A stretch of DNA of 56,304 nucleotides from a virus. Its lineage: Duplodnaviria; Caudoviricetes. A program made the position numbers and the translations under genes. The stretch spans positions 1 through 56,304 of IMG/VR virus record IMGVR_UViG_3300027972_000013. One strand, given 5' to 3'. Below, one piece after another: positions 1 through 56,304 of this stretch. Positions within the stretch are counted from its first letter, which is position 1; every line of letters starts with the position of its first letter. Below the pieces are notes generated by a model. That model had not been told where the DNA came from, searched no databases, and saw only the letters and a list, made by a program, of their open reading frames with translations.

Positions 1-295
1 TGTACGTCACCGTGATGTCGCCGCCCGCCCCGCTGAAGTCAGCATAGAGCCCCGTATCGCACTGCGCGTCGAAGATGAGCGTCGTGCTCATCACGTTCAC
101 GACAGCCGTGGGCGTGAGGTCAATGATTGCGATCACGTTTCCCGCCGCTGCCGGGTTGTCGTACACGGTCACGACGCACGCTCCGGTATCGAGGCGGTTG
201 ATGGTGATCGTGTGCAACACGCACGGCCCGGCTGACACCTGCGTACTGTCAGCGCAGTGCTTGTATCTCCAAGGGAAGTCCATTACAGACTGCAT
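1..295 (-). CDS. small beta-rich head-region protein (module B), truncated at window edge
   Basis: Open frame read manually from ATG 295 (MQSVMDFPWRYKHCADSTQVSAGPCVLHTITIN...TVYDN...GDITVTY) with SD GGAGG, directly after MuF gene; no stop before the edge. Confidence 0.55.
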   Translation of the reverse strand, partial: MQSVMDFPWRYKHCADSTQVSAGPCVLHTITINRLDTGACVVTVYDNPAAAGNVIAIIDLTPTAVVNVMSTTLIFDAQCDTGLYADFSGAGGDITVTY

Positions 296-1113
296 TACTC
301 CTCCTCTTTGACGCGGTAGATCGTGGCGTGTCGGCAACCGACGTGAAGCGGGGCCGTCTGCTCGCCGCCTGGGAACTCCTCATCCGTGTCAATCCAGCCC
401 ATGTCCATGGCGTCGCGGCAGATGTCCGAGGTGAGATCGTCGTCCGGGCCGGTGATCGCTTTCTCCATGGTGATGCCCGCTTTCTCGATCTCGCCAACGA
501 GGCGCGACTGGCCCTCTTCGTAGGCCATGGCGTTCTCTTGGACGGCGACAAGCTCGGCCCGCTGCGTCGTGAACCCGTCGAACGTGTCGCGGATCTCACG
601 GGCGATGGAGCCGTAGTCGCGCCCCTCGTCAATCCCCCGTGTGATGAGGCCACGCATCTCTATCTGTGTCGCCTCGTTGATCTTCGTGACTTCCTTTGCG
701 GCGTTGTCGCGTGCCCACTTCGTAGCCTGCTCGGGCTTCAACTTGAACGACGTCTCTAGGCCGAAGTCGGATGCGAGGCCCTGATATCCGCCCGTGATCC
801 CGTCGAACATGGACTCAAACAGCGCCTTCTCTGCCTGCTTGCGTGTCGTCGAGAACACGTCAGCGAAGGCGTCTGCGAGGTCGCCGTCGTATGCCGCCTC
901 GGTGACTTCGTTCGAGACGAATAGCTTGGCAATCTTCGGTAGGCGTGCGAGGTATGCGCGTCCCTGCTTAGCGAAGATGCTAGCAAACGCTTTCCGCGTG
1001 CGCTCGGTGGCGGCGTTGCGTGCGCGGTTACGTTCCGCCCGTGAGAGCTTCGTCGCCTCGCGGAAGACGGCTAGCGCGGAGTCACGAAGTAGAGACGAAG
1101 ACGCCACGGACAT
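295..1113 (-). CDS. minor head morphogenesis protein (MuF/SPP1 gp7 family), module B
   Basis: INEATQIEMRGLITRGIDEG, RAELVAVQE and C-terminal C..PLHVGCRH motifs; downstream of portal. Confidence 0.8.
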   Translation of the reverse strand: MSVASSSLLRDSALAVFREATKLSRAERNRARNAATERTRKAFASIFAKQGRAYLARLPKIAKLFVSNEVTEAAYDGDLADAFADVFSTTRKQAEKALFESMFDGITGGYQGLASDFGLETSFKLKPEQATKWARDNAAKEVTKINEATQIEMRGLITRGIDEGRDYGSIAREIRDTFDGFTTQRAELVAVQENAMAYEEGQSRLVGEIEKAGITMEKAITGPDDDLTSDICRDAMDMGWIDTDEEFPGGEQTAPLHVGCRHATIYRVKEEE

Positions 1114-1250
1114 CCTTGCCCTCCTGATGCAGCGCCGCACTCAGCGCGTAGTTGACGACAGCGATCCCGACGACAAGAGCAAGCACCTTCGTGCCGACCT
1201 GGCAGTCACGCGAGCCTTGGTCGCTCTGCGTCGTGAGGAAGATGCGCAGG

Positions 1251-1724
1251 CTATTCCGCAACGTGGCCTCCCTCTACCCATTCGACAACCTGCAAGATGA
1301 GCCACCGTTGCTCGCCTGTGAATCCGTGGCGGGAGAATTGGTATTCAAGGCCGTCTCGCAGCGTAGTGTTGCCGTACACATCGGATGCGGCCTTCCAGTC
1401 TAACACCATCTCGATAATGTCGAGCCATCCCATGCGCTCTGTCTTACCGTGGTGCTCAGGGTGGTGACTGTTCTCCGCGAAATGATGCGCGATGCACGGA
1501 GCGGTACGCATTGCGGCCTCATAGTCCGGGGATCCGATAGGATTCTCCCTAGCCACGTGATGAATCTCTACGAACCCACTGAATTCATCTACGCCGAGTT
1601 TCGATTGATCGTGGAAGCGGGCACGCATCGCAAGTTCTCCGATGAGACGTTCAATGTTACCTTCAACGTGTTTCTGGTGTCTCAGCAAAGAAGCAAGCAC
1701 GATAGCTCCCTCATCAGTCCGCAA
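1251..1724 (-). CDS. HD-like protein (DUF5662-like), paralog of 24595-25059
   Basis: HDQSK...HH..ENSHHPEHH...DIIEMVLDW motif. Confidence 0.7.
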   Translation of the reverse strand: MRTDEGAIVLASLLRHQKHVEGNIERLIGELAMRARFHDQSKLGVDEFSGFVEIHHVARENPIGSPDYEAAMRTAPCIAHHFAENSHHPEHHGKTERMGWLDIIEMVLDWKAASDVYGNTTLRDGLEYQFSRHGFTGEQRWLILQVVEWVEGGHVAE

Positions 1725-3318
1725 CGCGCGCCTCCTGTAGCAGCGTCAAGAATGACTTCATCTCGCGCCGCAGGGCCTCCGTCTGTTGAACCGCCTCGGG
1801 CGGCACCTCTTCCTCGGGCGGGAACAGATCGGCCATGACTTCCTCCACCGAGTGCTCGCCGAGCGCGACAAGCAGTTGCCGTGTCGTGTACTCTGGATCG
1901 AGCGTCCCGGCGAATGTGCCAAGCCCGCCCATCGTTGCGGCCTTCACGATCGCGTCGACCGCTTCGGTGACGTCGCGCTCTACGATCCCAGGGAACGTGA
2001 TCGAGACGTGCGTGTCGAGTGGCTCGCCGGTCTCGGGATCGTCCGAGTAGACCCACTTCAGTTCGTCCCAATCGTCAAGGATCTCCTCGCCGCCGATGCC
2101 GTCCACCGTGCCCGCCCGCGCCTTCTGCTCGATCACGTAGGTGCAGACGTTCTCGAGGATCTCAGCCCATAGTCGCTGCCTGCCAAGCATCGCAAGCTCA
2201 GTCGGACGGTCCAGGCTCTTGGCCGTTGCGAGCGTCCCGACCTCGGCGTCCCCGAAGAACGTCTCAGGGAATCCCATCGCGGCGCAGACCATGAGCAGTA
2301 GCCGCCTGCCATCCTGCGGGGAAGTCGTCGCGCCTGACGTGCGGATAGGCTGTAGGTCCGCCGCGCCCGCTGTCTCGATGTGGACGCTACCAGCAGACGG
2401 CGCGGGGGTGTAGGTATCGCCGCCGGCCATGATGCCTGAGTCCAGCTTGCCCTTGACGAGCGCCCGCTGATCCGCGCCGCCCTTCGTGACGATCTTCCAG
2501 GCGAACCGTGCCAAGCTGCGGGTGATGGTTGCCCAGTTGGCCAGGAACTCGTTATAGGCACGTGCCCAGTCCTGCGCCGCGTAGACTTCCGAGAGGCCGA
2601 ATCGCTGGCCCGAGAGACGGTTGACGGCCACGTGGTAGACCGGGTGATCCCAGTCGATTGGCATGCCCTTGTAGCTCGGCGGGCGATTCCGTGGCGTGTA
2701 CTGCCAGTCGGGGTAGAGCTTGTCGGCCTCTGCGGCAGCGATCTCGCCAAGCAGTGACGAGCGGGGGATTCGCCGCCGCAGGTAGTACCACGGTTCCTTC
2801 GCGTCCTCGGGATTCGAGATCACGTCTTGGATCTCGTCGAAGGGGATAGCGCGGACACGGAGGTCGCCGACGCCGTTACGGAAGAAACACAAGAACAGGT
2901 TGCCGTCGATCTTGAGGTCGGCATTCTGGGAGGTCATGGCGCGGGGGGTAGTCAGCTCGCCACGGTTCAACTCGTCGCCGACGAATGCTTGCACGATCGC
3001 GTCGACCGTCTCTTGCTCCGCCTGGATCGTCACGCCCTGACCGAAGACATAGGCATTCTCTAGGTCGACGGCCCGCTTGACGATGGGGTTCTTCATGTAG
3101 AACAGGCGCGACTCTCGGGCAATGCGGCGCAAGGCGTCACGCGAGAACTCAAGATCCTGTGAGCCGTACAGCCGATCCCAGCCGCGCTCCTCTAGCTCGT
3201 ACTCAAGCTCGGTGATCTTCTCTTGGAAGTTGGCCTCGGTGATGGCGAGACTCTGCTCGGTGCGTTGCAGGCGTTCGGAAAGCTCAGACACGGACAACTC
3301 AAGTAAACGCTCGGTCAC
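1714..3318 (-). CDS. portal protein, module B
   Basis: 534 aa; SRLFYMKNPIVKRAVDLENAYVFGQGV, DGNLFL and GFPETFFGD..GTLATAKSLDRPT motifs; lies between TerL and MuF. Confidence 0.8.
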   Translation of the reverse strand: MTERLLELSVSELSERLQRTEQSLAITEANFQEKITELEYELEERGWDRLYGSQDLEFSRDALRRIARESRLFYMKNPIVKRAVDLENAYVFGQGVTIQAEQETVDAIVQAFVGDELNRGELTTPRAMTSQNADLKIDGNLFLCFFRNGVGDLRVRAIPFDEIQDVISNPEDAKEPWYYLRRRIPRSSLLGEIAAAEADKLYPDWQYTPRNRPPSYKGMPIDWDHPVYHVAVNRLSGQRFGLSEVYAAQDWARAYNEFLANWATITRSLARFAWKIVTKGGADQRALVKGKLDSGIMAGGDTYTPAPSAGSVHIETAGAADLQPIRTSGATTSPQDGRRLLLMVCAAMGFPETFFGDAEVGTLATAKSLDRPTELAMLGRQRLWAEILENVCTYVIEQKARAGTVDGIGGEEILDDWDELKWVYSDDPETGEPLDTHVSITFPGIVERDVTEAVDAIVKAATMGGLGTFAGTLDPEYTTRQLLVALGEHSVEEVMADLFPPEEEVPPEAVQQTEALRREMKSFLTLLQEARVAD

Positions 3319-3416
3319 AGCACCCTCCCCCTATGATGGGCCAGACCATGCCACGACTTGCCTAGCCCCGCCCTGCCAAGTCGGGTGACGCTAGGTAGAT
3401 TGGACTACAAGGACTG

Positions 3417-3452
3417 CAAAAGAGCAAGGCCGCAGGTTGCTAGTCTGCGGCC
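3417..3452 (-). terminator. intrinsic terminator upstream of portal B
   Basis: GGCCGCAG-N9-CTGCGGCC hairpin followed by TTGCTCTTTTG on minus strand. Confidence 0.65.
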
Positions 3453-3516
3453 CGTGCTGCGGTGTGCGTAGCGTGGAGGTTAGGCCACGACTGCTAAGGC
3501 GGAGGTGATGGTTGTC

Positions 3517-3630
3517 TTACCATCCCTTGAACAGCGCCGTCAGGAACATCCGTGCGGCTATGTAGATCGCCAGTGCGCCCACGATCACGACTCCGACTAC
3601 CGTCAGAAGGAGCACGAGATACCAGGGCAT
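3517..3630 (-). CDS. 37-aa single-TM hydrophobic peptide
   Basis: MPWYLVLLLTVVGVVIVGALAIYIAARMFLTALFKGW; SD GGAGG; ATG coupled to upstream TGA; below the ORF-track cutoff. Confidence 0.6.
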   Translation of the reverse strand: MPWYLVLLLTVVGVVIVGALAIYIAARMFLTALFKGW

Positions 3631-4034
3631 CACTCCTCCCTGTAGACGTGGATGACGACGCGCTCGCCCGGCTGAATGCTTGCCGGCGACGGTATGTGGA
3701 CGGTGCGCATCGTGTCAGTCAGCTCGTTCTCGACGCGGCGCAGGTGGAAGGTGACGAGCGGCGTCGGCGCGTGAATGTTCACGATGCGATCTTCCGTGAG
3801 GACGACCGTCGGGAGCGTCCCCGTGCTCGTCTGCGGCACGTCCGAGGCGGGCACGTGAACCACGTCACGCGCCGTCGTTGTCATCACGGAGCTCGTCGGC
3901 TCGCCGGTAAGCGTCTTGCCGTCGGCCTCTGCCGTCTCCATGAGATCCCGCAACTGCTCATCCTCGCTCGCTCGCTGCCGGATAGTCGGCGGCGTCGTCT
4001 TGACCTTCGATCTATCGTAGACTCCCTTGGGCAT
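3630..4034 (-). CDS. hypothetical protein
   Basis: 134-aa ORF with SD AGGAGG, MPKGVYDR start. Confidence 0.6.
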   Translation of the reverse strand: MPKGVYDRSKVKTTPPTIRQRASEDEQLRDLMETAEADGKTLTGEPTSSVMTTTARDVVHVPASDVPQTSTGTLPTVVLTEDRIVNIHAPTPLVTFHLRRVENELTDTMRTVHIPSPASIQPGERVVIHVYREE

Positions 4035-4042
4035 CAGACCTC

Positions 4043-4306
4043 CTATCTAACCCACATTCCCGTTTCGCGGTACAGCACGTGCGCCTTGTGCGCGGCCTTC
4101 CCGTGTGCCTTCTTCCGACTGCCGAGATAGCTCAGGTTCATCCGTCCGAGCTTCCGTTGGCGTAGTGCCTGTCTGTATCGAGGATCGTCACTGCCCCCCT
4201 GTTCCGCATCAAACGGATCGGGCACGAACGCCACTTCCCCAGCGATCACCCTGTCTAGCTCGTGGCGCAGGTCGACCGGCGCAGGCTCGTACTCGTGGTG
4301 CTTCAT
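4043..4306 (-). CDS. hypothetical protein
   Basis: ATG overlapping upstream stop (ATGA). Confidence 0.5.
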   Translation of the reverse strand: MKHHEYEPAPVDLRHELDRVIAGEVAFVPDPFDAEQGGSDDPRYRQALRQRKLGRMNLSYLGSRKKAHGKAAHKAHVLYRETGMWVR

Positions 4307-4572
4307 AGCTTCCGCCCGCACCGGGGACAGAATTCCGGCTCCTGGTGCATAAGGACAGTCCCCCCCGCCTGAAACCTAGAAGCCTCGTCAATCGTATAGA
4401 TGCTCTTCCCCCGCCACTTCTCGCAGCACTCGGAGACTTCCTCTTCCACCGTCACGCGGATGTGCTTGCCTTCACACCCATCAGGGAGCGTCAGATGCAT
4501 CCAATTCCCTTCCGGTGTGGATGAACGGGTGAATATAACGGGGTTCTCTTTTACACGTATCGTCTTCCACAT
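4303..4572 (-). CDS. hypothetical protein with C-terminal FCPxCG zinc motif
   Basis: CCEKW...EFCPRCGRKL; SD GGAGGT. Confidence 0.55.
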   Translation of the reverse strand: MWKTIRVKENPVIFTRSSTPEGNWMHLTLPDGCEGKHIRVTVEEEVSECCEKWRGKSIYTIDEASRFQAGGTVLMHQEPEFCPRCGRKL

Positions 4573-4635
4573 CTCAACCTCCATGGCGGGGCAGGGCACA
4601 GCAGCTTCCTACCCCGCCAGTACCCCGGAGAGGGG

Positions 4636-4791
4636 CTACCTTTTCTCACGCTCTAGGTACTGCTCGATCGCCTCGATCACGACGTAGGACAGCGAGCGGT
4701 CGCGTTTCTTGGCGAGAGCCTGCATCTTCTCAATGAGCTTCTCTTCCGTCTTCGCGCGGGGGACGTAGATCGTGAAGTTACTTGGGTTCAA
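4636..4791 (-). CDS. ribbon-helix-helix (CopG/Arc-like) DNA-binding protein
   Basis: FTIYVP...LAKKRDRSLSYVVIEAIEQYL; TTG start after AAGGGGG. Confidence 0.7.
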   Translation of the reverse strand: MNPSNFTIYVPRAKTEEKLIEKMQALAKKRDRSLSYVVIEAIEQYLEREKR

Positions 4792-5251
4792 CGCGGCCCC
4801 CTTTGCGGATAGCACGGATAGCGAAGGCCAAGATGAACAAGCCAACCCAGGCCCCGACGATACCAATCCACATCGCCCATGGTAGCCCTGTAGAATCCTT
4901 GCGCGACATGGTCAGTGCGTCATTCAGCGCCTTATCCTGCTCATCCACGTACACGCGGAGCGCCTTCGCGTTCTCGCTGATCCCCGCCTGCTTGCCCGTG
5001 ATCTCGTCCATGCGCTTCGACAGCGCAGCTACCGCGTCCTCGTTCCGGTTGACGCTCACGGCGAGCGCATCGGCCTGCGTAGTGACCCGCTGCACAACAG
5101 ACACGTCAAAGGGCTGCGATGGCACCGAGACCGGCTGTACGACCGTCTCATACGTCGTCGGGTAGACGTTCAGATCAGACGCCGGGTAGAGCACCGAGAC
5201 GAGCCCGATCACAGCGAGCCCGCCTAGCCAGATGAGCACGAATGCTTTCAT
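4778..5251 (-). CDS. membrane protein (two TM segments flanking a coiled coil)
   Basis: Hydrophobic N- and C-terminal stretches with a heptad-like middle. Confidence 0.6.
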   Translation of the reverse strand: MKAFVLIWLGGLAVIGLVSVLYPASDLNVYPTTYETVVQPVSVPSQPFDVSVVQRVTTQADALAVSVNRNEDAVAALSKRMDEITGKQAGISENAKALRVYVDEQDKALNDALTMSRKDSTGLPWAMWIGIVGAWVGLFILAFAIRAIRKGGRVEPK

Positions 5252-5451
5252 CGAACCTCCTTGAAATCGTCACATGAGTTTTCGTTCTCCACGAACGTCC
5301 CTGGCCGTAATGCGCAACATCTGTACATACCTGTGCGGAAGAAGACCCGTGCTCTCTGCCATTGCTGGTGGACGCAGAATTGACACATCCTCGGAGTACA
5401 TCCTTCCCTGCGCAGGAATTGGATCATCGCCTCGCGCACGGGATTGCTCAT
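5248..5451 (-). CDS. small Cys-rich hypothetical protein
   Basis: CQFC...CC...SCDDF; SD GGAGG. Confidence 0.5.
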   Translation of the reverse strand: MSNPVREAMIQFLRREGCTPRMCQFCVHQQWQRARVFFRTGMYRCCALRPGTFVENENSCDDFKEVR

Positions 5452-5614
5452 CTCGCCTCCTTGTCCTTCTCTTCACAGTATCGTTTCGTATCCTCGCTGC
5501 CAATAGGGCGCCGCTTCCGCTCACGGATGGAGAACCGTAGACGCTCGCTCTGTTGCAGAGTGTCGTCGTCCTTGCCTTGGTAGCGGCCCTTGTCGCCCCA
5601 CGTCGCCATGCCGT

Positions 5615-5857
5615 TCATAGACGCCCCTCCTTCCGCCTCGTGGCCGCGATGTGTGACCCTTCCGGTATCCGCGCCCGGACGAGCCGCCGAATGATGGCCC
5701 GCTCGATCTTGCGTGCGATCCTCTTCATAGCCTTGTAGTCCTTGCTGTAGACCACATCACAGACACAGTACGTGATGTCGTTTCTGGATGGGCGTTCGGG
5801 CCACAGGTTCACGAAGTTCATTGCGACGTTCTCTGCGGTTTGGCGTGGTATCTTCAT
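5615..5857 (-). CDS. hypothetical protein
   Basis: ATG overlaps upstream stop; compact operon. Confidence 0.45.
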
Positions 5858-6078
5858 TCTGCCGCCTTTCCGTGACAGTTCTTGAACTTCTTCCCTGACC
5901 CGCAAATGCAAGGGTCATTGCGTCCCGGCTTCTTGATGTGGACCGGTTCCTTGCCGCTCGGACGCCACAGCGTGCGCTTGCCGACTTCGCTTTCGAGGTA
6001 GCGTTTCAGCCGCTTGTGCGTCTTCGTCCGTGTCCGTGTCGCGTCGCCGCGTTGGTTGGAGCGTTCGCCGCTCATCAT
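5854..6078 (-). CDS. SEC-C motif protein
   Basis: C-terminal [19 protein letters not shown]. Confidence 0.8.
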
Positions 6079-6099
6079 CTCCTCCTGTCGGTGATCCAG

Positions 6100-6522
6100 C
6101 TAGTGCGCTTCATTCGACATCGCGAGGACGAAGGCACGGGTCAGTTCACGCGGTGAGATGCGATTGAACAGTACTTCCTTCAACTCCCACGATGGATCGT
6201 CCGCCCATTCGTCTGCGCTGGATTGACGGGAGAACCATTCTGCGATGGCAAGCGTTCGTCCAGCCCACGTTGCATCGTCTAGTTTCTTGGCGTACAGGAC
6301 CAACTCCCACGCCGCCGCGATGTCGCGCGGGTAGTCGGGGACAAGGCGCAGCGCGTCCAGGGCCACGGCGACTGTGCTCTCTGCCGCGATACATCCGCCC
6401 TCATCCGGCATGCCCATGAACCGACGACCGTTTGCATTTTTGAACCATCTGAATCCCAGGATCTCCGCCGCCTTGACGCGCAGCTCATCGTCCGACAGCT
6501 TCATCACTTCGTCACGTGTCAT
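6100..6522 (-). CDS. phage protein, ABA-sandwich/BC1872-like
   Basis: ELRVKAAEILG...VPDYPRDIAAAWELV...PRELTRAFVLA pattern. Confidence 0.55.
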   Translation of the reverse strand: MTRDEVMKLSDDELRVKAAEILGFRWFKNANGRRFMGMPDEGGCIAAESTVAVALDALRLVPDYPRDIAAAWELVLYAKKLDDATWAGRTLAIAEWFSRQSSADEWADDPSWELKEVLFNRISPRELTRAFVLAMSNEAH

Positions 6523-6538
6523 CGCTCACCTCCGCCTG

Positions 6539-6567
6539 ACTCTACTCCTTTCCTGTACGATAGTCAA
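6539..6567 (-). promoter_or_regulatory. sigma70-like promoter downstream of TerL B
   Basis: TTGACT-17-TAGAGT followed by SD GGAGGTG and ATG 6522. Confidence 0.6.
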
Positions 6568-6626
6568 CCGTATGCGGGACGAACCTTGAATAACGCTCGG
6601 CTCTGTTCAACTTTCAGCCTCATCTC

Positions 6627-7919
6627 TTAGTACGGCGTGATGGCTTCATAGCCGTCATAGCTTGCATACTGCGGCTCGGTCGGCAATTCCAGCAGTAGCT
6701 CGGTCGCTGCCCACACTAGCGCGTCGAGTCTATCCGGCGAGTCGTCGTCCCCGGGCACCCATCCCGTGAGCTGATCCTCTAGCTCGGGGAACTCTCCGCA
6801 GTGGATGCCTAGCCCTTGCTCGTACAGCGCGGACACTGGCTCGGCGCGGACGGCCTTCCCTCTCGATGCGTGAACGTCCTTGTAGCTGACAAGGCGATCG
6901 TGCTGCCGGATGTTGGTCGCAACGAGGTCGCCGCCATTGTTCACTTCCCCGATGATCCGATCAGCGCCCCATCGTCGGTAGGCGTCGACCGCTGCCCATC
7001 CCCACTCGTGCGGCGTGTAGCGCCCCGACACGTCCTCGAGCACATAGAGCCGGTTGCCGAGCTTACCCGCGACCACGATCCCTGTCTCGTCTGACTTCTT
7101 CGACTTCGTCACGGCGGGGTCGACGGCGACCACGATGCGCTCCAGGTCAGGCGGCGCTTCCCCGCGCCTGATCCAGTCAGCCTTCCACAGCGCCCCTTCC
7201 GTGTCCGTGCCCCACAATCCAAGCAGGAACCGATCACGCTTGCGCTTCGATAGGCGACCGAGCACCGTCTCGATGTAGCCAGGCGGAAGGTTCGCCCTGT
7301 TGTCTTCGGGGTTCATCAGTAGGCTGGCGTAGTCGGACGGATCGGCAAGCGGCCCGCCGTCGTCTGGGCTGACGTGGTCGATCCACAGCTTGTGTGTCCA
7401 GTGTTTCGCGCGTGGCGGGTTCTCATCATAGTACGCTTTGAGTGTTAGCCCGGAATTCTCGGCAAGGCGCGTCCGTGCTGTCTCGACGGCGTCGTATGTG
7501 AGCTGGCTGCACTCGTTGAAGAAGATCGTCGAGTACTCGTGACCAAGGATCTTCTCGACGCGCTCCTTGTCGTCCAGCCCACCGATCCAAATCTCCGAGC
7601 CGTTGTGCGGGAACTCAAGCACGTAGTCGGTCTTATTCCAGTTGACCTCAAGGTCAGGCGCGACAAGCTCCAACACCTTCGGAAGCGTGTCCATCCAGAT
7701 CGAGGTCTTGACGTGGTTGAAGTGCAACCGCAGGATGAGGTGCCGCGACTTTCGATCAATCGCCCGGCACAGTAAAGCGTAGAGGGCGATAACGGTCTTC
7801 CCTGACCTAGACCCCCCATAGAGAAGGACTTGGGACGCCGAGCCGCCTAACAGGGCAATGGCTTCACGCTGGCGGGTAGTCTTAGAGAAGGCTCTTGTCT
7901 TCTTGGTCGAAGTGGACAT
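6627..7919 (-). CDS. terL: terminase large subunit B (PBSX/SPP1-like ATPase plus RNase H-like nuclease)
   Basis: Walker A YGGSRSGKT, Walker B IFFNECSQL, YDENPP, nuclease VAVDPA...SPDRLDA; start at ATG 7919 chosen, ORF is open from 8012. Confidence 0.9.
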   Translation of the reverse strand: MSTSTKKTRAFSKTTRQREAIALLGGSASQVLLYGGSRSGKTVIALYALLCRAIDRKSRHLILRLHFNHVKTSIWMDTLPKVLELVAPDLEVNWNKTDYVLEFPHNGSEIWIGGLDDKERVEKILGHEYSTIFFNECSQLTYDAVETARTRLAENSGLTLKAYYDENPPRAKHWTHKLWIDHVSPDDGGPLADPSDYASLLMNPEDNRANLPPGYIETVLGRLSKRKRDRFLLGLWGTDTEGALWKADWIRRGEAPPDLERIVVAVDPAVTKSKKSDETGIVVAGKLGNRLYVLEDVSGRYTPHEWGWAAVDAYRRWGADRIIGEVNNGGDLVATNIRQHDRLVSYKDVHASRGKAVRAEPVSALYEQGLGIHCGEFPELEDQLTGWVPGDDDSPDRLDALVWAATELLLELPTEPQYASYDGYEAITPY

Positions 7920-8310
7920 GGACGGAGCCGGAGTGCTCGATCTGCTGTTGGTCCTTCCAGCCATGATTGTTCTTGAGATCGAAGATGTAACCTGGCCCGT
8001 AGCCGTCTCCATCTAGCATGTGTTGGACCTTATTGGCCTCGCACCGTTGCTTGGCTGTCTTTACAGTTACAGAAAACTCAGGCTTGGCCTGATATTCCGA
8101 TAGGCCCTCCATGGTAAGATTGAGAGCCACAGCGAGTCCCTGGATCGTGTACGGCGCAGGGAAGCGAACGGTTACGACGCCTTCCTTTGTAACGATCTGC
8201 TTGACCCGAGAATCGCAGGCGGAGAAATAGGCGTCGATCTTGACCTGCATGTCGTCTGGAGTCTCGTACTTCACAGGTCTACCGCCTGGGTGTTTCTTAG
8301 GTTCGGGCAT
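7882..8310 (-). CDS. terS: terminase small subunit B (P22 gp3-like DNA-packaging protein)
   Basis: GRPVKYETPDDMQVKIDAYF...PYTIQGLAVAL...IFDLKNNHGWKD; immediately upstream of TerL B. Confidence 0.85.
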   Translation of the reverse strand: MPEPKKHPGGRPVKYETPDDMQVKIDAYFSACDSRVKQIVTKEGVVTVRFPAPYTIQGLAVALNLTMEGLSEYQAKPEFSVTVKTAKQRCEANKVQHMLDGDGYGPGYIFDLKNNHGWKDQQQIEHSGSVHVHFDQEDKSLL

Positions 8311-8317
8311 ATTTCAC

Positions 8318-9013
8318 CTATCCGATTGTATCACGTGTGAGAGGTTCCGTCTCCGCGATGGCGGCGGCGAGCCAGCAGTCGGGCATGTGGTCGAAGCTCT
8401 GATACCGCAGGCAGACGGGGCACGATAACGGCTCGTCGCCGTTATGGCTCTCAAGCCACTCGATCTCTCTGAGCCTTTCCAGCGGGACGAGGCGCATGGA
8501 CGAGGGCGCGATTCCAAGGTTGGCCCTGATCTCGTCAAGTGCGCCCTCCGACAATGGCGGCGGGACAACGTAGTCATTCCTGCCGGTGACGGGATCTTTT
8601 TGCAGCGAGGGCATGGACGAGGGTGAGCCGTCGCGTAACCGCCTTGCGTGCTTGACGTAGTCGGCTACGAACTGGACGAATGCCCTGAGCGCGGCGATCT
8701 GCCGGGCCTGGGCCGCGTTCTCGGCTTCGGCTGCCCGCCGCCCCTTCACGGCCTGGATGAGTGCCTTGTGTTCACCGTCGCGCATCTCGCGGACGAAGTT
8801 GACGCACCTCTCGGGGTTCATGTGAAACTCTGAGCCGAGTGGCGTCAGGCTGACGAGCGCGCGATTGAGAGTGTCGATAGTCGCATCCTTCTTTGCGTTC
8901 TCGGCGCGGAGGGCGGCGAGTTCGGCTGCCGCTGACGCCTTCACGGCGTGGTTGTCAATGTCGCGGTGATCCACTAGAGCGATGGCCTTCTCGATCCAGC
9001 CGGTATCGGTCAC
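8318..9013 (-). CDS. mosaic coiled-coil protein (Ead/Ea22-like), paralog of 52976-53746, C-terminal CxxC..H..DC
   Basis: AELAALRA and AQARQIAAL segments shared with 52976-53746; GTG start overlapping upstream TGA. Confidence 0.6.
   Translation of the reverse strand: MTDTGWIEKAIALVDHRDIDNHAVKASAAAELAALRAENAKKDATIDTLNRALVSLTPLGSEFHMNPERCVNFVREMRDGEHKALIQAVKGRRAAEAENAAQARQIAALRAFVQFVADYVKHARRLRDGSPSSMPSLQKDPVTGRNDYVVPPPLSEGALDEIRANLGIAPSSMRLVPLERLREIEWLESHNGDEPLSCPVCLRYQSFDHMPDCWLAAAIAETEPLTRDTIG
8492..8623. repeat. 132-bp repeat copy 1 (2 mismatches vs 53219-53350), bounded by 13-bp direct repeats
   Basis: GCATGGACGAGGG at 8494-8506 and 8611-8623. Confidence 0.95.
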
Positions 9014-9306
9014 GTCTCCTCCTTCAGGGCTGCGTCTATGCGGGCCGCCAGATCCGCGCTTATCGTGCAGGCCATGGCTTCTCCGAGCAGACAAGCGAGC
9101 CGGTCCTCGCGCGGGCGGCGGTTCCACAGGCCAACTGCCTGGCGTATTGCTTCCTCCATCTTGCCAGCGACCACACGGACTTCGGGGCCGTACATTCTGC
9201 AACCATTGGCGCATTTGACGACGGCGAAGGCGGCTCCATCACGCTGCCAGCGGATTGCCTCTCCAGCGCCATCGCATAGCGGACACGGCTTGATCTTCTC
9301 ACTCAC
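9010..9306 (-). CDS. Lar-family (restriction alleviation-like) zinc-finger protein
   Basis: KIKPCPLCDG...VKCANGC...AVGLWNRR. Confidence 0.65.
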   Translation of the reverse strand: MSEKIKPCPLCDGAGEAIRWQRDGAAFAVVKCANGCRMYGPEVRVVAGKMEEAIRQAVGLWNRRPREDRLACLLGEAMACTISADLAARIDAALKEET

Positions 9307-9586
9307 GGGCTTCCTCCTTCGCGGCACGGATCGCCCTTGCGCAACAACCAGCATCCTCTCCTGATGCGCGTTCATATAGGCGCGTGTCTGCCGCATCTTC
9401 CGCGCAGACTCTATGAACGATCAGATCGCAGATCCTCGCAGCCTCTTCGAGCGCGTCGCGGCGGGCGTCGCCGTACTCGCGCTTGAGGATCGCGGCGATG
9501 TCGTCAAGCTGCGCATCGGTCATGGCGAATCCGCATAGCGGCCCGACTCTGAGTTGTGCGACTACTTCCTCATGCTTGTCAGGCAT
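9299..9586 (-). CDS. hypothetical protein (RRDALEEAARIC family)
   Basis: MPDKHEE start with SD AAGGAGG; paralogous to the 3' part of 54098-54595. Confidence 0.55.
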   Translation of the reverse strand: MPDKHEEVVAQLRVGPLCGFAMTDAQLDDIAAILKREYGDARRDALEEAARICDLIVHRVCAEDAADTRLYERASGEDAGCCARAIRAAKEEARE

Positions 9587-9610
9587 CGGGGGCCTCCTTC
9601 GGCCTCTTCG

Positions 9611-9737
9611 CTCGCAGGCGTTCCAGCAGGCGACAAGATGCTCGGCGTTCGCCCATGCCTCTTGCTGACCATCCGCGCAACGCGAACGGGCATCGTTCTC
9701 TTTTCCGAACCCGGCAAGGACGTTGTCGCGCGCGTCC
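9611..9737. repeat. exact 127-bp copy of the window end (56178-56304)
   Basis: Identity begins at CTCGCAGGCG and runs to the last base of the window. Confidence 0.97.
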
Positions 9738-9844
9738 ACACCCGCAACAATCGCGCCATCTCCGCCCAATATCGTGAACTGACAGCGTCCATCGAGTAGC
9801 CGATCCTTGATCGCCAATCGTCCCGGCGTGTGCTTTGTGGTCAT
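9611..9844 (-). CDS. 5' part of phage KHTPG...ALAKARGE family protein; completed by 56040-56177 across the circular join
   Basis: MTTKHTPG...ANAEHLVACWNACE continues as GINPEAVPEII...ALAKARGEA* via the repeat. Confidence 0.7.
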
Positions 9845-9862
9845 GCTCTCCACCTCCGCACC

Positions 9863-9891
9863 ATCATACCATGCAAGCCCGGCCAATACAA
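9863..9891 (-). promoter_or_regulatory. sigma70-like promoter downstream of TerL A
   Basis: TTGTAT-17-TATGAT (TG-extended), SD GGAGGTG, ATG 9844. Confidence 0.6.
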
Positions 9892-9892
9892 G

Positions 9893-11203
9893 TCACAGCG
9901 ACACCGAGCCCACGCTGATCGTTCGATCGTGCAGCATCAGTTCGCTTAGGCCATGCACCATCGCGTCTAGCCTGTCCGGGCTCCAGTCTGTGTCGCCGTC
10001 CCAGTTGCAGAGCTGGTCCTCGAGCTCGGGGAAGATGCCAACATGATGGATGCGCCCTTGTTCGTAGAGGCTGGCGATCGGCTCGGCGCGCACCACCTTG
10101 CCACGCATGGCAGACACCGCCCGATACGAGACGGACGGATCGAGCGTTCGTAGGTTCGCCTCAACGAGGTCGCCGCCCTGGTTGACTTCGGCGATCACCG
10201 CATCCGCCTTCCATCGGTAGTAGGCCTCGATCGCCTTGCGCCCCCACTGCTGCGGCGTGTAGCGCCCCGATAGATCCTCGAGCACGTAGCCTTCCTCGCC
10301 GAGACAGCCAGCCACGATGATCCCCGTCTCGTCACTCGTCTTCTGCGCCGTCACCGCGGGGTCGATCGCTACCACCACACGCTTGAGGTCGGGGGCTGTC
10401 CGTATACGCACCTTCTCGATTAGCTCCCGCGTCCACAGCGCGCCCGGCACCTCCTCGAGCATGTCTCCGTAGAGCTCCTGTTGCCCAAGCGTCGTGCCCT
10501 CGTACTTCTTCACGATCTGCTCGTAGAACGCACCGGCAAGGTTCGGTCGGTTCTCGTAGGTGGACCCACGGATGACCGCCGTGGTCGGAGAGGAGATAAG
10601 GTCGCGGATGAGCGTCTTGGGCTTCGGTGTGGTCGTCACTACGCAGCGCGGATTGTCACCCAGGCGCAGCCCGAACATCAGCATGTCCCACGCCTCGGCG
10701 TAGCGCCAACTCGCTACCTCATCGCACCACGCGCCGTCATGCTGCGGGCCTCTCAGTCGCTCGGGCTCGTCGGCTGAGTAGGTCGTCGCCATCGCGCCAT
10801 TCTTCCAGGTGATCCGGCGCTTGCTTGGCTCGTACAGCGGCTTGTCCCAACTCGGGCAACACGATAGGACACCCGACTCTCCTTCGATCATCACGTCTCT
10901 AGCGTCTGCCGCAGTCGGGGCAACGATCGCCATGCGCTTGCACGCCCCGCCCTCTACTTGCGCCCGCACCCACTCAGCGCCCGCGCGAGTCTTTCCGAAC
11001 CCGCGCCCGGTGAGGAGCAACCACACGCGCCAGTCACCCGGAGGCGGAAGTTGCTTGGGCCGCGCTATCGCTTCCCAGCAGTACGCTCCCCGCTCTATCT
11101 CGTTAGGGTGCTGCGCTAGGTGAGCCTGAATCCTCGCCGCCGCTTGCGAGTCTAGCGAGTCGATCCAAGAACGCTCTTCCTCGGTCGCTGATTTCAAGCC
11201 CAA
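9893..11203 (-). CDS. terL: terminase large subunit A (RcGTA-like Terminase_6 type)
   Basis: TGRGFGKTRAGAEWV, ADEPERLRGPQ, AWCDE, VTTTPKP, VAIDPA...SPDRLDA. Confidence 0.93.
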   Translation of the reverse strand: MGLKSATEEERSWIDSLDSQAAARIQAHLAQHPNEIERGAYCWEAIARPKQLPPPGDWRVWLLLTGRGFGKTRAGAEWVRAQVEGGACKRMAIVAPTAADARDVMIEGESGVLSCCPSWDKPLYEPSKRRITWKNGAMATTYSADEPERLRGPQHDGAWCDEVASWRYAEAWDMLMFGLRLGDNPRCVVTTTPKPKTLIRDLISSPTTAVIRGSTYENRPNLAGAFYEQIVKKYEGTTLGQQELYGDMLEEVPGALWTRELIEKVRIRTAPDLKRVVVAIDPAVTAQKTSDETGIIVAGCLGEEGYVLEDLSGRYTPQQWGRKAIEAYYRWKADAVIAEVNQGGDLVEANLRTLDPSVSYRAVSAMRGKVVRAEPIASLYEQGRIHHVGIFPELEDQLCNWDGDTDWSPDRLDAMVHGLSELMLHDRTISVGSVSL

Positions 11204-11561
11204 CGCCTCCGCTCAACTCCATCTTCTCGGGAAGGCTCACGCCCGACATCTCAATGATCGCCTTCGCCGCGTTCACCTTCGCCGCAGCCGGGGACTTCTC
11301 GTCGCCAAGGACGTCGAGCAGCGCCTCGATTCCCTTGTCCGCCCCGCCAAGCAGCTTGTCTCGACTCGCCGTGCGGATTAGGTCGCGGATCGCATCAAGC
11401 TCGGCCACCACCACGGCAGAGCCAAGGAAGTTCTCGTAGGCGTTCTTCGCAGTAGATTCAGCCGCGCCCGCCTTCAACGCTGCGTCCTTAGCATTCTTGA
11501 AGCCGTTCGCCACGTACTCCTCGACGAACTTCCTCTGGAGCGTGGTCAGATCGTCAGCCAT
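11103..11561 (-). CDS. terS: terminase small subunit A
   Basis: LTTLQRKFVEEYVANGFKNAKDAALKAG HTH; overlaps TerL A start. Confidence 0.8.
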   Translation of the reverse strand: MADDLTTLQRKFVEEYVANGFKNAKDAALKAGAAESTAKNAYENFLGSAVVVAELDAIRDLIRTASRDKLLGGADKGIEALLDVLGDEKSPAAAKVNAAKAIIEMSGVSLPEKMELSGGVGLEISDRGRAFLDRLARLASGGEDSGSPSAAP

Positions 11562-11578
11562 GTCTCTCCGTATACGCA

Positions 11579-11821
11579 TCAGCCATGGTCGGGCCTCTTC
11601 TCTCTGTGCCAACCAGATCGCGTCAACACCGGCTCCCACCACTCGCCGTCAATGGACGCCCCGAGGATGTCGTCCGGCTCCACATAGGCAACAAGAATGT
11701 CGTCACGCATCACCGGAATCAGCATCTCTGCCCCATCGCGCACTTCCCTCCGCGCGCCGAATCGTTGAAGAATCGGCAAGGCCGCCAACTGCGCTTCCGT
11801 CTTGATATGCTCTTGGCTCAC
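11579..11821 (-). CDS. hypothetical protein
   Basis: 80-aa ORF translationally coupled to upstream gene. Confidence 0.45.
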   Translation of the reverse strand: MSQEHIKTEAQLAALPILQRFGARREVRDGAEMLIPVMRDDILVAYVEPDDILGASIDGEWWEPVLTRSGWHREKRPDHG

Positions 11822-12246
11822 AGCAACTCCCCCGCCTCTCTCCGCGCGATGTAGTCAGTCAGCTCATACGGATCGCGGTCGCGTATACGTCGCGCCGGAT
11901 TGCCCGCCACGATCATCTCGGGCGGCACGTTCTCGGTAACAACCGCCCCCGCCCCGACGATTGACCCCGCGCCAACTGTTACGCCCGGAAGGATGATCGC
12001 CCCGTAGCCGATGTAGCAGTTGTCCCCGATCACGCACCGCTCTCCCTCTAGCTGAAATGGCCCATGCGACAACAGCGCCGCCTCTCCGGCAATCACGCAG
12101 TTGCGCCCGATCCTCACCTTCTCGGGGAAGACGAGATCAACGCAGCCCCACACCTGGCAGTTCTCGCCAACCTCAACACCGCGGCGACGCAACTCCTCGA
12201 TGTCGCAGCGTATACGCTCTCTTAGCTGCGCCTCTTGACTCGTCAT
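11818..12246 (-). CDS. hexapeptide-repeat (LbH) O-acyltransferase 2
   Basis: VIGDNCYIGYGAIILPGVTVGAGSIVGAGAVVTENVPPEMIVAGNPAR. Confidence 0.88.
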   Translation of the reverse strand: MTSQEAQLRERIRCDIEELRRRGVEVGENCQVWGCVDLVFPEKVRIGRNCVIAGEAALLSHGPFQLEGERCVIGDNCYIGYGAIILPGVTVGAGSIVGAGAVVTENVPPEMIVAGNPARRIRDRDPYELTDYIARREAGELL

Positions 12247-12322
12247 CCGTCACCGCCAAGAACTAGAGGGGGTGGGGTCAAATGAAAGCCGTCAGCGGCG
12301 AGAAGGGGGTAGGTCTTTTTCA

Positions 12323-12634
12323 TCACCAACCCCCTACCGCCAACTTCCCAAGCAGGTCGCCCCATCTCATCAACACCAGCGTCTCGCCGCGATCCTGGCG
12401 AAACACCACCCCGTCCGCGCCGTCCGGTATCGCTAGGTACTCGGCCACTCTCGCCCGCCGCTTGGCCTGGAGGCGGCAACCTTGGACAAGCAGATCAACC
12501 GCTTCGCCCTCGCCAAGCGCCCGCCCGTTCGACCCCCACGCCCGCTCTGCCTCAAGCCCGTGCGCGACGGCCTCGTTGACCAATTCTCGCTCAAAGCCAG
12601 ATCCCTTCCGCTTGCTACCCGCGCCCAAGGTCAA
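12323..12634 (-). CDS. Holliday junction resolvase-like PD-(D/E)XK nuclease
   Basis: KRKGSGFERELV...VDLLV..RLQAKRR. Confidence 0.7.
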   Translation of the reverse strand: MTLGAGSKRKGSGFERELVNEAVAHGLEAERAWGSNGRALGEGEAVDLLVQGCRLQAKRRARVAEYLAIPDGADGVVFRQDRGETLVLMRWGDLLGKLAVGGW

Positions 12635-12860
12635 TCTCCCCCAGAGACCTCTCGCCCCTTACGTCCTTCACCACAACTTCCATCACGCCGCGCCCCTTGT
12701 CGTACAGACACTCCACCCGCGCAACGTCCTTCTCCCCTCGAGAGAACGTCCAGGTCGGCGCGTCTCCGTCCTCGATGTTGTAGCCCTCTCGCCCCATCCC
12801 AAACACCTCGCCAACAGCTAACCCGATAGCCCAGCGAGCGGACAAGGAAGATCCGCTCAC
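12615..12860 (-). CDS. hypothetical protein
   Basis: GTG coupled to upstream TGA. Confidence 0.4.
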   Translation of the reverse strand: MSGSSLSARWAIGLAVGEVFGMGREGYNIEDGDAPTWTFSRGEKDVARVECLYDKGRGVMEVVVKDVRGERSLGEIDLGRG

Positions 12861-13231
12861 GGAGCCACCCTCGCCGGACATCCGTATACGGTCGCGCCCG
12901 CCGGAACGTCACGGTTCACAAACGAGCACGCCCCGACGGTCGCCAAATCCCCAATCGTCACGCCGGGCATCACAACGGAGTTCGCGCCAACGCCCGCCCC
13001 GCGCCCTATCGTCACCTTGCCCCGCTTGCCGTCAATCGTCGAGACAGAGTAGACAGCGCAATGCGCCCCAAGCTGAGCCCCGTAACCGATCTCGACGCCC
13101 TCTTCGGCCTGGATGTAGGTGAATGCCCCGATGTCGGTATGCTCCCCCAACTCGAGACGCTCGGGGCAGCGCACGATCCATCCCCACTTCGTCGGCACTC
13201 CATCCTCGATGACGGGGCGCTCCCAGGTCAT
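12857..13231 (-). CDS. hexapeptide-repeat (LbH) O-acyltransferase 1
   Basis: LGEHTDIGAFTYI...VTIGRGAGVGANSVVMPGVTIG...GCPAR. Confidence 0.88.
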   Translation of the reverse strand: MTWERPVIEDGVPTKWGWIVRCPERLELGEHTDIGAFTYIQAEEGVEIGYGAQLGAHCAVYSVSTIDGKRGKVTIGRGAGVGANSVVMPGVTIGDLATVGACSFVNRDVPAGATVYGCPARVAP

Positions 13232-13404
13232 TTCTTCCCTCGCGATGGATGGAATTGGACCGCTGTCTTGGGAGGCATCCGCACCATCGCCCCAGTCGCC
13301 CCACACGCGGTACAGGCCATCCGCTTGTCGGCATCCTCGGGGCGATCAACTAAGACAAAGTCCTGCTCGCCGCAGACTTCGCACTCAAAGGTGTATCGAA
13401 TCAT
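13228..13404 (-). CDS. FmdB-like zinc-ribbon protein (58 aa)
   Basis: Manual translation MIRYTFECEVCG...MACTACGATGAMVRM. Confidence 0.6.
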   Translation of the reverse strand: MIRYTFECEVCGEQDFVLVDRPEDADKRMACTACGATGAMVRMPPKTAVQFHPSRGKK

Positions 13405-13473
13405 GTTGCCAAGATTGGCGCTGGGTTGTATACGAATCGCGGCTGCAACCGCTGCGTCACTTGTCCCTCACCC

Positions 13474-13743
13474 CTAGTTCTCTTTCATTGTACCACTCTG
13501 TACCCCGGAAACCAAGCGATCTAGCTGGCGTCCGGGCATTTCGTAGTCGATCTTCGTCACCGATCCATCATGGACATTGACGTGGCATTGCATGTCGGCA
13601 TGGAGTAGAGCGTACCGCGAGAATCTCGCCATCTCCTCTACGTTCCTCTTTGACAGCGCCGCCGCGCTTAGTATCGCCATCACGTCCTGAGCATTGAGAG
13701 CAAAGTGTTCGCCAACCACTTCCATCGCCGACTCCCAGGGCAT
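13474..13743 (-). CDS. hypothetical protein
   Basis: 89-aa ORF with G-rich SD. Confidence 0.5.
   Translation of the reverse strand: MPWESAMEVVGEHFALNAQDVMAILSAAALSKRNVEEMARFSRYALLHADMQCHVNVHDGSVTKIDYEMPGRQLDRLVSGVQSGTMKEN
13487..13515 (-). promoter_or_regulatory. sigma70-like promoter
   Basis: TTGGTT-17-TACAAT with TG extension. Confidence 0.45.
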
Positions 13744-13859
13744 CCCCCCCCCTCATAGCCCTGATTGGGTCCAGAATGTGGGGACTTGCGTTACTCGTCT
13801 CCGCATTCGCAGCAGCGAGCATCGTCCTAGCTATATCATACACGAATCGCTTGCTTTGT

Positions 13860-14714
13860 CTAGCTTGCTGTGATTGGTACAGACTCCGCCTCACTGTCTG
13901 TTGTGATCGCTTGAAACCACTCAATCACAGGGACATCATCACCCCCCGGCCTAATCAGCTTGCCCCCTTCTGCTCTCATCCCGTAGACCGTCTTCCCGAT
14001 CTTCACGAGGACGTCGCCAGGCTGCATCTCATCCCTGAGCCCGTCTTCGTTCGCTGTCCGATAGTAGGTCGGTCCCTCTCCGCACAGGCGCAGATAGAAG
14101 AACGCCCGATCTTCCTTGTCACCACCCGCCTCTCTCAGCCGCTTCGCGTACTCGGCCTCCGTCTCATCGGGCAGCCAGTCGAGTTGGATCATCCTCCCTT
14201 CTCCGTACCGCTTCGCTAACCTAGTGGCCTTCGTCCCATCCCATCCCCGCGCCGCGCAATACTCCTTCCAGCTACGCGAATCCTGGTCGAGCGACTTCCA
14301 GGCATCGTCAGCCCACAGCCGCCACACGTCCTTCGCTACGTCCCCGTCGATTCTGTGGAGGCCCTGTATGCGCGCCTCGACCGGCTCTAGCTCCTCGGCC
14401 AGTTTGCGACGGTGGAACCACAAGCGAGAGTGGGGGATCTTGCGATGCTCGATGTCCATGACCTCGAGCGCGCCACCGCCCCACCTAGCGATGATGAGGC
14501 TGCCCGCAGTGACTTTGGCATGGTCGTCTAGGCAGAGCGTGATGCAGTTCTCTACCGTGTCGAGTTCGTCCGAGCCTCCCATTCCGAGCGGGTTGACATG
14601 ATGCACTTGGAGGCAGCCGCGCTGATCGAGGTCGCGGCCATCTCTTCCACACACTTGACAGCGGAACCCGTCGCGCTCGAGAGCCGCCGCCCTCACCGCT
14701 TCGCTCCGACTCAC
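13860..14714 (-). CDS. HNH endonuclease domain protein with extended C-terminus
   Basis: RDGFRCQVCG...LQVHHV...GGSD...NCITLC..DH. Confidence 0.8.
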   Translation of the reverse strand: MSRSEAVRAAALERDGFRCQVCGRDGRDLDQRGCLQVHHVNPLGMGGSDELDTVENCITLCLDDHAKVTAGSLIIARWGGGALEVMDIEHRKIPHSRLWFHRRKLAEELEPVEARIQGLHRIDGDVAKDVWRLWADDAWKSLDQDSRSWKEYCAARGWDGTKATRLAKRYGEGRMIQLDWLPDETEAEYAKRLREAGGDKEDRAFFYLRLCGEGPTYYRTANEDGLRDEMQPGDVLVKIGKTVYGMRAEGGKLIRPGGDDVPVIEWFQAITTDSEAESVPITAS

Positions 14715-15715
14715 CTCACACGCTCCTTCTCGTCTACGACTACTCCCCGCGCCTCAAGCCGCGCCTTGATGTCTGCCGCCCGCTCCTCGTGCCGCTGTTG
14801 CGCGGCCTGGAGGCCAGCGATCTTCTGCCTGTCCTCCGGCGTGAGAACGTCACGCTGCCGCTCTAGTCCGATTTCGGTTGCCGCAGAACGCGCCGCAGAT
14901 AGACACCGCTTGTACTGTGCCAGCATCTCATCCCCCGCCTCGTCTGTAGACGCTTTGTCTCCGTTTGCAGACTTTCTGTCTACGGGCTTCGGCGGTTGCT
15001 GGTAGTCCTTCCATCTCTCCTGGCCCAACCAGGTCGCCGCGTGCGCGATGAACCGTTCTTCAGTTGCCTCCAGCCGACACGCCTGTGAGTAGTGGCGCTT
15101 GCCGATCGCCAGCTCTTCCTTCGTCGCACCGTTCTTCCGCGCCGCAACGTACTTCTCCTCGGACTTCTTTCGGTTGACGCGACGTGGGTAGCCTGGTTCG
15201 CCATCCTCACCAGACCACCAGGCGGAGAACTCAGAGGCGATGACTTCCTTCTGAGAACGCTCCCTCGGCTTGGCCGAGGAAGAATACTCTTCTCTAATAC
15301 TCTCTCTACTACTAACACTAGAGCTTCCCGACTCGGGTAGGGATGATGCCCTACTCGGGCAGGGATGAGACCCTACCGGGGCAGGGATGGGAAGTCCCTT
15401 CCCGATCTGGGTAGGGATGGGAACAAGGCGGCGATCTCGCTTGCCGCTCGGCCCATAGGTGCGGGTCAAGTAGCCTCTGTTGACAAGGGAAGAAACGTAT
15501 GCCTCGACGGTTCGCTCGGCGTATCCGAGTTGATCTCCGAGCCATTCATTCGACGCGAAGCACTCGCCCGTCTTCGTCGAGAGTCCATTGATCCTGCCCC
15601 ACAAAACCTTCTCCCCCATGCATAGCTCAGAGGATGCCAGGATGTGTGGCGGGATGAGAACCCAACCGACGTCAGACTCTGCGTCGTGCGCTACTTGTCC
15701 CATGCTCTCCCTCAC
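14711..15715 (-). CDS. phage replication initiator (N-terminal wHTH, C-terminal YP.../TWL..ERW domain)
   Basis: CFASNEWLGDQLGYAERTV...LVNRGYL; YPRRVNRKKS...HAATWLGQERWKD. Confidence 0.75.
   Translation of the reverse strand: MRESMGQVAHDAESDVGWVLIPPHILASSELCMGEKVLWGRINGLSTKTGECFASNEWLGDQLGYAERTVEAYVSSLVNRGYLTRTYGPSGKRDRRLVPIPTQIGKGLPIPAPVGSHPCPSRASSLPESGSSSVSSRESIREEYSSSAKPRERSQKEVIASEFSAWWSGEDGEPGYPRRVNRKKSEEKYVAARKNGATKEELAIGKRHYSQACRLEATEERFIAHAATWLGQERWKDYQQPPKPVDRKSANGDKASTDEAGDEMLAQYKRCLSAARSAATEIGLERQRDVLTPEDRQKIAGLQAAQQRHEERAADIKARLEARGVVVDEKERVR
15285..15425. repeat. iterons / putative replication origin within the initiator gene
   Basis: GGGYAGGGATG x4 at 15335, 15357, 15379, 15409 next to a low-GC tract (15285-15320). 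Confidence 0.6.
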
Positions 15716-15767
15716 TAGCTGACTGCAATCAGCCGATCACATTGTAGCACATCTCGAGCCTCGAGAC

Positions 15768-16220
15768 CTATCCAAACCGCAATTCCAGCGACAGGAAGTG
15801 GAACTCTCGCAACCATGCCGGAGGGAGCCACATGTTCTCGTCGTTCTGCTCCGGCCTGTTCCACTCGACCACGTCATTCGACGGCCACCACTCCATCTCG
15901 AGGCCCCAGTAGTCCGCTGGGTAGTACATCCAGCCGAGCGCCTGGAATTGACGGACGTGGTTGAGCTCGTGGCGCAGGATGTACTCCTCCTTCTCCGTCC
16001 CGCGCAGCCGCTCGTTCAAGACAACCGTGTTGAAGAACGTGAACGCCGACCCCGGCGTCTCATCCGCGTAGACGAGAAACACTGGATCGACATGCACCGC
16101 CGCGCTGTAGAAGTTCACATCCACCGACACCTTCCACTCGTACACGCTGATCTTGTCCAGCCCGCCAGCGTTCGAGATGGCAATCAGGAACGCCGCGATG
16201 GCCGCGATACCGTTGAGCAC
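15768..16220 (-). CDS. HEXXH metallopeptidase-like protein with hydrophobic N-terminus
   Basis: ILRHELNHVRQ; N-terminal IAAIAAFLIAI; SD GGAGG. Confidence 0.6.
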   Translation of the reverse strand: MLNGIAAIAAFLIAISNAGGLDKISVYEWKVSVDVNFYSAAVHVDPVFLVYADETPGSAFTFFNTVVLNERLRGTEKEEYILRHELNHVRQFQALGWMYYPADYWGLEMEWWPSNDVVEWNRPEQNDENMWLPPAWLREFHFLSLELRFG

Positions 16221-17719
16221 GCCTCCTCCTCTACTTGGAGGCTGGAGGAGAGGAGAACGACAGTTTGAAGTACGTCCACCACCCCTAACCAGTCTCCCTC
16301 AGACACCGATTTCGCCACCCTGTCGAATGGCTTTCTGTAGTCCACAACGATGTTTTCAGCCGTGACGACGCAGTTTGAAGCTACGCCTTTCAGCAATGCG
16401 GCCCTTGTTTCGTCCGAATAGAGATCGTAGAGACTGGCAGCGCCGCGCAGGAGTTTGAAGGATGATTCGAGCCCGCGGCCAGATCCGAGCTTCTGAGCGG
16501 TCAGCCGCTGCATCTCCTCCTCCACCATCAGTGCGCGCTCGGCCAGACGTCGATCAGCCCTCGCCCACATCTCGGCGTCAATCACGTCGTTCAGGCGATC
16601 CTCGTATGCCGAGTCGCGGTTCTCCTTGATCCGTTGGAGCTCGCCTTGCAGGGCAAGAACACGACCACGCCGCTCCCGCTCCCGCGCCGTCTCGTCTTCC
16701 GTCCACTCTTCGAGCGCCTTGTCCAGCACCGTCTCGGGAACGTATAGGCCCTCGATGACGGTCCTCAACCTTTCCGACATCACCTCCTGCCTGTAGAACG
16801 GCTGCTTGCACTTGCCCTTTGACCGCGTGCAGTGGTAGTAAACGTACTTGCCTTTAGAAAGGGATGCCGTCATGTGGCAGCCGCAATAGCCGCAGGTGAG
16901 TAGTCCACGAAAGACGAAGGAGTGATCGTGCATCCGCGGCCCGGTCTTGCCCGTCAGCCTGTCTTGCACGCGGTCATAGAGATCCTTGTCGATCAGCGGC
17001 TCGTGTTCTCCTGGGTAGACCGTACCGCGCCAAGGGACCACGCCGTAGTAGAACGGATTCTTGAGGATCTTGTGGATGGCTGACCGCGCCAGCGCGTTCC
17101 CATAGCGCGACCAGAGGCCCCGCTTCGGTGCCCACTCAGTCAACTCCGATAGCCCGATCTCCTCGTGGGCGTACTTCTCGAACATCTCGCGCACCATGGG
17201 GGCGTATACGGGATCGACCTCCAGGCCCTTGTAGACGTTCTTGTATCCACAAGGCGCTAGAGACGGCCATCCGCCCTTCCTGGCCTTGGTTTCTAGGCCC
17301 AGCGCGACTCGCTCGCTCAGTTGCTCGGAGAAGTAGCGCCCAAAAGCGGCCTGGACGTTTCCCATGAGCCGTCCCGCTGCGTTGTTAGGCAGTTGCTCGG
17401 TCGCGGAGATGATCTCGATGCCTAGTTGTTCGACGATCCGGGCAAAGTCACCAAGGTTACGGGCAAGGCGGTCGATCTTATAGCAGAGGACGGCGCTCAC
17501 ATCGCACGATTTCTTCAATTCTTGTGACATGGCCCCAAACTGTTCCCGCCCTGGTTTGTAGGCCGACTCGTGCTCTACGAACTCGCGCACGATCTCCAGC
17601 TCGTGGCCGGCAGCGTAGTCGCGGAGAATCCGCTGTTGGGATTCGATTGAGTAGCCGTGCTCGGCTTGCTCCTTGGTCGAGACACGGATGTACGCGAAGA
17701 CCTTCTGCATGGTCACCAC
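16184..17719 (-). CDS. large serine recombinase (integrase)
   Basis: AYIRVSTKEQ, YKIDRLARN, recombinase domain HEPLID, zinc ribbon CGYCG...YYHC. Confidence 0.93.
   Translation of the reverse strand: MVTMQKVFAYIRVSTKEQAEHGYSIESQQRILRDYAAGHELEIVREFVEHESAYKPGREQFGAMSQELKKSCDVSAVLCYKIDRLARNLGDFARIVEQLGIEIISATEQLPNNAAGRLMGNVQAAFGRYFSEQLSERVALGLETKARKGGWPSLAPCGYKNVYKGLEVDPVYAPMVREMFEKYAHEEIGLSELTEWAPKRGLWSRYGNALARSAIHKILKNPFYYGVVPWRGTVYPGEHEPLIDKDLYDRVQDRLTGKTGPRMHDHSFVFRGLLTCGYCGCHMTASLSKGKYVYYHCTRSKGKCKQPFYRQEVMSERLRTVIEGLYVPETVLDKALEEWTEDETARERERRGRVLALQGELQRIKENRDSAYEDRLNDVIDAEMWARADRRLAERALMVEEEMQRLTAQKLGSGRGLESSFKLLRGAASLYDLYSDETRAALLKGVASNCVVTAENIVVDYRKPFDRVAKSVSEGDWLGVVDVLQTVVLLSSSLQVEEEACSTVSRPSRRS
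16262..16291 (+). other. candidate attP core resembling a tRNA 3' end
   Basis: AGTTTGAAGTACGTCCACCACCCCTAACCA inside the recombinase 3' end (encodes WLGVVDVLQT on minus strand). Confidence 0.45.
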
Positions 17720-17821
17720 TTTACCCCAACCTTGGCTGCGAAGTCGGGATCTTCCTCCACGGCCTGACAGTACATCCTATCGAGGAGCGACAGAACTTCG
17801 AGCAGGGTCCGCGTCTCCTCA

Positions 17822-18232
17822 CTAACGTTCGGCCACATGCGCACCAAGCAGCGAAACGATCTGTCGGAGCTCGCCGAGGAATCCGCCATTGAGGAACCAT
17901 CGCCAATACTCATCCCCGATCAGCAACTCAGATCCGACGTGACAGGGCCAACAGAGCAAGTGGATGTTCTCAACGTCATTGTCCCCGCCCTCAACTGAGG
18001 CGCGAATGTGTGCTCGGATGATGCCGAGCGGTATCTCCGTCCCACACGCAAAACAAGTATCTGGACCAAGGGCGCGCTCGATCGTTGCGAACTTCCCTGC
18101 CACAACGAGACGGGCGGCCCAATTGCGCTTGACCTGTTCCTTGCTCGGCATTCCGCGATGGCGCTCTTTGCTGTCGCGCCACTCGGTTTCTAGGGTCACC
18201 GCAAAGTTGGCCCGCGCATCGTCGCTCACCAT
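17822..18232 (-). CDS. HNH endonuclease
   Basis: CFACG...RAHI...GGDNDVENIHLLCWPCH. Confidence 0.75.
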   Translation of the reverse strand: MVSDDARANFAVTLETEWRDSKERHRGMPSKEQVKRNWAARLVVAGKFATIERALGPDTCFACGTEIPLGIIRAHIRASVEGGDNDVENIHLLCWPCHVGSELLIGDEYWRWFLNGGFLGELRQIVSLLGAHVAER

Positions 18233-18489
18233 AGCGACCTCTCGATTGGCTCCAACTCAATCGCGTAGTAGAATCCTTTGCCGACTCGCTCGGTTAGCAG
18301 GATCTCGCCCTTCGGCAACTGCGCACGCACTTCGGCGGCGCACGTCGAGAGCGCGGTCAGCGGCCAACGCGGGTCAGCCGCCGCGGCCTTGGCGAGTTCG
18401 GGGCCAGGGAATCTCTGTCCGGGATTCTGGCGCAGGACTCGGTACATCCGGGACGCGGCGTTGTCTTTGTCTAGGCGTCGGTAGTGCAT
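18226..18489 (-). CDS. hypothetical protein, possible winged helix
   Basis: 87-aa coupled ORF. Confidence 0.45.
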   Translation of the reverse strand: MHYRRLDKDNAASRMYRVLRQNPGQRFPGPELAKAAAADPRWPLTALSTCAAEVRAQLPKGEILLTERVGKGFYYAIELEPIERSLW

Positions 18490-18749
18490 CGGGGCTCCTT
18501 CTTGCGCTCGCGTCTCAAGACGCCCTCGATTACCGTGGACAACATTCGCACAACGGCCCTTCTGTGTCCCTCTGCCTCCTGCTCCGTATCGAAGATCCCA
18601 ACATCAACATTCCGTATGGTCTCCTCGTTCCATTCGGCGTCATGAATAGCGACGATCCACTTGCCAATGTTGCCAACCGTTCCGCCGCTGATCTTCGCCA
18701 CGTATACGGCACGCGAAGCCGTACCATCAGCTACAGCCAGAGCGTCCAT
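18471..18749 (-). CDS. hypothetical protein
   Basis: ATG after strong SD AGGAGGG. Confidence 0.5.
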   Translation of the reverse strand: MDALAVADGTASRAVYVAKISGGTVGNIGKWIVAIHDAEWNEETIRNVDVGIFDTEQEAEGHRRAVVRMLSTVIEGVLRRERKKEPRCTTDA

Positions 18750-18775
18750 CTTCTCCCTCCTCTCTAGGTCGCGGC

Positions 18776-19174
18776 GCGGCCCGGCATCCGCGACGTGACT
18801 CAGGGTTCGCACAGCTCCCGATTGGGAGGAATCACTCTCCTTGCTTGTAGTGTCCGGGCCGCTTTCGCGGTGGCGGGAATCGAACCCGCCGCAGGCTGAC
18901 ATCGGTAGAAGCCCGCCATCCTTGACCGCAGTTGAGGTGCGCGGCTGGTCGGTTCCCACTATCCCGCCGAGCATGGCTTCGATGGCATCCCTCCGGTTTC
19001 CCGGAGATGGCCTTCGCGTGAAGGACCGTTCTCAGCGCAAAGATACCACCCGCCATTCGTACCGCGTGTACGCCGCAGCCGCGCACCATCGCATATAGGC
19101 GGGGGCGGCTCTCGTTCCGCCCCCGAGTCCCGGCACAGCCGCGCTTAGGAGGTATGTGCGCTGTTGGCTGTCCG
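18776..19174 (-). ncRNA. array of structured RNA domains
   Basis: Intergenic; 12-bp IR 18936-47/19076-87, 9-bp IR 18776-84/18854-62, GAAA-tetraloop hairpin and other stems. Confidence 0.55.
18865..18929 (-). ncRNA. tRNA-like element (T-arm plus short acceptor-like stem, no clear D-arm)
   Basis: GCGGG-TTCGATT-CCCGC T-arm, GCGGT/ACCGC closing stem, central 7-bp stem. Confidence 0.5.
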
Positions 19175-19184
19175 AGCATGGTCC

Positions 19185-19607
19185 TCACTTCACTAGCTCC
19201 GCTGCCGCCGCCGCGTGACGCCGGATCGCCGCCAAGTGCTCGGCGAGGGCGCTGGCTTTGTCGGGCTTGACCTTCGCCACGATTGGTGGCTGCTCTACCG
19301 CCTCCGCCTCGGGCATCACCATCGTCAGCGTCGACGGCCATCTCTCGCCCGTCTCTTTCCCGTCCTTGTCATGCTTCGGGCCGCCCGCCTTCGCCTCGAA
19401 CACGACGCGCTCGCCCTCTAGCCCGTGGACGTCGCATATAGGCTCGTTGCCCTCGCCATCCTGTAGGCCAGCGAAGAGCTTGTCCCACAGCGTGAAGTTG
19501 ACCTCGCCGCGGTCGTCGGTGTCGATGACGACGCGCCAGTAGTGCTTGCTTGGGTCGGCCTTGGCGACGTTGTCGTATACGTGCAGGAGCGTTCCCTTGT
19601 AGCTCAC
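19185..19607 (-). CDS. putative OB-fold ssDNA-binding protein
   Basis: YWRVVIDTDDRGEVNFTLWD beta pattern; adjacent to SSAP. Confidence 0.45.
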   Translation of the reverse strand: MSYKGTLLHVYDNVAKADPSKHYWRVVIDTDDRGEVNFTLWDKLFAGLQDGEGNEPICDVHGLEGERVVFEAKAGGPKHDKDGKETGERWPSTLTMVMPEAEAVEQPPIVAKVKPDKASALAEHLAAIRRHAAAAAELVK

Positions 19608-19825
19608 TGTTTCACCTCCGCCTCTATCGTCCGCGCATAGAGGACTCCGACGTTCTTGTTGTGGCGCACCATCTCAAGCAGGCAATCCACATGGACTGGT
19701 GTCGCTTGTTCGTTCATCCCATCCTCCGTCCCATCAATCCCAGCCAGGACGCACTCGGAATCGGTGTTCATGCCGCAGAGCGGGCAGAGCAACTCGGGAG
19801 GGAAGCTCTTGAATGCGCGCCTCAC
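19604..19825 (-). CDS. small zinc-binding phage protein
   Basis: CPLCG...IDGTEDG...PVHVDC. Confidence 0.5.
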   Translation of the reverse strand: MRRAFKSFPPELLCPLCGMNTDSECVLAGIDGTEDGMNEQATPVHVDCLLEMVRHNKNVGVLYARTIEAEVKQ

Positions 19826-20520
19826 GCCTTCACCTCCCGGAGCAGATGGGCGTTCAGCGTGATCGCGTCGCCCGACTTCGCCCCGTTCGCTAGGTCCACG
19901 CCCTTCGTCAGCGCCCACGCAATCAGCCGGTCCTCGTCCCAGCCCATCCCAAACGCGCGGTGGAATAGGTCGCGCCACTCGTTCACGCCCTTCTTGCCCT
20001 TCCACGCGGTGAGGAACTTGTGGACGCGGGGGCGGTCGTCGAACTCGGATAGGTCGAGGTCAGCCGCGCCGAACGGGTTCTCGGGCGGGAGCTTCTTCAA
20101 CTCGCCCTCGGCTTCCTTCGCCTTCAGGATCTCCTCGCGCGAGCACTTCCCGCCCCCGTGCAATCCGGCATTGTCGAGGCAGCGCCCGATGGCCGACTCT
20201 TCGCAGTTCTCCGTCCAGCTCGTCTGTGACGCCCCAGCCATCCACTTGGCCTCGTAAGCCGTCCCCAGCGAGTCGGGGGCCATGAGGAGCAGCGCCACCT
20301 CGGGACTAACTGCCGCCCCGCCCTCAATCGCCCGCGCCAGGCGGTCGGCCCCGAGTTCCATCTTCTCTCGCTCGCGCCACATGCCGACCGTGAAACACGC
20401 CTCGTCGCTCGATACTTGGCGGGGGACCGCGAGGATGACGTGCTTCGGATACTCGGTCATCAGCCGGTCCTTCCGCTGCTTCACCGTCTCGTACTGCGAT
20501 GGATCAAACCGTCCAGCCAT
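19822..20520 (-). CDS. single-strand annealing protein (Rad52/Sak-like)
   Basis: YETVKQR...ENCEESAIGRCL...SREEI motif. Confidence 0.6.
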   Translation of the reverse strand: MAGRFDPSQYETVKQRKDRLMTEYPKHVILAVPRQVSSDEACFTVGMWREREKMELGADRLARAIEGGAAVSPEVALLLMAPDSLGTAYEAKWMAGASQTSWTENCEESAIGRCLDNAGLHGGGKCSREEILKAKEAEGELKKLPPENPFGAADLDLSEFDDRPRVHKFLTAWKGKKGVNEWRDLFHRAFGMGWDEDRLIAWALTKGVDLANGAKSGDAITLNAHLLREVKA

Positions 20521-20708
20521 CACACAACCTCCTGCGGGCGCAGCTTCGTCCCGTCAGGACGGGTGAAGCCAACGCCATCGCACTCGCTACAAACGCACTC
20601 CACGTCGGCCAGCGCACAGCAGCGATCGTTGAAGCCGTCGCCGCCCATTTGGCGCTCGACCGTCCCCGTGCCGCGGCAGGCATCGCACTCGATGATGTCA
20701 AGCGTCAC
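20520..20708 (-). CDS. small CxxCxGxG zinc-finger protein
   Basis: CDACRGTG, CSECDGVG. Confidence 0.55.
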   Translation of the reverse strand: MTLDIIECDACRGTGTVERQMGGDGFNDRCCALADVECVCSECDGVGFTRPDGTKLRPQEVV

Positions 20709-21046
20709 GCTGACACCTCCGCAAACTCAGAGGCCGGGTAGAACCAGTCGTCCTTGACGATGTGGCCGATTCCATCGATGTGCACCATGCCGCCGCGTAC
20801 GCGGACAGTCTTGCCAACCAACTTGCTCCACTCCGTAACCCCGGCCACTTCCATCACTCGCCAGATGAAGTGACCGGCGACAGACTTCAATTCGTGGTGC
20901 GTAAAGGACTTGGGTAGGTAGAGGGCATAGCCTCCGAATCCCTGCCCGCTGCCCCCGTAGTCAAACATCAGCCACGCCGAGAGGCAGCCGTGATCGTCAC
21001 TCGTAATCTCAGCTGATGTGATAATCGCGTTCTTCTCTTCTATCAC
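20705..21046 (-). CDS. conserved phage hypothetical protein
   Basis: NAIITS...DHGCLSAWL..DYGGSGQGFGGY...VAGVTEW. Confidence 0.6.
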   Translation of the reverse strand: MIEEKNAIITSAEITSDDHGCLSAWLMFDYGGSGQGFGGYALYLPKSFTHHELKSVAGHFIWRVMEVAGVTEWSKLVGKTVRVRGGMVHIDGIGHIVKDDWFYPASEFAEVSA

Positions 21047-21231
21047 GCCGACACCTCCTGCCGCTTCTCCTCGCGCTCGACCATCGTCAGCCGCCCCTCG
21101 ACGGATGACCACGCCGCGTACACGCGCTCGGTTAGGGGATCGAGATAGCCGTACAACTCGCCTAGCTGGTGATGCGCTTCGGCCAGCTTGGAGCAAGCGA
21201 CTGTGAGCGGGAAGATCTTGTCACTTGCCAT
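21043..21231 (-). CDS. hypothetical protein
   Basis: Coupled 62-aa ORF. Confidence 0.45.
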   Translation of the reverse strand: MASDKIFPLTVACSKLAEAHHQLGELYGYLDPLTERVYAAWSSVEGRLTMVEREEKRQEVSA

Positions 21232-21533
21232 TAGGAGATCACCTCGCCGCGCGCTTTGGCGAGGGCGGAACGCAACGTGTCGAGGTGATGACGACCAACG
21301 CGCAACTCTTGAAGGCCGGGGGCCGCCTCCCCGTTCTCATATCCTGCGCTCTTCAACACCCACTCAGCGGCCACGATGATCTCGGGGACGGCCCTCGGGT
21401 TGATGCCACAGCAGGCACTTACACAGGCCAGGGCGCGCTCGTAATCATCGCCATCCATCCTCTTGAGACCGTTCACGGCTACCAGAGCTCCGTGTTCGCA
21501 GCCGCCACGCCAGCGTCCTTCTCCAGCCGACAC
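21231..21533 (-). CDS. hypothetical protein, paralog of the junction-spanning gene
   Basis: ACCGINPRAVPEII...ALAKARGE; start uncertain. Confidence 0.5.
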   Translation of the reverse strand: MSAGEGRWRGGCEHGALVAVNGLKRMDGDDYERALACVSACCGINPRAVPEIIVAAEWVLKSAGYENGEAAPGLQELRVGRHHLDTLRSALAKARGEVIS

Positions 21534-21814
21534 TGCTCGGCGAAGCGGGCGTCGTCGTCGGAGAGCAATCGCTCGATCTCGACGACTTCAGCGGAGGTGG
21601 GGAAACGCAGGACGTCGCCGTCAACCTCGATGGCGAGGCCCAACAGGGGATGCTCGTATACGGAGCGACCGCGCACGCGGAGATGTAGGTGCTTGTATCC
21701 GCTCGAGTGCGGTGCTACACTTCTGGTTGCGTTACTTGTCGAGGTCGCCTGCAAGCGGCCTTCACGCCGCCCCTCATCCTCCTGGATGGGGGGCGCGCTT
21801 TCTAGTGCCTTCAT
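21479..21814 (-). CDS. hypothetical protein
   Basis: SD AAGGAGG upstream. Confidence 0.45.
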   Translation of the reverse strand: MKALESAPPIQEDEGRREGRLQATSTSNATRSVAPHSSGYKHLHLRVRGRSVYEHPLLGLAIEVDGDVLRFPTSAEVVEIERLLSDDDARFAEQCRLEKDAGVAAANTELW

Positions 21815-22016
21815 CCTTTGCCTCCTTCGGAAGTAGGCGAATGTTCAAGATGCGCTCGATACGCTTCCTGTAGACAGCCAGGGGCCAGCTCTCACCTCCC
21901 TCTAGTCGCATGATCGTTCGCACTCCGCATCCTACCTTTCGGGCAAGCTCGAGTTGCGTGAGGCCCTTGTCCAGCCTTGCCTCTCTCGTCATCTCGCCCA
22001 TCCTTTTCCTCTCCAT
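21774..22016 (-). CDS. XRE/Cro-like HTH transcription regulator
   Basis: REARLDKGLTQLELARKVGCGVRTIMRLEGG. Confidence 0.85.
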   Translation of the reverse strand: MERKRMGEMTREARLDKGLTQLELARKVGCGVRTIMRLEGGESWPLAVYRKRIERILNIRLLPKEAKDEGTRKRAPHPGG

Positions 22017-22023
22017 CGGCGAG

Positions 22024-22052
22024 ACTATAGCACGCCGGGTGTCACGTGTCAA
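22024..22052 (-). promoter_or_regulatory. strong early promoter, probably leaderless transcript
   Basis: TTGACA-17-TATAGT with ATG 7 nt downstream; TGACA repeat overlapping -35. Confidence 0.75.
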
Positions 22053-22060
22053 GTGGCGCG

Positions 22061-22396
22061 TCATTCTTGCCAACTCGTCAGCCTTCCCGCATCGAAGTAG
22101 AGGTACATCGTCGCCCTGTACTCGCCGCGATAGATCCACTGCTCATGAACTCCGCCCGCCGTTACGGTCTTGTTCACCTTCGCTGGCCTGCCCTGGCTTT
22201 CGAGCGCCTGCCCTTCCGTCATGCCGATCCACAGTCGGTTAGCCGCTACCGCCTGGCACTCCTCGAGAGTCCACGCCGGATACTCCCTTTGCAGTCCCTC
22301 CACGCTGTTGATCGGCGGACCATTGATGATCGCCACAACGAAGAGGCCACCGATGACCAGCGCCAACCCGAGGATGATCTGTAGCGCGTCCTTCAT
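22061..22396 (-). CDS. membrane-anchored SmpA/BamE- or DUF2845-like protein
   Basis: N-terminal TM; IGMTEGQALESQGRP...HEQWIY...YLYFDAGRL. Confidence 0.6.
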   Translation of the reverse strand: MKDALQIILGLALVIGGLFVVAIINGPPINSVEGLQREYPAWTLEECQAVAANRLWIGMTEGQALESQGRPAKVNKTVTAGGVHEQWIYRGEYRATMYLYFDAGRLTSWQE

Positions 22397-22441
22397 CGCT
22401 CCTCCTACGCGCGTGGATCATAGGCTCCTCTATCGAAGCGG

Positions 22442-22816
22442 TCAACCGCTGTAGTTTGGATCGACGCCGCTCCCGCCGCATAGCTGACAGAAGCTCATCG
22501 TGCAGACGCGCATCGTCTTCGGATCGTCGCCCTCGAAGTCGGGCAGCGGGTCGGTGTGCCCAGTCCCTCGGCATGCTGGACACGGGGCGACCGCACGCAG
22601 CGCAGCCCTCGCCAACCGGCGGTAGAAGTCAGGCGGGACGAGCGTCGTCCGGTCCATGCGCAGCGACGGCGCGACCTCGAAGTCTGTCCACTCGTTGCAG
22701 AGGCGCCCACGGTCAGCAGAAAACTCCTCGGCCATCTCCTCGACGGCGCTGGAGATAGATGCCTCTACCTGGGACAGAATGTCGGCACTTGTCGACAACT
22801 GTCTACGTTTCGTCAT
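22442..22816 (-). CDS. CxxCxGxG zinc-finger protein
   Basis: CPACRGTG, CQLCGGSG. Confidence 0.5.
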   Translation of the reverse strand: MTKRRQLSTSADILSQVEASISSAVEEMAEEFSADRGRLCNEWTDFEVAPSLRMDRTTLVPPDFYRRLARAALRAVAPCPACRGTGHTDPLPDFEGDDPKTMRVCTMSFCQLCGGSGVDPNYSG

Positions 22817-22948
22817 CTCGCCTCCACCTTGCGAAGCGACACCGCCCGTCGTATCGGCGGCCAGCATCGGTTCACCGACGCACACCCCCCGCAACGACTC
22901 GATCGGTTCCCCGCAGACTACCCTGAGATATCCGCACAACACACCCCC

Positions 22949-23314
22949 TCACCTAGTTTCCTCGACATCCGCTTTTGCAATGCCTGTGTCATCATCCACG
23001 GTCGCTTGAAGGTGATGCCCGTCCTGAAGCCAGAGGATGAAGCAGTACGTTGCGATCTTTATCAGGTCGCGCTCGCGATGGAATGTCTTGTAGCGACCCA
23101 CGTACTTGAGCATCGTCCCAAGTACCCAATGCTCGTCGAACTGGCGGATGATGTCCGTCCACTCGGCATCCTCCGAGAACGCATACTTGTCTCCGCCGTG
23201 CTCGAACTGCCTCCGCAGGATCGCCTCAAACTTCGGCCAGAACTCGGCCTTGGTTGCGATCGTCGTCGGCACGTGTCCCAGCCTCATCTCCCTTACGTCC
23301 TTCACCGCTCCCAC
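22949..23314 (-). CDS. DUF3310-like / all-alpha nucleotide-modification-associated protein
   Basis: GGDKY...LKYVGRY...ERDLIKIATY. Confidence 0.55.
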   Translation of the reverse strand: MGAVKDVREMRLGHVPTTIATKAEFWPKFEAILRRQFEHGGDKYAFSEDAEWTDIIRQFDEHWVLGTMLKYVGRYKTFHRERDLIKIATYCFILWLQDGHHLQATVDDDTGIAKADVEETR

Positions 23315-23361
23315 TTGTCAACGACCTCCCCTGTCTGATTCGTTACAACCACCGCGCCCCC

Positions 23362-23577
23362 CTAGTCGAACAGCGCCAGCCCGCGCTCGTCGAGAATCCG
23401 ATGCAGCTCCTCACGAAGGAGTGCTGCTTGCCTCCTAACCGCTACCGCATCGGTATCTCCGCGCTGCTTCAGGTGCTCGTCTAGCTCCTGCATCGCGTAA
23501 CGCCAGTCGCCGCCATGAACGGCGTTGTCGAACTCCTCGCGCTCCTGGGGCAGACGGAAGGTTAGGACGGCTCGCAT
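23362..23577 (-). CDS. conserved phage hypothetical protein
   Basis: MRAVLTFRLPQEREEF..AVHG..W...ELD. Confidence 0.55.
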   Translation of the reverse strand: MRAVLTFRLPQEREEFDNAVHGGDWRYAMQELDEHLKQRGDTDAVAVRRQAALLREELHRILDERGLALFD

Positions 23578-23822
23578 GGCTTCTCGTCTGTGTGGGCGAG
23601 CATCGCGGCGATAACGTCGCGCAATGGGTCAAGGTCTTCCTTGTCTATGGCCCAGCGATCGGTCTCCAGAACTGCGTATGCTCCACCGCCGGCATTCTCT
23701 GCGCGGATGTGCAACTCTTGGGGCTCATTCGGGCCGCATGAGTCTGGCTCCTGTACCAGGCTCACGCTTAGCTCGAATACGGATATGCCCTTCGGCAACT
23801 TCCTGAGCGCGTCGTCAAGCAT
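23562..23822 (-). CDS. hypothetical protein
   Basis: QEPDSC...QELHI..ENAGGGAY.VLETDRWAID. Confidence 0.5.
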   Translation of the reverse strand: MLDDALRKLPKGISVFELSVSLVQEPDSCGPNEPQELHIRAENAGGGAYAVLETDRWAIDKEDLDPLRDVIAAMLAHTDEKPCEPS

Positions 23823-23978
23823 GGCCCCCTCCTGTCTCGCTTGTGAACCTTCCGGGATCTCCAGAGAGTTCGCATCCGCCCTTGTTCGCGGGACGCGAAC
23901 AACGCCAATCCGCGAACAAGAACAGCCCCACCACGAGCGCCCACCCCGCGTAGATCGGCCAGGCAAACTCCCAGTAGG

Positions 23979-24362
23979 TCATCGCTTGCCCTTCAACTCC
24001 ACTCCCGCGACGGTGAAGTCCTCGGGGTGCAGGAACCCCGACTGGACCAACAGCGACAGAATCCCAAACGACAGCGACTCGACCTCTGTCTCCTTCAAGT
24101 CCATGCCGAGCGATACGTCCAGGATGTGCGTCCCTTCGTGGATCAGCGATTGCAGCGCCGTATACGGATCGCTTAGGCAGACGGGGTCAAGGACGATCTC
24201 GCGGCGCAGGAAGTCGATACCCGCCGAGGCGGTAGTCGTCGCGCCGTCCTCGTCCTCTTCGTCTTCGAGGTTGCGCCGGATCTCCTCGACGCGCTCGGCG
24301 TCCCAGCGAATCGGGAACACGCTCGCGCCAAAGGTCAACGCTGCGATGTCGCGCTTCTTCAC
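23979..24362 (-). CDS. HEXXH metallopeptidase-like protein
   Basis: QSLIHEGTHILD...ETEVESLS. Confidence 0.65.
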   Translation of the reverse strand: MKKRDIAALTFGASVFPIRWDAERVEEIRRNLEDEEDEDGATTTASAGIDFLRREIVLDPVCLSDPYTALQSLIHEGTHILDVSLGMDLKETEVESLSFGILSLLVQSGFLHPEDFTVAGVELKGKR

Positions 24363-24598
24363 AGTTCCCCCCTCTGCCGCAGGATGTAGGCGCGGCGAAT
24401 GACCGTCTGCGGCGACCGCTCGACGCGGAACGTGGCGTTGATGTAGTCAGCGACGATCGCCGGCGTAACGTGTCCCTTCCCGTAGTAGCGCCGCAGGATG
24501 TCGTCTTGCTCTTTGGTCCAGTCGGCGAGGCGGGTTGGCTCGGCGGCGAGGGCGTCGAGGTCGGGGACGGTTAGGGTGTCAGGCTTGCGGCCTTTCAT
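24359..24598 (-). CDS. small helical (Myb/HTH-like) protein
   Basis: WTKEQDDILRRYY...RSPQTVIRRA. Confidence 0.5.
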   Translation of the reverse strand: MKGRKPDTLTVPDLDALAAEPTRLADWTKEQDDILRRYYGKGHVTPAIVADYINATFRVERSPQTVIRRAYILRQRGEL

Positions 24599-25059
24599 TG
24601 CGCCCCTCCGTCTGTCCAGTCTAGGACTTGACAGATTAGCCAACGCTGTTCTGCCGTGAACCCATGCCTATTGAACTGGTACTCAAGAGACTCGCGGGCT
24701 GTCGTCATTCCGTAGGTGTCGGCAGCCGCCTTCCAATCGAGGACCATCTCCACGATGTCTAGCCATCCCATCTGTTCAACCGACGCATGGTGCTCTGGAT
24801 GGTGCGAGTTCTCCGCAAAGTGATGGTGAATGCATGGCGCATCCCTAAGCGCCATCTCGTAGGCATCAGATCCAATCGGATTCTCTCTAGCAATATGATG
24901 GATCTTCACGAAACCGGGAAACTCGTCTGGCCCTAGTTTGGATTGATCGTGCATTTGAGCACGTTGCGCGAGATCACCAATTAGCCGCTCGACGTTGGCT
25001 GCTAAGTGCTTCTGATGCCTGATTAGGGCGGCAAGAACGATTGACGATTCCTCGCTCAC
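24595..25059 (-). CDS. HD-like protein (DUF5662-like)
   Basis: HDQSK...HHFAENSHHPEHH...DIVEMVLDW. Confidence 0.7.
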   Translation of the reverse strand: MSEESSIVLAALIRHQKHLAANVERLIGDLAQRAQMHDQSKLGPDEFPGFVKIHHIARENPIGSDAYEMALRDAPCIHHHFAENSHHPEHHASVEQMGWLDIVEMVLDWKAAADTYGMTTARESLEYQFNRHGFTAEQRWLICQVLDWTDGGAQ

Positions 25060-25817
25060 AGCGCAATCACCCCCGCTGCCTGCTCCACCACACACGTCTC
25101 CGCGTGCCAGTCATACGCCCCGTCCTCTACGTCAAACCACACCACGCCCCAGTCAACGTCGTCGTCCACTTCCTCGGCCCCAAACTCACTCGCACCCTGG
25201 AGCGCCGGTAGGCTCATCGCCAACCACGAAGCGTTGCCGACGTAGGAGTAGTAGTGCGTGTGCGCGAATAGGTGGACCTGTGCGCCGACGTCCTTCCCGC
25301 GTGCCGCCCGGAGCTCGTTCCACATCGCGGCCTTAGCCAGCGCCGTGCCCCGCCCGTGCGGAATACCCGAGCGCCCGATCTTGTGCCGCAGCTTGAACGT
25401 CACGCCTTCAATCTGCACGAACTCTCGCGAGGCGATGTCGGCCCCTAGATCACGGGCTATCTGCGACTCCCACTTCTCTAGCTTGCCCGAGTGCCGCGGC
25501 GTCCCGTAGACCATCACGATTCGGGGCGCTTTCCAGATGCGTATACACTCCTTCGCAATCTCGCACTGGTCCTCGCGGTCCTCGCTGACGAGGTGCCGCC
25601 CGGTCTCCCGCCCGTCGATGCAGTCGCCGAGCCCGAACAAGAAGTCCACTGGGCCAATCTTCTTGACGATCTGGGTGTACTTCTTCCACGATGCCGCCTG
25701 GTATCGCGCCAAGGCATCGCGTTCGGGGCTAGTGCCTAGTCGGAATTGCCAGGCGGGAGGCGTCAAGCCGGTCGGGTGACCAGAGTGGAGGTCAGCGATT
25801 GCCGCTCCCCGTTTCAG
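25056..25817 (-). CDS. calcineurin-like metallophosphoesterase (probable CTG start)
   Basis: IADLHSG (upstream of the listed TTG), GDCIDG, GTPRH, RH, AHTH motifs. Confidence 0.8.
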   Translation of the reverse strand: MKRGAAIADLHSGHPTGLTPPAWQFRLGTSPERDALARYQAASWKKYTQIVKKIGPVDFLFGLGDCIDGRETGRHLVSEDREDQCEIAKECIRIWKAPRIVMVYGTPRHSGKLEKWESQIARDLGADIASREFVQIEGVTFKLRHKIGRSGIPHGRGTALAKAAMWNELRAARGKDVGAQVHLFAHTHYYSYVGNASWLAMSLPALQGASEFGAEEVDDDVDWGVVWFDVEDGAYDWHAETCVVEQAAGVIAL

Positions 25818-25999
25818 GATTGCTCCCTGGCAATGTCGCGCTCGAACGCCTCCCGCGCGGCCCGCTCGTCTTCTCCTTCCTCAAGCAGCGCATCGAGAAC
25901 GTCGGCAACTAGATCCCTCGCCAGGCAATGCCCGGTCGGCCCCTTGTACCCGCCCGCGCGCAACTCCTCGCGGATCTCGCGCACCCGCTGTCTGTTCAT
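25814..25999 (-). CDS. hypothetical protein
   Basis: 61-aa coupled ORF. Confidence 0.45.
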   Translation of the reverse strand: MNRQRVREIREELRAGGYKGPTGHCLARDLVADVLDALLEEGEDERAAREAFERDIAREQS

Positions 26000-26382
26000 T
26001 TCCCACCTCGAGCCTTCCGCAACTCGCCAGTCCGCAGATTGAGGTCGAACACAACAAGCTCCGGCTGGTCTGTTCGGAAGTGATAGCGGCCACGCGCATA
26101 CCCCATCTCGCGTAGCCGCCGCATGATCGCACCGCAGGATATGAACGCCGCCTTGCCGCTTGCTCCGATGACGAACTCTCCCGCACCGTTACCGTGGAAC
26201 TGGATACCGAGCTTCGCTGGCTCGGTATCCGTATCAAGCAAGATGTCCACCGACTTGTACTTCGACACGCACAGCTTGCCGCGCGCGGCTACGCCAATCG
26301 AGATTCCCGCTTGTGTGAAGCTCATGGCGTCCGCCGGGCATAACTGGTGCTTCCAGCTATTCTCTTGCTTCTTCCACGCCAT
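25996..26382 (-). CDS. hypothetical protein
   Basis: 128-aa ORF in operon. Confidence 0.5.
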   Translation of the reverse strand: MAWKKQENSWKHQLCPADAMSFTQAGISIGVAARGKLCVSKYKSVDILLDTDTEPAKLGIQFHGNGAGEFVIGASGKAAFISCGAIMRRLREMGYARGRYHFRTDQPELVVFDLNLRTGELRKARGGK

Positions 26383-26390
26383 CTACGCCC

Positions 26391-27068
26391 TCACGAGCAG
26401 CTTCGCGTCTCGACGATGATGTCAAACTCGTGCGTGTCGCCAATGACTCCGTCAGCGTTCTTGACCATGAGCTCGATGCGAACGACCGTCGTCGGCTTCG
26501 TCGGGTAGGTGACAGTCGAACCACCGTCGCCGTTTCCGCCACAGCCACACGCCTTGGCCTTCTTGGCCTTCGCGCTCTTGGTCGCGTTGTACTCGTCGAG
26601 CGGAATGAACTCGTTGCAGTTCGACGCCACGCCAAGCGTGTACGGACACCGGCCCAGCAAGTAGACCTTGAACGCCCCGCTTGGCATCCACTTGCCCGAG
26701 CACTCCTGATAGGCGACGTGGTCGCTGGCCGTTGTGTATACGGGCATCTCTGCCCCCGTATCCTTGACGTAGGCGCGCAACCGAACCAAGTACGGCCCGC
26801 TACCGTTGTCCTCAATGCCCGTCTTGACCGTCGGCGCGCCCGAACCCGCATCGCACCCATGCACCTCTTCGCGCGTGTTGAGGAACAACTGCTCGCCAAA
26901 CCCATACCACTGCTTCGTGAGCAGGAACCCTCGGAACTTCGGCGCGGGGCGCAATGCCGGCGCAACTGGAGTCGTCGGCGTAACCGGCGTCGGCTTCGTC
27001 TTCCTGTTGCCAAACACGATGAGCGCGATCACTCCGATCGCGGCTAGAGCAAACCAACCCCAACCCAT
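26391..27068 (-). CDS. membrane-anchored Cys-containing protein in lysis region
   Basis: MGWGWFALAAIGVIALIVFG TM, Pro/Thr linker, several Cys; SD AGGAGG. Confidence 0.6.
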   Translation of the reverse strand: MGWGWFALAAIGVIALIVFGNRKTKPTPVTPTTPVAPALRPAPKFRGFLLTKQWYGFGEQLFLNTREEVHGCDAGSGAPTVKTGIEDNGSGPYLVRLRAYVKDTGAEMPVYTTASDHVAYQECSGKWMPSGAFKVYLLGRCPYTLGVASNCNEFIPLDEYNATKSAKAKKAKACGCGGNGDGGSTVTYPTKPTTVVRIELMVKNADGVIGDTHEFDIIVETRSCS

Positions 27069-27076
27069 GAACCCTC

Positions 27077-27586
27077 CTATTTCACCCAGAGCTTGTAAGC
27101 CAGTTGGGCAAGCGTGAACGCCACGCCCCCGCCTGCCGCGATATTCCACGGATTGCTCACGATGGCCGATACGGACCCGTCCTTGAACAGGGCCGTCGTG
27201 CCCGCGCCAAGTACGGCGCACAGGATCGCAACGAGCGACAGCGCCTTCTTGCCCGTCCACGCGAACTTGGCCTTGAGCCACTGGAACGCGAACGCGGCAA
27301 GGATTCCAGACAGGGCATAGACCAAGTAGCGGAAGAGCGGAGCCTTCGTCACCTTGGCCCACCACTTCGAGAATGCTGACGGCTTCTTGGCCGTACCAGA
27401 ATTGGGAACGGTCGTACCCGCACAGGGAACGATCACCTTCACGTCCCCCGACGCGATGATCTCTAGGTCTCCAACCTTGACGGTCGTCGTCTTGGCGTTC
27501 GCCTCAAACGAGAACCAGACGAGGACAGAGACCGCGACACCAACGACGAAGATAGCCGCTGCAACGGCCAGCGTTACTTTCCTCAC
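27077..27586 (-). CDS. multi-TM holin-like membrane protein
   Basis: Four hydrophobic segments; ends AQLAYKLW. Confidence 0.55.
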   Translation of the reverse strand: MRKVTLAVAAAIFVVGVAVSVLVWFSFEANAKTTTVKVGDLEIIASGDVKVIVPCAGTTVPNSGTAKKPSAFSKWWAKVTKAPLFRYLVYALSGILAAFAFQWLKAKFAWTGKKALSLVAILCAVLGAGTTALFKDGSVSAIVSNPWNIAAGGGVAFTLAQLAYKLWVK

Positions 27587-27864
27587 GCCGCCCCTTCTGA
27601 ATGCGTGAACTCGCCCACCAGGTTCTTGAAATTGACGAAGGCGTCGATCACGCCGCCGATCCCGTCAACGATAGCCGTGACGATCGACTCTCGCACTCCT
27701 AGACCGCTCATGATGCTTCTAAGCGATGCTAGGACACCCGCCTTCTTCTCCGCCCCCCATCCGGGCTGCTCGAACTGCTTGATGAGCTCGATGACTGCCG
27801 GGATGGCGATTAGAAGAGCCTTCACGTACTCCGGGATGTACGTCACCCACTCTGGTAGCTTCAC
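27583..27864 (-). CDS. holin-like small protein
   Basis: AIPAVIELIKQFEQPGWGAEKKAGVL...IDAFV pattern. Confidence 0.55.
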   Translation of the reverse strand: MKLPEWVTYIPEYVKALLIAIPAVIELIKQFEQPGWGAEKKAGVLASLRSIMSGLGVRESIVTAIVDGIGGVIDAFVNFKNLVGEFTHSEGAA

Positions 27865-28232
27865 TCTTTCACCCCTCTTGTCTTGATGCAGTCGACTAGT
27901 TCTACGAACGCCTTCGTGTGTGCTTCTCGATCCTCTGCGTCGTGAGCGAAGTGGTTCTCGATCACGGTTGCATTCCTGTCCACGGACTTCTGTAGGCCGG
28001 CCACGGCAACGTTCATCCCCTCGACCGACTCCTTCATGGAATCGCGTAGCGGCACAACGATCGTCTCGGATACAACTTTGATGGTGTCGAGTGTTGATTT
28101 CTTGTCGTGCCGCTGCGCGTATACGAACAGGGCAACCACCGCAACAAGGAGCAGCCCGATCGCCACAAGCGGAGTTAGTTGAGACAGCGCCTCAATCCAC
28201 TTGGGCCCGTTTGTCACTACCGCTTCGCCCAC
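27861..28232 (-). CDS. holin-like TM plus coiled-coil protein
   Basis: TM PLVAIGLLLVAVVALFVY and C-terminal NHFAH. Confidence 0.55.
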   Translation of the reverse strand: MGEAVVTNGPKWIEALSQLTPLVAIGLLLVAVVALFVYAQRHDKKSTLDTIKVVSETIVVPLRDSMKESVEGMNVAVAGLQKSVDRNATVIENHFAHDAEDREAHTKAFVELVDCIKTRGVKE

Positions 28233-28240
28233 GTTACCCC

Positions 28241-28276
28241 CAAAAGCAAAAGACGCCCCGGTTTCCCGGAGGCGTC
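28241..28276 (-). terminator. intrinsic terminator upstream of lysis genes
   Basis: GACGCCTCCGG-GAAA-CCGGGGCGTC followed by TTTTGCTTTTG. Confidence 0.8.
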
Positions 28277-28325
28277 TGGTCTCCCCGCCCATGCGGGGAC
28301 CGACTGCCTTGTCGGATACGTTACT

Positions 28326-28354
28326 ACCCTACGCCTTTTCAGGCCCCTTGTCAA
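28326..28354 (-). promoter_or_regulatory. sigma70-like promoter
   Basis: TTGACA-17-TAGGGT. Confidence 0.55.
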
Positions 28355-28595
28355 GTTCGCGGTGATAGACAGCGCCCGCAAACGTGACTGGATCTACGTT
28401 AGAGAAATCCATTTCGCCAAGCGGGGGTAGGTTCTCGATCCGCTTCCCCGCCTGGCTCCAAACGCGCCTCTGTTCTAGTGCGTGTCGCTCTTTCTCGATA
28501 GATGCCCGCGCCTCGATCGCCATGATGGCATTCTGGTGCGCCATGAGTTCCACGATCTCGCTGCGTTCGAGCGCGATCTCCGTCCTCTTGTCCAT
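28329..28595 (-). CDS. small coiled-coil protein after tail genes
   Basis: 88-aa ORF, possible fibre chaperone. Confidence 0.5.
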   Translation of the reverse strand: MDKRTEIALERSEIVELMAHQNAIMAIEARASIEKERHALEQRRVWSQAGKRIENLPPLGEMDFSNVDPVTFAGAVYHRELDKGPEKA

Positions 28596-28603
28596 CGTCC
28601 CCC

Positions 28604-30556
28604 CTATGCCGAAGACCTCAAGCGGATGTAGCGGACATCCGAACCGACAACAAGCGTGATGTATCCCTCGTAAGTCCCTCCGGTAGACACCCAACCGGAC
28701 ACCTGCATCGTGCTCGCCCCGCCGACGTTGAGGAAGATGTCGTCGTATGCCGTCAGCGTGAGGTCGCCACGCTGCGCATTCAGCGTCAGGTTAGTGTAAC
28801 CGCCAAGCGTTGGGCTTTGAGACATGCTTAGATAGCTAGAATTGGCGACCGTCCCATCCGTCGAGTAGCCCAGCCACTGCCCGCTCACGATGCTCAGACA
28901 GTTCGGGTAGGCCGCGCTTACGCTACGCACATCGCCGACGTTGTAGAGCGTGTGGGTCGCCAGGTCGAGGTCTGCTGAGAGCGTCCCGGTGATCGAGCCC
29001 ACTACGATCAGCTCCGTCCCCGTCCACTTCATGTAGTTCGTCGCGTTGCCGATGGAGAACATGGAGGCGCTGGCCGCATAGCCCAGCCAGAATCCGGGGT
29101 CGGTGTCAGTCGGGCTCGACTTGCCTTGACAGATAGCGCTCCCCGTCGTCGTCGCCAGCGTGATCGTCTGCGCGTCAATCGTCCCCGCCGTGAGCTTCGA
29201 GACGGAGAGCGTTGCGATCTTCCCGTCCGTCACCGCGAGGTCGACGATCTGGTTGGTGTTCACAACGTTCGTCGTCGCCGAGATGTCGATGGCCGAGACC
29301 TTGATCGACAGCGTCCCCGCGAGCGGGTTGAAGCGGAAGTAGTAGGAGCTTCCCTCTGCGTACAGCCGCCCGGCTGAGTCTAGGTACGTCGCCCACGTCG
29401 AGCCGTCCCAGTAGCCCAGATAGTCTGTCGTGACGTAGAGCCCGGCGTCGCCCGGAGCGGAAGGCAGCCCGCCCGCCACCCCGCCCGGAATGTTGGAAAT
29501 CTTGACCGCGCTTAGGTCGTTCGCCTGGACGTAGGTCTTCAAGTCGAACTCTCGCGTCTTGTTCCCAAGCTCGATCGAGATCGCGCCGGGACTCCCCGTG
29601 ACATCCGACTTCGACACCGACACGATGCGAACGCTGGCGGTTACGTCTAGCGCGGGATCATCAATGCGGAGCAGCTTCCCCAGCGTGAAAGCGTCAATGG
29701 ACTCCCCAGTGATCGCCGTGAGGTCCGCCGCGCTCACGCGGTAGGTTAGCTTCGGGGTGGAGAGTTCCGCCGCGTAGTCCACCGCCGCCGTATACAGTTC
29801 CGCGACGGTCGTGTAGTCCTGGTCGACCCAGTACTTCTCGATGACGCCGTAGGTGCCAGTGTTGGTATCGATGTACTTGAGGCCCGTTGGGTTCACCGAG
29901 GAGATGTCGACCTGCTCCGTCCCTGCCCCTGCCCCAAACGCCCACAAGCGCGTCACGAGCTCCGTGACGTCCTCTTCCTTCTCGATTGTCTGAAGGTTGC
30001 GCCCGTAGTCGATGTAGGCGCTGACTTGCGTCTCATCGTCTACAAGGTTCAGCGTCCACGGGTAGGCGTTGGTGTTGACCGTCCACAGATACCCCGACTG
30101 GAGGCGCCCTACGATGTCGCACAGGCACGCCCACAAGGAAGCGCCCCGCGCCCACTCGTAGAGGAATTGGGCGTTGAAGTCGCACGTCCCCAGCGCCCAA
30201 TTCGATTGGAGCGCAAGAACGTCGGCGATTGATACGGCAGTCCCCGGCCCCGAGTAGGTGATCGCCGCCACCTTCGCGTCGATCAGCGTAGCGAGGACGT
30301 GTTCGCAGTCCACCCTAATCTCGGTCGCCTCGCCGTCCGAGTAGGTGATCTTCTTGATGCGGAAGAGTTCTACCCGTTCGTCGTCGTCGTAGATTTCGGC
30401 GTAGCGCAGGACGGCGATCTCGGCGGCGTGTGGATCGTCGGCAGCGATCGTGAACCCCGCCGTCCAAATCTCGTTCTCTCGCATCTCGTAGTTGATCGCG
30501 TAGGCGTCTGCGATGTCAGCGACTAGCTCCCGCGAGGTGTTGTAGACCTTGACCAT
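28604..30556 (-). CDS. Tal / tail spike protein (prophage tail endopeptidase-like N-terminus)
   Basis: ELFRIKK...CEHVLATL...YGRNLQTI..TRLWAFG, followed by ITxxKI/AGTIDA fibre repeats. Confidence 0.8.
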   Translation of the reverse strand: MVKVYNTSRELVADIADAYAINYEMRENEIWTAGFTIAADDPHAAEIAVLRYAEIYDDDERVELFRIKKITYSDGEATEIRVDCEHVLATLIDAKVAAITYSGPGTAVSIADVLALQSNWALGTCDFNAQFLYEWARGASLWACLCDIVGRLQSGYLWTVNTNAYPWTLNLVDDETQVSAYIDYGRNLQTIEKEEDVTELVTRLWAFGAGAGTEQVDISSVNPTGLKYIDTNTGTYGVIEKYWVDQDYTTVAELYTAAVDYAAELSTPKLTYRVSAADLTAITGESIDAFTLGKLLRIDDPALDVTASVRIVSVSKSDVTGSPGAISIELGNKTREFDLKTYVQANDLSAVKISNIPGGVAGGLPSAPGDAGLYVTTDYLGYWDGSTWATYLDSAGRLYAEGSSYYFRFNPLAGTLSIKVSAIDISATTNVVNTNQIVDLAVTDGKIATLSVSKLTAGTIDAQTITLATTTGSAICQGKSSPTDTDPGFWLGYAASASMFSIGNATNYMKWTGTELIVVGSITGTLSADLDLATHTLYNVGDVRSVSAAYPNCLSIVSGQWLGYSTDGTVANSSYLSMSQSPTLGGYTNLTLNAQRGDLTLTAYDDIFLNVGGASTMQVSGWVSTGGTYEGYITLVVGSDVRYIRLRSSA

Positions 30557-31545
30557 TACACCCACCGATCCTTGTAGACCACCGTCACGCCGAGTGTCCG
30601 TGAAACCTCTGAGTCCGTGAACGTAACTTCGTTCACGCCAGGCCCGAGAGAGATCCACTCCCCGTCCATGTTCTTCATGTCGTTCACGCCGTTCACCGTG
30701 AGGAGTTGCTGGTCGCAGTCGATGACGAGAACCGCGCCGGGTGTGAGGCTGCCAAGGTACTCAAATAGCGTGCCGCTCCACACAGCACCATCTATCAAGA
30801 GCGACACCCCGCCGACGATGCTCACCGCCGCTTCGAGTAGGTGGATCGCGGTCGAGATGGACACATACATGCGCGGCGCGATCGCGGCTGTCGCAGAGAA
30901 GACCTGATTGGCAGACGCCGACACGCTCTGCGCGGCAGTAATCGCCGCCGAGGCTTCCGTGACTTCCGTCCATGTGACGGACAGATACGGTTCGTGCCCG
31001 GCGTCGTTGTAGAATGTCGCTCCCTCGCCAACCGCAACGGGGGCCGTGGCGGAGATGTCTTTGCTGGTGCGAAGGATGAGCTTCGTTGTCCCGCCACATT
31101 GGACCCATCCCATGCCGGTTGAGTTCATCGTTATGTAGCTCCAGATGCCGGAAGAGAACGACGTTGCCGCCTTTGATCCACCGTCCCCGCTGTACTTGGA
31201 ATAGTCGTAGTCACCCAAGACGACGGGATCATGCGGGTAGTCTGGTTGGCCGTTCTGAAGCACGATGTCACACGCGGTGACGTATACGGTCTTCGGATAC
31301 AGGTACAGCTTGCAGGACGTCACCACCGACCCAGCTGGGATGGTGCTTGTGTCGAATAGGAGTGGCCCGCGCAGGACGGAGTACACGCCGGTATCGAGGC
31401 CCTGCCAGGCGGATACGGTTGTGTCGCTGTAGCTCACAGCCGCCGCGGCGTTCCTGCACGTAGTGTAGTTAGCGTCGATCTTCCAGAGCTGGACATGCAG
31501 CCCCGACCTTGCCGCAATGTTCGCTGAGTGCGCCACTACGACCAC
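30556..31545 (-). CDS. tail protein: beta-sandwich domain plus C-terminal Dit-like domain
   Basis: LLFDTSTIPAGSVVTSCKLYLY; ends LVIDCDQQLLTVNG...LGPGVNEVTF...YKDRWV. Confidence 0.7.
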   Translation of the reverse strand: MVVVAHSANIAARSGLHVQLWKIDANYTTCRNAAAAVSYSDTTVSAWQGLDTGVYSVLRGPLLFDTSTIPAGSVVTSCKLYLYPKTVYVTACDIVLQNGQPDYPHDPVVLGDYDYSKYSGDGGSKAATSFSSGIWSYITMNSTGMGWVQCGGTTKLILRTSKDISATAPVAVGEGATFYNDAGHEPYLSVTWTEVTEASAAITAAQSVSASANQVFSATAAIAPRMYVSISTAIHLLEAAVSIVGGVSLLIDGAVWSGTLFEYLGSLTPGAVLVIDCDQQLLTVNGVNDMKNMDGEWISLGPGVNEVTFTDSEVSRTLGVTVVYKDRWV

Positions 31546-34500
31546 CTCGGCTCATGATCGACGTCCATGTCAACCGTTCGGCTTACTGCGGCGTCGCTGT
31601 ACTCGACGACGTTTGCACCAGGGGCTAGCTTCCAGAACACGCCCGTCATGTCGTAGCGCACGTCCGTACCGTTCTTCTTCACGGTCATGCGGTCGGTGTC
31701 GATTTCGAGGATGTCGCCCGCCGCGAGGCTGCCTGAGTAGCCAATCAACTGGACGATGTACTTGATGGCGACGATCTGGAGCGAGGTCGTTGCTGTAATC
31801 GCCACTACGCCACCGCGCACGATCATGCCAAGCGCGGCGACAGAGACCGCGACGGAGATCGCCGACGCCAGCGTGAACAAGAGCCCACCACGCGGGATGA
31901 TCTCGGCGCTGGCAGTGATCGCCGCAACTGCATCGGCTAAGAGACTCGCCGCCGCCGCCAACTCCGCTACGGCCTGAGCGTCCACCACCCCGTCAAGCGT
32001 CATCGTCCCCACGGCTACTTGTGAGGCGACGACGTTGATCCCCGCCGACGCGCGGCGAATGGGTGAGCCCAGGCTGACGAGGACTGCCGTAACGTGCTCG
32101 ATGCTGACCTTGCCGTCAGCGAGGAGGTTGCCTGCCGCGACGACTTCCGCCGCCGCCGTGATGAGATCCTGGGCCGAGGCCAAGAGCGCGGCCTGTGCTT
32201 CGATAGACGCCGCGGCAGAGATGGCGGTATTGCCTCCGCGGATGAGGCCGGCGACTGCTTGCATGGACGCGGCAATCGCCACGGCGCACACCCCGACCTT
32301 GACCATGGTGTCGGGGACAATACTGAGAGAGGCGCTCGCGTCAATGTCTACAACTCCGTCCGCAATCAGGCTGGCCGCGGCGACGATGGATGCGACCGCG
32401 TCAACGTCGACAACGCCGTCCGCCGTTAGGCTGCCAGCCGCGATGAGGTCGGCGACCGCGGCGATGTCCGCCTTGCCGTCTGTCGTCAAGTTCGCCCCCG
32501 CCACCAATGCTGCGAGCGCCGCTATCGCACACGCGGCAGCCTTGACCATGCCGTCTGGGACAATGCCGAGGAAAGCGCTCGCGGTGACGCCCGCCGTGCC
32601 GTCTACGATGAGGTTCGCCGCCGCGACAAGCCCCGCAGCTGCACCAACATCGACAGCCCCGTCCGCAAGGAGGATTCCCGCCACGACAAGATCAGTGACG
32701 GCGGAGATGTCGACAACGCCGTCCGCAATCGTAGACGCGAGAGCGGACAATGAGGCCGCAGCTTGTACGTCTACCGCGGCAACCTTGAAGACGGCTCCCG
32801 CGGGATCGACTGACACGACCGCCTGGATGTCCACTGCGCCCAGCTTGACGAGCGCCTGGAGAATCAAGAGCGCCGCCGCAGCATTCGCGTCTACCTTGCC
32901 GTCTGCGATGAGGGAGCCAAGGACGACAAGTGATGCCGCTACGTTAGCGTTCACCTTCCCGCCGAGGGTGAGCTCGCACACCGCCGACAATGATGCTGCC
33001 GCGTTCGCGTTCACAACACCAAGCCGAACGAGCGTCGCAACATCCGCAAGGTTGGCTGCCGCAGATATGGCAACCACGCCGGATTCAAGTTGCGACGCCC
33101 CGCCCGCCTTCCAGAAGCAGCCAGCTTCCCCGACGAGCGGCTTGGCCTGCGAGTTGTAGAGCGTCGTGACCCATGTCGAGGCTTTCTCTGCGTTTAGTAG
33201 GCGGTACTCGTCTCCGATACCCGCGAAGAAGTTGGCCTCATTGTGCGACCCAATGAGGAGCGCCCGCGCCACATTCTCCATCGCGGTGTAAGTGCCTGAT
33301 GTATCGTCCGTGTCGTCTATCTGGACGCCGTCACGGTAAATCTTGAATCCAGAGCAGGCTTCGTTCCCCGAGTATGTTCCGACGAAGTGATGCCAAGCGT
33401 TGTCGTTCGCTAGAGCGGTGTTGTAGTGCCGCCCACGGAAAGCCCCGGTTGAGTTGTCCCACGCATCGAAGTAGATCTTGCTTCCCGACGAGACGTAGAG
33501 AAGCCACTCTCTCAAGTCGGCTGGTCCGCCGCCTGCCGCTGTCGTGTAGATTCCGATGAGGGAGCGCGAGGCCACCTTATCAGTGTCGAACTTGACCCAC
33601 AGCGCGATCGTGAAGGGCGAGTCCGTAGACCCATCCCCGAATGAGAAGTGGGCATCATCCCCCATCGAGATGTAGTCAGCGGTCCCGTCGAAGTCTTGTG
33701 CGCTACCCACGACTCCGCTTGTCGTCACCGCAGGATGAGCCGCCGCTTGCTTCGTTCCGTTGTGGGCCAACGTTCCGTAGTCGTCAACGCAGGACGTGCT
33801 CGTGGTACGTGCCTGTGCCGCGACTGATCCAAAGTAGCGGATGTCTGCCGCTCGGTCGTACCCGTCCGCGCCGAGGAACCAGACGAGCCGGAACGACGGA
33901 AGCGCATTGAGTGGGTAGTACGGCATCGAGTTGTGCGTCGACGATCCCGTTGTGATGTCCCGCGCCTTGGCCCAGGAGATGGCGCTGATTGGCGTCGAGT
34001 ATTCCTGCACCTCGTCCTTGGCCGACACGGCGACAGTGAACGCGGCATAGAGCGTCGTACCGAAGATGTAGAGCGATCCGTCGCAAATGCTCGTGTCTGC
34101 ATCGTATGGCGTCCCAATCGCATCGCTCTCTAGGACCGTGGTCTCATTCCACGCCCCGCCCGAGTAGTCGAAGCAGAGCAGCTTGTCCGTCGCAACGGAA
34201 TCCGTGACCTTGTAGAGGATGAACGGCCTGTTCGTTGAGTCTGCGACGATTGCTCCGACGTACCCAGTATCCCATGATGCGTCGGAGTTGAAGACGAGAT
34301 AGCCAGCGCCCTCGGCCATCGGCAAGGTGATCGCTCCGCCGTCCGCTTCCTTCCATGCCGGTGTCGCTGCCGTCGCGTTGTCCGTGTAGGCATAGTAGAG
34401 ATCGTGGTTGAGGTTCCCCGCCGAGTAGTCTCGGTAGTGGTAGGCGAGGTGAACACGATCCGAGGCCCCAATGCAGACGGAGTAGTATTGGGTATCGAGG

Positions 34501-35411
34501 TCCGCTACGCCCTCAACCACCGTCTGACTGTTGCCCCAGGTCGCGCCCGAGTCGGACGACAGGATGCGGTAGATTCCGTAGTACGTCGTCCCGCCGTCCG
34601 CTCTGGTTCCTCGGTAGAAGAGCGCGAACTTACCGTCCGACAGGATCAGGCATTGGGGATAGGCACAGTTCATGTCAGAGTTGACGGCGTTGACGACCGA
34701 ACCCCACGCCGAGATATCCTCGACGTTCGTCGACTTCTTCATGAACAGCTTGCCTGTCGCCCCAGAATACCCGCCATAGAAGACGTAGATGTAGCCGTCT
34801 GCGTCGATTGCCAGCGTTGGGGCGTTGTGTGCCGAGTCCGCTTCGGCGTCGTCTACCTTGACCGGCGTCGCCCAACGCAGGGTATCGAGGTCGAAGTAGG
34901 TGATGTAGATATCGCACCCCGTCTGCCACTTGAGGTATCCGAGGTAGATCCTTTGGTACGTGCCGGAGAAGTAGATCGCCCGCCGCTTGTTGAGCCACAG
35001 CGAAGTAGCGTCCGCCGCCGTCTGGATCGTCCCATCGCCCATCCCGAGCGCGAAGACGTACTCCGACGGGAACACATTCGCCGCGTCTTCCTGTCCGATG
35101 CACGTTGAACAGCCACAGTAGATGTAGAAGTCAGCGTCAGCGTCTACGTCGTGCGTACACTTGACCCAGGCGATCAGCGTTGTGCCATCGAACGAGACGA
35201 TGCGATGGGGGATCTTGGTCGTACCGTTTGTGTTTGTGAAGACGATGTCCCCGCCGCCTGGCTGCGCGTTGGCTAGTTCGGGCCACTCAGTCGTCGTGAT
35301 CTTTAGCGGAGTCGGGAAGTCGGCGACGTCTGCGCCGACCTTCGTATGGTCGACCGTCGCCTTGTAACGATACGTCCAGACATCCGATCCCGACGTGTAC
35401 CAAGTCGCCAT
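31536..35411 (-). CDS. large tail adhesin: DUF2341-like, BNR propeller, LamG, Ala-rich repeats, Dit-like C-terminus
   Basis: DIVFT..GTTKIPH...AWVK; HNAPTLAIDADGYIYVFYGG, SSDSGATW; DFDG..DYI, WHHFVGTY, KIYRDG; LEIDTDRMTVKKNG...LAPGANV. Confidence 0.8.
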   Translation of the reverse strand: MATWYTSGSDVWTYRYKATVDHTKVGADVADFPTPLKITTTEWPELANAQPGGGDIVFTNTNGTTKIPHRIVSFDGTTLIAWVKCTHDVDADADFYIYCGCSTCIGQEDAANVFPSEYVFALGMGDGTIQTAADATSLWLNKRRAIYFSGTYQRIYLGYLKWQTGCDIYITYFDLDTLRWATPVKVDDAEADSAHNAPTLAIDADGYIYVFYGGYSGATGKLFMKKSTNVEDISAWGSVVNAVNSDMNCAYPQCLILSDGKFALFYRGTRADGGTTYYGIYRILSSDSGATWGNSQTVVEGVADLDTQYYSVCIGASDRVHLAYHYRDYSAGNLNHDLYYAYTDNATAATPAWKEADGGAITLPMAEGAGYLVFNSDASWDTGYVGAIVADSTNRPFILYKVTDSVATDKLLCFDYSGGAWNETTVLESDAIGTPYDADTSICDGSLYIFGTTLYAAFTVAVSAKDEVQEYSTPISAISWAKARDITTGSSTHNSMPYYPLNALPSFRLVWFLGADGYDRAADIRYFGSVAAQARTTSTSCVDDYGTLAHNGTKQAAAHPAVTTSGVVGSAQDFDGTADYISMGDDAHFSFGDGSTDSPFTIALWVKFDTDKVASRSLIGIYTTAAGGGPADLREWLLYVSSGSKIYFDAWDNSTGAFRGRHYNTALANDNAWHHFVGTYSGNEACSGFKIYRDGVQIDDTDDTSGTYTAMENVARALLIGSHNEANFFAGIGDEYRLLNAEKASTWVTTLYNSQAKPLVGEAGCFWKAGGASQLESGVVAISAAANLADVATLVRLGVVNANAAASLSAVCELTLGGKVNANVAASLVVLGSLIADGKVDANAAAALLILQALVKLGAVDIQAVVSVDPAGAVFKVAAVDVQAAASLSALASTIADGVVDISAVTDLVVAGILLADGAVDVGAAAGLVAAANLIVDGTAGVTASAFLGIVPDGMVKAAACAIAALAALVAGANLTTDGKADIAAVADLIAAGSLTADGVVDVDAVASIVAAASLIADGVVDIDASASLSIVPDTMVKVGVCAVAIAASMQAVAGLIRGGNTAISAAASIEAQAALLASAQDLITAAAEVVAAGNLLADGKVSIEHVTAVLVSLGSPIRRASAGINVVASQVAVGTMTLDGVVDAQAVAELAAAASLLADAVAAITASAEIIPRGGLLFTLASAISVAVSVAALGMIVRGGVVAITATTSLQIVAIKYIVQLIGYSGSLAAGDILEIDTDRMTVKKNGTDVRYDMTGVFWKLAPGANVVEYSDAAVSRTVDMDVDHEPRWS

Positions 35412-36122
35412 CTAGGCCCCCATCTTCACGAGTTCGCCCACGATCTCCGCGTCCGTCATCGTCTCGCGTAGCCCCTTGACCTTGTCAGCTACCCAGGCCA
35501 CCGTCTCCGTCCTCGCGCCTGCCATGAGGTCGTTCACCTCGAGAAGGTCGATCGACTTGTAGTGATGCAGCCGCACGTCGAAGTCCATCCAAATCTCGAA
35601 CCCTCTCTCTCTGGCTGCGTCCCAGAACGCAAACCCCGGCGAGCCCCATTCCGTCCCGTCCTCGTTCAGCTTGGGGTGGCGATACGTCCCCACGGGGATC
35701 GCCTCGAGCACCTTCCGCTTGGCGAGGACGCCCGACATCGAGACGCGGTCGATCTTCTCTAGCCCCGATCCGTATACGTAGGTGTACTTCTGTGCCGCTT
35801 CATTCCACCTAAGAGAGACGGGGCACGGGCCCTTGCCCGACACCCAATGCCAGCACACCCCGGAGCAGACGTCCTTGTCATGCTCGGCAAGTCGCTCGAT
35901 CGCATCGTCAGGCGGGCACTCGTCATCATTCAGGATGAAGGCGTAGTCGCAATCCGAGTCAAGGAACTTCTTATGGAGTCGGTTGAAAGCCCCCTCTACT
36001 GGAGCAACCCCGTAGGCTTTCATGTCGACGACCTCATAGCCCCGCATCGCGCTACGGACTATCCAGTCATGCAGCACCGCCTCCATGCGGCCCATTGTCG
36101 GGAGTAGGATCGCTACCTTCAT
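35412..36122 (-). CDS. GT-A fold (family 2-like) glycosyltransferase
   Basis: MKVAILLPT, DYAFILNDDECPPDDAIERL, GFEIWMDFDVRLHHYK. Confidence 0.75.
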   Translation of the reverse strand: MKVAILLPTMGRMEAVLHDWIVRSAMRGYEVVDMKAYGVAPVEGAFNRLHKKFLDSDCDYAFILNDDECPPDDAIERLAEHDKDVCSGVCWHWVSGKGPCPVSLRWNEAAQKYTYVYGSGLEKIDRVSMSGVLAKRKVLEAIPVGTYRHPKLNEDGTEWGSPGFAFWDAARERGFEIWMDFDVRLHHYKSIDLLEVNDLMAGARTETVAWVADKVKGLRETMTDAEIVGELVKMGA

Positions 36123-36372
36123 TCAACCCCCTCAACTGCTTCACGAGCCCTTCCACGTCGGCGTTTGGGTCTTTCAGCGCCGTGAGTAGCGCGAATAGCA
36201 TCGCCGCGTTCTCGCCCTTCACGATCAGGCGGATTTCCTTCCCGCCAAGCGCCGCGGGCGAGACTGGTAACTCGGCCTTGAGCTCCAGCCTCGCCTGGGC
36301 GTCCACTACTCGAGTCGGCTTCGCGCCGATGTTGGGGGCGAGAACCATGTGACACTGAGCCTCATGGATCAT
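36119..36372 (-). CDS. hypothetical protein (ORF runs to 36067, overlapping the GT start)
   Basis: ATG coupled to upstream TAA. Confidence 0.45.
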
Positions 36373-36770
36373 TACGCCCCCGCTGCGATCGTGATGTCGA
36401 TGTTCCCCGCAGAGAACTTGATCTGGTCACCGTCCCCGACCGTCTTCGGAGTGGTCAGCGACCCATAGGCCGTGTCAAGGGCGCACGTCGCCGTCGAGCA
36501 CGAGCTGATTCCTAGATGCGTGATCGTGCCCCACGCCCCGCCCGTCGCTACCTCGAACGTCAAGTCCGCCGAGTTGTCCATCGTCCGCGAGGCCGCATCG
36601 TCGCCGAACGTGATTGCCTTGCGCGTGTAGCAATAGCACGCAGGCACCTCACACGACGCGGAGCCCGTATCGGTCGGGTCCGCTAGATGCAGCGACCCGT
36701 AGACCTGTGTCGTCTTGAACGCCGCCGTTAGGATGGCGTTCGCCTTGTCCGTCACGAATGAACTCGCCAT
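36372..36770 (-). CDS. minor tail protein
   Basis: YGSLHLADP...YTRKAITF...WGTITHLGI...KTVGDGDQIKF family typical of phage tail regions. Confidence 0.7.
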   Translation of the reverse strand: MASSFVTDKANAILTAAFKTTQVYGSLHLADPTDTGSASCEVPACYCYTRKAITFGDDAASRTMDNSADLTFEVATGGAWGTITHLGISSCSTATCALDTAYGSLTTPKTVGDGDQIKFSAGNIDITIAAGA

Positions 36771-36774
36771 GCTC

Positions 36775-37347
36775 TCACCCCACTACCTTTTGAGCTACTT
36801 TGATCCCCGTCACGGCCCCAACCCCGTTGTTCGTGATCGTGATGACCACCGGAGTCGATACCGTGCCGTCGTTGGTGATTGACAGCGCCGTTGGAGACGC
36901 TGTCACCGTCGCCGTTTCCGTCTCTTCCGCTCCGTATGCGTAAGGGTCGGAGGCCACAAGAGGGAGCGTGAAGTACCCAATCGTGCTGCCGACCAATCGC
37001 TGCACTGAGATGTTCCCGTTGTAGCGAACCGTATACGTCTTGTCGGACTCCTTCAGGAATACGAGGGCGACGTCCTTGGGCTTTCCATCGGCATCTAGTA
37101 ACGCCGCAGCTACCGATCTCGCCGCCGTCGCCAGCGCCGCCATCGTCGAGCCAACCACCGCACACGGGAGGCTGAACTCTCGAGGACCGAGATCCCCGTC
37201 GAACTCCCACCGCCCAGCCCGGCCAGGGATCTCGACGTACCGCTCGCGCACCGATGGGGCCAGCGGCTCGTCTGAGCCCTGCATCAACTCGATCCCAAGT
37301 GAGATGTCCGTCACTCCGTCAAGCGTGAATCGACTCACTAGGCTCAT
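36775..37347 (-). CDS. distal tail protein (Dit), N-terminal domain only
   Basis: FTLDG...EIPGRAG...GPREFSL...LVASDPYAY...NDGTVSTPVVITITN. Confidence 0.8.
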   Translation of the reverse strand: MSLVSRFTLDGVTDISLGIELMQGSDEPLAPSVRERYVEIPGRAGRWEFDGDLGPREFSLPCAVVGSTMAALATAARSVAAALLDADGKPKDVALVFLKESDKTYTVRYNGNISVQRLVGSTIGYFTLPLVASDPYAYGAEETETATVTASPTALSITNDGTVSTPVVITITNNGVGAVTGIKVAQKVVG

Positions 37348-40124
37348 ATCGTCGCCCCCGCACTCCGTAGCCGCGTGGCGTAGAGGTTGTACGTCTCGCG
37401 GGCAATCTTCTTGATGTCAAGGTCGTCACGGACGTTGATCGTCGCGCCGTCGTAGAGGCCGCGCATGTCAACCTGAATCCCGCTCGCTGGCTGGGCAGAC
37501 ATCGCCGTCACAATCCCCGAGCCGATCTTGGAGAAGACACCTTCGTTGAGCGGCAGGAATGCCTCGGGGCCGGATTCGGCGACCGCATGGGCTGGGAGAA
37601 TCGTTGGGGAGGTAAAGACGCCGCCTTTGTCAAACCCCGCGATAGCAAGCCCGGTCGCCGCACCCGTATACGCTGCGGCCTCGGCCACCTTCGCGCCGAC
37701 TGCCGGCCACAGAAGCGGGTCGAATATCGCTGCAAATCCAAGCGCCAACGCCTCGCCTGCCGCCGCCGCTGCTTTCAGGAAGAGGGATTCGCGCAGCGAT
37801 GTGAGGACGTCCTTCGCCATCTGCTTCAGGACTTCCCAGATCGACTTGCGCGTCTCCTTGTAGGCAGTCTCCTCATCCTTCAAGGCTTGCGAGGCGGTGT
37901 CGTGCGCCGTCGTCTCCGCTGTCGTATACGCATCGAGGATGGCCTGGTGTTGGGTGTTGTACTCTTCCTCGGAGATGAGCTTCTCGTCTAGCTGCTTCTG
38001 GAGCGCGGCCAGCTCTTCGTCGCGTTGCTTCGCCGCTTCGTCAACGGCTGTCTGCTCCTCTTCCTTGATCTGATCGAGCGCAGCCTGGTACTCATCGGCC
38101 TGGTTGAGGTACTCGTTGATCGCCCCACCAACGATGTCCCCGAATGTGTCGGCGACGATCTGCCCGGTCTCGCCAAGCTCGATCATCTCTTCGCCAGCTT
38201 CGTTCGTCTTTCTGACGACGAGGCCCAACTTCTCCGCAAACTTGGCCCATGACCGCGTTGCCTTCTCTACGACTGGCGTAGACTCATCAATCATCCCAGA
38301 CACGCCGGGGATTACTTCGTCGTAGGCCGCGACGATCTGGCCCGCCATCTCATTGAATGCGGCCAGCCCGCTTCCCTCTGGAGATGTAAGAGCCGCCGTC
38401 GCCGCGCCCTGCAAATCGGCTATGAGCGCCGCCGTGGCTCCCGCGCTAAGTCCGAGTTGCCTCGCCTTGCCAGCGAGTTCCGTCATTCGATCTGCTACTG
38501 CCGCCGTATCGGCGTTCGCTTTCGTGTAGTCGATGTATCTGTAGTCCGTAGAGAACATCTCGCCATAGGTCGCGCCAGCTACGTCCTGAACTTCATGCTC
38601 AGAGATGATCTGGGCTGTCTGCTGGCGAATTGGGGCGAGGTCGGCAGTTTGGCTGGTTATCCACTCTCGATACTGCGCTTCTTTCTGGGCCTGTTCTGCC
38701 GCCTCTCGTTCCGCTTCGGCGATGGCCTCCATGTGCTGTCGGAGCCTCGCCGCTTCCTGATTCGATTGGATGATGCGCGTTACGAACAACCCAATACCGG
38801 CACCAATCGCCAGCGTAGCCAACTTGATCGGGTCAAACGCCGCGGCGATCTTCCCGAGGTTGGAGATCACTCCCTCCAACTTCATCGCCGCGAACGCCGC
38901 AACAATGGCGACAATACCCATGATGACGGCGTCCTTGTTCTCGATGATCCAGACGAACGAGTTGGCGAGGCCGGTCGCCATCGACGTGAAGAAGTCCTCG
39001 ATGCCCTGCTTGTTCTCTGTGAAGACGTCGACCAGCTTTTGCATCGAGGGAACAAGGTTCTCTCCAACAGCCGTCTTCATGTCCTCGACGTTGTTCTGGA
39101 GGATCTTGACGCCCGAACCGAACGTCGTGACCTTGATGTTGAAATCCTCTTGCAGATCACGCGCCGTCTCGTACTCGACGTTCGCTAGGTGTACGGACGA
39201 TTCGACGTCGCCCCAGTTCTGCCCGAGGATCTCCACCTTGTTGGCCGACTCGCCAAGCAGATCCTTCAACGTGTCAGCGTTCGCGCTTCCGTCCCCGAGC
39301 TTCGTGGCGATCTGTCCAAGCAGGCCGACGAAGTCGTTGTCGCGCATCGTCTCGAACTGCTCCGTGGTCAGCCCGAGCGCCTCCGCGAAGTCCTCGATCT
39401 TCGTCGGATCGCGCATCGCGTCGACGACGCCCTGCAACTGGGAAGCCGCCTCGCGGGCCGTTCCGCTGATCTCGGTGAACGACGCGACGAGGGCAGCGAT
39501 CTCCGGTGCCGTGGTCGCCATGCCGGTGAAGTTGTCGGCAACCTTCTTCGTGTTGGAGACGAGATCCTCGAAGTTGATGTTGTGGGTGTCAGTGAGCGCC
39601 GAGATCGCTGACCCAAACCCCTCGAAGTCGAGTTCCGAATCCCCGAGGATCTTCTTGATTTTGGCGAAGTCCTGGCCGACCTGCTCGGGCAATGCGCCCG
39701 TGGCGATACTGATCTTGGCAACGCTCGTCACGAACTTCTCAATCTCGGGAGCGGTGTCCATCCCCATCTGCGCCGCAGCATTGGCGACCTTCATCAAGTC
39801 TCCGGTTGTGATGGGGACTTGCAGCGACAGCTTGCGCATCGCCTCGCCAACGCCGCCCGCCTGGTCGGGGTCAATCTTCGTTGCCAGCTCTGCTACGGAG
39901 TCACCGTACTCCGACGCCGCCTGGACTGCTTCTTTGAGGAAGCCCTTGAACTCGGAAACGATCTTGCCAATGGTGAACGCGCCGATAATGACGGAGCCGA
40001 CCTTCTTGAAGGTCGATTCAATCGTGCCGCTATGTGTCTGCGCGGTCGCGGTAACTGCCTTGATGTCAGCTTCGGCAGCAGTACGGTTGATGGAGATGGT
40101 CCCGAACAGCGTGAAAATGTTTAT
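37344..40124 (-). CDS. tape measure protein (926 aa if started at ATA 40124)
   Basis: Long helical protein after chaperones; frame open 95 codons upstream of the listed ATG, beginning (M)NIFTLFGTISIN. Confidence 0.85.
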   Translation of the reverse strand: MNIFTLFGTISINRTAAEADIKAVTATAQTHSGTIESTFKKVGSVIIGAFTIGKIVSEFKGFLKEAVQAASEYGDSVAELATKIDPDQAGGVGEAMRKLSLQVPITTGDLMKVANAAAQMGMDTAPEIEKFVTSVAKISIATGALPEQVGQDFAKIKKILGDSELDFEGFGSAISALTDTHNINFEDLVSNTKKVADNFTGMATTAPEIAALVASFTEISGTAREAASQLQGVVDAMRDPTKIEDFAEALGLTTEQFETMRDNDFVGLLGQIATKLGDGSANADTLKDLLGESANKVEILGQNWGDVESSVHLANVEYETARDLQEDFNIKVTTFGSGVKILQNNVEDMKTAVGENLVPSMQKLVDVFTENKQGIEDFFTSMATGLANSFVWIIENKDAVIMGIVAIVAAFAAMKLEGVISNLGKIAAAFDPIKLATLAIGAGIGLFVTRIIQSNQEAARLRQHMEAIAEAEREAAEQAQKEAQYREWITSQTADLAPIRQQTAQIISEHEVQDVAGATYGEMFSTDYRYIDYTKANADTAAVADRMTELAGKARQLGLSAGATAALIADLQGAATAALTSPEGSGLAAFNEMAGQIVAAYDEVIPGVSGMIDESTPVVEKATRSWAKFAEKLGLVVRKTNEAGEEMIELGETGQIVADTFGDIVGGAINEYLNQADEYQAALDQIKEEEQTAVDEAAKQRDEELAALQKQLDEKLISEEEYNTQHQAILDAYTTAETTAHDTASQALKDEETAYKETRKSIWEVLKQMAKDVLTSLRESLFLKAAAAAGEALALGFAAIFDPLLWPAVGAKVAEAAAYTGAATGLAIAGFDKGGVFTSPTILPAHAVAESGPEAFLPLNEGVFSKIGSGIVTAMSAQPASGIQVDMRGLYDGATINVRDDLDIKKIARETYNLYATRLRSAGATI

Positions 40125-40519
40125 GGCCCATCACCCCCCGGCGGAATCCACCCCATCCGCCCAGCCTTCATCAGCCGCTCAATCTCTTCGTCCGTGATCT
40201 CGGGGGCCTCTGCCGCTTTCGGCTCCCCCAACCCCAACTGCCCCAGGAACACGTCAAACGGAATGACGCTCGCCCACTCTCCCGTCCCCGTCATCGGCGC
40301 GTTCTCTCGATAGCTCCACAGCGCCTCCCACCACCGATCCCGCTTCACGCCATCCCGCGTCACGCGGAAGAGTTGAATCAGCCGCGCATACGGGATCGCT
40401 AGGACTTCTTCGTCCGTCCAGCCGTAGCGTGCTTGGATTCTGTCGATGGCTTCTTCAACCGCTCGAGCAGCGTCTTCACCCCCGCGCTCTCTTTCATCGC
40501 CCGGAAGCTCTCGAAAAAA
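40121..40519 (-). CDS. tail assembly chaperone -1 frameshift extension (GT)
   Basis: Slippery T TTT TTC at 40513-40519; -1 frame open (…RIQARYGWTDEEVLAIPYARL…) to TAA 40121. Confidence 0.7.
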   Translation of the reverse strand, partial: FFRELPGDERERGGEDAARAVEEAIDRIQARYGWTDEEVLAIPYARLIQLFRVTRDGVKRDRWWEALWSYRENAPMTGTGEWASVIPFDVFLGQLGLGEPKAAEAPEITDEEIERLMKAGRMGWIPPGGDGP

Positions 40520-40965
40520 GCGACCACGTCTTGGTGCTCGACCAAGGCTTGGATGACCTTCATTTCAGAACCCAGCGGGAAGACGTCGGGGTCGCGGATC
40601 GTCCCCTTGTTGGGGTCACGAATCTCCGCCCGCCCCGCCTCTCGCTGCTGGCGCATCGACTCTTGGCGCTTCTCTTCCGAGACACCCGGATCGAGCCCGA
40701 TCACGCTCGCCAATAGCTCGATGACGTGATCCAGCGCGTGCGCCATCGCATCGACGATGAACGTCCCAATGACCGTCGCGTCAGCGTTCTTCCCCGCAAC
40801 AAGCGTCGCCCGCTGCATCTGCTCGCCCGCTACTGCCCAAATCCGGGCAATGATGCTGATCTGCGGCAGGCCCAATCGCTGGACCTTGTACGTCGTGCCC
40901 TCGATAACAATGGAGGGCGGCTCCCACATCATCGGAGCCGCTCCCCGCCCCTCACCATCACTCAT
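40399..40965 (-). CDS. tail assembly chaperone (G)
   Basis: Position between tail tube and TMP; contains slippery site. Confidence 0.75.
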   Translation of the reverse strand: MSDGEGRGAAPMMWEPPSIVIEGTTYKVQRLGLPQISIIARIWAVAGEQMQRATLVAGKNADATVIGTFIVDAMAHALDHVIELLASVIGLDPGVSEEKRQESMRQQREAGRAEIRDPNKGTIRDPDVFPLGSEMKVIQALVEHQDVVAFFESFRAMKESAGVKTLLERLKKPSTESKHATAGRTKKS

Positions 40966-40975
40966 CGTCCCCCCT

Positions 40976-41824
40976 CTACGCTGCTCCCAACCAGAACTCC
41001 CACGGGCTATTCGCTAGCGTCAGCCCAACGTCGGCGTCGAAGAAGCCCTTGAACTTGCACTTGATGATCGCTTCCTCTAGCGCGCCGGCTGGAATCGACA
41101 CAGGAGACGGCTCCGCGAGGACGTTCTTCAGCACGAACACGCAGTACGGGTTCGTATACGACTGGTTCGACAGCTCGCACACAAGCGCGACGTTCGTCCA
41201 GTGGTCGCCCGCGGCGATCTGGCCTGACGTTACGATCGTGTAGGCGTCGCCCGACGCGGTCGTGTCGTACTCGTAGACCGCCGTCACTTCGTCGGTGTCG
41301 GCGATTGATCCGCCCTGCGCCACGGTCTTGGCCGTAACGACGCCCGTGCCGGTGGCTACCGTGTAGTCAGTCGTGATCGTGCATTTCGAAGTCGCGCCGC
41401 TCACGGTGCCATGCCAAATCTCGAGTGTCGAGAAGTCAACCTTGTCCGTGCCGACGAGGGCAACCCCGCCCTGCACGGTCGTCCCAACGCCGAGGTACTC
41501 GACCTGCTTGGTCGGCGTCTCGTCCGCCGAGTTCGCGCCGGGGATGTACCCCAGCCAGTTGTCTGTCGTGTGCTCAAGCAGGTTGACCGTTAGGCTCGGC
41601 ACGCACTTCGCAACGAACCGATGCGACTTGAGGAGCCCCATCGCTCCATCTGGTTCCGTGTCGTGATACTCGAGCCCAGGATCGAACTCGCTTCCGCCCT
41701 TCGTCTCCCCAAGCAACGTGCCCGGAGCCACGATGCTCGTGAAGTTCTTGTAGACCTTCCCCGGCCCGCGGAGGTATCTTTGAACCGCCGCGGTGGAGAT
41801 CCCCGTCTGTAGTGCGCTCGCCAT
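40976..41824 (-). CDS. major tail (tube) protein with inserted Ig-like segment
   Basis: GPGKVY...LLGETKGGSEF...LTVNLLE; TTDYTV..GTG insert. Confidence 0.8.
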   Translation of the reverse strand: MASALQTGISTAAVQRYLRGPGKVYKNFTSIVAPGTLLGETKGGSEFDPGLEYHDTEPDGAMGLLKSHRFVAKCVPSLTVNLLEHTTDNWLGYIPGANSADETPTKQVEYLGVGTTVQGGVALVGTDKVDFSTLEIWHGTVSGATSKCTITTDYTVATGTGVVTAKTVAQGGSIADTDEVTAVYEYDTTASGDAYTIVTSGQIAAGDHWTNVALVCELSNQSYTNPYCVFVLKNVLAEPSPVSIPAGALEEAIIKCKFKGFFDADVGLTLANSPWEFWLGAA

Positions 41825-41838
41825 GATCCCTCACCCCT

Positions 41839-42273
41839 TTACGTCACTATCGCCGTGATGTCTCTCGCCGCGACGATCCGCACATACCACATGCTTGAGT
41901 AGTGCCAGACCTTCTCCGCGTCCGTTGGTATGTATCCGCATCCACCAGGGAACCTCTCGATGAGGCCACTGGCTTCGTTAGCCGCTGTCGCAAATCTCCA
42001 CTCGTGTAGAAGCGCCGTTGCTCGATCCACCGCTAGGTCCAGGCGCTCGGGCGTCTCGTTGTAGTCCCACCAATCGAGGAAGTAGGTATGCGTGCCGTGG
42101 AAGACGTTGTCGCCCATGATGAGACGATGGACTCCGTAGGGCATCGTCGGATCTTGCGGAGCCATCACGCGGTAGAGGTCAACGGTCCCGCCAAGCGCCG
42201 ACATGAGCGTGGCGTCGGTAGTCAGCCGCGTCCACAGCGCGCTCGTCACCGCTTGCCCGGTCTCGACGGCCAC
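41839..42273 (-). CDS. tail terminator/completion protein
   Basis: ALWTRLTTDATL...APQDPTMPY; position. Confidence 0.7.
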   Translation of the reverse strand: MAVETGQAVTSALWTRLTTDATLMSALGGTVDLYRVMAPQDPTMPYGVHRLIMGDNVFHGTHTYFLDWWDYNETPERLDLAVDRATALLHEWRFATAANEASGLIERFPGGCGYIPTDAEKVWHYSSMWYVRIVAARDITAIVT

Positions 42274-42665
42274 TAGAACCACCTCTTGTTGAGCTCGGCG
42301 ATGATCTCTGGCTTGGCTTGTTCGAGTGACGGCCTAAGCCATTCGCGCCCGCCATGCTGCGGATCTCTCTTCTCTAGGTAGAGCCCGTAATCGAGCGACG
42401 TGCCGACGTAGCCGATCTCTCCCTCAATCAATACCTTCACGTCGCCACGCAATCGACCCGTTGCTACGGCGGGATACTCGCCCGGAGCGGAGGCCGTATA
42501 CGTTGTCTGCGTCCCAGGAACGAGATACGTCCGCCCGCTCCTCGTCCCTGAGATGTTCTGGACAACCTGATTCCGGCCAACGTTGCACGCGGCAAGGAGC
42601 GCCTTCACCGCGCCCTCATTCATCGCCCTTGTGCATTCGGCCACGTTGCTCTGGAATCCCATCAC
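42273..42665 (-). CDS. HK97 gp10-like neck protein
   Basis: ASAPGEYPAVATGRLRG...YGLYLE...REWLRPSLE. Confidence 0.8.
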   Translation of the reverse strand: MMGFQSNVAECTRAMNEGAVKALLAACNVGRNQVVQNISGTRSGRTYLVPGTQTTYTASAPGEYPAVATGRLRGDVKVLIEGEIGYVGTSLDYGLYLEKRDPQHGGREWLRPSLEQAKPEIIAELNKRWF

Positions 42666-43075
42666 GTCACCGCCCCAACAGCCGTCACGCCAGCCCTTGC
42701 CGTGATCGCCGTTACCGCGCTCCAGATCACTACCGCATCCCCCGTCTCGCCCTGCGCCTCACGTACAAGCACGATCATCTTTCGCCGCTGCCCGGCTACC
42801 TTCGTCGGCGGCTTCACGGGATAGAAGACCTTGAGCGCGTTCGGGTGCCCGTTCGTCATCCACACAAAGCGCGAGTTCGCCATCGTCACCGTCGGCCAGT
42901 CGTGGAAGTGGAACTCGTAGTCAACCTTCCCATCGACTGACTGGTATCTCTCGGCGCGTTCGGTCGGAACAGGGATCGCTTCTGCCCAACGCAGATTGGT
43001 GAGGGTCGTCGTCCACTTCGTGCCCCCAGCGGCCTGAGTCGCCTTCGTCCCCGTCTCGATCCGTATACGCTCCAT
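42662..43075 (-). CDS. head closure/stopper protein
   Basis: ERIRIE...AAGG...WAE; position. Confidence 0.6.
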   Translation of the reverse strand: MERIRIETGTKATQAAGGTKWTTTLTNLRWAEAIPVPTERAERYQSVDGKVDYEFHFHDWPTVTMANSRFVWMTNGHPNALKVFYPVKPPTKVAGQRRKMIVLVREAQGETGDAVVIWSAVTAITARAGVTAVGAVT

Positions 43076-43758
43076 CAGAAGCCCACCGGAATCCTGTACT
43101 TGGAGATCAAACTCCAGTTCTCTCCCATGGCCGTCCAGTTCCCGCCGCCCCACGTCGTGCTATTCGTCCCCGTGATGCTCTCTTGGATCACTGCGCCAGG
43201 GTTGCGGAAGTGGCGGAAGGCGTACTCGTAGATCCACTGGACGACCTCTTGCGGCACCGAACCCGCCGTCCGCACTTGCCGCACCATCATCGTGTCGTCG
43301 TCTGCCGACTCGACGTCGATCGCCCGCGTGTCGGGATAGGGATAACGCCTAGTTAGGGCGATCGTGCCCGCCGTGTTCGTTGCCGTGATCCCTGGAACAC
43401 CAATAGAGCCGTAGGAGCCGCCGAGCGTCGTGGAGTTGATGAGCAAGCACAGATTGTCAGCGGTAAGCGAATCGGTAGCCCCTACGGCGAACTCGAGATC
43501 CTCTTCGTCGCCCACGGTCGCAGCCGTATACGTCTGCCCGTTGATCGTGACCCAGTCGTCCGCTGCGACCCCCGTCAGCGTGATGGTCGGGTTGTAGACC
43601 TCGAATGGGTTGTTGAGAAACGTGTCCGCCTTGGCTTTCGCTGCGTTGAACAGCCTCTCGAGGATGGTGTCGTAAGTCGTGCCGTCTACTTGGCAGTAGG
43701 ACTTGAGCTCATCCTTGTACGTCGCCCAAACGAGCGCAGCAACCGGACCAGTCGCCAT
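43075..43758 (-). CDS. head-tail adaptor (gp6/gp15-like) with inserted domain
   Basis: ELKSYCQVDG..YDTILERL..AAK...FLN and VPQEVVQWI flanking an insert. Confidence 0.7.
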   Translation of the reverse strand: MATGPVAALVWATYKDELKSYCQVDGTTYDTILERLFNAAKAKADTFLNNPFEVYNPTITLTGVAADDWVTINGQTYTAATVGDEEDLEFAVGATDSLTADNLCLLINSTTLGGSYGSIGVPGITATNTAGTIALTRRYPYPDTRAIDVESADDDTMMVRQVRTAGSVPQEVVQWIYEYAFRHFRNPGAVIQESITGTNSTTWGGGNWTAMGENWSLISKYRIPVGF

Positions 43759-43760
43759 CG

Positions 43761-43964
43761 CTACCACTCCTGATGGTCACAGAACCGCCGGACACCCCGA
43801 TTGCTCGGGGTGCCGACGATTCGGTTCTCTACCTCTTCAATCACGCGGGTTGCCACACCGGCCTCGATGAGGTGTTCGCCTTCGTCCTTGCGGACGTTGA
43901 TGACGTCTCCGGCCTTGTGCTGCTCGCCGCGGATCTCCTTTCGCTTCTTCAGTTGGACTCTCAT
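43761..43964 (-). CDS. small head-region protein
   Basis: HKAGDVINV...GEHLIEAGVA pattern. Confidence 0.55.
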   Translation of the reverse strand: MRVQLKKRKEIRGEQHKAGDVINVRKDEGEHLIEAGVATRVIEEVENRIVGTPSNRGVRRFCDHQEW

Positions 43965-43966
43965 GG

Positions 43967-46612
43967 CTAGTCCTCGTATGTGACCTCGAACTCGACCGCC
44001 CAAATCGGGTTGACCGTCGAGCCGGTGTCGTTCGTGATGAGGATTCCGATCAGGTCGCCCGGATCAGCAGCGATAGCCGTCCCCAGTGTGAACTTGTCGT
44101 TCAACTGGGAGGCCGTCCAGGTCTGCGCCGCCGAGAAGACCATGTCCGTGAAGTTCCCGACGATGAACACGATGGCCTGGTCGTGAACCGTGAGGCCCAT
44201 GTTCGTCACGCGCACCTTCGTAATCTCCAACTTGAACGGAGCCGAGAAGGTGTCGGCGTTCGGAATAGCGACGAACGGCTCGTCATGGTTCGTCCCGTCA
44301 ATCAGCGGAGTCTGAGTCAACTGCGCCGCCGTGATGACGTACTGGACCCAATAAGCAGCCTGCCCATCGTAGGTTGCCGCAACCCAATCGGCGGGCGGAA
44401 CGAACGTAATCGCCCCGGTGCGCTGCAAGCTACGCAGTCCGTCATAGGCCGTCAAGTCGGTGTTGTCGAAGACGGTCAGGTCGGACCACGTACCGGCACC
44501 AGTGCTATACTGCCACTTTCCGCCGTTTCCCCCCCAAGTCGCCAACGCACCCGCCGCCGTCGCAAGGTCATCAAACACGACCTCACAGAACTTCGTCGCC
44601 ATTCCAACCGCGAAGGCGTCGCCAGCCTCTTCGGCGTCGGCGTCCGGCAGCAACTGCCAGTTGGCCGCCCAGTCCGCCCCAGCTGTCAGCAACGCCGACG
44701 TAGCGAGAGCGTCCCAAGTCGTTGTGCCGAAATCGTAGACCAGTACGAATACGTCATCCGTGGCGTTCGTGTAGGTGTGCGTCGTGATGTCAGGCGCACC
44801 GCCAACCAGCCCGCCGCCGTTCGTCCCCGCGCCGTCCGTATCCTCACCACGTAGCCCGCCCGCAAACGGGAGAGTCGTGGTAAAGGTGTTCGTCACAAGG
44901 AAGTCAGCCGTGGCGTCTACGAAGTCTGGGATATTGATCGTTGGAAGAGCAGCCGTCTGGTTGTCAGAATCGACGATTACGTCTGAGTTTCCGTCGTCAA
45001 TCGTGAGCGAGTTCGTCTTGGCCGCGCCCTCAAGGACGATGCTCGTGTCCGTGATGGTCGTTACTCCCGCGGTGTTCACGATCGTTCCGCCATGGTGAAG
45101 GACGATGTCGTTCGTGAGCGTCGCCCCGCTTAGGTCGATACCGTCCGTCGCTACGCCGACCATTGCGATCCCGTCAGCGACAACCGCTCCGGTGTCAACG
45201 GCAATCCGCAGCCCGGCGTCCATGTCCGTAACGTCCGGGTAGACCTCGATCATCACGCCGTCAAACATCGTGCTCGTGACCGTCGCAGCGCCCTCAATGT
45301 GGAAGTGCCCTGCGTTGATCGTGGTCGCCGTGAAGTTGTCCGCCGACACATCGAGCTTGGCCGACAGAGCCGACATCGCCGTAATGGCCCCGGTGCCTTC
45401 GTGCTTCGCCCATGGTTGGCTGGCATACGCCTGGCTCGCTACGGAGTTGTTCGATCCGCCCGTGAGTCCGACGTAAGCGCGAGAAGCATCCGCGACAGCC
45501 GTAACCGTCGCATCGCCAGCGCCAATGATGTCGATCTTGTTGTAGAAGCCAACGTAGTCGTCAAGATCGCCAGCGCCCGTCGACTGCTGAACGTTGAGCA
45601 CCATCGGGATGACCGTCGCCGTCGGGTTCGCGTTGAGAATCTGAGGAACAGCAACGCTTCCGATATTGAACGTGCCGATACCGAAGGTCGTCTCGTCGAA
45701 CTCAGCCGTGATCTTGGTCGCCGCCGTCGCCGTCGTCGTTCCTAGCGTCAACGCCTGATCGTCCTTCATGCCAATCGTGCCGGTCAGCGCGTATGAACCT
45801 GTCTGAGAAAGAGCGCCAGTAACGTAGACAGCGCCGGTTAGACCGATCTTGTCCTCGGTGACAGTTAGGCGATCCGCTGCGGATGTGTTGTCGAGCGTCG
45901 CGCCGCTGTCCATCGTCAGGATCGCGCTGTTGAGCAGCAGGCTCCCGAAGTCGAACGTAGCCGCGCCAGTCGTTGTCCACGAAAGGTTCTTCGTCGACCC
46001 AGCCTGCGTGATCGCTACGTTGCCGGTTGTGTCGCTAACCGCCCACGTCACAGCCGCGCCCGAGTCATACCCAAGCACCCAGCTCGGCGTGTAGGTCGTG
46101 AACGATGTAGCCGCCGTCACTGTGGTTGTCGGCCACGTCAACGACGTCGCGCCCGCCGTGACCCAGCTAATGTCCTTCGTGGACCCCGTGTGAGAAAACG
46201 CCACGTTTCCCGTCGTGTCGGAAACGGCAATCGTCATCGAGGCCCCGGCGTCGTACCCAAGCACCCAACTCGGCGTGTAGACCGTATGCGACGTCGCGTT
46301 CGTCATGCCGAACGTCGTCACGGTCCAGTCAACAGCCGTGGCGTTGCCGCCATGCGTAATCGTCACGCCGCCGGTTGTGTCCGCAACAGCGAACTTGATG
46401 TACGACCCCGCGTCGTATCCGATACGGAAGTCCGGCGTGTTGGCAATGAATGACGTGCTCGGAGAGAACGCCAGCGTCGTCCCAGAGAACGCCATCGTGC
46501 CGGTGAACGACACCGCGCCCGATGCCGTGATCCCGTCGAAGTAGTCCGTCTTCGCCCAAGCCACCGCCCCCGCGAGGAGAACGGCGAGCATAACTACAAG
46601 TGCCTTCTTCAT
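43967..46612 (-). CDS. 881-aa beta-rich Thr/Gly/Ala protein with Sec-type signal peptide
   Basis: MKKALVVMLAVLLAGAVAWA|KTDYFDG; three GYDxG...VxDTTG repeats. Confidence 0.75.
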   Translation of the reverse strand: MKKALVVMLAVLLAGAVAWAKTDYFDGITASGAVSFTGTMAFSGTTLAFSPSTSFIANTPDFRIGYDAGSYIKFAVADTTGGVTITHGGNATAVDWTVTTFGMTNATSHTVYTPSWVLGYDAGASMTIAVSDTTGNVAFSHTGSTKDISWVTAGATSLTWPTTTVTAATSFTTYTPSWVLGYDSGAAVTWAVSDTTGNVAITQAGSTKNLSWTTTGAATFDFGSLLLNSAILTMDSGATLDNTSAADRLTVTEDKIGLTGAVYVTGALSQTGSYALTGTIGMKDDQALTLGTTTATAATKITAEFDETTFGIGTFNIGSVAVPQILNANPTATVIPMVLNVQQSTGAGDLDDYVGFYNKIDIIGAGDATVTAVADASRAYVGLTGGSNNSVASQAYASQPWAKHEGTGAITAMSALSAKLDVSADNFTATTINAGHFHIEGAATVTSTMFDGVMIEVYPDVTDMDAGLRIAVDTGAVVADGIAMVGVATDGIDLSGATLTNDIVLHHGGTIVNTAGVTTITDTSIVLEGAAKTNSLTIDDGNSDVIVDSDNQTAALPTINIPDFVDATADFLVTNTFTTTLPFAGGLRGEDTDGAGTNGGGLVGGAPDITTHTYTNATDDVFVLVYDFGTTTWDALATSALLTAGADWAANWQLLPDADAEEAGDAFAVGMATKFCEVVFDDLATAAGALATWGGNGGKWQYSTGAGTWSDLTVFDNTDLTAYDGLRSLQRTGAITFVPPADWVAATYDGQAAYWVQYVITAAQLTQTPLIDGTNHDEPFVAIPNADTFSAPFKLEITKVRVTNMGLTVHDQAIVFIVGNFTDMVFSAAQTWTASQLNDKFTLGTAIAADPGDLIGILITNDTGSTVNPIWAVEFEVTYED

Positions 46613-46621
46613 GTCGCCCTC

Positions 46622-47041
46622 CTAGAGAGGCTGCTCGAAGAACACGCTCACTTGCGCCTTGCCCGTCGTCGGGGCAGTGCTCGTGTGCGTGAACGTCGCA
46701 TAGACCTTCGTGGCGCTCGTCGGACACCAATCCAAGACGTTCGTCTCGGTGGTCTCTCCGTTAGCGACAGTCGGGTGCCCGTCTTCAATGAGGTAGTTGG
46801 TATCAGCGGCGGTCCCTACGATGAGCGCGTTATCCGCCCCGCCGTTGAACGCCGTTATAACCCACACCTCACACCCAGTCAGCCGCGCTCCCGCGGGGAC
46901 GGTCCCAATCTCGACTGTCCCCGTCAGAGCCGCTACATCCGTGTACTCGATCAGTTCCGTGATAACGCCCAGCGTGGCAGGAGCCCACGCACAAGCGCTA
47001 CCCGGAGACCGAACGTTATGCGGTCTCAGTCGATCAACCAT
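46622..47041 (-). CDS. capsid decoration-like protein
   Basis: IGTVPAGA...VITAFNGG...VGT...TTGKA.V.V motif. Confidence 0.65.
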   Translation of the reverse strand: MVDRLRPHNVRSPGSACAWAPATLGVITELIEYTDVAALTGTVEIGTVPAGARLTGCEVWVITAFNGGADNALIVGTAADTNYLIEDGHPTVANGETTETNVLDWCPTSATKVYATFTHTSTAPTTGKAQVSVFFEQPL

Positions 47042-47050
47042 CTCAGCCTC

Positions 47051-47812
47051 CTAGCTCGCGTCGTCGCTGTAGGCGACCGCCTGATTGACCGGCCCATACC
47101 CAGGCATCGCCCGGATGATGACCGCGGCAAACTCGGTCGTCGCATCCACACCGGAGACTCGCGCCCCAACGTGCGTGTAGTCGCTGTCGCGCGTGAGATC
47201 CTGAACGGCAACCTCAAACGCTGCCTGCTGCACGAGGTCCAGCACGACCGTCTTCGCCGTGTCACTCTCGGTGATCGTGAACAGGCACTCGCCCGGCTCA
47301 TCCGCGGTCAACGTGACAACCGCCGAAGAGGCCGACGCTAGAACTCCCGGCACGCCGTAGGTGGCGTCGTTGATGCAAGCAGCAAGGCTCGTCGCCTGCG
47401 CGGTAGTGCTGCCGCTCTGGTCATACTGCCGACTCGATAGCGACTCAGCCGCCTTGGCCGTGAACGTCAGGGCTGTCCCCGCCGTCAGCGTTCCGCCAAC
47501 GAACGAGTACGGCTGGATGATGATCGTGTCGTCAACATCCGGCGAGTTCATCGTGATGGAGGCTTCCGCCAGCTTGATTCCCTGCGCCATCGAGATCGTC
47601 GCACCAAGCTGAAGCGGCGTGCCACCAGCGGCGTTGAGCGCCTGATAGACCTTGAAGTCCAGCGACTCGCCATCCGTCTGCCCCTGAATCGTGAGCAGGA
47701 ACAGCGCCTTGGCGTACTTCGTCATCGAGAAGTACGGCCCCGTCAGCGAGGTCGCGTTCGTCGTCGCCTGCAAGGCGGTGTCGATCTTGGTCCCTTCCAT
47801 GATGTCGTGCAT
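47051..47812 (-). CDS. capsid-associated protein with inserted domain
   Basis: Directly after MCP; TGPYFSMTKY...VYQA...YTHVGARV. Confidence 0.65.
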   Translation of the reverse strand: MHDIMEGTKIDTALQATTNATSLTGPYFSMTKYAKALFLLTIQGQTDGESLDFKVYQALNAAGGTPLQLGATISMAQGIKLAEASITMNSPDVDDTIIIQPYSFVGGTLTAGTALTFTAKAAESLSSRQYDQSGSTTAQATSLAACINDATYGVPGVLASASSAVVTLTADEPGECLFTITESDTAKTVVLDLVQQAAFEVAVQDLTRDSDYTHVGARVSGVDATTEFAAVIIRAMPGYGPVNQAVAYSDDAS

Positions 47813-47864
47813 GTCGTTCTCCTTTCGGGCTATGCCCGTCTCGGGGTTCGCCCGATAGACTTCG

Positions 47865-49226
47865 CTATGCCGCCAACGAGATGAAGGGGCTAACCGTGTT
47901 GGTCCCGTCTCGCAGCGTGATCGCCTGAGTCAGCCACGTCTTACCATCCTCGTAGTACGTGGCCTTGATCGTTTCCTTCCCCGCAAGGAAGTTCGCGTAG
48001 GTGTTGTCGCTCTTGAGCTGGACGCCCTGCCCCGACTTGATGAGGTAGTAGTCCAGGTTCACCAGACGGAGGTCGCCGGCAGCGCCAAGCGTCGGGCTGA
48101 TCTCGTTGAAGACAATCGGCACACCGCACAGTCGCGGAGCCGGAATGCCGTCTCGAGCGTTCTCCGACCAGATGAGCTGGCCGGCACCGTTCGTCATCGT
48201 CATCAACTGCGGGAGCATCTTGACGCGCTGGCACAGGAACACGTAGCTGCCACCCGCCAAGATCCGCGCCAGCATGTTGACGACGTCCATGTAGTTGACC
48301 TCGCCAGCCACTTGGCGCGCGATGCTGATCTCCGCGCCGCATCCAGCGAAGCCAAGGAACTCGCCAGCGCCCGTTCCAGTCTGCACCTTGTCGTCGCGGT
48401 AGGACGCAATCGCGCCCTGGACAAGCGGGCCCATGAGCGCGCCCATCTGCGGCGTATTGACCGCCGACTCCTCGGTGACAATCCAGTACGCCCCAACCTT
48501 CTCCGGCTTCAACGACACCTGGAGTAGCTTCGGCGTGGTGAGGTTCGTCACGTTCGCGGCTTCCTTCGCCGAGTAGACGGCGACGCCGCCGTATACGCCC
48601 TTCGATCCCGTCTGGTCGAATGCGTTGAACGTGATCTCCGCGTTCGGCGGATCGCCAGCCGGGATCTGTCGGCACAGGCCGGAGATGAACTGGCCGTTGT
48701 CGGGCACCCGCAAGAGATCGTTCGAGAACTGCGGAATCAGGAAGTAGCCGCCGTCGCCGCCCGAAAGCGTGGTCATGTCGCGCTTCTCCATCTCGCCCTT
48801 GTGCATCTTCACGAGACGCTCGGGGGCCGCACCGCCCGTCTGACCGGCAGCGCGCACCTCGGCGATGACGTCCGACAGGCCGTCCTTGCCGTAGCCGTAG
48901 AACTCGTCAGGCTCGGTCTTCCCTAGCGGAGGCTGATTCGCCGCACGCAGCCTCTCTTCCATCGACGCCTCGGCCTTCTTGACCTTGGCGTCCATCTCTT
49001 CCTGTGCGGCCTTCAAGTCCTTTCCATACTGTTCCTTGAGCCGCTTCTCCATCCCCTCGATGTTGTCGGCCAGGCCCTTGAGCGTGGTCGTCACCGTCTC
49101 AAGCGCGCGTTGATCCTTGTCCGGCGCAGGATCGCCGCCCTCTCCGGGCACCGTCAACCCACCAAAGACCGGGAACAGCAGCATGTTCACAAGCATCTGC
49201 CATAGTCGCTTCTTCATGTCACTCAC
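47865..49226 (-). CDS. major capsid protein (HK97 fold)
   Basis: GGDGGYFLIPQFS, GTGAGEFLG, LGAAGDLRLVNL..YLI, SPFISLA. Confidence 0.9.
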   Translation of the reverse strand: MSDMKKRLWQMLVNMLLFPVFGGLTVPGEGGDPAPDKDQRALETVTTTLKGLADNIEGMEKRLKEQYGKDLKAAQEEMDAKVKKAEASMEERLRAANQPPLGKTEPDEFYGYGKDGLSDVIAEVRAAGQTGGAAPERLVKMHKGEMEKRDMTTLSGGDGGYFLIPQFSNDLLRVPDNGQFISGLCRQIPAGDPPNAEITFNAFDQTGSKGVYGGVAVYSAKEAANVTNLTTPKLLQVSLKPEKVGAYWIVTEESAVNTPQMGALMGPLVQGAIASYRDDKVQTGTGAGEFLGFAGCGAEISIARQVAGEVNYMDVVNMLARILAGGSYVFLCQRVKMLPQLMTMTNGAGQLIWSENARDGIPAPRLCGVPIVFNEISPTLGAAGDLRLVNLDYYLIKSGQGVQLKSDNTYANFLAGKETIKATYYEDGKTWLTQAITLRDGTNTVSPFISLAA

Positions 49227-49875
49227 CCCTCATGAGTCTTAGAACTCGCTCGCTCTCGCGCTGGAACGCCTGCAAGTGGTCACCCGGCTTGCCTCGCGGC
49301 TCCCTCTGAGTGCCAGTCGGCGGCTCTTTGAGGAGTGCTTCCAATCGTTCCATCTGCCCCTTCATCCCATCGGGAATCGTCCAGATCCTCGGCTCTTCTG
49401 GCGTTCGGACACTCGTGATCTCGGCCTCTTCGTTTGAGGCGAAGTTGGCCGTGACCGGCGAGATTTCGAACGACCGCACTTCCTTGTAGTGAAGGACTTC
49501 GTCCTCGCCGTCCTTCACCGTCGTATCTTTGATCGGCGCAAAGCTGTGGCTCATCTGCGTGATGTAGCCCTTCTTCATGCCGCTGTAGACTTCGGCCCCG
49601 CGCTGTACGTCGAGGTCGAGATGGCCTTCCTTGACCAGGAGGCCGGTCTCGTCTTCCTCAACGAGCGCCCTTCCAATCGGCTCGCTGGGGTCGTGCATCC
49701 ACACAAGCGGCAGCCAGCCCTTGTGGTCGCGCAGCGTCTTCTTGAACGCGCCCCTGTCGAACACCGTCCCGTAGGAGTCCTTCACCCCGAACACGGAGGC
49801 ATAGCCAGTGAAGACGCCCGCTTCGCTAATCTCGCGCAACTCGAACTCGCGTTGCAGCCTGGTCTTCATGCTCAC
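49219..49875 (-). CDS. HK97-family prohead protease
   Basis: FTGYASVFGVKDSYG..FDRGAF, WMHD..PIG, MSHSF, EISPV. Confidence 0.9.
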   Translation of the reverse strand: MSMKTRLQREFELREISEAGVFTGYASVFGVKDSYGTVFDRGAFKKTLRDHKGWLPLVWMHDPSEPIGRALVEEDETGLLVKEGHLDLDVQRGAEVYSGMKKGYITQMSHSFAPIKDTTVKDGEDEVLHYKEVRSFEISPVTANFASNEEAEITSVRTPEEPRIWTIPDGMKGQMERLEALLKEPPTGTQREPRGKPGDHLQAFQRESERVLRLMRGE

Positions 49876-50324
49876 CTCCGCTTCGACAGACGCAGATTCA
49901 GCGTCGTGTAGTTGTCATCCTTAACGGAGGTCGCAACGAGACGGTAGATCGTGCTGGGCTTCAACACGAACGGCGACGGGATTTGCTCCGGCCACGGAGT
50001 AGACCACGAGGCCATGCGTTGACGGATCAGCGTCCCGCCCGTATACGTCCCGCCGTACTCGACGAGAACGACGTGTGTCTCGTCCTCGAGCGCGTCCGTC
50101 CGAATCGCGCTCCTCCACACCATCGCCGTACCCGCCGCCCCGATCGTCGCGCCCTCATACCACTGCAACACCGCCGACTCGTAGGAGTTCAGTTCGCACC
50201 CGAGCTCGTAGCTGCCCGTAGCCGGAGTCGTGATCGCAATGTTGATTGGAGCCGCGATGTCGTGGTTGTTGTTGTAGTACGACACTTCCCAGATTTTCCT
50301 GTTATCATCCATAATCCTCACCAC
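49872..50324 (-). CDS. hypothetical head-region protein
   Basis: 150-aa beta-rich ORF in operon. Confidence 0.55.
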   Translation of the reverse strand: MVRIMDDNRKIWEVSYYNNNHDIAAPINIAITTPATGSYELGCELNSYESAVLQWYEGATIGAAGTAMVWRSAIRTDALEDETHVVLVEYGGTYTGGTLIRQRMASWSTPWPEQIPSPFVLKPSTIYRLVATSVKDDNYTTLNLRLSKRR

Positions 50325-50334
50325 CCCACCGCCC

Positions 50335-52391
50335 TCATCGTGAACGGAACATCTCCACGCATCGACAGTTGATGACGTGCTCTTCCGGCCCGTCCCCTGG
50401 GTGATCCATCTCCGTCCCGTCGGGCATCCGATACGGCTCGTCGAAGGGAATCCACTGCCCAGAGATCACCATGTGCTCTTCGCGCGCCCGCGGCGGGTCC
50501 ATGCTCGAGAGCACGCCTTCTCCTCCACCACACCAGACTGCCGCGCCGCTTCGTGCATCCCGTAGCTAGACGCCGAGTGGACTTCCGTCCGAGCGATCCT
50601 CATGGAGCGATATGCGCCTGACCCACCCTCCCACTCCTTGAACTGGTCATCGACAGCCGCAGCAATGCGACGCATATCCCAGCCTTCGCCGAGACCAGAT
50701 AGCACCACTCGACGGATGCCCTGTTGGGTTGTCTTCTGGATCTCATCTACCGCCTCGGCGGTGTGGCGCCTCACCCAGTCTTGGACCGACTTGCTCCAGG
50801 CGTCGAAGTCTGAGCGCAGCGCCCGCCCTGGCTCGGCGATGTCCTTCGCTACCTCTCCGCCGAAGTCGGCAATGACGGCCCGCTCTACTCCCGTTAGGAG
50901 CTTCTCCCAGTCGGCGCGGAAGCTGGCAATGACGTCGTCTGTGTCGCGTGTGCCGTTCTCGACAGCCCTCACAACGGCCTTGCGCTGTGCGCCGAATTGG
51001 TCGGCGACCTTCACCGCGACACCGCGCTCCCAGCCCTGCTTGCGCCTGTCCGTCACGCGGTAGTGCGCCTGGAATTGATCCTCCGTCTCGAGGTTGACGG
51101 AACGTGGTGCCGAACGTCCGCCCGATGTGTCCCCATCCACGGACCACTGCGACGTCGTCCCCAGCGGGAGCATCAGCGCCGATATGTAGCCCACCTCGCC
51201 GCCCTTGATCGGAGGAGTCCCTACTCCAAACACATCCGCCGCGACGTTCCACGGCATACCGCACGCCCACACCTTCGTCGCGCGCTCAATCGCCTTCGAT
51301 AGCTTGTAGTCGGCAAGCGGGCTCCCGCTTAGGTCGTAGTCCATCCATAGATCGCCAACCCGCGCCACGCTTGGGTCGATCGTGCCAAATTGGATACGGA
51401 ACTTGTGATTGAGCGTCGACCGCATCTCGGACAGCCGAGACTGCACCGGCCCCTCCCACTTCGCGCGGATCGCCCACTCCTTGTTCTCGAACGTCGCACC
51501 CAGCGCACCAATCGCCTCGGGGTGGACGTGGAATACCTTGCACACGCCAACCTCGTAGGTGTTGAAGGAGTTGAGGAAGTCCATCTCGATCGGCGTCAGG
51601 CTGAGTTGCAGGATCTCAAACGGCTCCGACGGAATCAGCGTGCGCCGCGCGTTCTCTGGGCCGTCGACTTGCTTCTTGAGCAGTTCCAGCAGCGTCTCAT
51701 GCTGATCTGCGCTCAAGTGTTCTTTCGGGCTCATCACCATTTCAGGACGGGCACGGTTCTTCATCGAGTTCCTATTCCACAACAGCCCGTCGTTCGACGT
51801 ATCAACCAGCCGCGCCGCTGCCTGTAGCGGAGCCATCCCGTAGTAGTCGTCGCCAGGGTCGAAGAACTTGAAGTGGACGATCTGCTCTGGCTTATACCTC
51901 GTCGGCGTCACCTCTCCCGGCACGAGGTAGCTGTAGTGGTCGATGTGACCTAGCGCATCCGGCACGATGGAGACACGCTCCGGGCGCAGTAGCCACAAGT
52001 CCAAGTTGTCCTGGCCGACTGGGATCCATACGCCATACGCATTCCCAGCCAGCGACTTGTAGATGTCGACTGCCTCCATCAGCGAGCCCCACGTCCCTTC
52101 GGTGTTGGGCGAGCGGACGAGCTCGACGAGCGGATGGCTCTCGACAATGACGTCGCCGCCCTTCGTGCGCTGCTTCACTTGCCAAGGAACGGACCGTATA
52201 CACTCGGCTAGGTCGGAGGCAACGGCGTACAGGATGTAGCTAACCCGGTAGCCTTCCTTGATCGCCTTCTCTGTCGACCACTCCGGCCACATCGTCTGGC
52301 CGGCCATGAATGCTGTACCAACGCGGGGCTGGGCTACGCGCTTCGCAGCCCACTTGACAATCCCGTTCGCTACAGCATCCCTAAGTCCCAG
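50335..52391 (-). CDS. HK97-type portal fused to MuF domain; CTG start; 1-nt frameshift at 50511/50512
   Basis: Portal motifs LAGNAY, LRPERV, YGMAPLQAA; MuF RIARTEV; shifted frame gives LSSMD..RAREEH...HPGD...VINCRC. Confidence 0.8.
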
Positions 52392-52404
52392 TCTTCCTCC
52401 TTGC

Positions 52405-52441
52405 CAAAAGAGAAACGCCCCGAGTTGGTACTCGAGACGTT
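52405..52441 (-). terminator. intrinsic terminator upstream of portal A
   Basis: AACGTCTCGAGT-ACCA-ACTCGGGGCGTT followed by TCTCTTTTG. Confidence 0.7.
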
Positions 52442-52479
52442 CAGTTCCCCGGCACGCGCCGGGACTTCCATCTAGTGCT

Positions 52480-52509
52480 AGTCTACATCGTAGCCTCGCG
52501 GCACGTCAA
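52480..52509 (-). promoter_or_regulatory. sigma70-like promoter
   Basis: TTGACG-18-TAGACT. Confidence 0.5.
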
Positions 52510-52563
52510 GGGTTTCGGTGACAATCCGCGCCTCGGATAGCGTCTGGCGCTACTTGACGCGAA

Positions 52564-52785
52564 CTACTCACCGCCCTGAGCAGGATTACTCAGAGCTATG
52601 CTCGTCTCCTCGTCATAGCCCGGAACCGGGCCGTCCAGCACGTCTATCTCCGCCCACACACCAACATCGTCCTCTCCGGTTCGTAGCCCCGGCATAGGCG
52701 TAACCTTCGTCTCGCCGCGCACCGCAATGTCACCGGATGGTGTCGGAAGCCCCCACTTGATGATGTAGCCCCGCACGGTCTTCAT
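52564..52785 (-). CDS. hypothetical protein
   Basis: 73-aa coupled ORF. Confidence 0.45.
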   Translation of the reverse strand: MKTVRGYIIKWGLPTPSGDIAVRGETKVTPMPGLRTGEDDVGVWAEIDVLDGPVPGYDEETSIALSNPAQGGE

Positions 52786-52979
52786 CGCCCCTCCCTCGCC
52801 CGCTCGACGATCGCCTTCTCCTCCGGCTCCAGCCTCTTCCCCAGCGCCAGCCGCACCGCCGCCCGGAACAGCGTAGCCTTGTTGTTTTTCCCGACAGACT
52901 CCAGTGCCGCGAGGATGTCGGCGTCCTTCTCTGCCCGTAGGCGGAACGGGCCGACGTTTGTGTAGACTGTAGGAGTCAT
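52782..52979 (-). CDS. small RHH-like DNA-binding protein
   Basis: FRLRAEKDADILAALE...KATLFRAAVR. Confidence 0.5.
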   Translation of the reverse strand: MTPTVYTNVGPFRLRAEKDADILAALESVGKNNKATLFRAAVRLALGKRLEPEEKAIVERAREGR

Positions 52980-53746
52980 TTCGTCTCCTTCCCCGCGAGG
53001 GCGGCGGCTCGCCTCCGCAGCCAGTTCAGAGCGATCGACGCGATCTCGCGCAGTTCAAGGTCAATCGGATCGCTGCCTCGCCCACAGATGGCGCTTGCCA
53101 GTTCTCCCGCTTCCTCTTGTAGTCGAGTGAGCCAGTACCACTCGTCCTCGTCTGCCCACGTCTGTCGATGCTTCTCGTAGAGGTCGATCACGGGGCCGAA
53201 TGGATCGACCGGGACGCAGCGCATGGACGAGGGCACGATTCCAAGGTTGGCCCTAATCTCGTCAAGTGCGCCCTCCGACAATGGCGGCGGGACAACGTAG
53301 TCATTCCTGCCGGTGACGGGATCTTTTTGCAGCGAGGGCATGGACGAGGGAGGAACGGAGGAGAGGGCTTCGTGTGCTACTCGTGCTCGCGAGTTTGCGA
53401 ATCCGCGCACGTCAGAGAAATCCTGAATGGCGGCATCGCGTGCCCCAGATCGGGCCAGCGTGTCCAAGGATGTGGCTGCTTCGTCGAGCGCCGCCCCGAG
53501 CGCGGCGATCTGCCGGGCCTGGGCAGCGACCATGTTGAGGAGATCGGTATAGGCTTCTTCTGTTCGGGTAAATGCCTGCTCCGGCATGTCGTTGCGTACT
53601 TCTTCAGCCGCTTCCACTCGGGCGCGGAGGGCGGCGAGTTCGGCGCGGGCGGCAGCGATGTGCTGTTCGTCTGAGCGTCCAATTCCAGACAGCGTCCGGT
53701 CAATGGCGGCATAGCCGTCGATGATCTTCTCAATCGCGTCGGTCAC
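52976..53746 (-). CDS. mosaic coiled-coil protein with C-terminal MazG-like domain
   Basis: WLTRLQEEAGELASAI...ELREIASIALNWL. Confidence 0.6.
   Translation of the reverse strand: MTDAIEKIIDGYAAIDRTLSGIGRSDEQHIAAARAELAALRARVEAAEEVRNDMPEQAFTRTEEAYTDLLNMVAAQARQIAALGAALDEAATSLDTLARSGARDAAIQDFSDVRGFANSRARVAHEALSSVPPSSMPSLQKDPVTGRNDYVVPPPLSEGALDEIRANLGIVPSSMRCVPVDPFGPVIDLYEKHRQTWADEDEWYWLTRLQEEAGELASAICGRGSDPIDLELREIASIALNWLRRRAAALAGKETK
53219..53350. repeat. 132-bp repeat copy 2
   Basis: Matches 8492-8623 with 2 mismatches. Confidence 0.95.
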
Positions 53747-54105
53747 GTCTCCTCCTTCAGGGCTGCGTCGATCGCGGCGAGCATGATCGCTTCGTCGCAC
53801 GTTACGCGCTCCTGGCAATTCCAACACTCAAGGCTGTCCATGACGGCGCAAAGCATGGACTTCTTCTCAACGCGCTTGCGGATGTCTCTGAGCAGCTTGA
53901 CGAGCCGCTCCTCGCGCGGGCGGCGGTTCCACATGCGGATAGCATCGTCCGTTGCGACTACGGCCCTGTCTGCCGTTGCTGGTGCGCCCTTTGTCCCGCA
54001 CCCCTCGCAGTTGATGATCGCACGGAACCTCCCGTCGAACCTTTCGCAGAACATCGTCGGCTCCGCCTCTCCGCAGAACGGGCACGCCTTGATCTTCTCA
54101 CTCAC
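53743..54105 (-). CDS. Lar-family zinc-finger protein
   Basis: KIKACPFCG...INCEGCGTKG...AIRMWNRR. Confidence 0.7.
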   Translation of the reverse strand: MSEKIKACPFCGEAEPTMFCERFDGRFRAIINCEGCGTKGAPATADRAVVATDDAIRMWNRRPREERLVKLLRDIRKRVEKKSMLCAVMDSLECWNCQERVTCDEAIMLAAIDAALKEET

Positions 54106-54595
54106 GGGCTTCCTCCTTCAGCTTGCGTATCGCGGCGGCTAAGGCGCTCCATCTTTCGGGCCACGCATAGCGGCCATCCTCGGCATAGTCCAGAGCTGCT
54201 TTGTGTTCCTCAAGCACTCGCCCCATGAGTTTCTCGACCTCTTCGAGCGCGTCGCGGCGGACGTCGCCGTAGGAGCGGCGCAGGATTTCCGTAATGGCGT
54301 AGGCATGAATTCCCGGATCATCGCACGATGTTCCTTTCCAGGAGGCGACATAGGCGGCGATTTCCTTAGCTACCCGCTCGTGGTCAGGCATCGGGGCCTC
54401 CTTGACGACCTCGGCCTTGTTGCGCCGACACCACTCTACCCACGTCGAGATCCAGCAATTCTTCTCGTAGCGGCTGACCTGTTCCTCTACGTGATAGAAG
54501 ATGTTGCCACCGTTGCGTCGGCGGACAAGGCGCGTGTTACCGTTTGCCCTCACTCTGTCCCCCGGCTGCGGGTCGAGACGGGGATCACGCGGCAT
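54098..54595 (-). CDS. hypothetical protein
   Basis: RDPRLDPQPGD N-part joined to an MPDHER...RRDALEE part. Confidence 0.5.
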   Translation of the reverse strand: MPRDPRLDPQPGDRVRANGNTRLVRRRNGGNIFYHVEEQVSRYEKNCWISTWVEWCRRNKAEVVKEAPMPDHERVAKEIAAYVASWKGTSCDDPGIHAYAITEILRRSYGDVRRDALEEVEKLMGRVLEEHKAALDYAEDGRYAWPERWSALAAAIRKLKEEARE

Positions 54596-54866
54596 GGTTC
54601 ACCATCCTGTCCACCACTCCATAGGCCCACTTCGCTCCGTAGTCGACAGACCCACAGGCATACTGCTCTGCGGCTACCACGTCGGCGAGCGTCGGTGCGC
54701 GGAGCCCCATCTGAGTCGCTGCGACGGTGGCCGCGTTCAGTACGGCCTGGCGCTCTGCTTCTTGCCACTCTTCGATGCTACGACCTTGACGCTTCTCTGC
54801 TTCGATCTGGAAGGCATCGTAGATCACCCTCGCTGGCGCAGTCCGCGGTCGGAAGACATCACGCAT
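54585..54866 (-). CDS. hypothetical protein
   Basis: 93-aa coupled ORF. Confidence 0.5.
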   Translation of the reverse strand: MRDVFRPRTAPARVIYDAFQIEAEKRQGRSIEEWQEAERQAVLNAATVAATQMGLRAPTLADVVAAEQYACGSVDYGAKWAYGVVDRMVNHAA

Positions 54867-55221
54867 GGCTCTCTCCTTCGATGCACTTCACCAGCGCGTT
54901 GTCATGGTCCTCCCCGAGCAAGGCGAGAGCTTCGTTGACCAGCTTGTAGAGCGGCGAGTACCTTGTGGCGTCTGGTGCCACGATCTCAAGATGCTTCTTC
55001 GCTGCGACGATCTTCTCTCTCGCCTTTGCTATGGCCTCGTGATCGGCGTCCCACGCGGCCCAGGCAGTTGCGTACATCTCCTCTGCATCATCCGGTGGAG
55101 GTAACGGCAACGAGACACGCGGCCCGCTCCGGCCACAGACGTCACACACAACGGCATAGCCAGCACCAGCTGGTTGCAAGGTCAAGGTGTTGCTTCCGCA
55201 CTTGCACGGCTTGTGATTCAC
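54859..55221 (-). CDS. Lar-like zinc-finger protein
   Basis: KPCKCGS...VVCDVCGRSGP...AWAAW. Confidence 0.55.
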   Translation of the reverse strand: MNHKPCKCGSNTLTLQPAGAGYAVVCDVCGRSGPRVSLPLPPPDDAEEMYATAWAAWDADHEAIAKAREKIVAAKKHLEIVAPDATRYSPLYKLVNEALALLGEDHDNALVKCIEGESHA

Positions 55222-55583
55222 GATGCGCCTCCCCGACAGGATTCACAACACGCCCAGGCGACGAGAGACGGGGCGGCGCAAAGCATGGCGATCTCGTATT
55301 CCCACGGCTCCGCATCGCATTTCCCGCGCCACACTTCTCCGCGCAGAAAGTCACTGAGACGGACAGCGCGTCCGCGTCTCTCGACCTCTTCGACCACCGT
55401 GGCTAGGTCATTGCGGTTTATGGTTGGCGACCACGCCGAGGCTAGAACAACATCCTCTGCCGGTGCCATCGACATCGTGTCCTTTACCCACCATCGTCCG
55501 CTCCGCTCCCACCGCATCACGATCTCGGCGCACTCGGCGTCGTTCACGCTCGCAGGACGGGCAGACCAATCAGCGTAGGTCAT
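55218..55583 (-). CDS. phage protein, ABA-sandwich-like
   Basis: CAEIVMRW...WSPT..RNDLA.VVE...APSLVAWAC; SD AAGGAGG. Confidence 0.45.
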   Translation of the reverse strand: MTYADWSARPASVNDAECAEIVMRWERSGRWWVKDTMSMAPAEDVVLASAWSPTINRNDLATVVEEVERRGRAVRLSDFLRGEVWRGKCDAEPWEYEIAMLCAAPSLVAWACCESCRGGAS

Positions 55584-55683
55584 CGGCGGGCCTCCTTGGC
55601 GCAGTCGCACTTCTCGCCCGTAGCCGCCCCCGGAGCCACGAATCGCGTGCTCCCACACTTCGTACACGTCTCCCAGTAGACTG

Positions 55684-55902
55684 TCATCGGCGGGCCTCCA
55701 ACTGCGTCAGCTCCGCCTTGAGCGCCGCGGTCCTGGCAAGCCTCCACCCGTCGCCAAAGAGCGGCGCAATGTGCTTGAGCATCGTCGTTACAAATGTGCC
55801 ATCCGCCCCAACAAGCTCGATCCCGTCGTCCGACATGCCCCAGCCGTACTCATCCTGAAGCTCTTGTGCCGCTGCGATGATTGCCTTTGTCAGTTCGTCC
55901 AT
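55684..55902 (-). CDS. hypothetical protein
   Basis: 72 aa; SD GGAG. Confidence 0.5.
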   Translation of the reverse strand: MDELTKAIIAAAQELQDEYGWGMSDDGIELVGADGTFVTTMLKHIAPLFGDGWRLARTAALKAELTQLEARR

Positions 55903-56039
55903 CTACTCCACCTCCCACTTGAGCGCCGAGAGGCGCGCGATCTGCTTCTTCAGGCTGGCGATCTTCGCTGTCCGCATCTCCTCGGCACGGGCAACGGCGG
56001 AGGCGCAGTCCTCAATATCCGCTGCGGTCCACTTCGCGG

Positions 56040-56304
56040 TCATGCTTCACCTCGCGCCTTGGCGAGAGCAGCGGCTAGTCTGTGAGCCCCTGTTACGTCG
56101 CTCCCATCACTTGACCAGCACTCAATGACCGTCTCCGCCGCCCTGATGATCTCCGGCACCGCCTCCGGGTTGATGCCCTCGCAGGCGTTCCAGCAGGCGA
56201 CAAGATGCTCGGCGTTCGCCCATGCCTCTTGCTGACCATCCGCGCAACGCGAACGGGCATCGTTCTCTTTTCCGAACCCGGCAAGGACGTTGTCGCGCGC
56301 GTCC
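56040..56304 (-). CDS. 3' part of the junction-spanning gene (starts at 9844)
   Basis: ...ACWNACEGINPEAVPEIIRAAE...LAAALAKARGEA*. Confidence 0.7.
   Translation of the reverse strand, partial: DARDNVLAGFGKENDARSRCADGQQEAWANAEHLVACWNACEGINPEAVPEIIRAAETVIECWSSDGSDVTGAHRLAAALAKARGEA
56178..56304. repeat. exact 127-bp copy of 9611-9737
   Basis: Direct comparison. Confidence 0.97.

Follow-up and report, generated by a model that had tools for sequence, protein, structure and literature searches.

The window, the whole 56,304-nt stretch analyzed here (IMGVR_UViG_3300027972_000013), is very probably an assembly chimera that combines one complete phage, phage A, with a fragment of another, phage B. 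An initial annotation, made from the letters alone, had described two complete, different packaging and head modules linked on one molecule, and had offered three readings: a single backbone with alternative head modules, a tandem or recombinant of two phages, or an assembly chimera. It is the third that the evidence favors, in the form of an independent contig (L009), contigs from public runs and the closure of the phage A cycle. We therefore reject a phage with two head modules; the contig is most likely an ordinary assembly artefact, in which a short identical stretch held by two co-occurring phages most likely led the assembler to put both into one contig. The public listing of the record gives one linear genome, 76% complete.

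Anatomy of the contig

An exact 127-nt direct repeat links an internal site to the end of the contig (9611-9737 = 56178-56304). Its left extension is zero, its second copy stops at the contig's last base, 56304, and the chance expectation for an exact repeat of this length is ~1e-65. Between tail and cycle, it is the sole exact match of at least 127 nt, the next longest being 95 nt. The fork that the initial annotation read at 9611 is borne out by this repeat, which gives the contig the shape of a "lollipop," with a cycle at 9611-56177 and a tail at 1-9610. The parts are as follows:

1..9610, minus strand: lollipop tail, probable phage B fragment, running off the contig at position 1
9611..56177, minus strand: phage A cycle, 46,567 bp, probable circular-mapping temperate siphovirus genome
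9611..9737, no strand: repeat copy 1, the only tail-cycle link at k = 127
56178..56304, no strand: repeat copy 2, the cycle-closure overlap
9611..9848, minus strand: 238-bp tract identical in A and B, 5' portion of a small 'HTPG...ACWNACEGINPEAVP'-family gene
9299..9886, minus strand: fusion open reading frame (ORF) of the tail configuration, 92 HTPG-family codons and then Y'1

From the exact 127-nt end overlap, we infer a k of 127 for the assembler, which is not on record. The contig holds no inverted repeats of at least 40 nt, no GC step is evident at the join in a 2-kb sliding profile (0.59-0.64 throughout), and megablast found nothing matching 1-11700 among 50,697 GenBank phage records.

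Gene content of the two phages

The cycle appears to be a coherent temperate siphovirus. In profile searches, it carries one full set of phage functions, comprising a serine integrase, a replication initiator, an HNH endonuclease and small and large terminase subunits (TerS/TerL), together with portal, protease, capsid, adaptor, major tail protein, tape measure and tail tip. With this set, the overlap of its ends and genes that stay intact on closure, 9611-56177 qualifies as a complete circular-mapping genome. The gene order runs from TerS-A/TerL-A through ~3.5 kb of small genes to an HK97-type portal, protease and capsid:

11103..11642 (ORF), minus strand: TerS-A, Pfam Terminase_2; likely ATG at 11561 or 11579
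9893..11203, minus strand: TerL-A, Pfam Terminase_6N and Terminase_6C (80.8 and 56.9 bits)
50466..52307, minus strand: portal A, Pfam Phage_portal (E 3e-42)
49875-49219, minus strand: S78 prohead protease, Pfam Peptidase_S78
49226-47865, minus strand: HK97-type major capsid protein, Pfam Phage_capsid
16184..17719, minus strand: large serine recombinase (integrase), phrog_95 (E 7e-93) and Pfam Resolvase, Recombinase and Zn_ribbon_recom

The Pfam matches at 52307-50466, 49875-49219 and 49226-47865 thus agree with the portal, protease and capsid first annotated for module A, but the MuF protein placed beside them was not confirmed, as Pfam detected no Phage_Mu_F in either 52307-50466 or 50324-49872. 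TerL-A has 80 relatives at 43-67% amino acid identity; with the best at 67%, no close relative of phage A confirming the closure was found. The contig L012 repeats the spacing of phage A, with a TerL, 3.4 kb and an A-type portal. Phage A without phage B was found neither in the searched collections nor in any of four public runs.

The tail, judged by its genes, is probably a fragment of a different phage. It contains MuF B, a DUF5662 gene, portal B, ~3.3 kb of small ORFs, TerL-B, TerS-B and the small Y' genes, and the order in phage B is DnaB helicase, small genes, TerS-B/TerL-B, ~3.3 kb of small genes, portal B and MuF B. Its main features are:

7882..8310, minus strand: TerS-B, Pfam GP3_package; 100% amino acid identity in L009
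6627..8012, minus strand: TerL-B, Terminase_6N/6C (63.1 and 53.1 bits) and Terminase_3; 99% amino acid identity in L009 and 98% in L011
1714..3318, minus strand: portal B, phrog_10963 (E 1.2e-84); 96% amino acid identity in L011
295..1140, minus strand: MuF-like minor head protein B, Pfam Phage_Mu_F (E 2.6e-9)

Pfam domains confirm the two annotated TerS/TerL pairs on the minus strand, TerS-B/TerL-B lying ~1.6 kb downstream of TerL-A, and in TerL-A and TerL-B alike both terminase domains score above the Pfam gathering score. Portal B (phrog_10963) and MuF B (Phage_Mu_F) likewise proved correctly named. Module B was called complete, but the stretch ends at position 1 before any capsid gene. That the terminases are unrelated was not confirmed: the TerS proteins fall in different Pfam families, but TerL-A and TerL-B share 53% amino acid identity over the C-terminal 208 residues (E 2e-63) and ~70% nucleotide identity over 384 nt. 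The portals are without similarity. The small ORFs between TerL-B and portal B, the Y' ORFs and the fusion ORF with its pieces matched no Pfam or PHROGs family. We rejected a satellite or hijacker reading of phage B because it has its own TerS, TerL, portal and MuF.

The shared tract and the continuation beyond it

The independent contig L009 (8,642 bp) is colinear with 6628-9856 at 99.1%. Since it shows 0 mismatches over 7234-9848, it crosses the 9610/9611 junction. Past 9856, any relation to the window ceases (24% identity), and L009 enters a DnaB-helicase region, not TerL-A; this continuation is 94.6% identical to the region of the 3' end of the DnaB/wHTH helicase gene in L011. Over the whole tail, L009 and L011 align in blocks of ~75-100% nucleotide identity with gaps between. 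B-type sequences first differ from the contig at 9849/9850 and diverge completely after 9856, so that the identical stretch common to A and B would be only about 238 bp (9611-9848). This tract is longer than k = 127 and conceals a second fork at 9849-9856, invisible from the contig alone and missed by the initial annotation. A further tract shared by A and B spans 141 nt at 97% identity, 95 nt of it exact.

Contigs from public runs, which were kept as short-k contigs that break at forks, behave in the same way. In run X4, record 24 (882 nt) aligns to 9122-9856, spanning 9610/9611, and then continues for 147 nt unlike the contig, the first 30 of these loose letters being the L009 continuation; in X5, record 32 bridges the same junction and has 11 loose letters of this continuation behind 9856. 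X1, the best-matching run, contains contigs of phage A without a single difference (records 6-8), a B-type loose end behind 9856 (21 letters) and an A-specific contig that begins at 9845, and hence the second fork is found in a run containing both phages. The initial annotation had expected a mis-join to show as a break at 9610/9611, with module B continuing into a different upstream sequence. The junction itself is genuine, being spanned by L009 and the X4 and X5 contigs; the different upstream sequence (the DnaB-helicase region) is there, but 238-246 bp further on, at 9849-9856.

Phages A and B both occur in X1 and X2. In X1, contig depths were 18.5, 18.3, 22.6 and 11.6 for tail pieces (0 differences) vs. 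13.3, 13.9 and 12.7 for A, values that are not copy numbers and do not cleanly separate tail from A; summed depth bins of 25-70 for the tail vs. ~13 for the cycle combine several variants of B and likewise do not give copy numbers. The X4 contigs match six listed tail pieces with 0 other letters. Contigs of X4/X5 cover 1-10005, with little or no cover (0-0.54) over 10006-20000, and contain 0.49 of the words of 7300-12300, a pattern that fits B without A, although the parts without cover prove nothing. L009, L011 and the public runs may stem from one sampling campaign.

Upstream of TerS-B, L011 carries a PD-(D/E)XK nuclease, RecT, a DnaB helicase and small genes, and no second terminase within 10 kb; this B-type relative thus appears to have an ordinary one-terminase layout. 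Both B-type contigs, L009 and L011, have upstream genes of their own, without TerL-A. With flanks of up to 10 kb, two TerL loci on one contig were seen in none of 82 distinct TerL-related contigs and at none of 11 portal-B-type loci (on 10 further contigs and on L092, which is the same contig as L011). Both TerS/TerL sets on one molecule were not encountered outside this contig, and the tail is joined to TerL-A in no contig other than IMGVR_UViG_3300027972_000013 itself. A scan with a 40-mer of the shared tract matched only L009 in viral_contigs and gave 0 matches in metagenome_contigs. The headline of modules linked on one molecule is therefore unsupported, as L009 and the run contigs leave the contig path before TerL-A; we infer that the B tail and TerL-A do not lie together on any molecule.

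The gene at the fork differs between the two paths. In the tail configuration, the HTPG-family part is severed in the middle of an invariant motif, and the reading frame meets no stop through the ribosome-binding site (RBS) GAAGGAGG (9600-9593) and the ATG (9586) into Y'1; the identical fused ORF is present in L009 (184 aa from an alternative start). Closing the cycle yields a 137-aa ORF, with the junction inside the motif ACWNACE/GINPEAVP (at the slash), which is invariant and colinear across the junction in all 11 aligned homologues (35 were found). Closure of phage A would thus restore a conserved gene, and the tract in B is what remains of the 5' part of a small gene, truncated there but intact in A. 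A remnant in one phage and an intact gene in the other looks like the trace of a recent recombination, illegitimate or mosaic, and the identity of the tract itself suggests that the exchange was a recent mosaic one.

Assembly account, alternatives and known systems

In the account that we favor, distinct phages A and B would live together in the sampled community. Because the ~238-bp tract exceeds the assembler's presumed largest k-mer (127), the de Bruijn graph would have two entries and two exits there. The assembler would have passed from the B tail through the shared tract, made a full round of phage A and halted on re-entering the tract. An assembly chimera is marked here by an exact shared stretch that equals or exceeds the assembler's k in length (the 127-nt repeat, and 238 bp against L009) and by an alternative continuation past that stretch (L009, X4, X5 and X1), including in a sample with both parts.

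Alternatively, the contig could represent a real recombinant or cointegrate, formed when A and B co-infected or co-resided in a host and homologous recombination at the 238-bp tract placed B's Y'/TerS-B/TerL-B/portal-B block after TerL-A; such molecules would be replicative or prophage DNA, or a minority hybrid phage. This is unlikely. The identical tract does point to very recent DNA exchange between the A and B lineages, as does the 141-nt tract (97% identity, 95 nt exact), the two phages co-occur in X1 and X2, and the contig path is a permitted walk through a cointegrate of this kind. Since short contigs cannot phase 238 bp, a minor true recombinant carrying the tail-TerL-A join is also topologically compatible with all observations. 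However, wherever the junction was assembled independently (L009, X4, X5 and X1) the B-type continuation follows at 9856, the tail-TerL-A join is confined to the contig under study, no related contig has two TerL loci, and A plus a whole B would probably far exceed the 46.6-kb genome that phage A packages. We give similarly little credence to the idea that the tract is an active recombination site of two co-resident temperate phages that produces a minority of real hybrids with TerS-A/TerL-A plus TerS-B/TerL-B/portal-B; were it true, head and packaging modules would have been caught while being exchanged naturally on a single backbone.

Very improbable is a single backbone with the same early and tail genes and either head module downstream of TerL-A, as the fork at 9611 suggests when read from the contig alone. 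B-type contigs have different upstream genes (DnaB, RecT and a nuclease in L011, the DnaB 3' end in L009) and their own TerS/TerL, so that module B does not sit on the backbone of A, and the tail version of the fork gene is a truncated remnant. Site-specific integration of A into B, or into a B prophage, with the repeat as att core, can be dismissed as a hardly credible reading: phage A does encode a large serine recombinase, and direct repeats flanking an element yield the same lollipop graph, but the repeat and the integrase gene are 6.3 kb apart, the repeat falls within a conserved coding motif, serine-integrase att cores span a few bp vs. 238 bp for the shared tract, and the tract in B is a gene remnant typical of illegitimate recombination.

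With an assembly chimera as the preferred reading, the main value of the result is database hygiene. Two entries should replace the record, one for the complete 46,567-bp temperate siphovirus (9611-56177) and one for the 9.6-kb piece of another phage; kept whole, it would mislead analyses of gene content, taxonomy, host prediction and "two-terminase phages." A k-length repeat between a contig's end and an internal site is diagnostic of a circular genome with a foreign tail. The remaining biology would be ordinary, with two otherwise dissimilar freshwater-sediment phages in one community sharing a 238-bp identical tract, which may be the fresh footprint of a mosaic exchange.

In phage mosaicism, phages that otherwise differ swap short stretches at the borders of genes. 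The case resembles it in that A and B show no relationship for the greater part of their genomes yet share the 238-bp identical and 141-nt 97% tracts, and in that one breakpoint falls just upstream of an RBS. Set against that concept, the Hendrix/Hatfull concept cited in PMC10104058, nothing here is unusual; at the other breakpoint a conserved motif is interrupted, and the gene remnant left there continues in frame into the following gene. Chimeric contigs are defined and measured in simulated viromes in PMC4247695. As in de Bruijn chimeras from inter-genome repeats, two genomes share a stretch longer than k at which the assembler crosses over, and the contig's end overlaps the contig itself over the length of k. 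Unlike in those with an end-to-end overlap, the overlap here is end-to-internal, and the record was consequently classed as linear and 76% complete, although it contains an entire circular-mapping genome with 9.6 kb of foreign tail attached. Both TerLs are of the Terminase_6 type (Terminase_6N/6C), module A resembles HK97-type modules (Phage_portal, Peptidase_S78 and Phage_capsid) and module B resembles portal-plus-MuF modules (phrog_10963 portal and Phage_Mu_F); unlike either kind of module, A, B and L012 have 3.3-3.5 kb of small, function-unassigned ORFs between TerL and portal.

The repeat at the contig end and the cycle of phage A

The record (56,304 bp, listed as linear, CheckV completeness 76%) holds nearly all of its long ORFs on the minus strand. 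The fork at 9611 that the initial annotation had described is borne out by an exact 127-nt direct repeat (9611-9737 = 56178-56304; chance expectation ~1e-65), whose second copy ends where the window ends and which has zero leftward extension. This repeat gives the contig the shape of a lollipop: a cycle of 46,567 bp (9611-56177; phage A) and a 9,610-bp tail (1-9610; phage B). When a de Bruijn assembler running at k = 127 re-enters a used vertex, it leaves an exact 127-nt self-overlap at a contig end, and the assembly behind this record was presumably made at that k. No further exact match of at least 127 nt was found between tail and cycle, the longest remaining one being 95 nt (8529-8623 = 53256-53350).

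The cycle is a coherent phage, which, in addition to the genes listed, encodes a head-tail adaptor, a major tail protein, and tail-tip proteins.

Genes of phage A
11642-11103 (ATG 11561 or 11579), minus: TerS-A, Pfam Terminase_2
11203-9893, minus: TerL-A, Terminase_6N and Terminase_6C
14714-13860, minus: HNH endonuclease
15715-14711, minus: replication initiator
16184-17719, minus: large serine recombinase (phrog_95, E 7e-93; Resolvase, Recombinase, and Zn_ribbon_recom)
39839-37344, minus: tape measure protein
49226-47865, minus: capsid protein, Phage_capsid
49875-49219, minus: S78 protease
52307-50466, minus: portal A, Phage_portal

Closing the cycle creates a 137-aa ORF across the junction. 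A contiguous 87-aa junction-spanning piece (window 56303-56040) matched 35 homologues, of which 11, picked for higher query coverage, were aligned. All 11 were colinear over the junction, with an invariant motif, ACWNACE/GINPEAVP, and the end of the 127-mer falls exactly between its E and G; closure is therefore biologically sound. The related contig L012 (TerL 63%, portal 48% identical) has the same arrangement of TerL, 3.4 kb, and portal as phage A. Phage A on its own was not seen in the contig collections or in the public sequencing runs X1, X2, X4, and X5.

The ACWNACEGINPEAVP-motif family has a second paralogue in phage A at 21351-21440 (ORF 21231-21533, minus), 63% identical to the closure gene over 30 residues. 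Some database homologues of this family carry PF27050 in precomputed annotation, and a local Pfam scan of the window's copies gave no match. The gene for a 1291-aa tail protein (35411-31536) contains an 82-nt unit four times (32342-32726; 62-71% identical, spacing 60/183/60), which points to an internally repetitive, fibre-like segment.

The tail and its relatives

The tail belongs to a phage other than A, and the join between tail and repeat is real. Here the closure-gene ORF lacks everything past ...NACE and stays open via GAAGGAGG (9600-9593) and an ATG (9586) into the next gene, Y'1; given this lost 3' part and stop-free read, the tail ORF is a truncated gene remnant. Phage B was found in two independent IMG/VR contigs, L009 and L011, which together with the runs possibly come from a single campaign. 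L009 (8,642 bp) is colinear and 99.1% identical to window 6628-9856 and has zero mismatches over 7234-9848, so that it is identical across 9610/9611; it also encodes the fused ORF. It departs from the window at 9849/9850 (24% identity past 9856), and in place of TerL-A it carries sequence 94.6% identical to L011 5881-6677, a stretch made up of the 3'-terminal part of a DnaB/AAA_25/wHTH helicase gene and one small ORF. L011, from a 21,279-bp contig, resembles the window in TerL-B (98% aa), portal B (96%), and MuF B (83%). Upstream of TerS-B it holds a PD-(D/E)XK nuclease, RecT, a 741-aa protein, the DnaB helicase, and small genes, some related to phage A genes at 55.6-54.2 kb; a second terminase was not found in it. 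Judged from these contigs, A and B have only 9611-9848 (238 bp) in common, and a second fork, invisible from the window, lies at 9849-9856.

Ten public runs contain part of 7300-12300, and X1, X2, X4, and X5 were compared with 1-20000 as Logan contigs. Record 24 of X4 (882 nt) lies on 9122-9856, spans 9610/9611, and then leaves the window's sequence for 147 nt, whose first 30 letters equal the L009 continuation. Record 32 of X5 (9301-9856) takes the same course with 11 loose letters. The six X4 pieces listed against the tail (6,625 nt) show no other letters. X4 and X5 lack cover of 10006-20000, which is compatible with B without A, but absent cover was not counted as evidence. X1 contains phage A contigs (records 6-8, 9845-20000, no differences; the A-specific contig starts at 9845) together with a loose end of 21 letters past 9856, the same one as in X4 and X5; where A and B co-occur, the shared tract thus has a B-type exit. 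Contig depths in X1 are ambiguous (tail pieces 11.6-22.6 vs. 12.7-13.9 for A).

A DUF5662 gene lies between portal B and MuF B (1251-1724, minus; Pfam E 7e-25); L011 lacks it at this site (nothing there corresponds to window 1275-1717), contigs of X1, X2, and X4 join 1254 directly to 1718, and phage A has a paralogue at 24595-25095 (66% nt identity). The gene resembles a mobile "moron" that is polymorphic among B variants. Loose ends at 9475, 9481, and 9599 in X1, X2, and X5 mark more B variants departing just upstream of Y'1, and in L011 (6677-8290), ~1.6 kb of small genes resembling those of A takes the place of the gene remnant found in L009 and the window. Mosaic replacement has a hot spot upstream of TerS-B.

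Packaging and head genes

Pfam matches for all four genes confirm that the window contains two TerS/TerL pairs.

Packaging and head genes of phage B
8310-7882, minus: TerS-B, GP3_package
8012-6627, minus: TerL-B, Terminase_6N/6C and Terminase_3
3318-1714, minus: portal B, phrog_10963 (E 1e-84)
1140-295, minus: MuF B, Phage_Mu_F

Other parts of the initial description did not hold. In the two TerLs, called unrelated, the C-terminal 208 aa are 53% identical (E 2e-63), and 384 nt agree at ~70% nt identity; it is the portals that are unrelated. Pfam found no MuF domain in module A, and module B, described as complete, is cut off by the window's edge at position 1.

The N-terminal halves of TerL-A (9893-11203) and TerL-B (6627-8012) are unalignable by BLASTP, similarity being confined to the C-terminal (nuclease) half, and the TerS partners are assigned to separate Pfam families (Terminase_2 vs. 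GP3_package). The TerLs may thus be mosaic at the level of domains, with an N-terminus that goes with the type of TerS. In contig L046 (8210-16887), a terminase resembling TerL-A (59% aa) occurs together with a portal resembling portal B (40%) and a protein resembling MuF B (29%); terminase and portal types have therefore been reassorted among related phages. In phage A, phage B, and L012, TerL and portal stand 3.3-3.5 kb apart, a spacing unusual for a head module; the small ORFs in between match hardly any family, and one carries a Lar-like zinc-ribbon domain (A 53743-54105; B 9010-9396).

Small-ORF gap between TerL and portal
3319-6626: phage B
52308-56177 (plus 9738-9892): phage A
6673-10052: L012

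Origin of the contig

The contig is very probably a chimeric graph walk. The assembler would have passed from a B fragment through the 238-bp shared tract into the whole of circular phage A, and stopped. A true cointegrate or hybrid, formed by recombination at the shared tract, is topologically possible because phasing 238 bp is beyond the reach of short-k contigs, yet we consider it improbable. Two linked packaging modules do not appear to be a real feature: two TerL loci occurred in 0 of 82 distinct contigs fetched via TerL-B and TerL-A, where both queries always matched one and the same gene per contig, and at 0 of 11 portal-B-type loci (flanks ≤10 kb in both surveys; the 11 loci add 10 contigs, L092 being the L011 contig again). 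That a single backbone uses alternative head modules is very unlikely and conflicts with the replication genes and terminase that B has of its own. Integration of phage A by its own serine integrase is scarcely credible, since it does not fit a tract that is 238 bp long and sits within a coding motif, 6.3 kb away from the gene for the integrase.

Under the preferred reading of a chimeric walk, the 238-bp tract, with one breakpoint just 5' of an RBS and the other inside the conserved motif, is the fresh trace of a mosaic exchange between phages A and B, which co-occur. A second A/B tract (8483-8623 vs. 53210-53350; 141 nt, 97% identity, 95 nt exact) points the same way, as additional evidence that A and B exchanged DNA recently; it is too short to make a graph link at k = 127. 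Its product, a 43-aa patch with 91% aa identity, lies in otherwise divergent ORFs of 298 and 283 aa.

Both phages belong to known kinds, to which they add new members. The record should be split at 9610/9611 and the 127-nt overlap trimmed. The literature documents chimeric contigs as well as unitigs shared by mosaic phage genomes (the Phables preprint, PMC10104058; on chimericity, PMC4247695).
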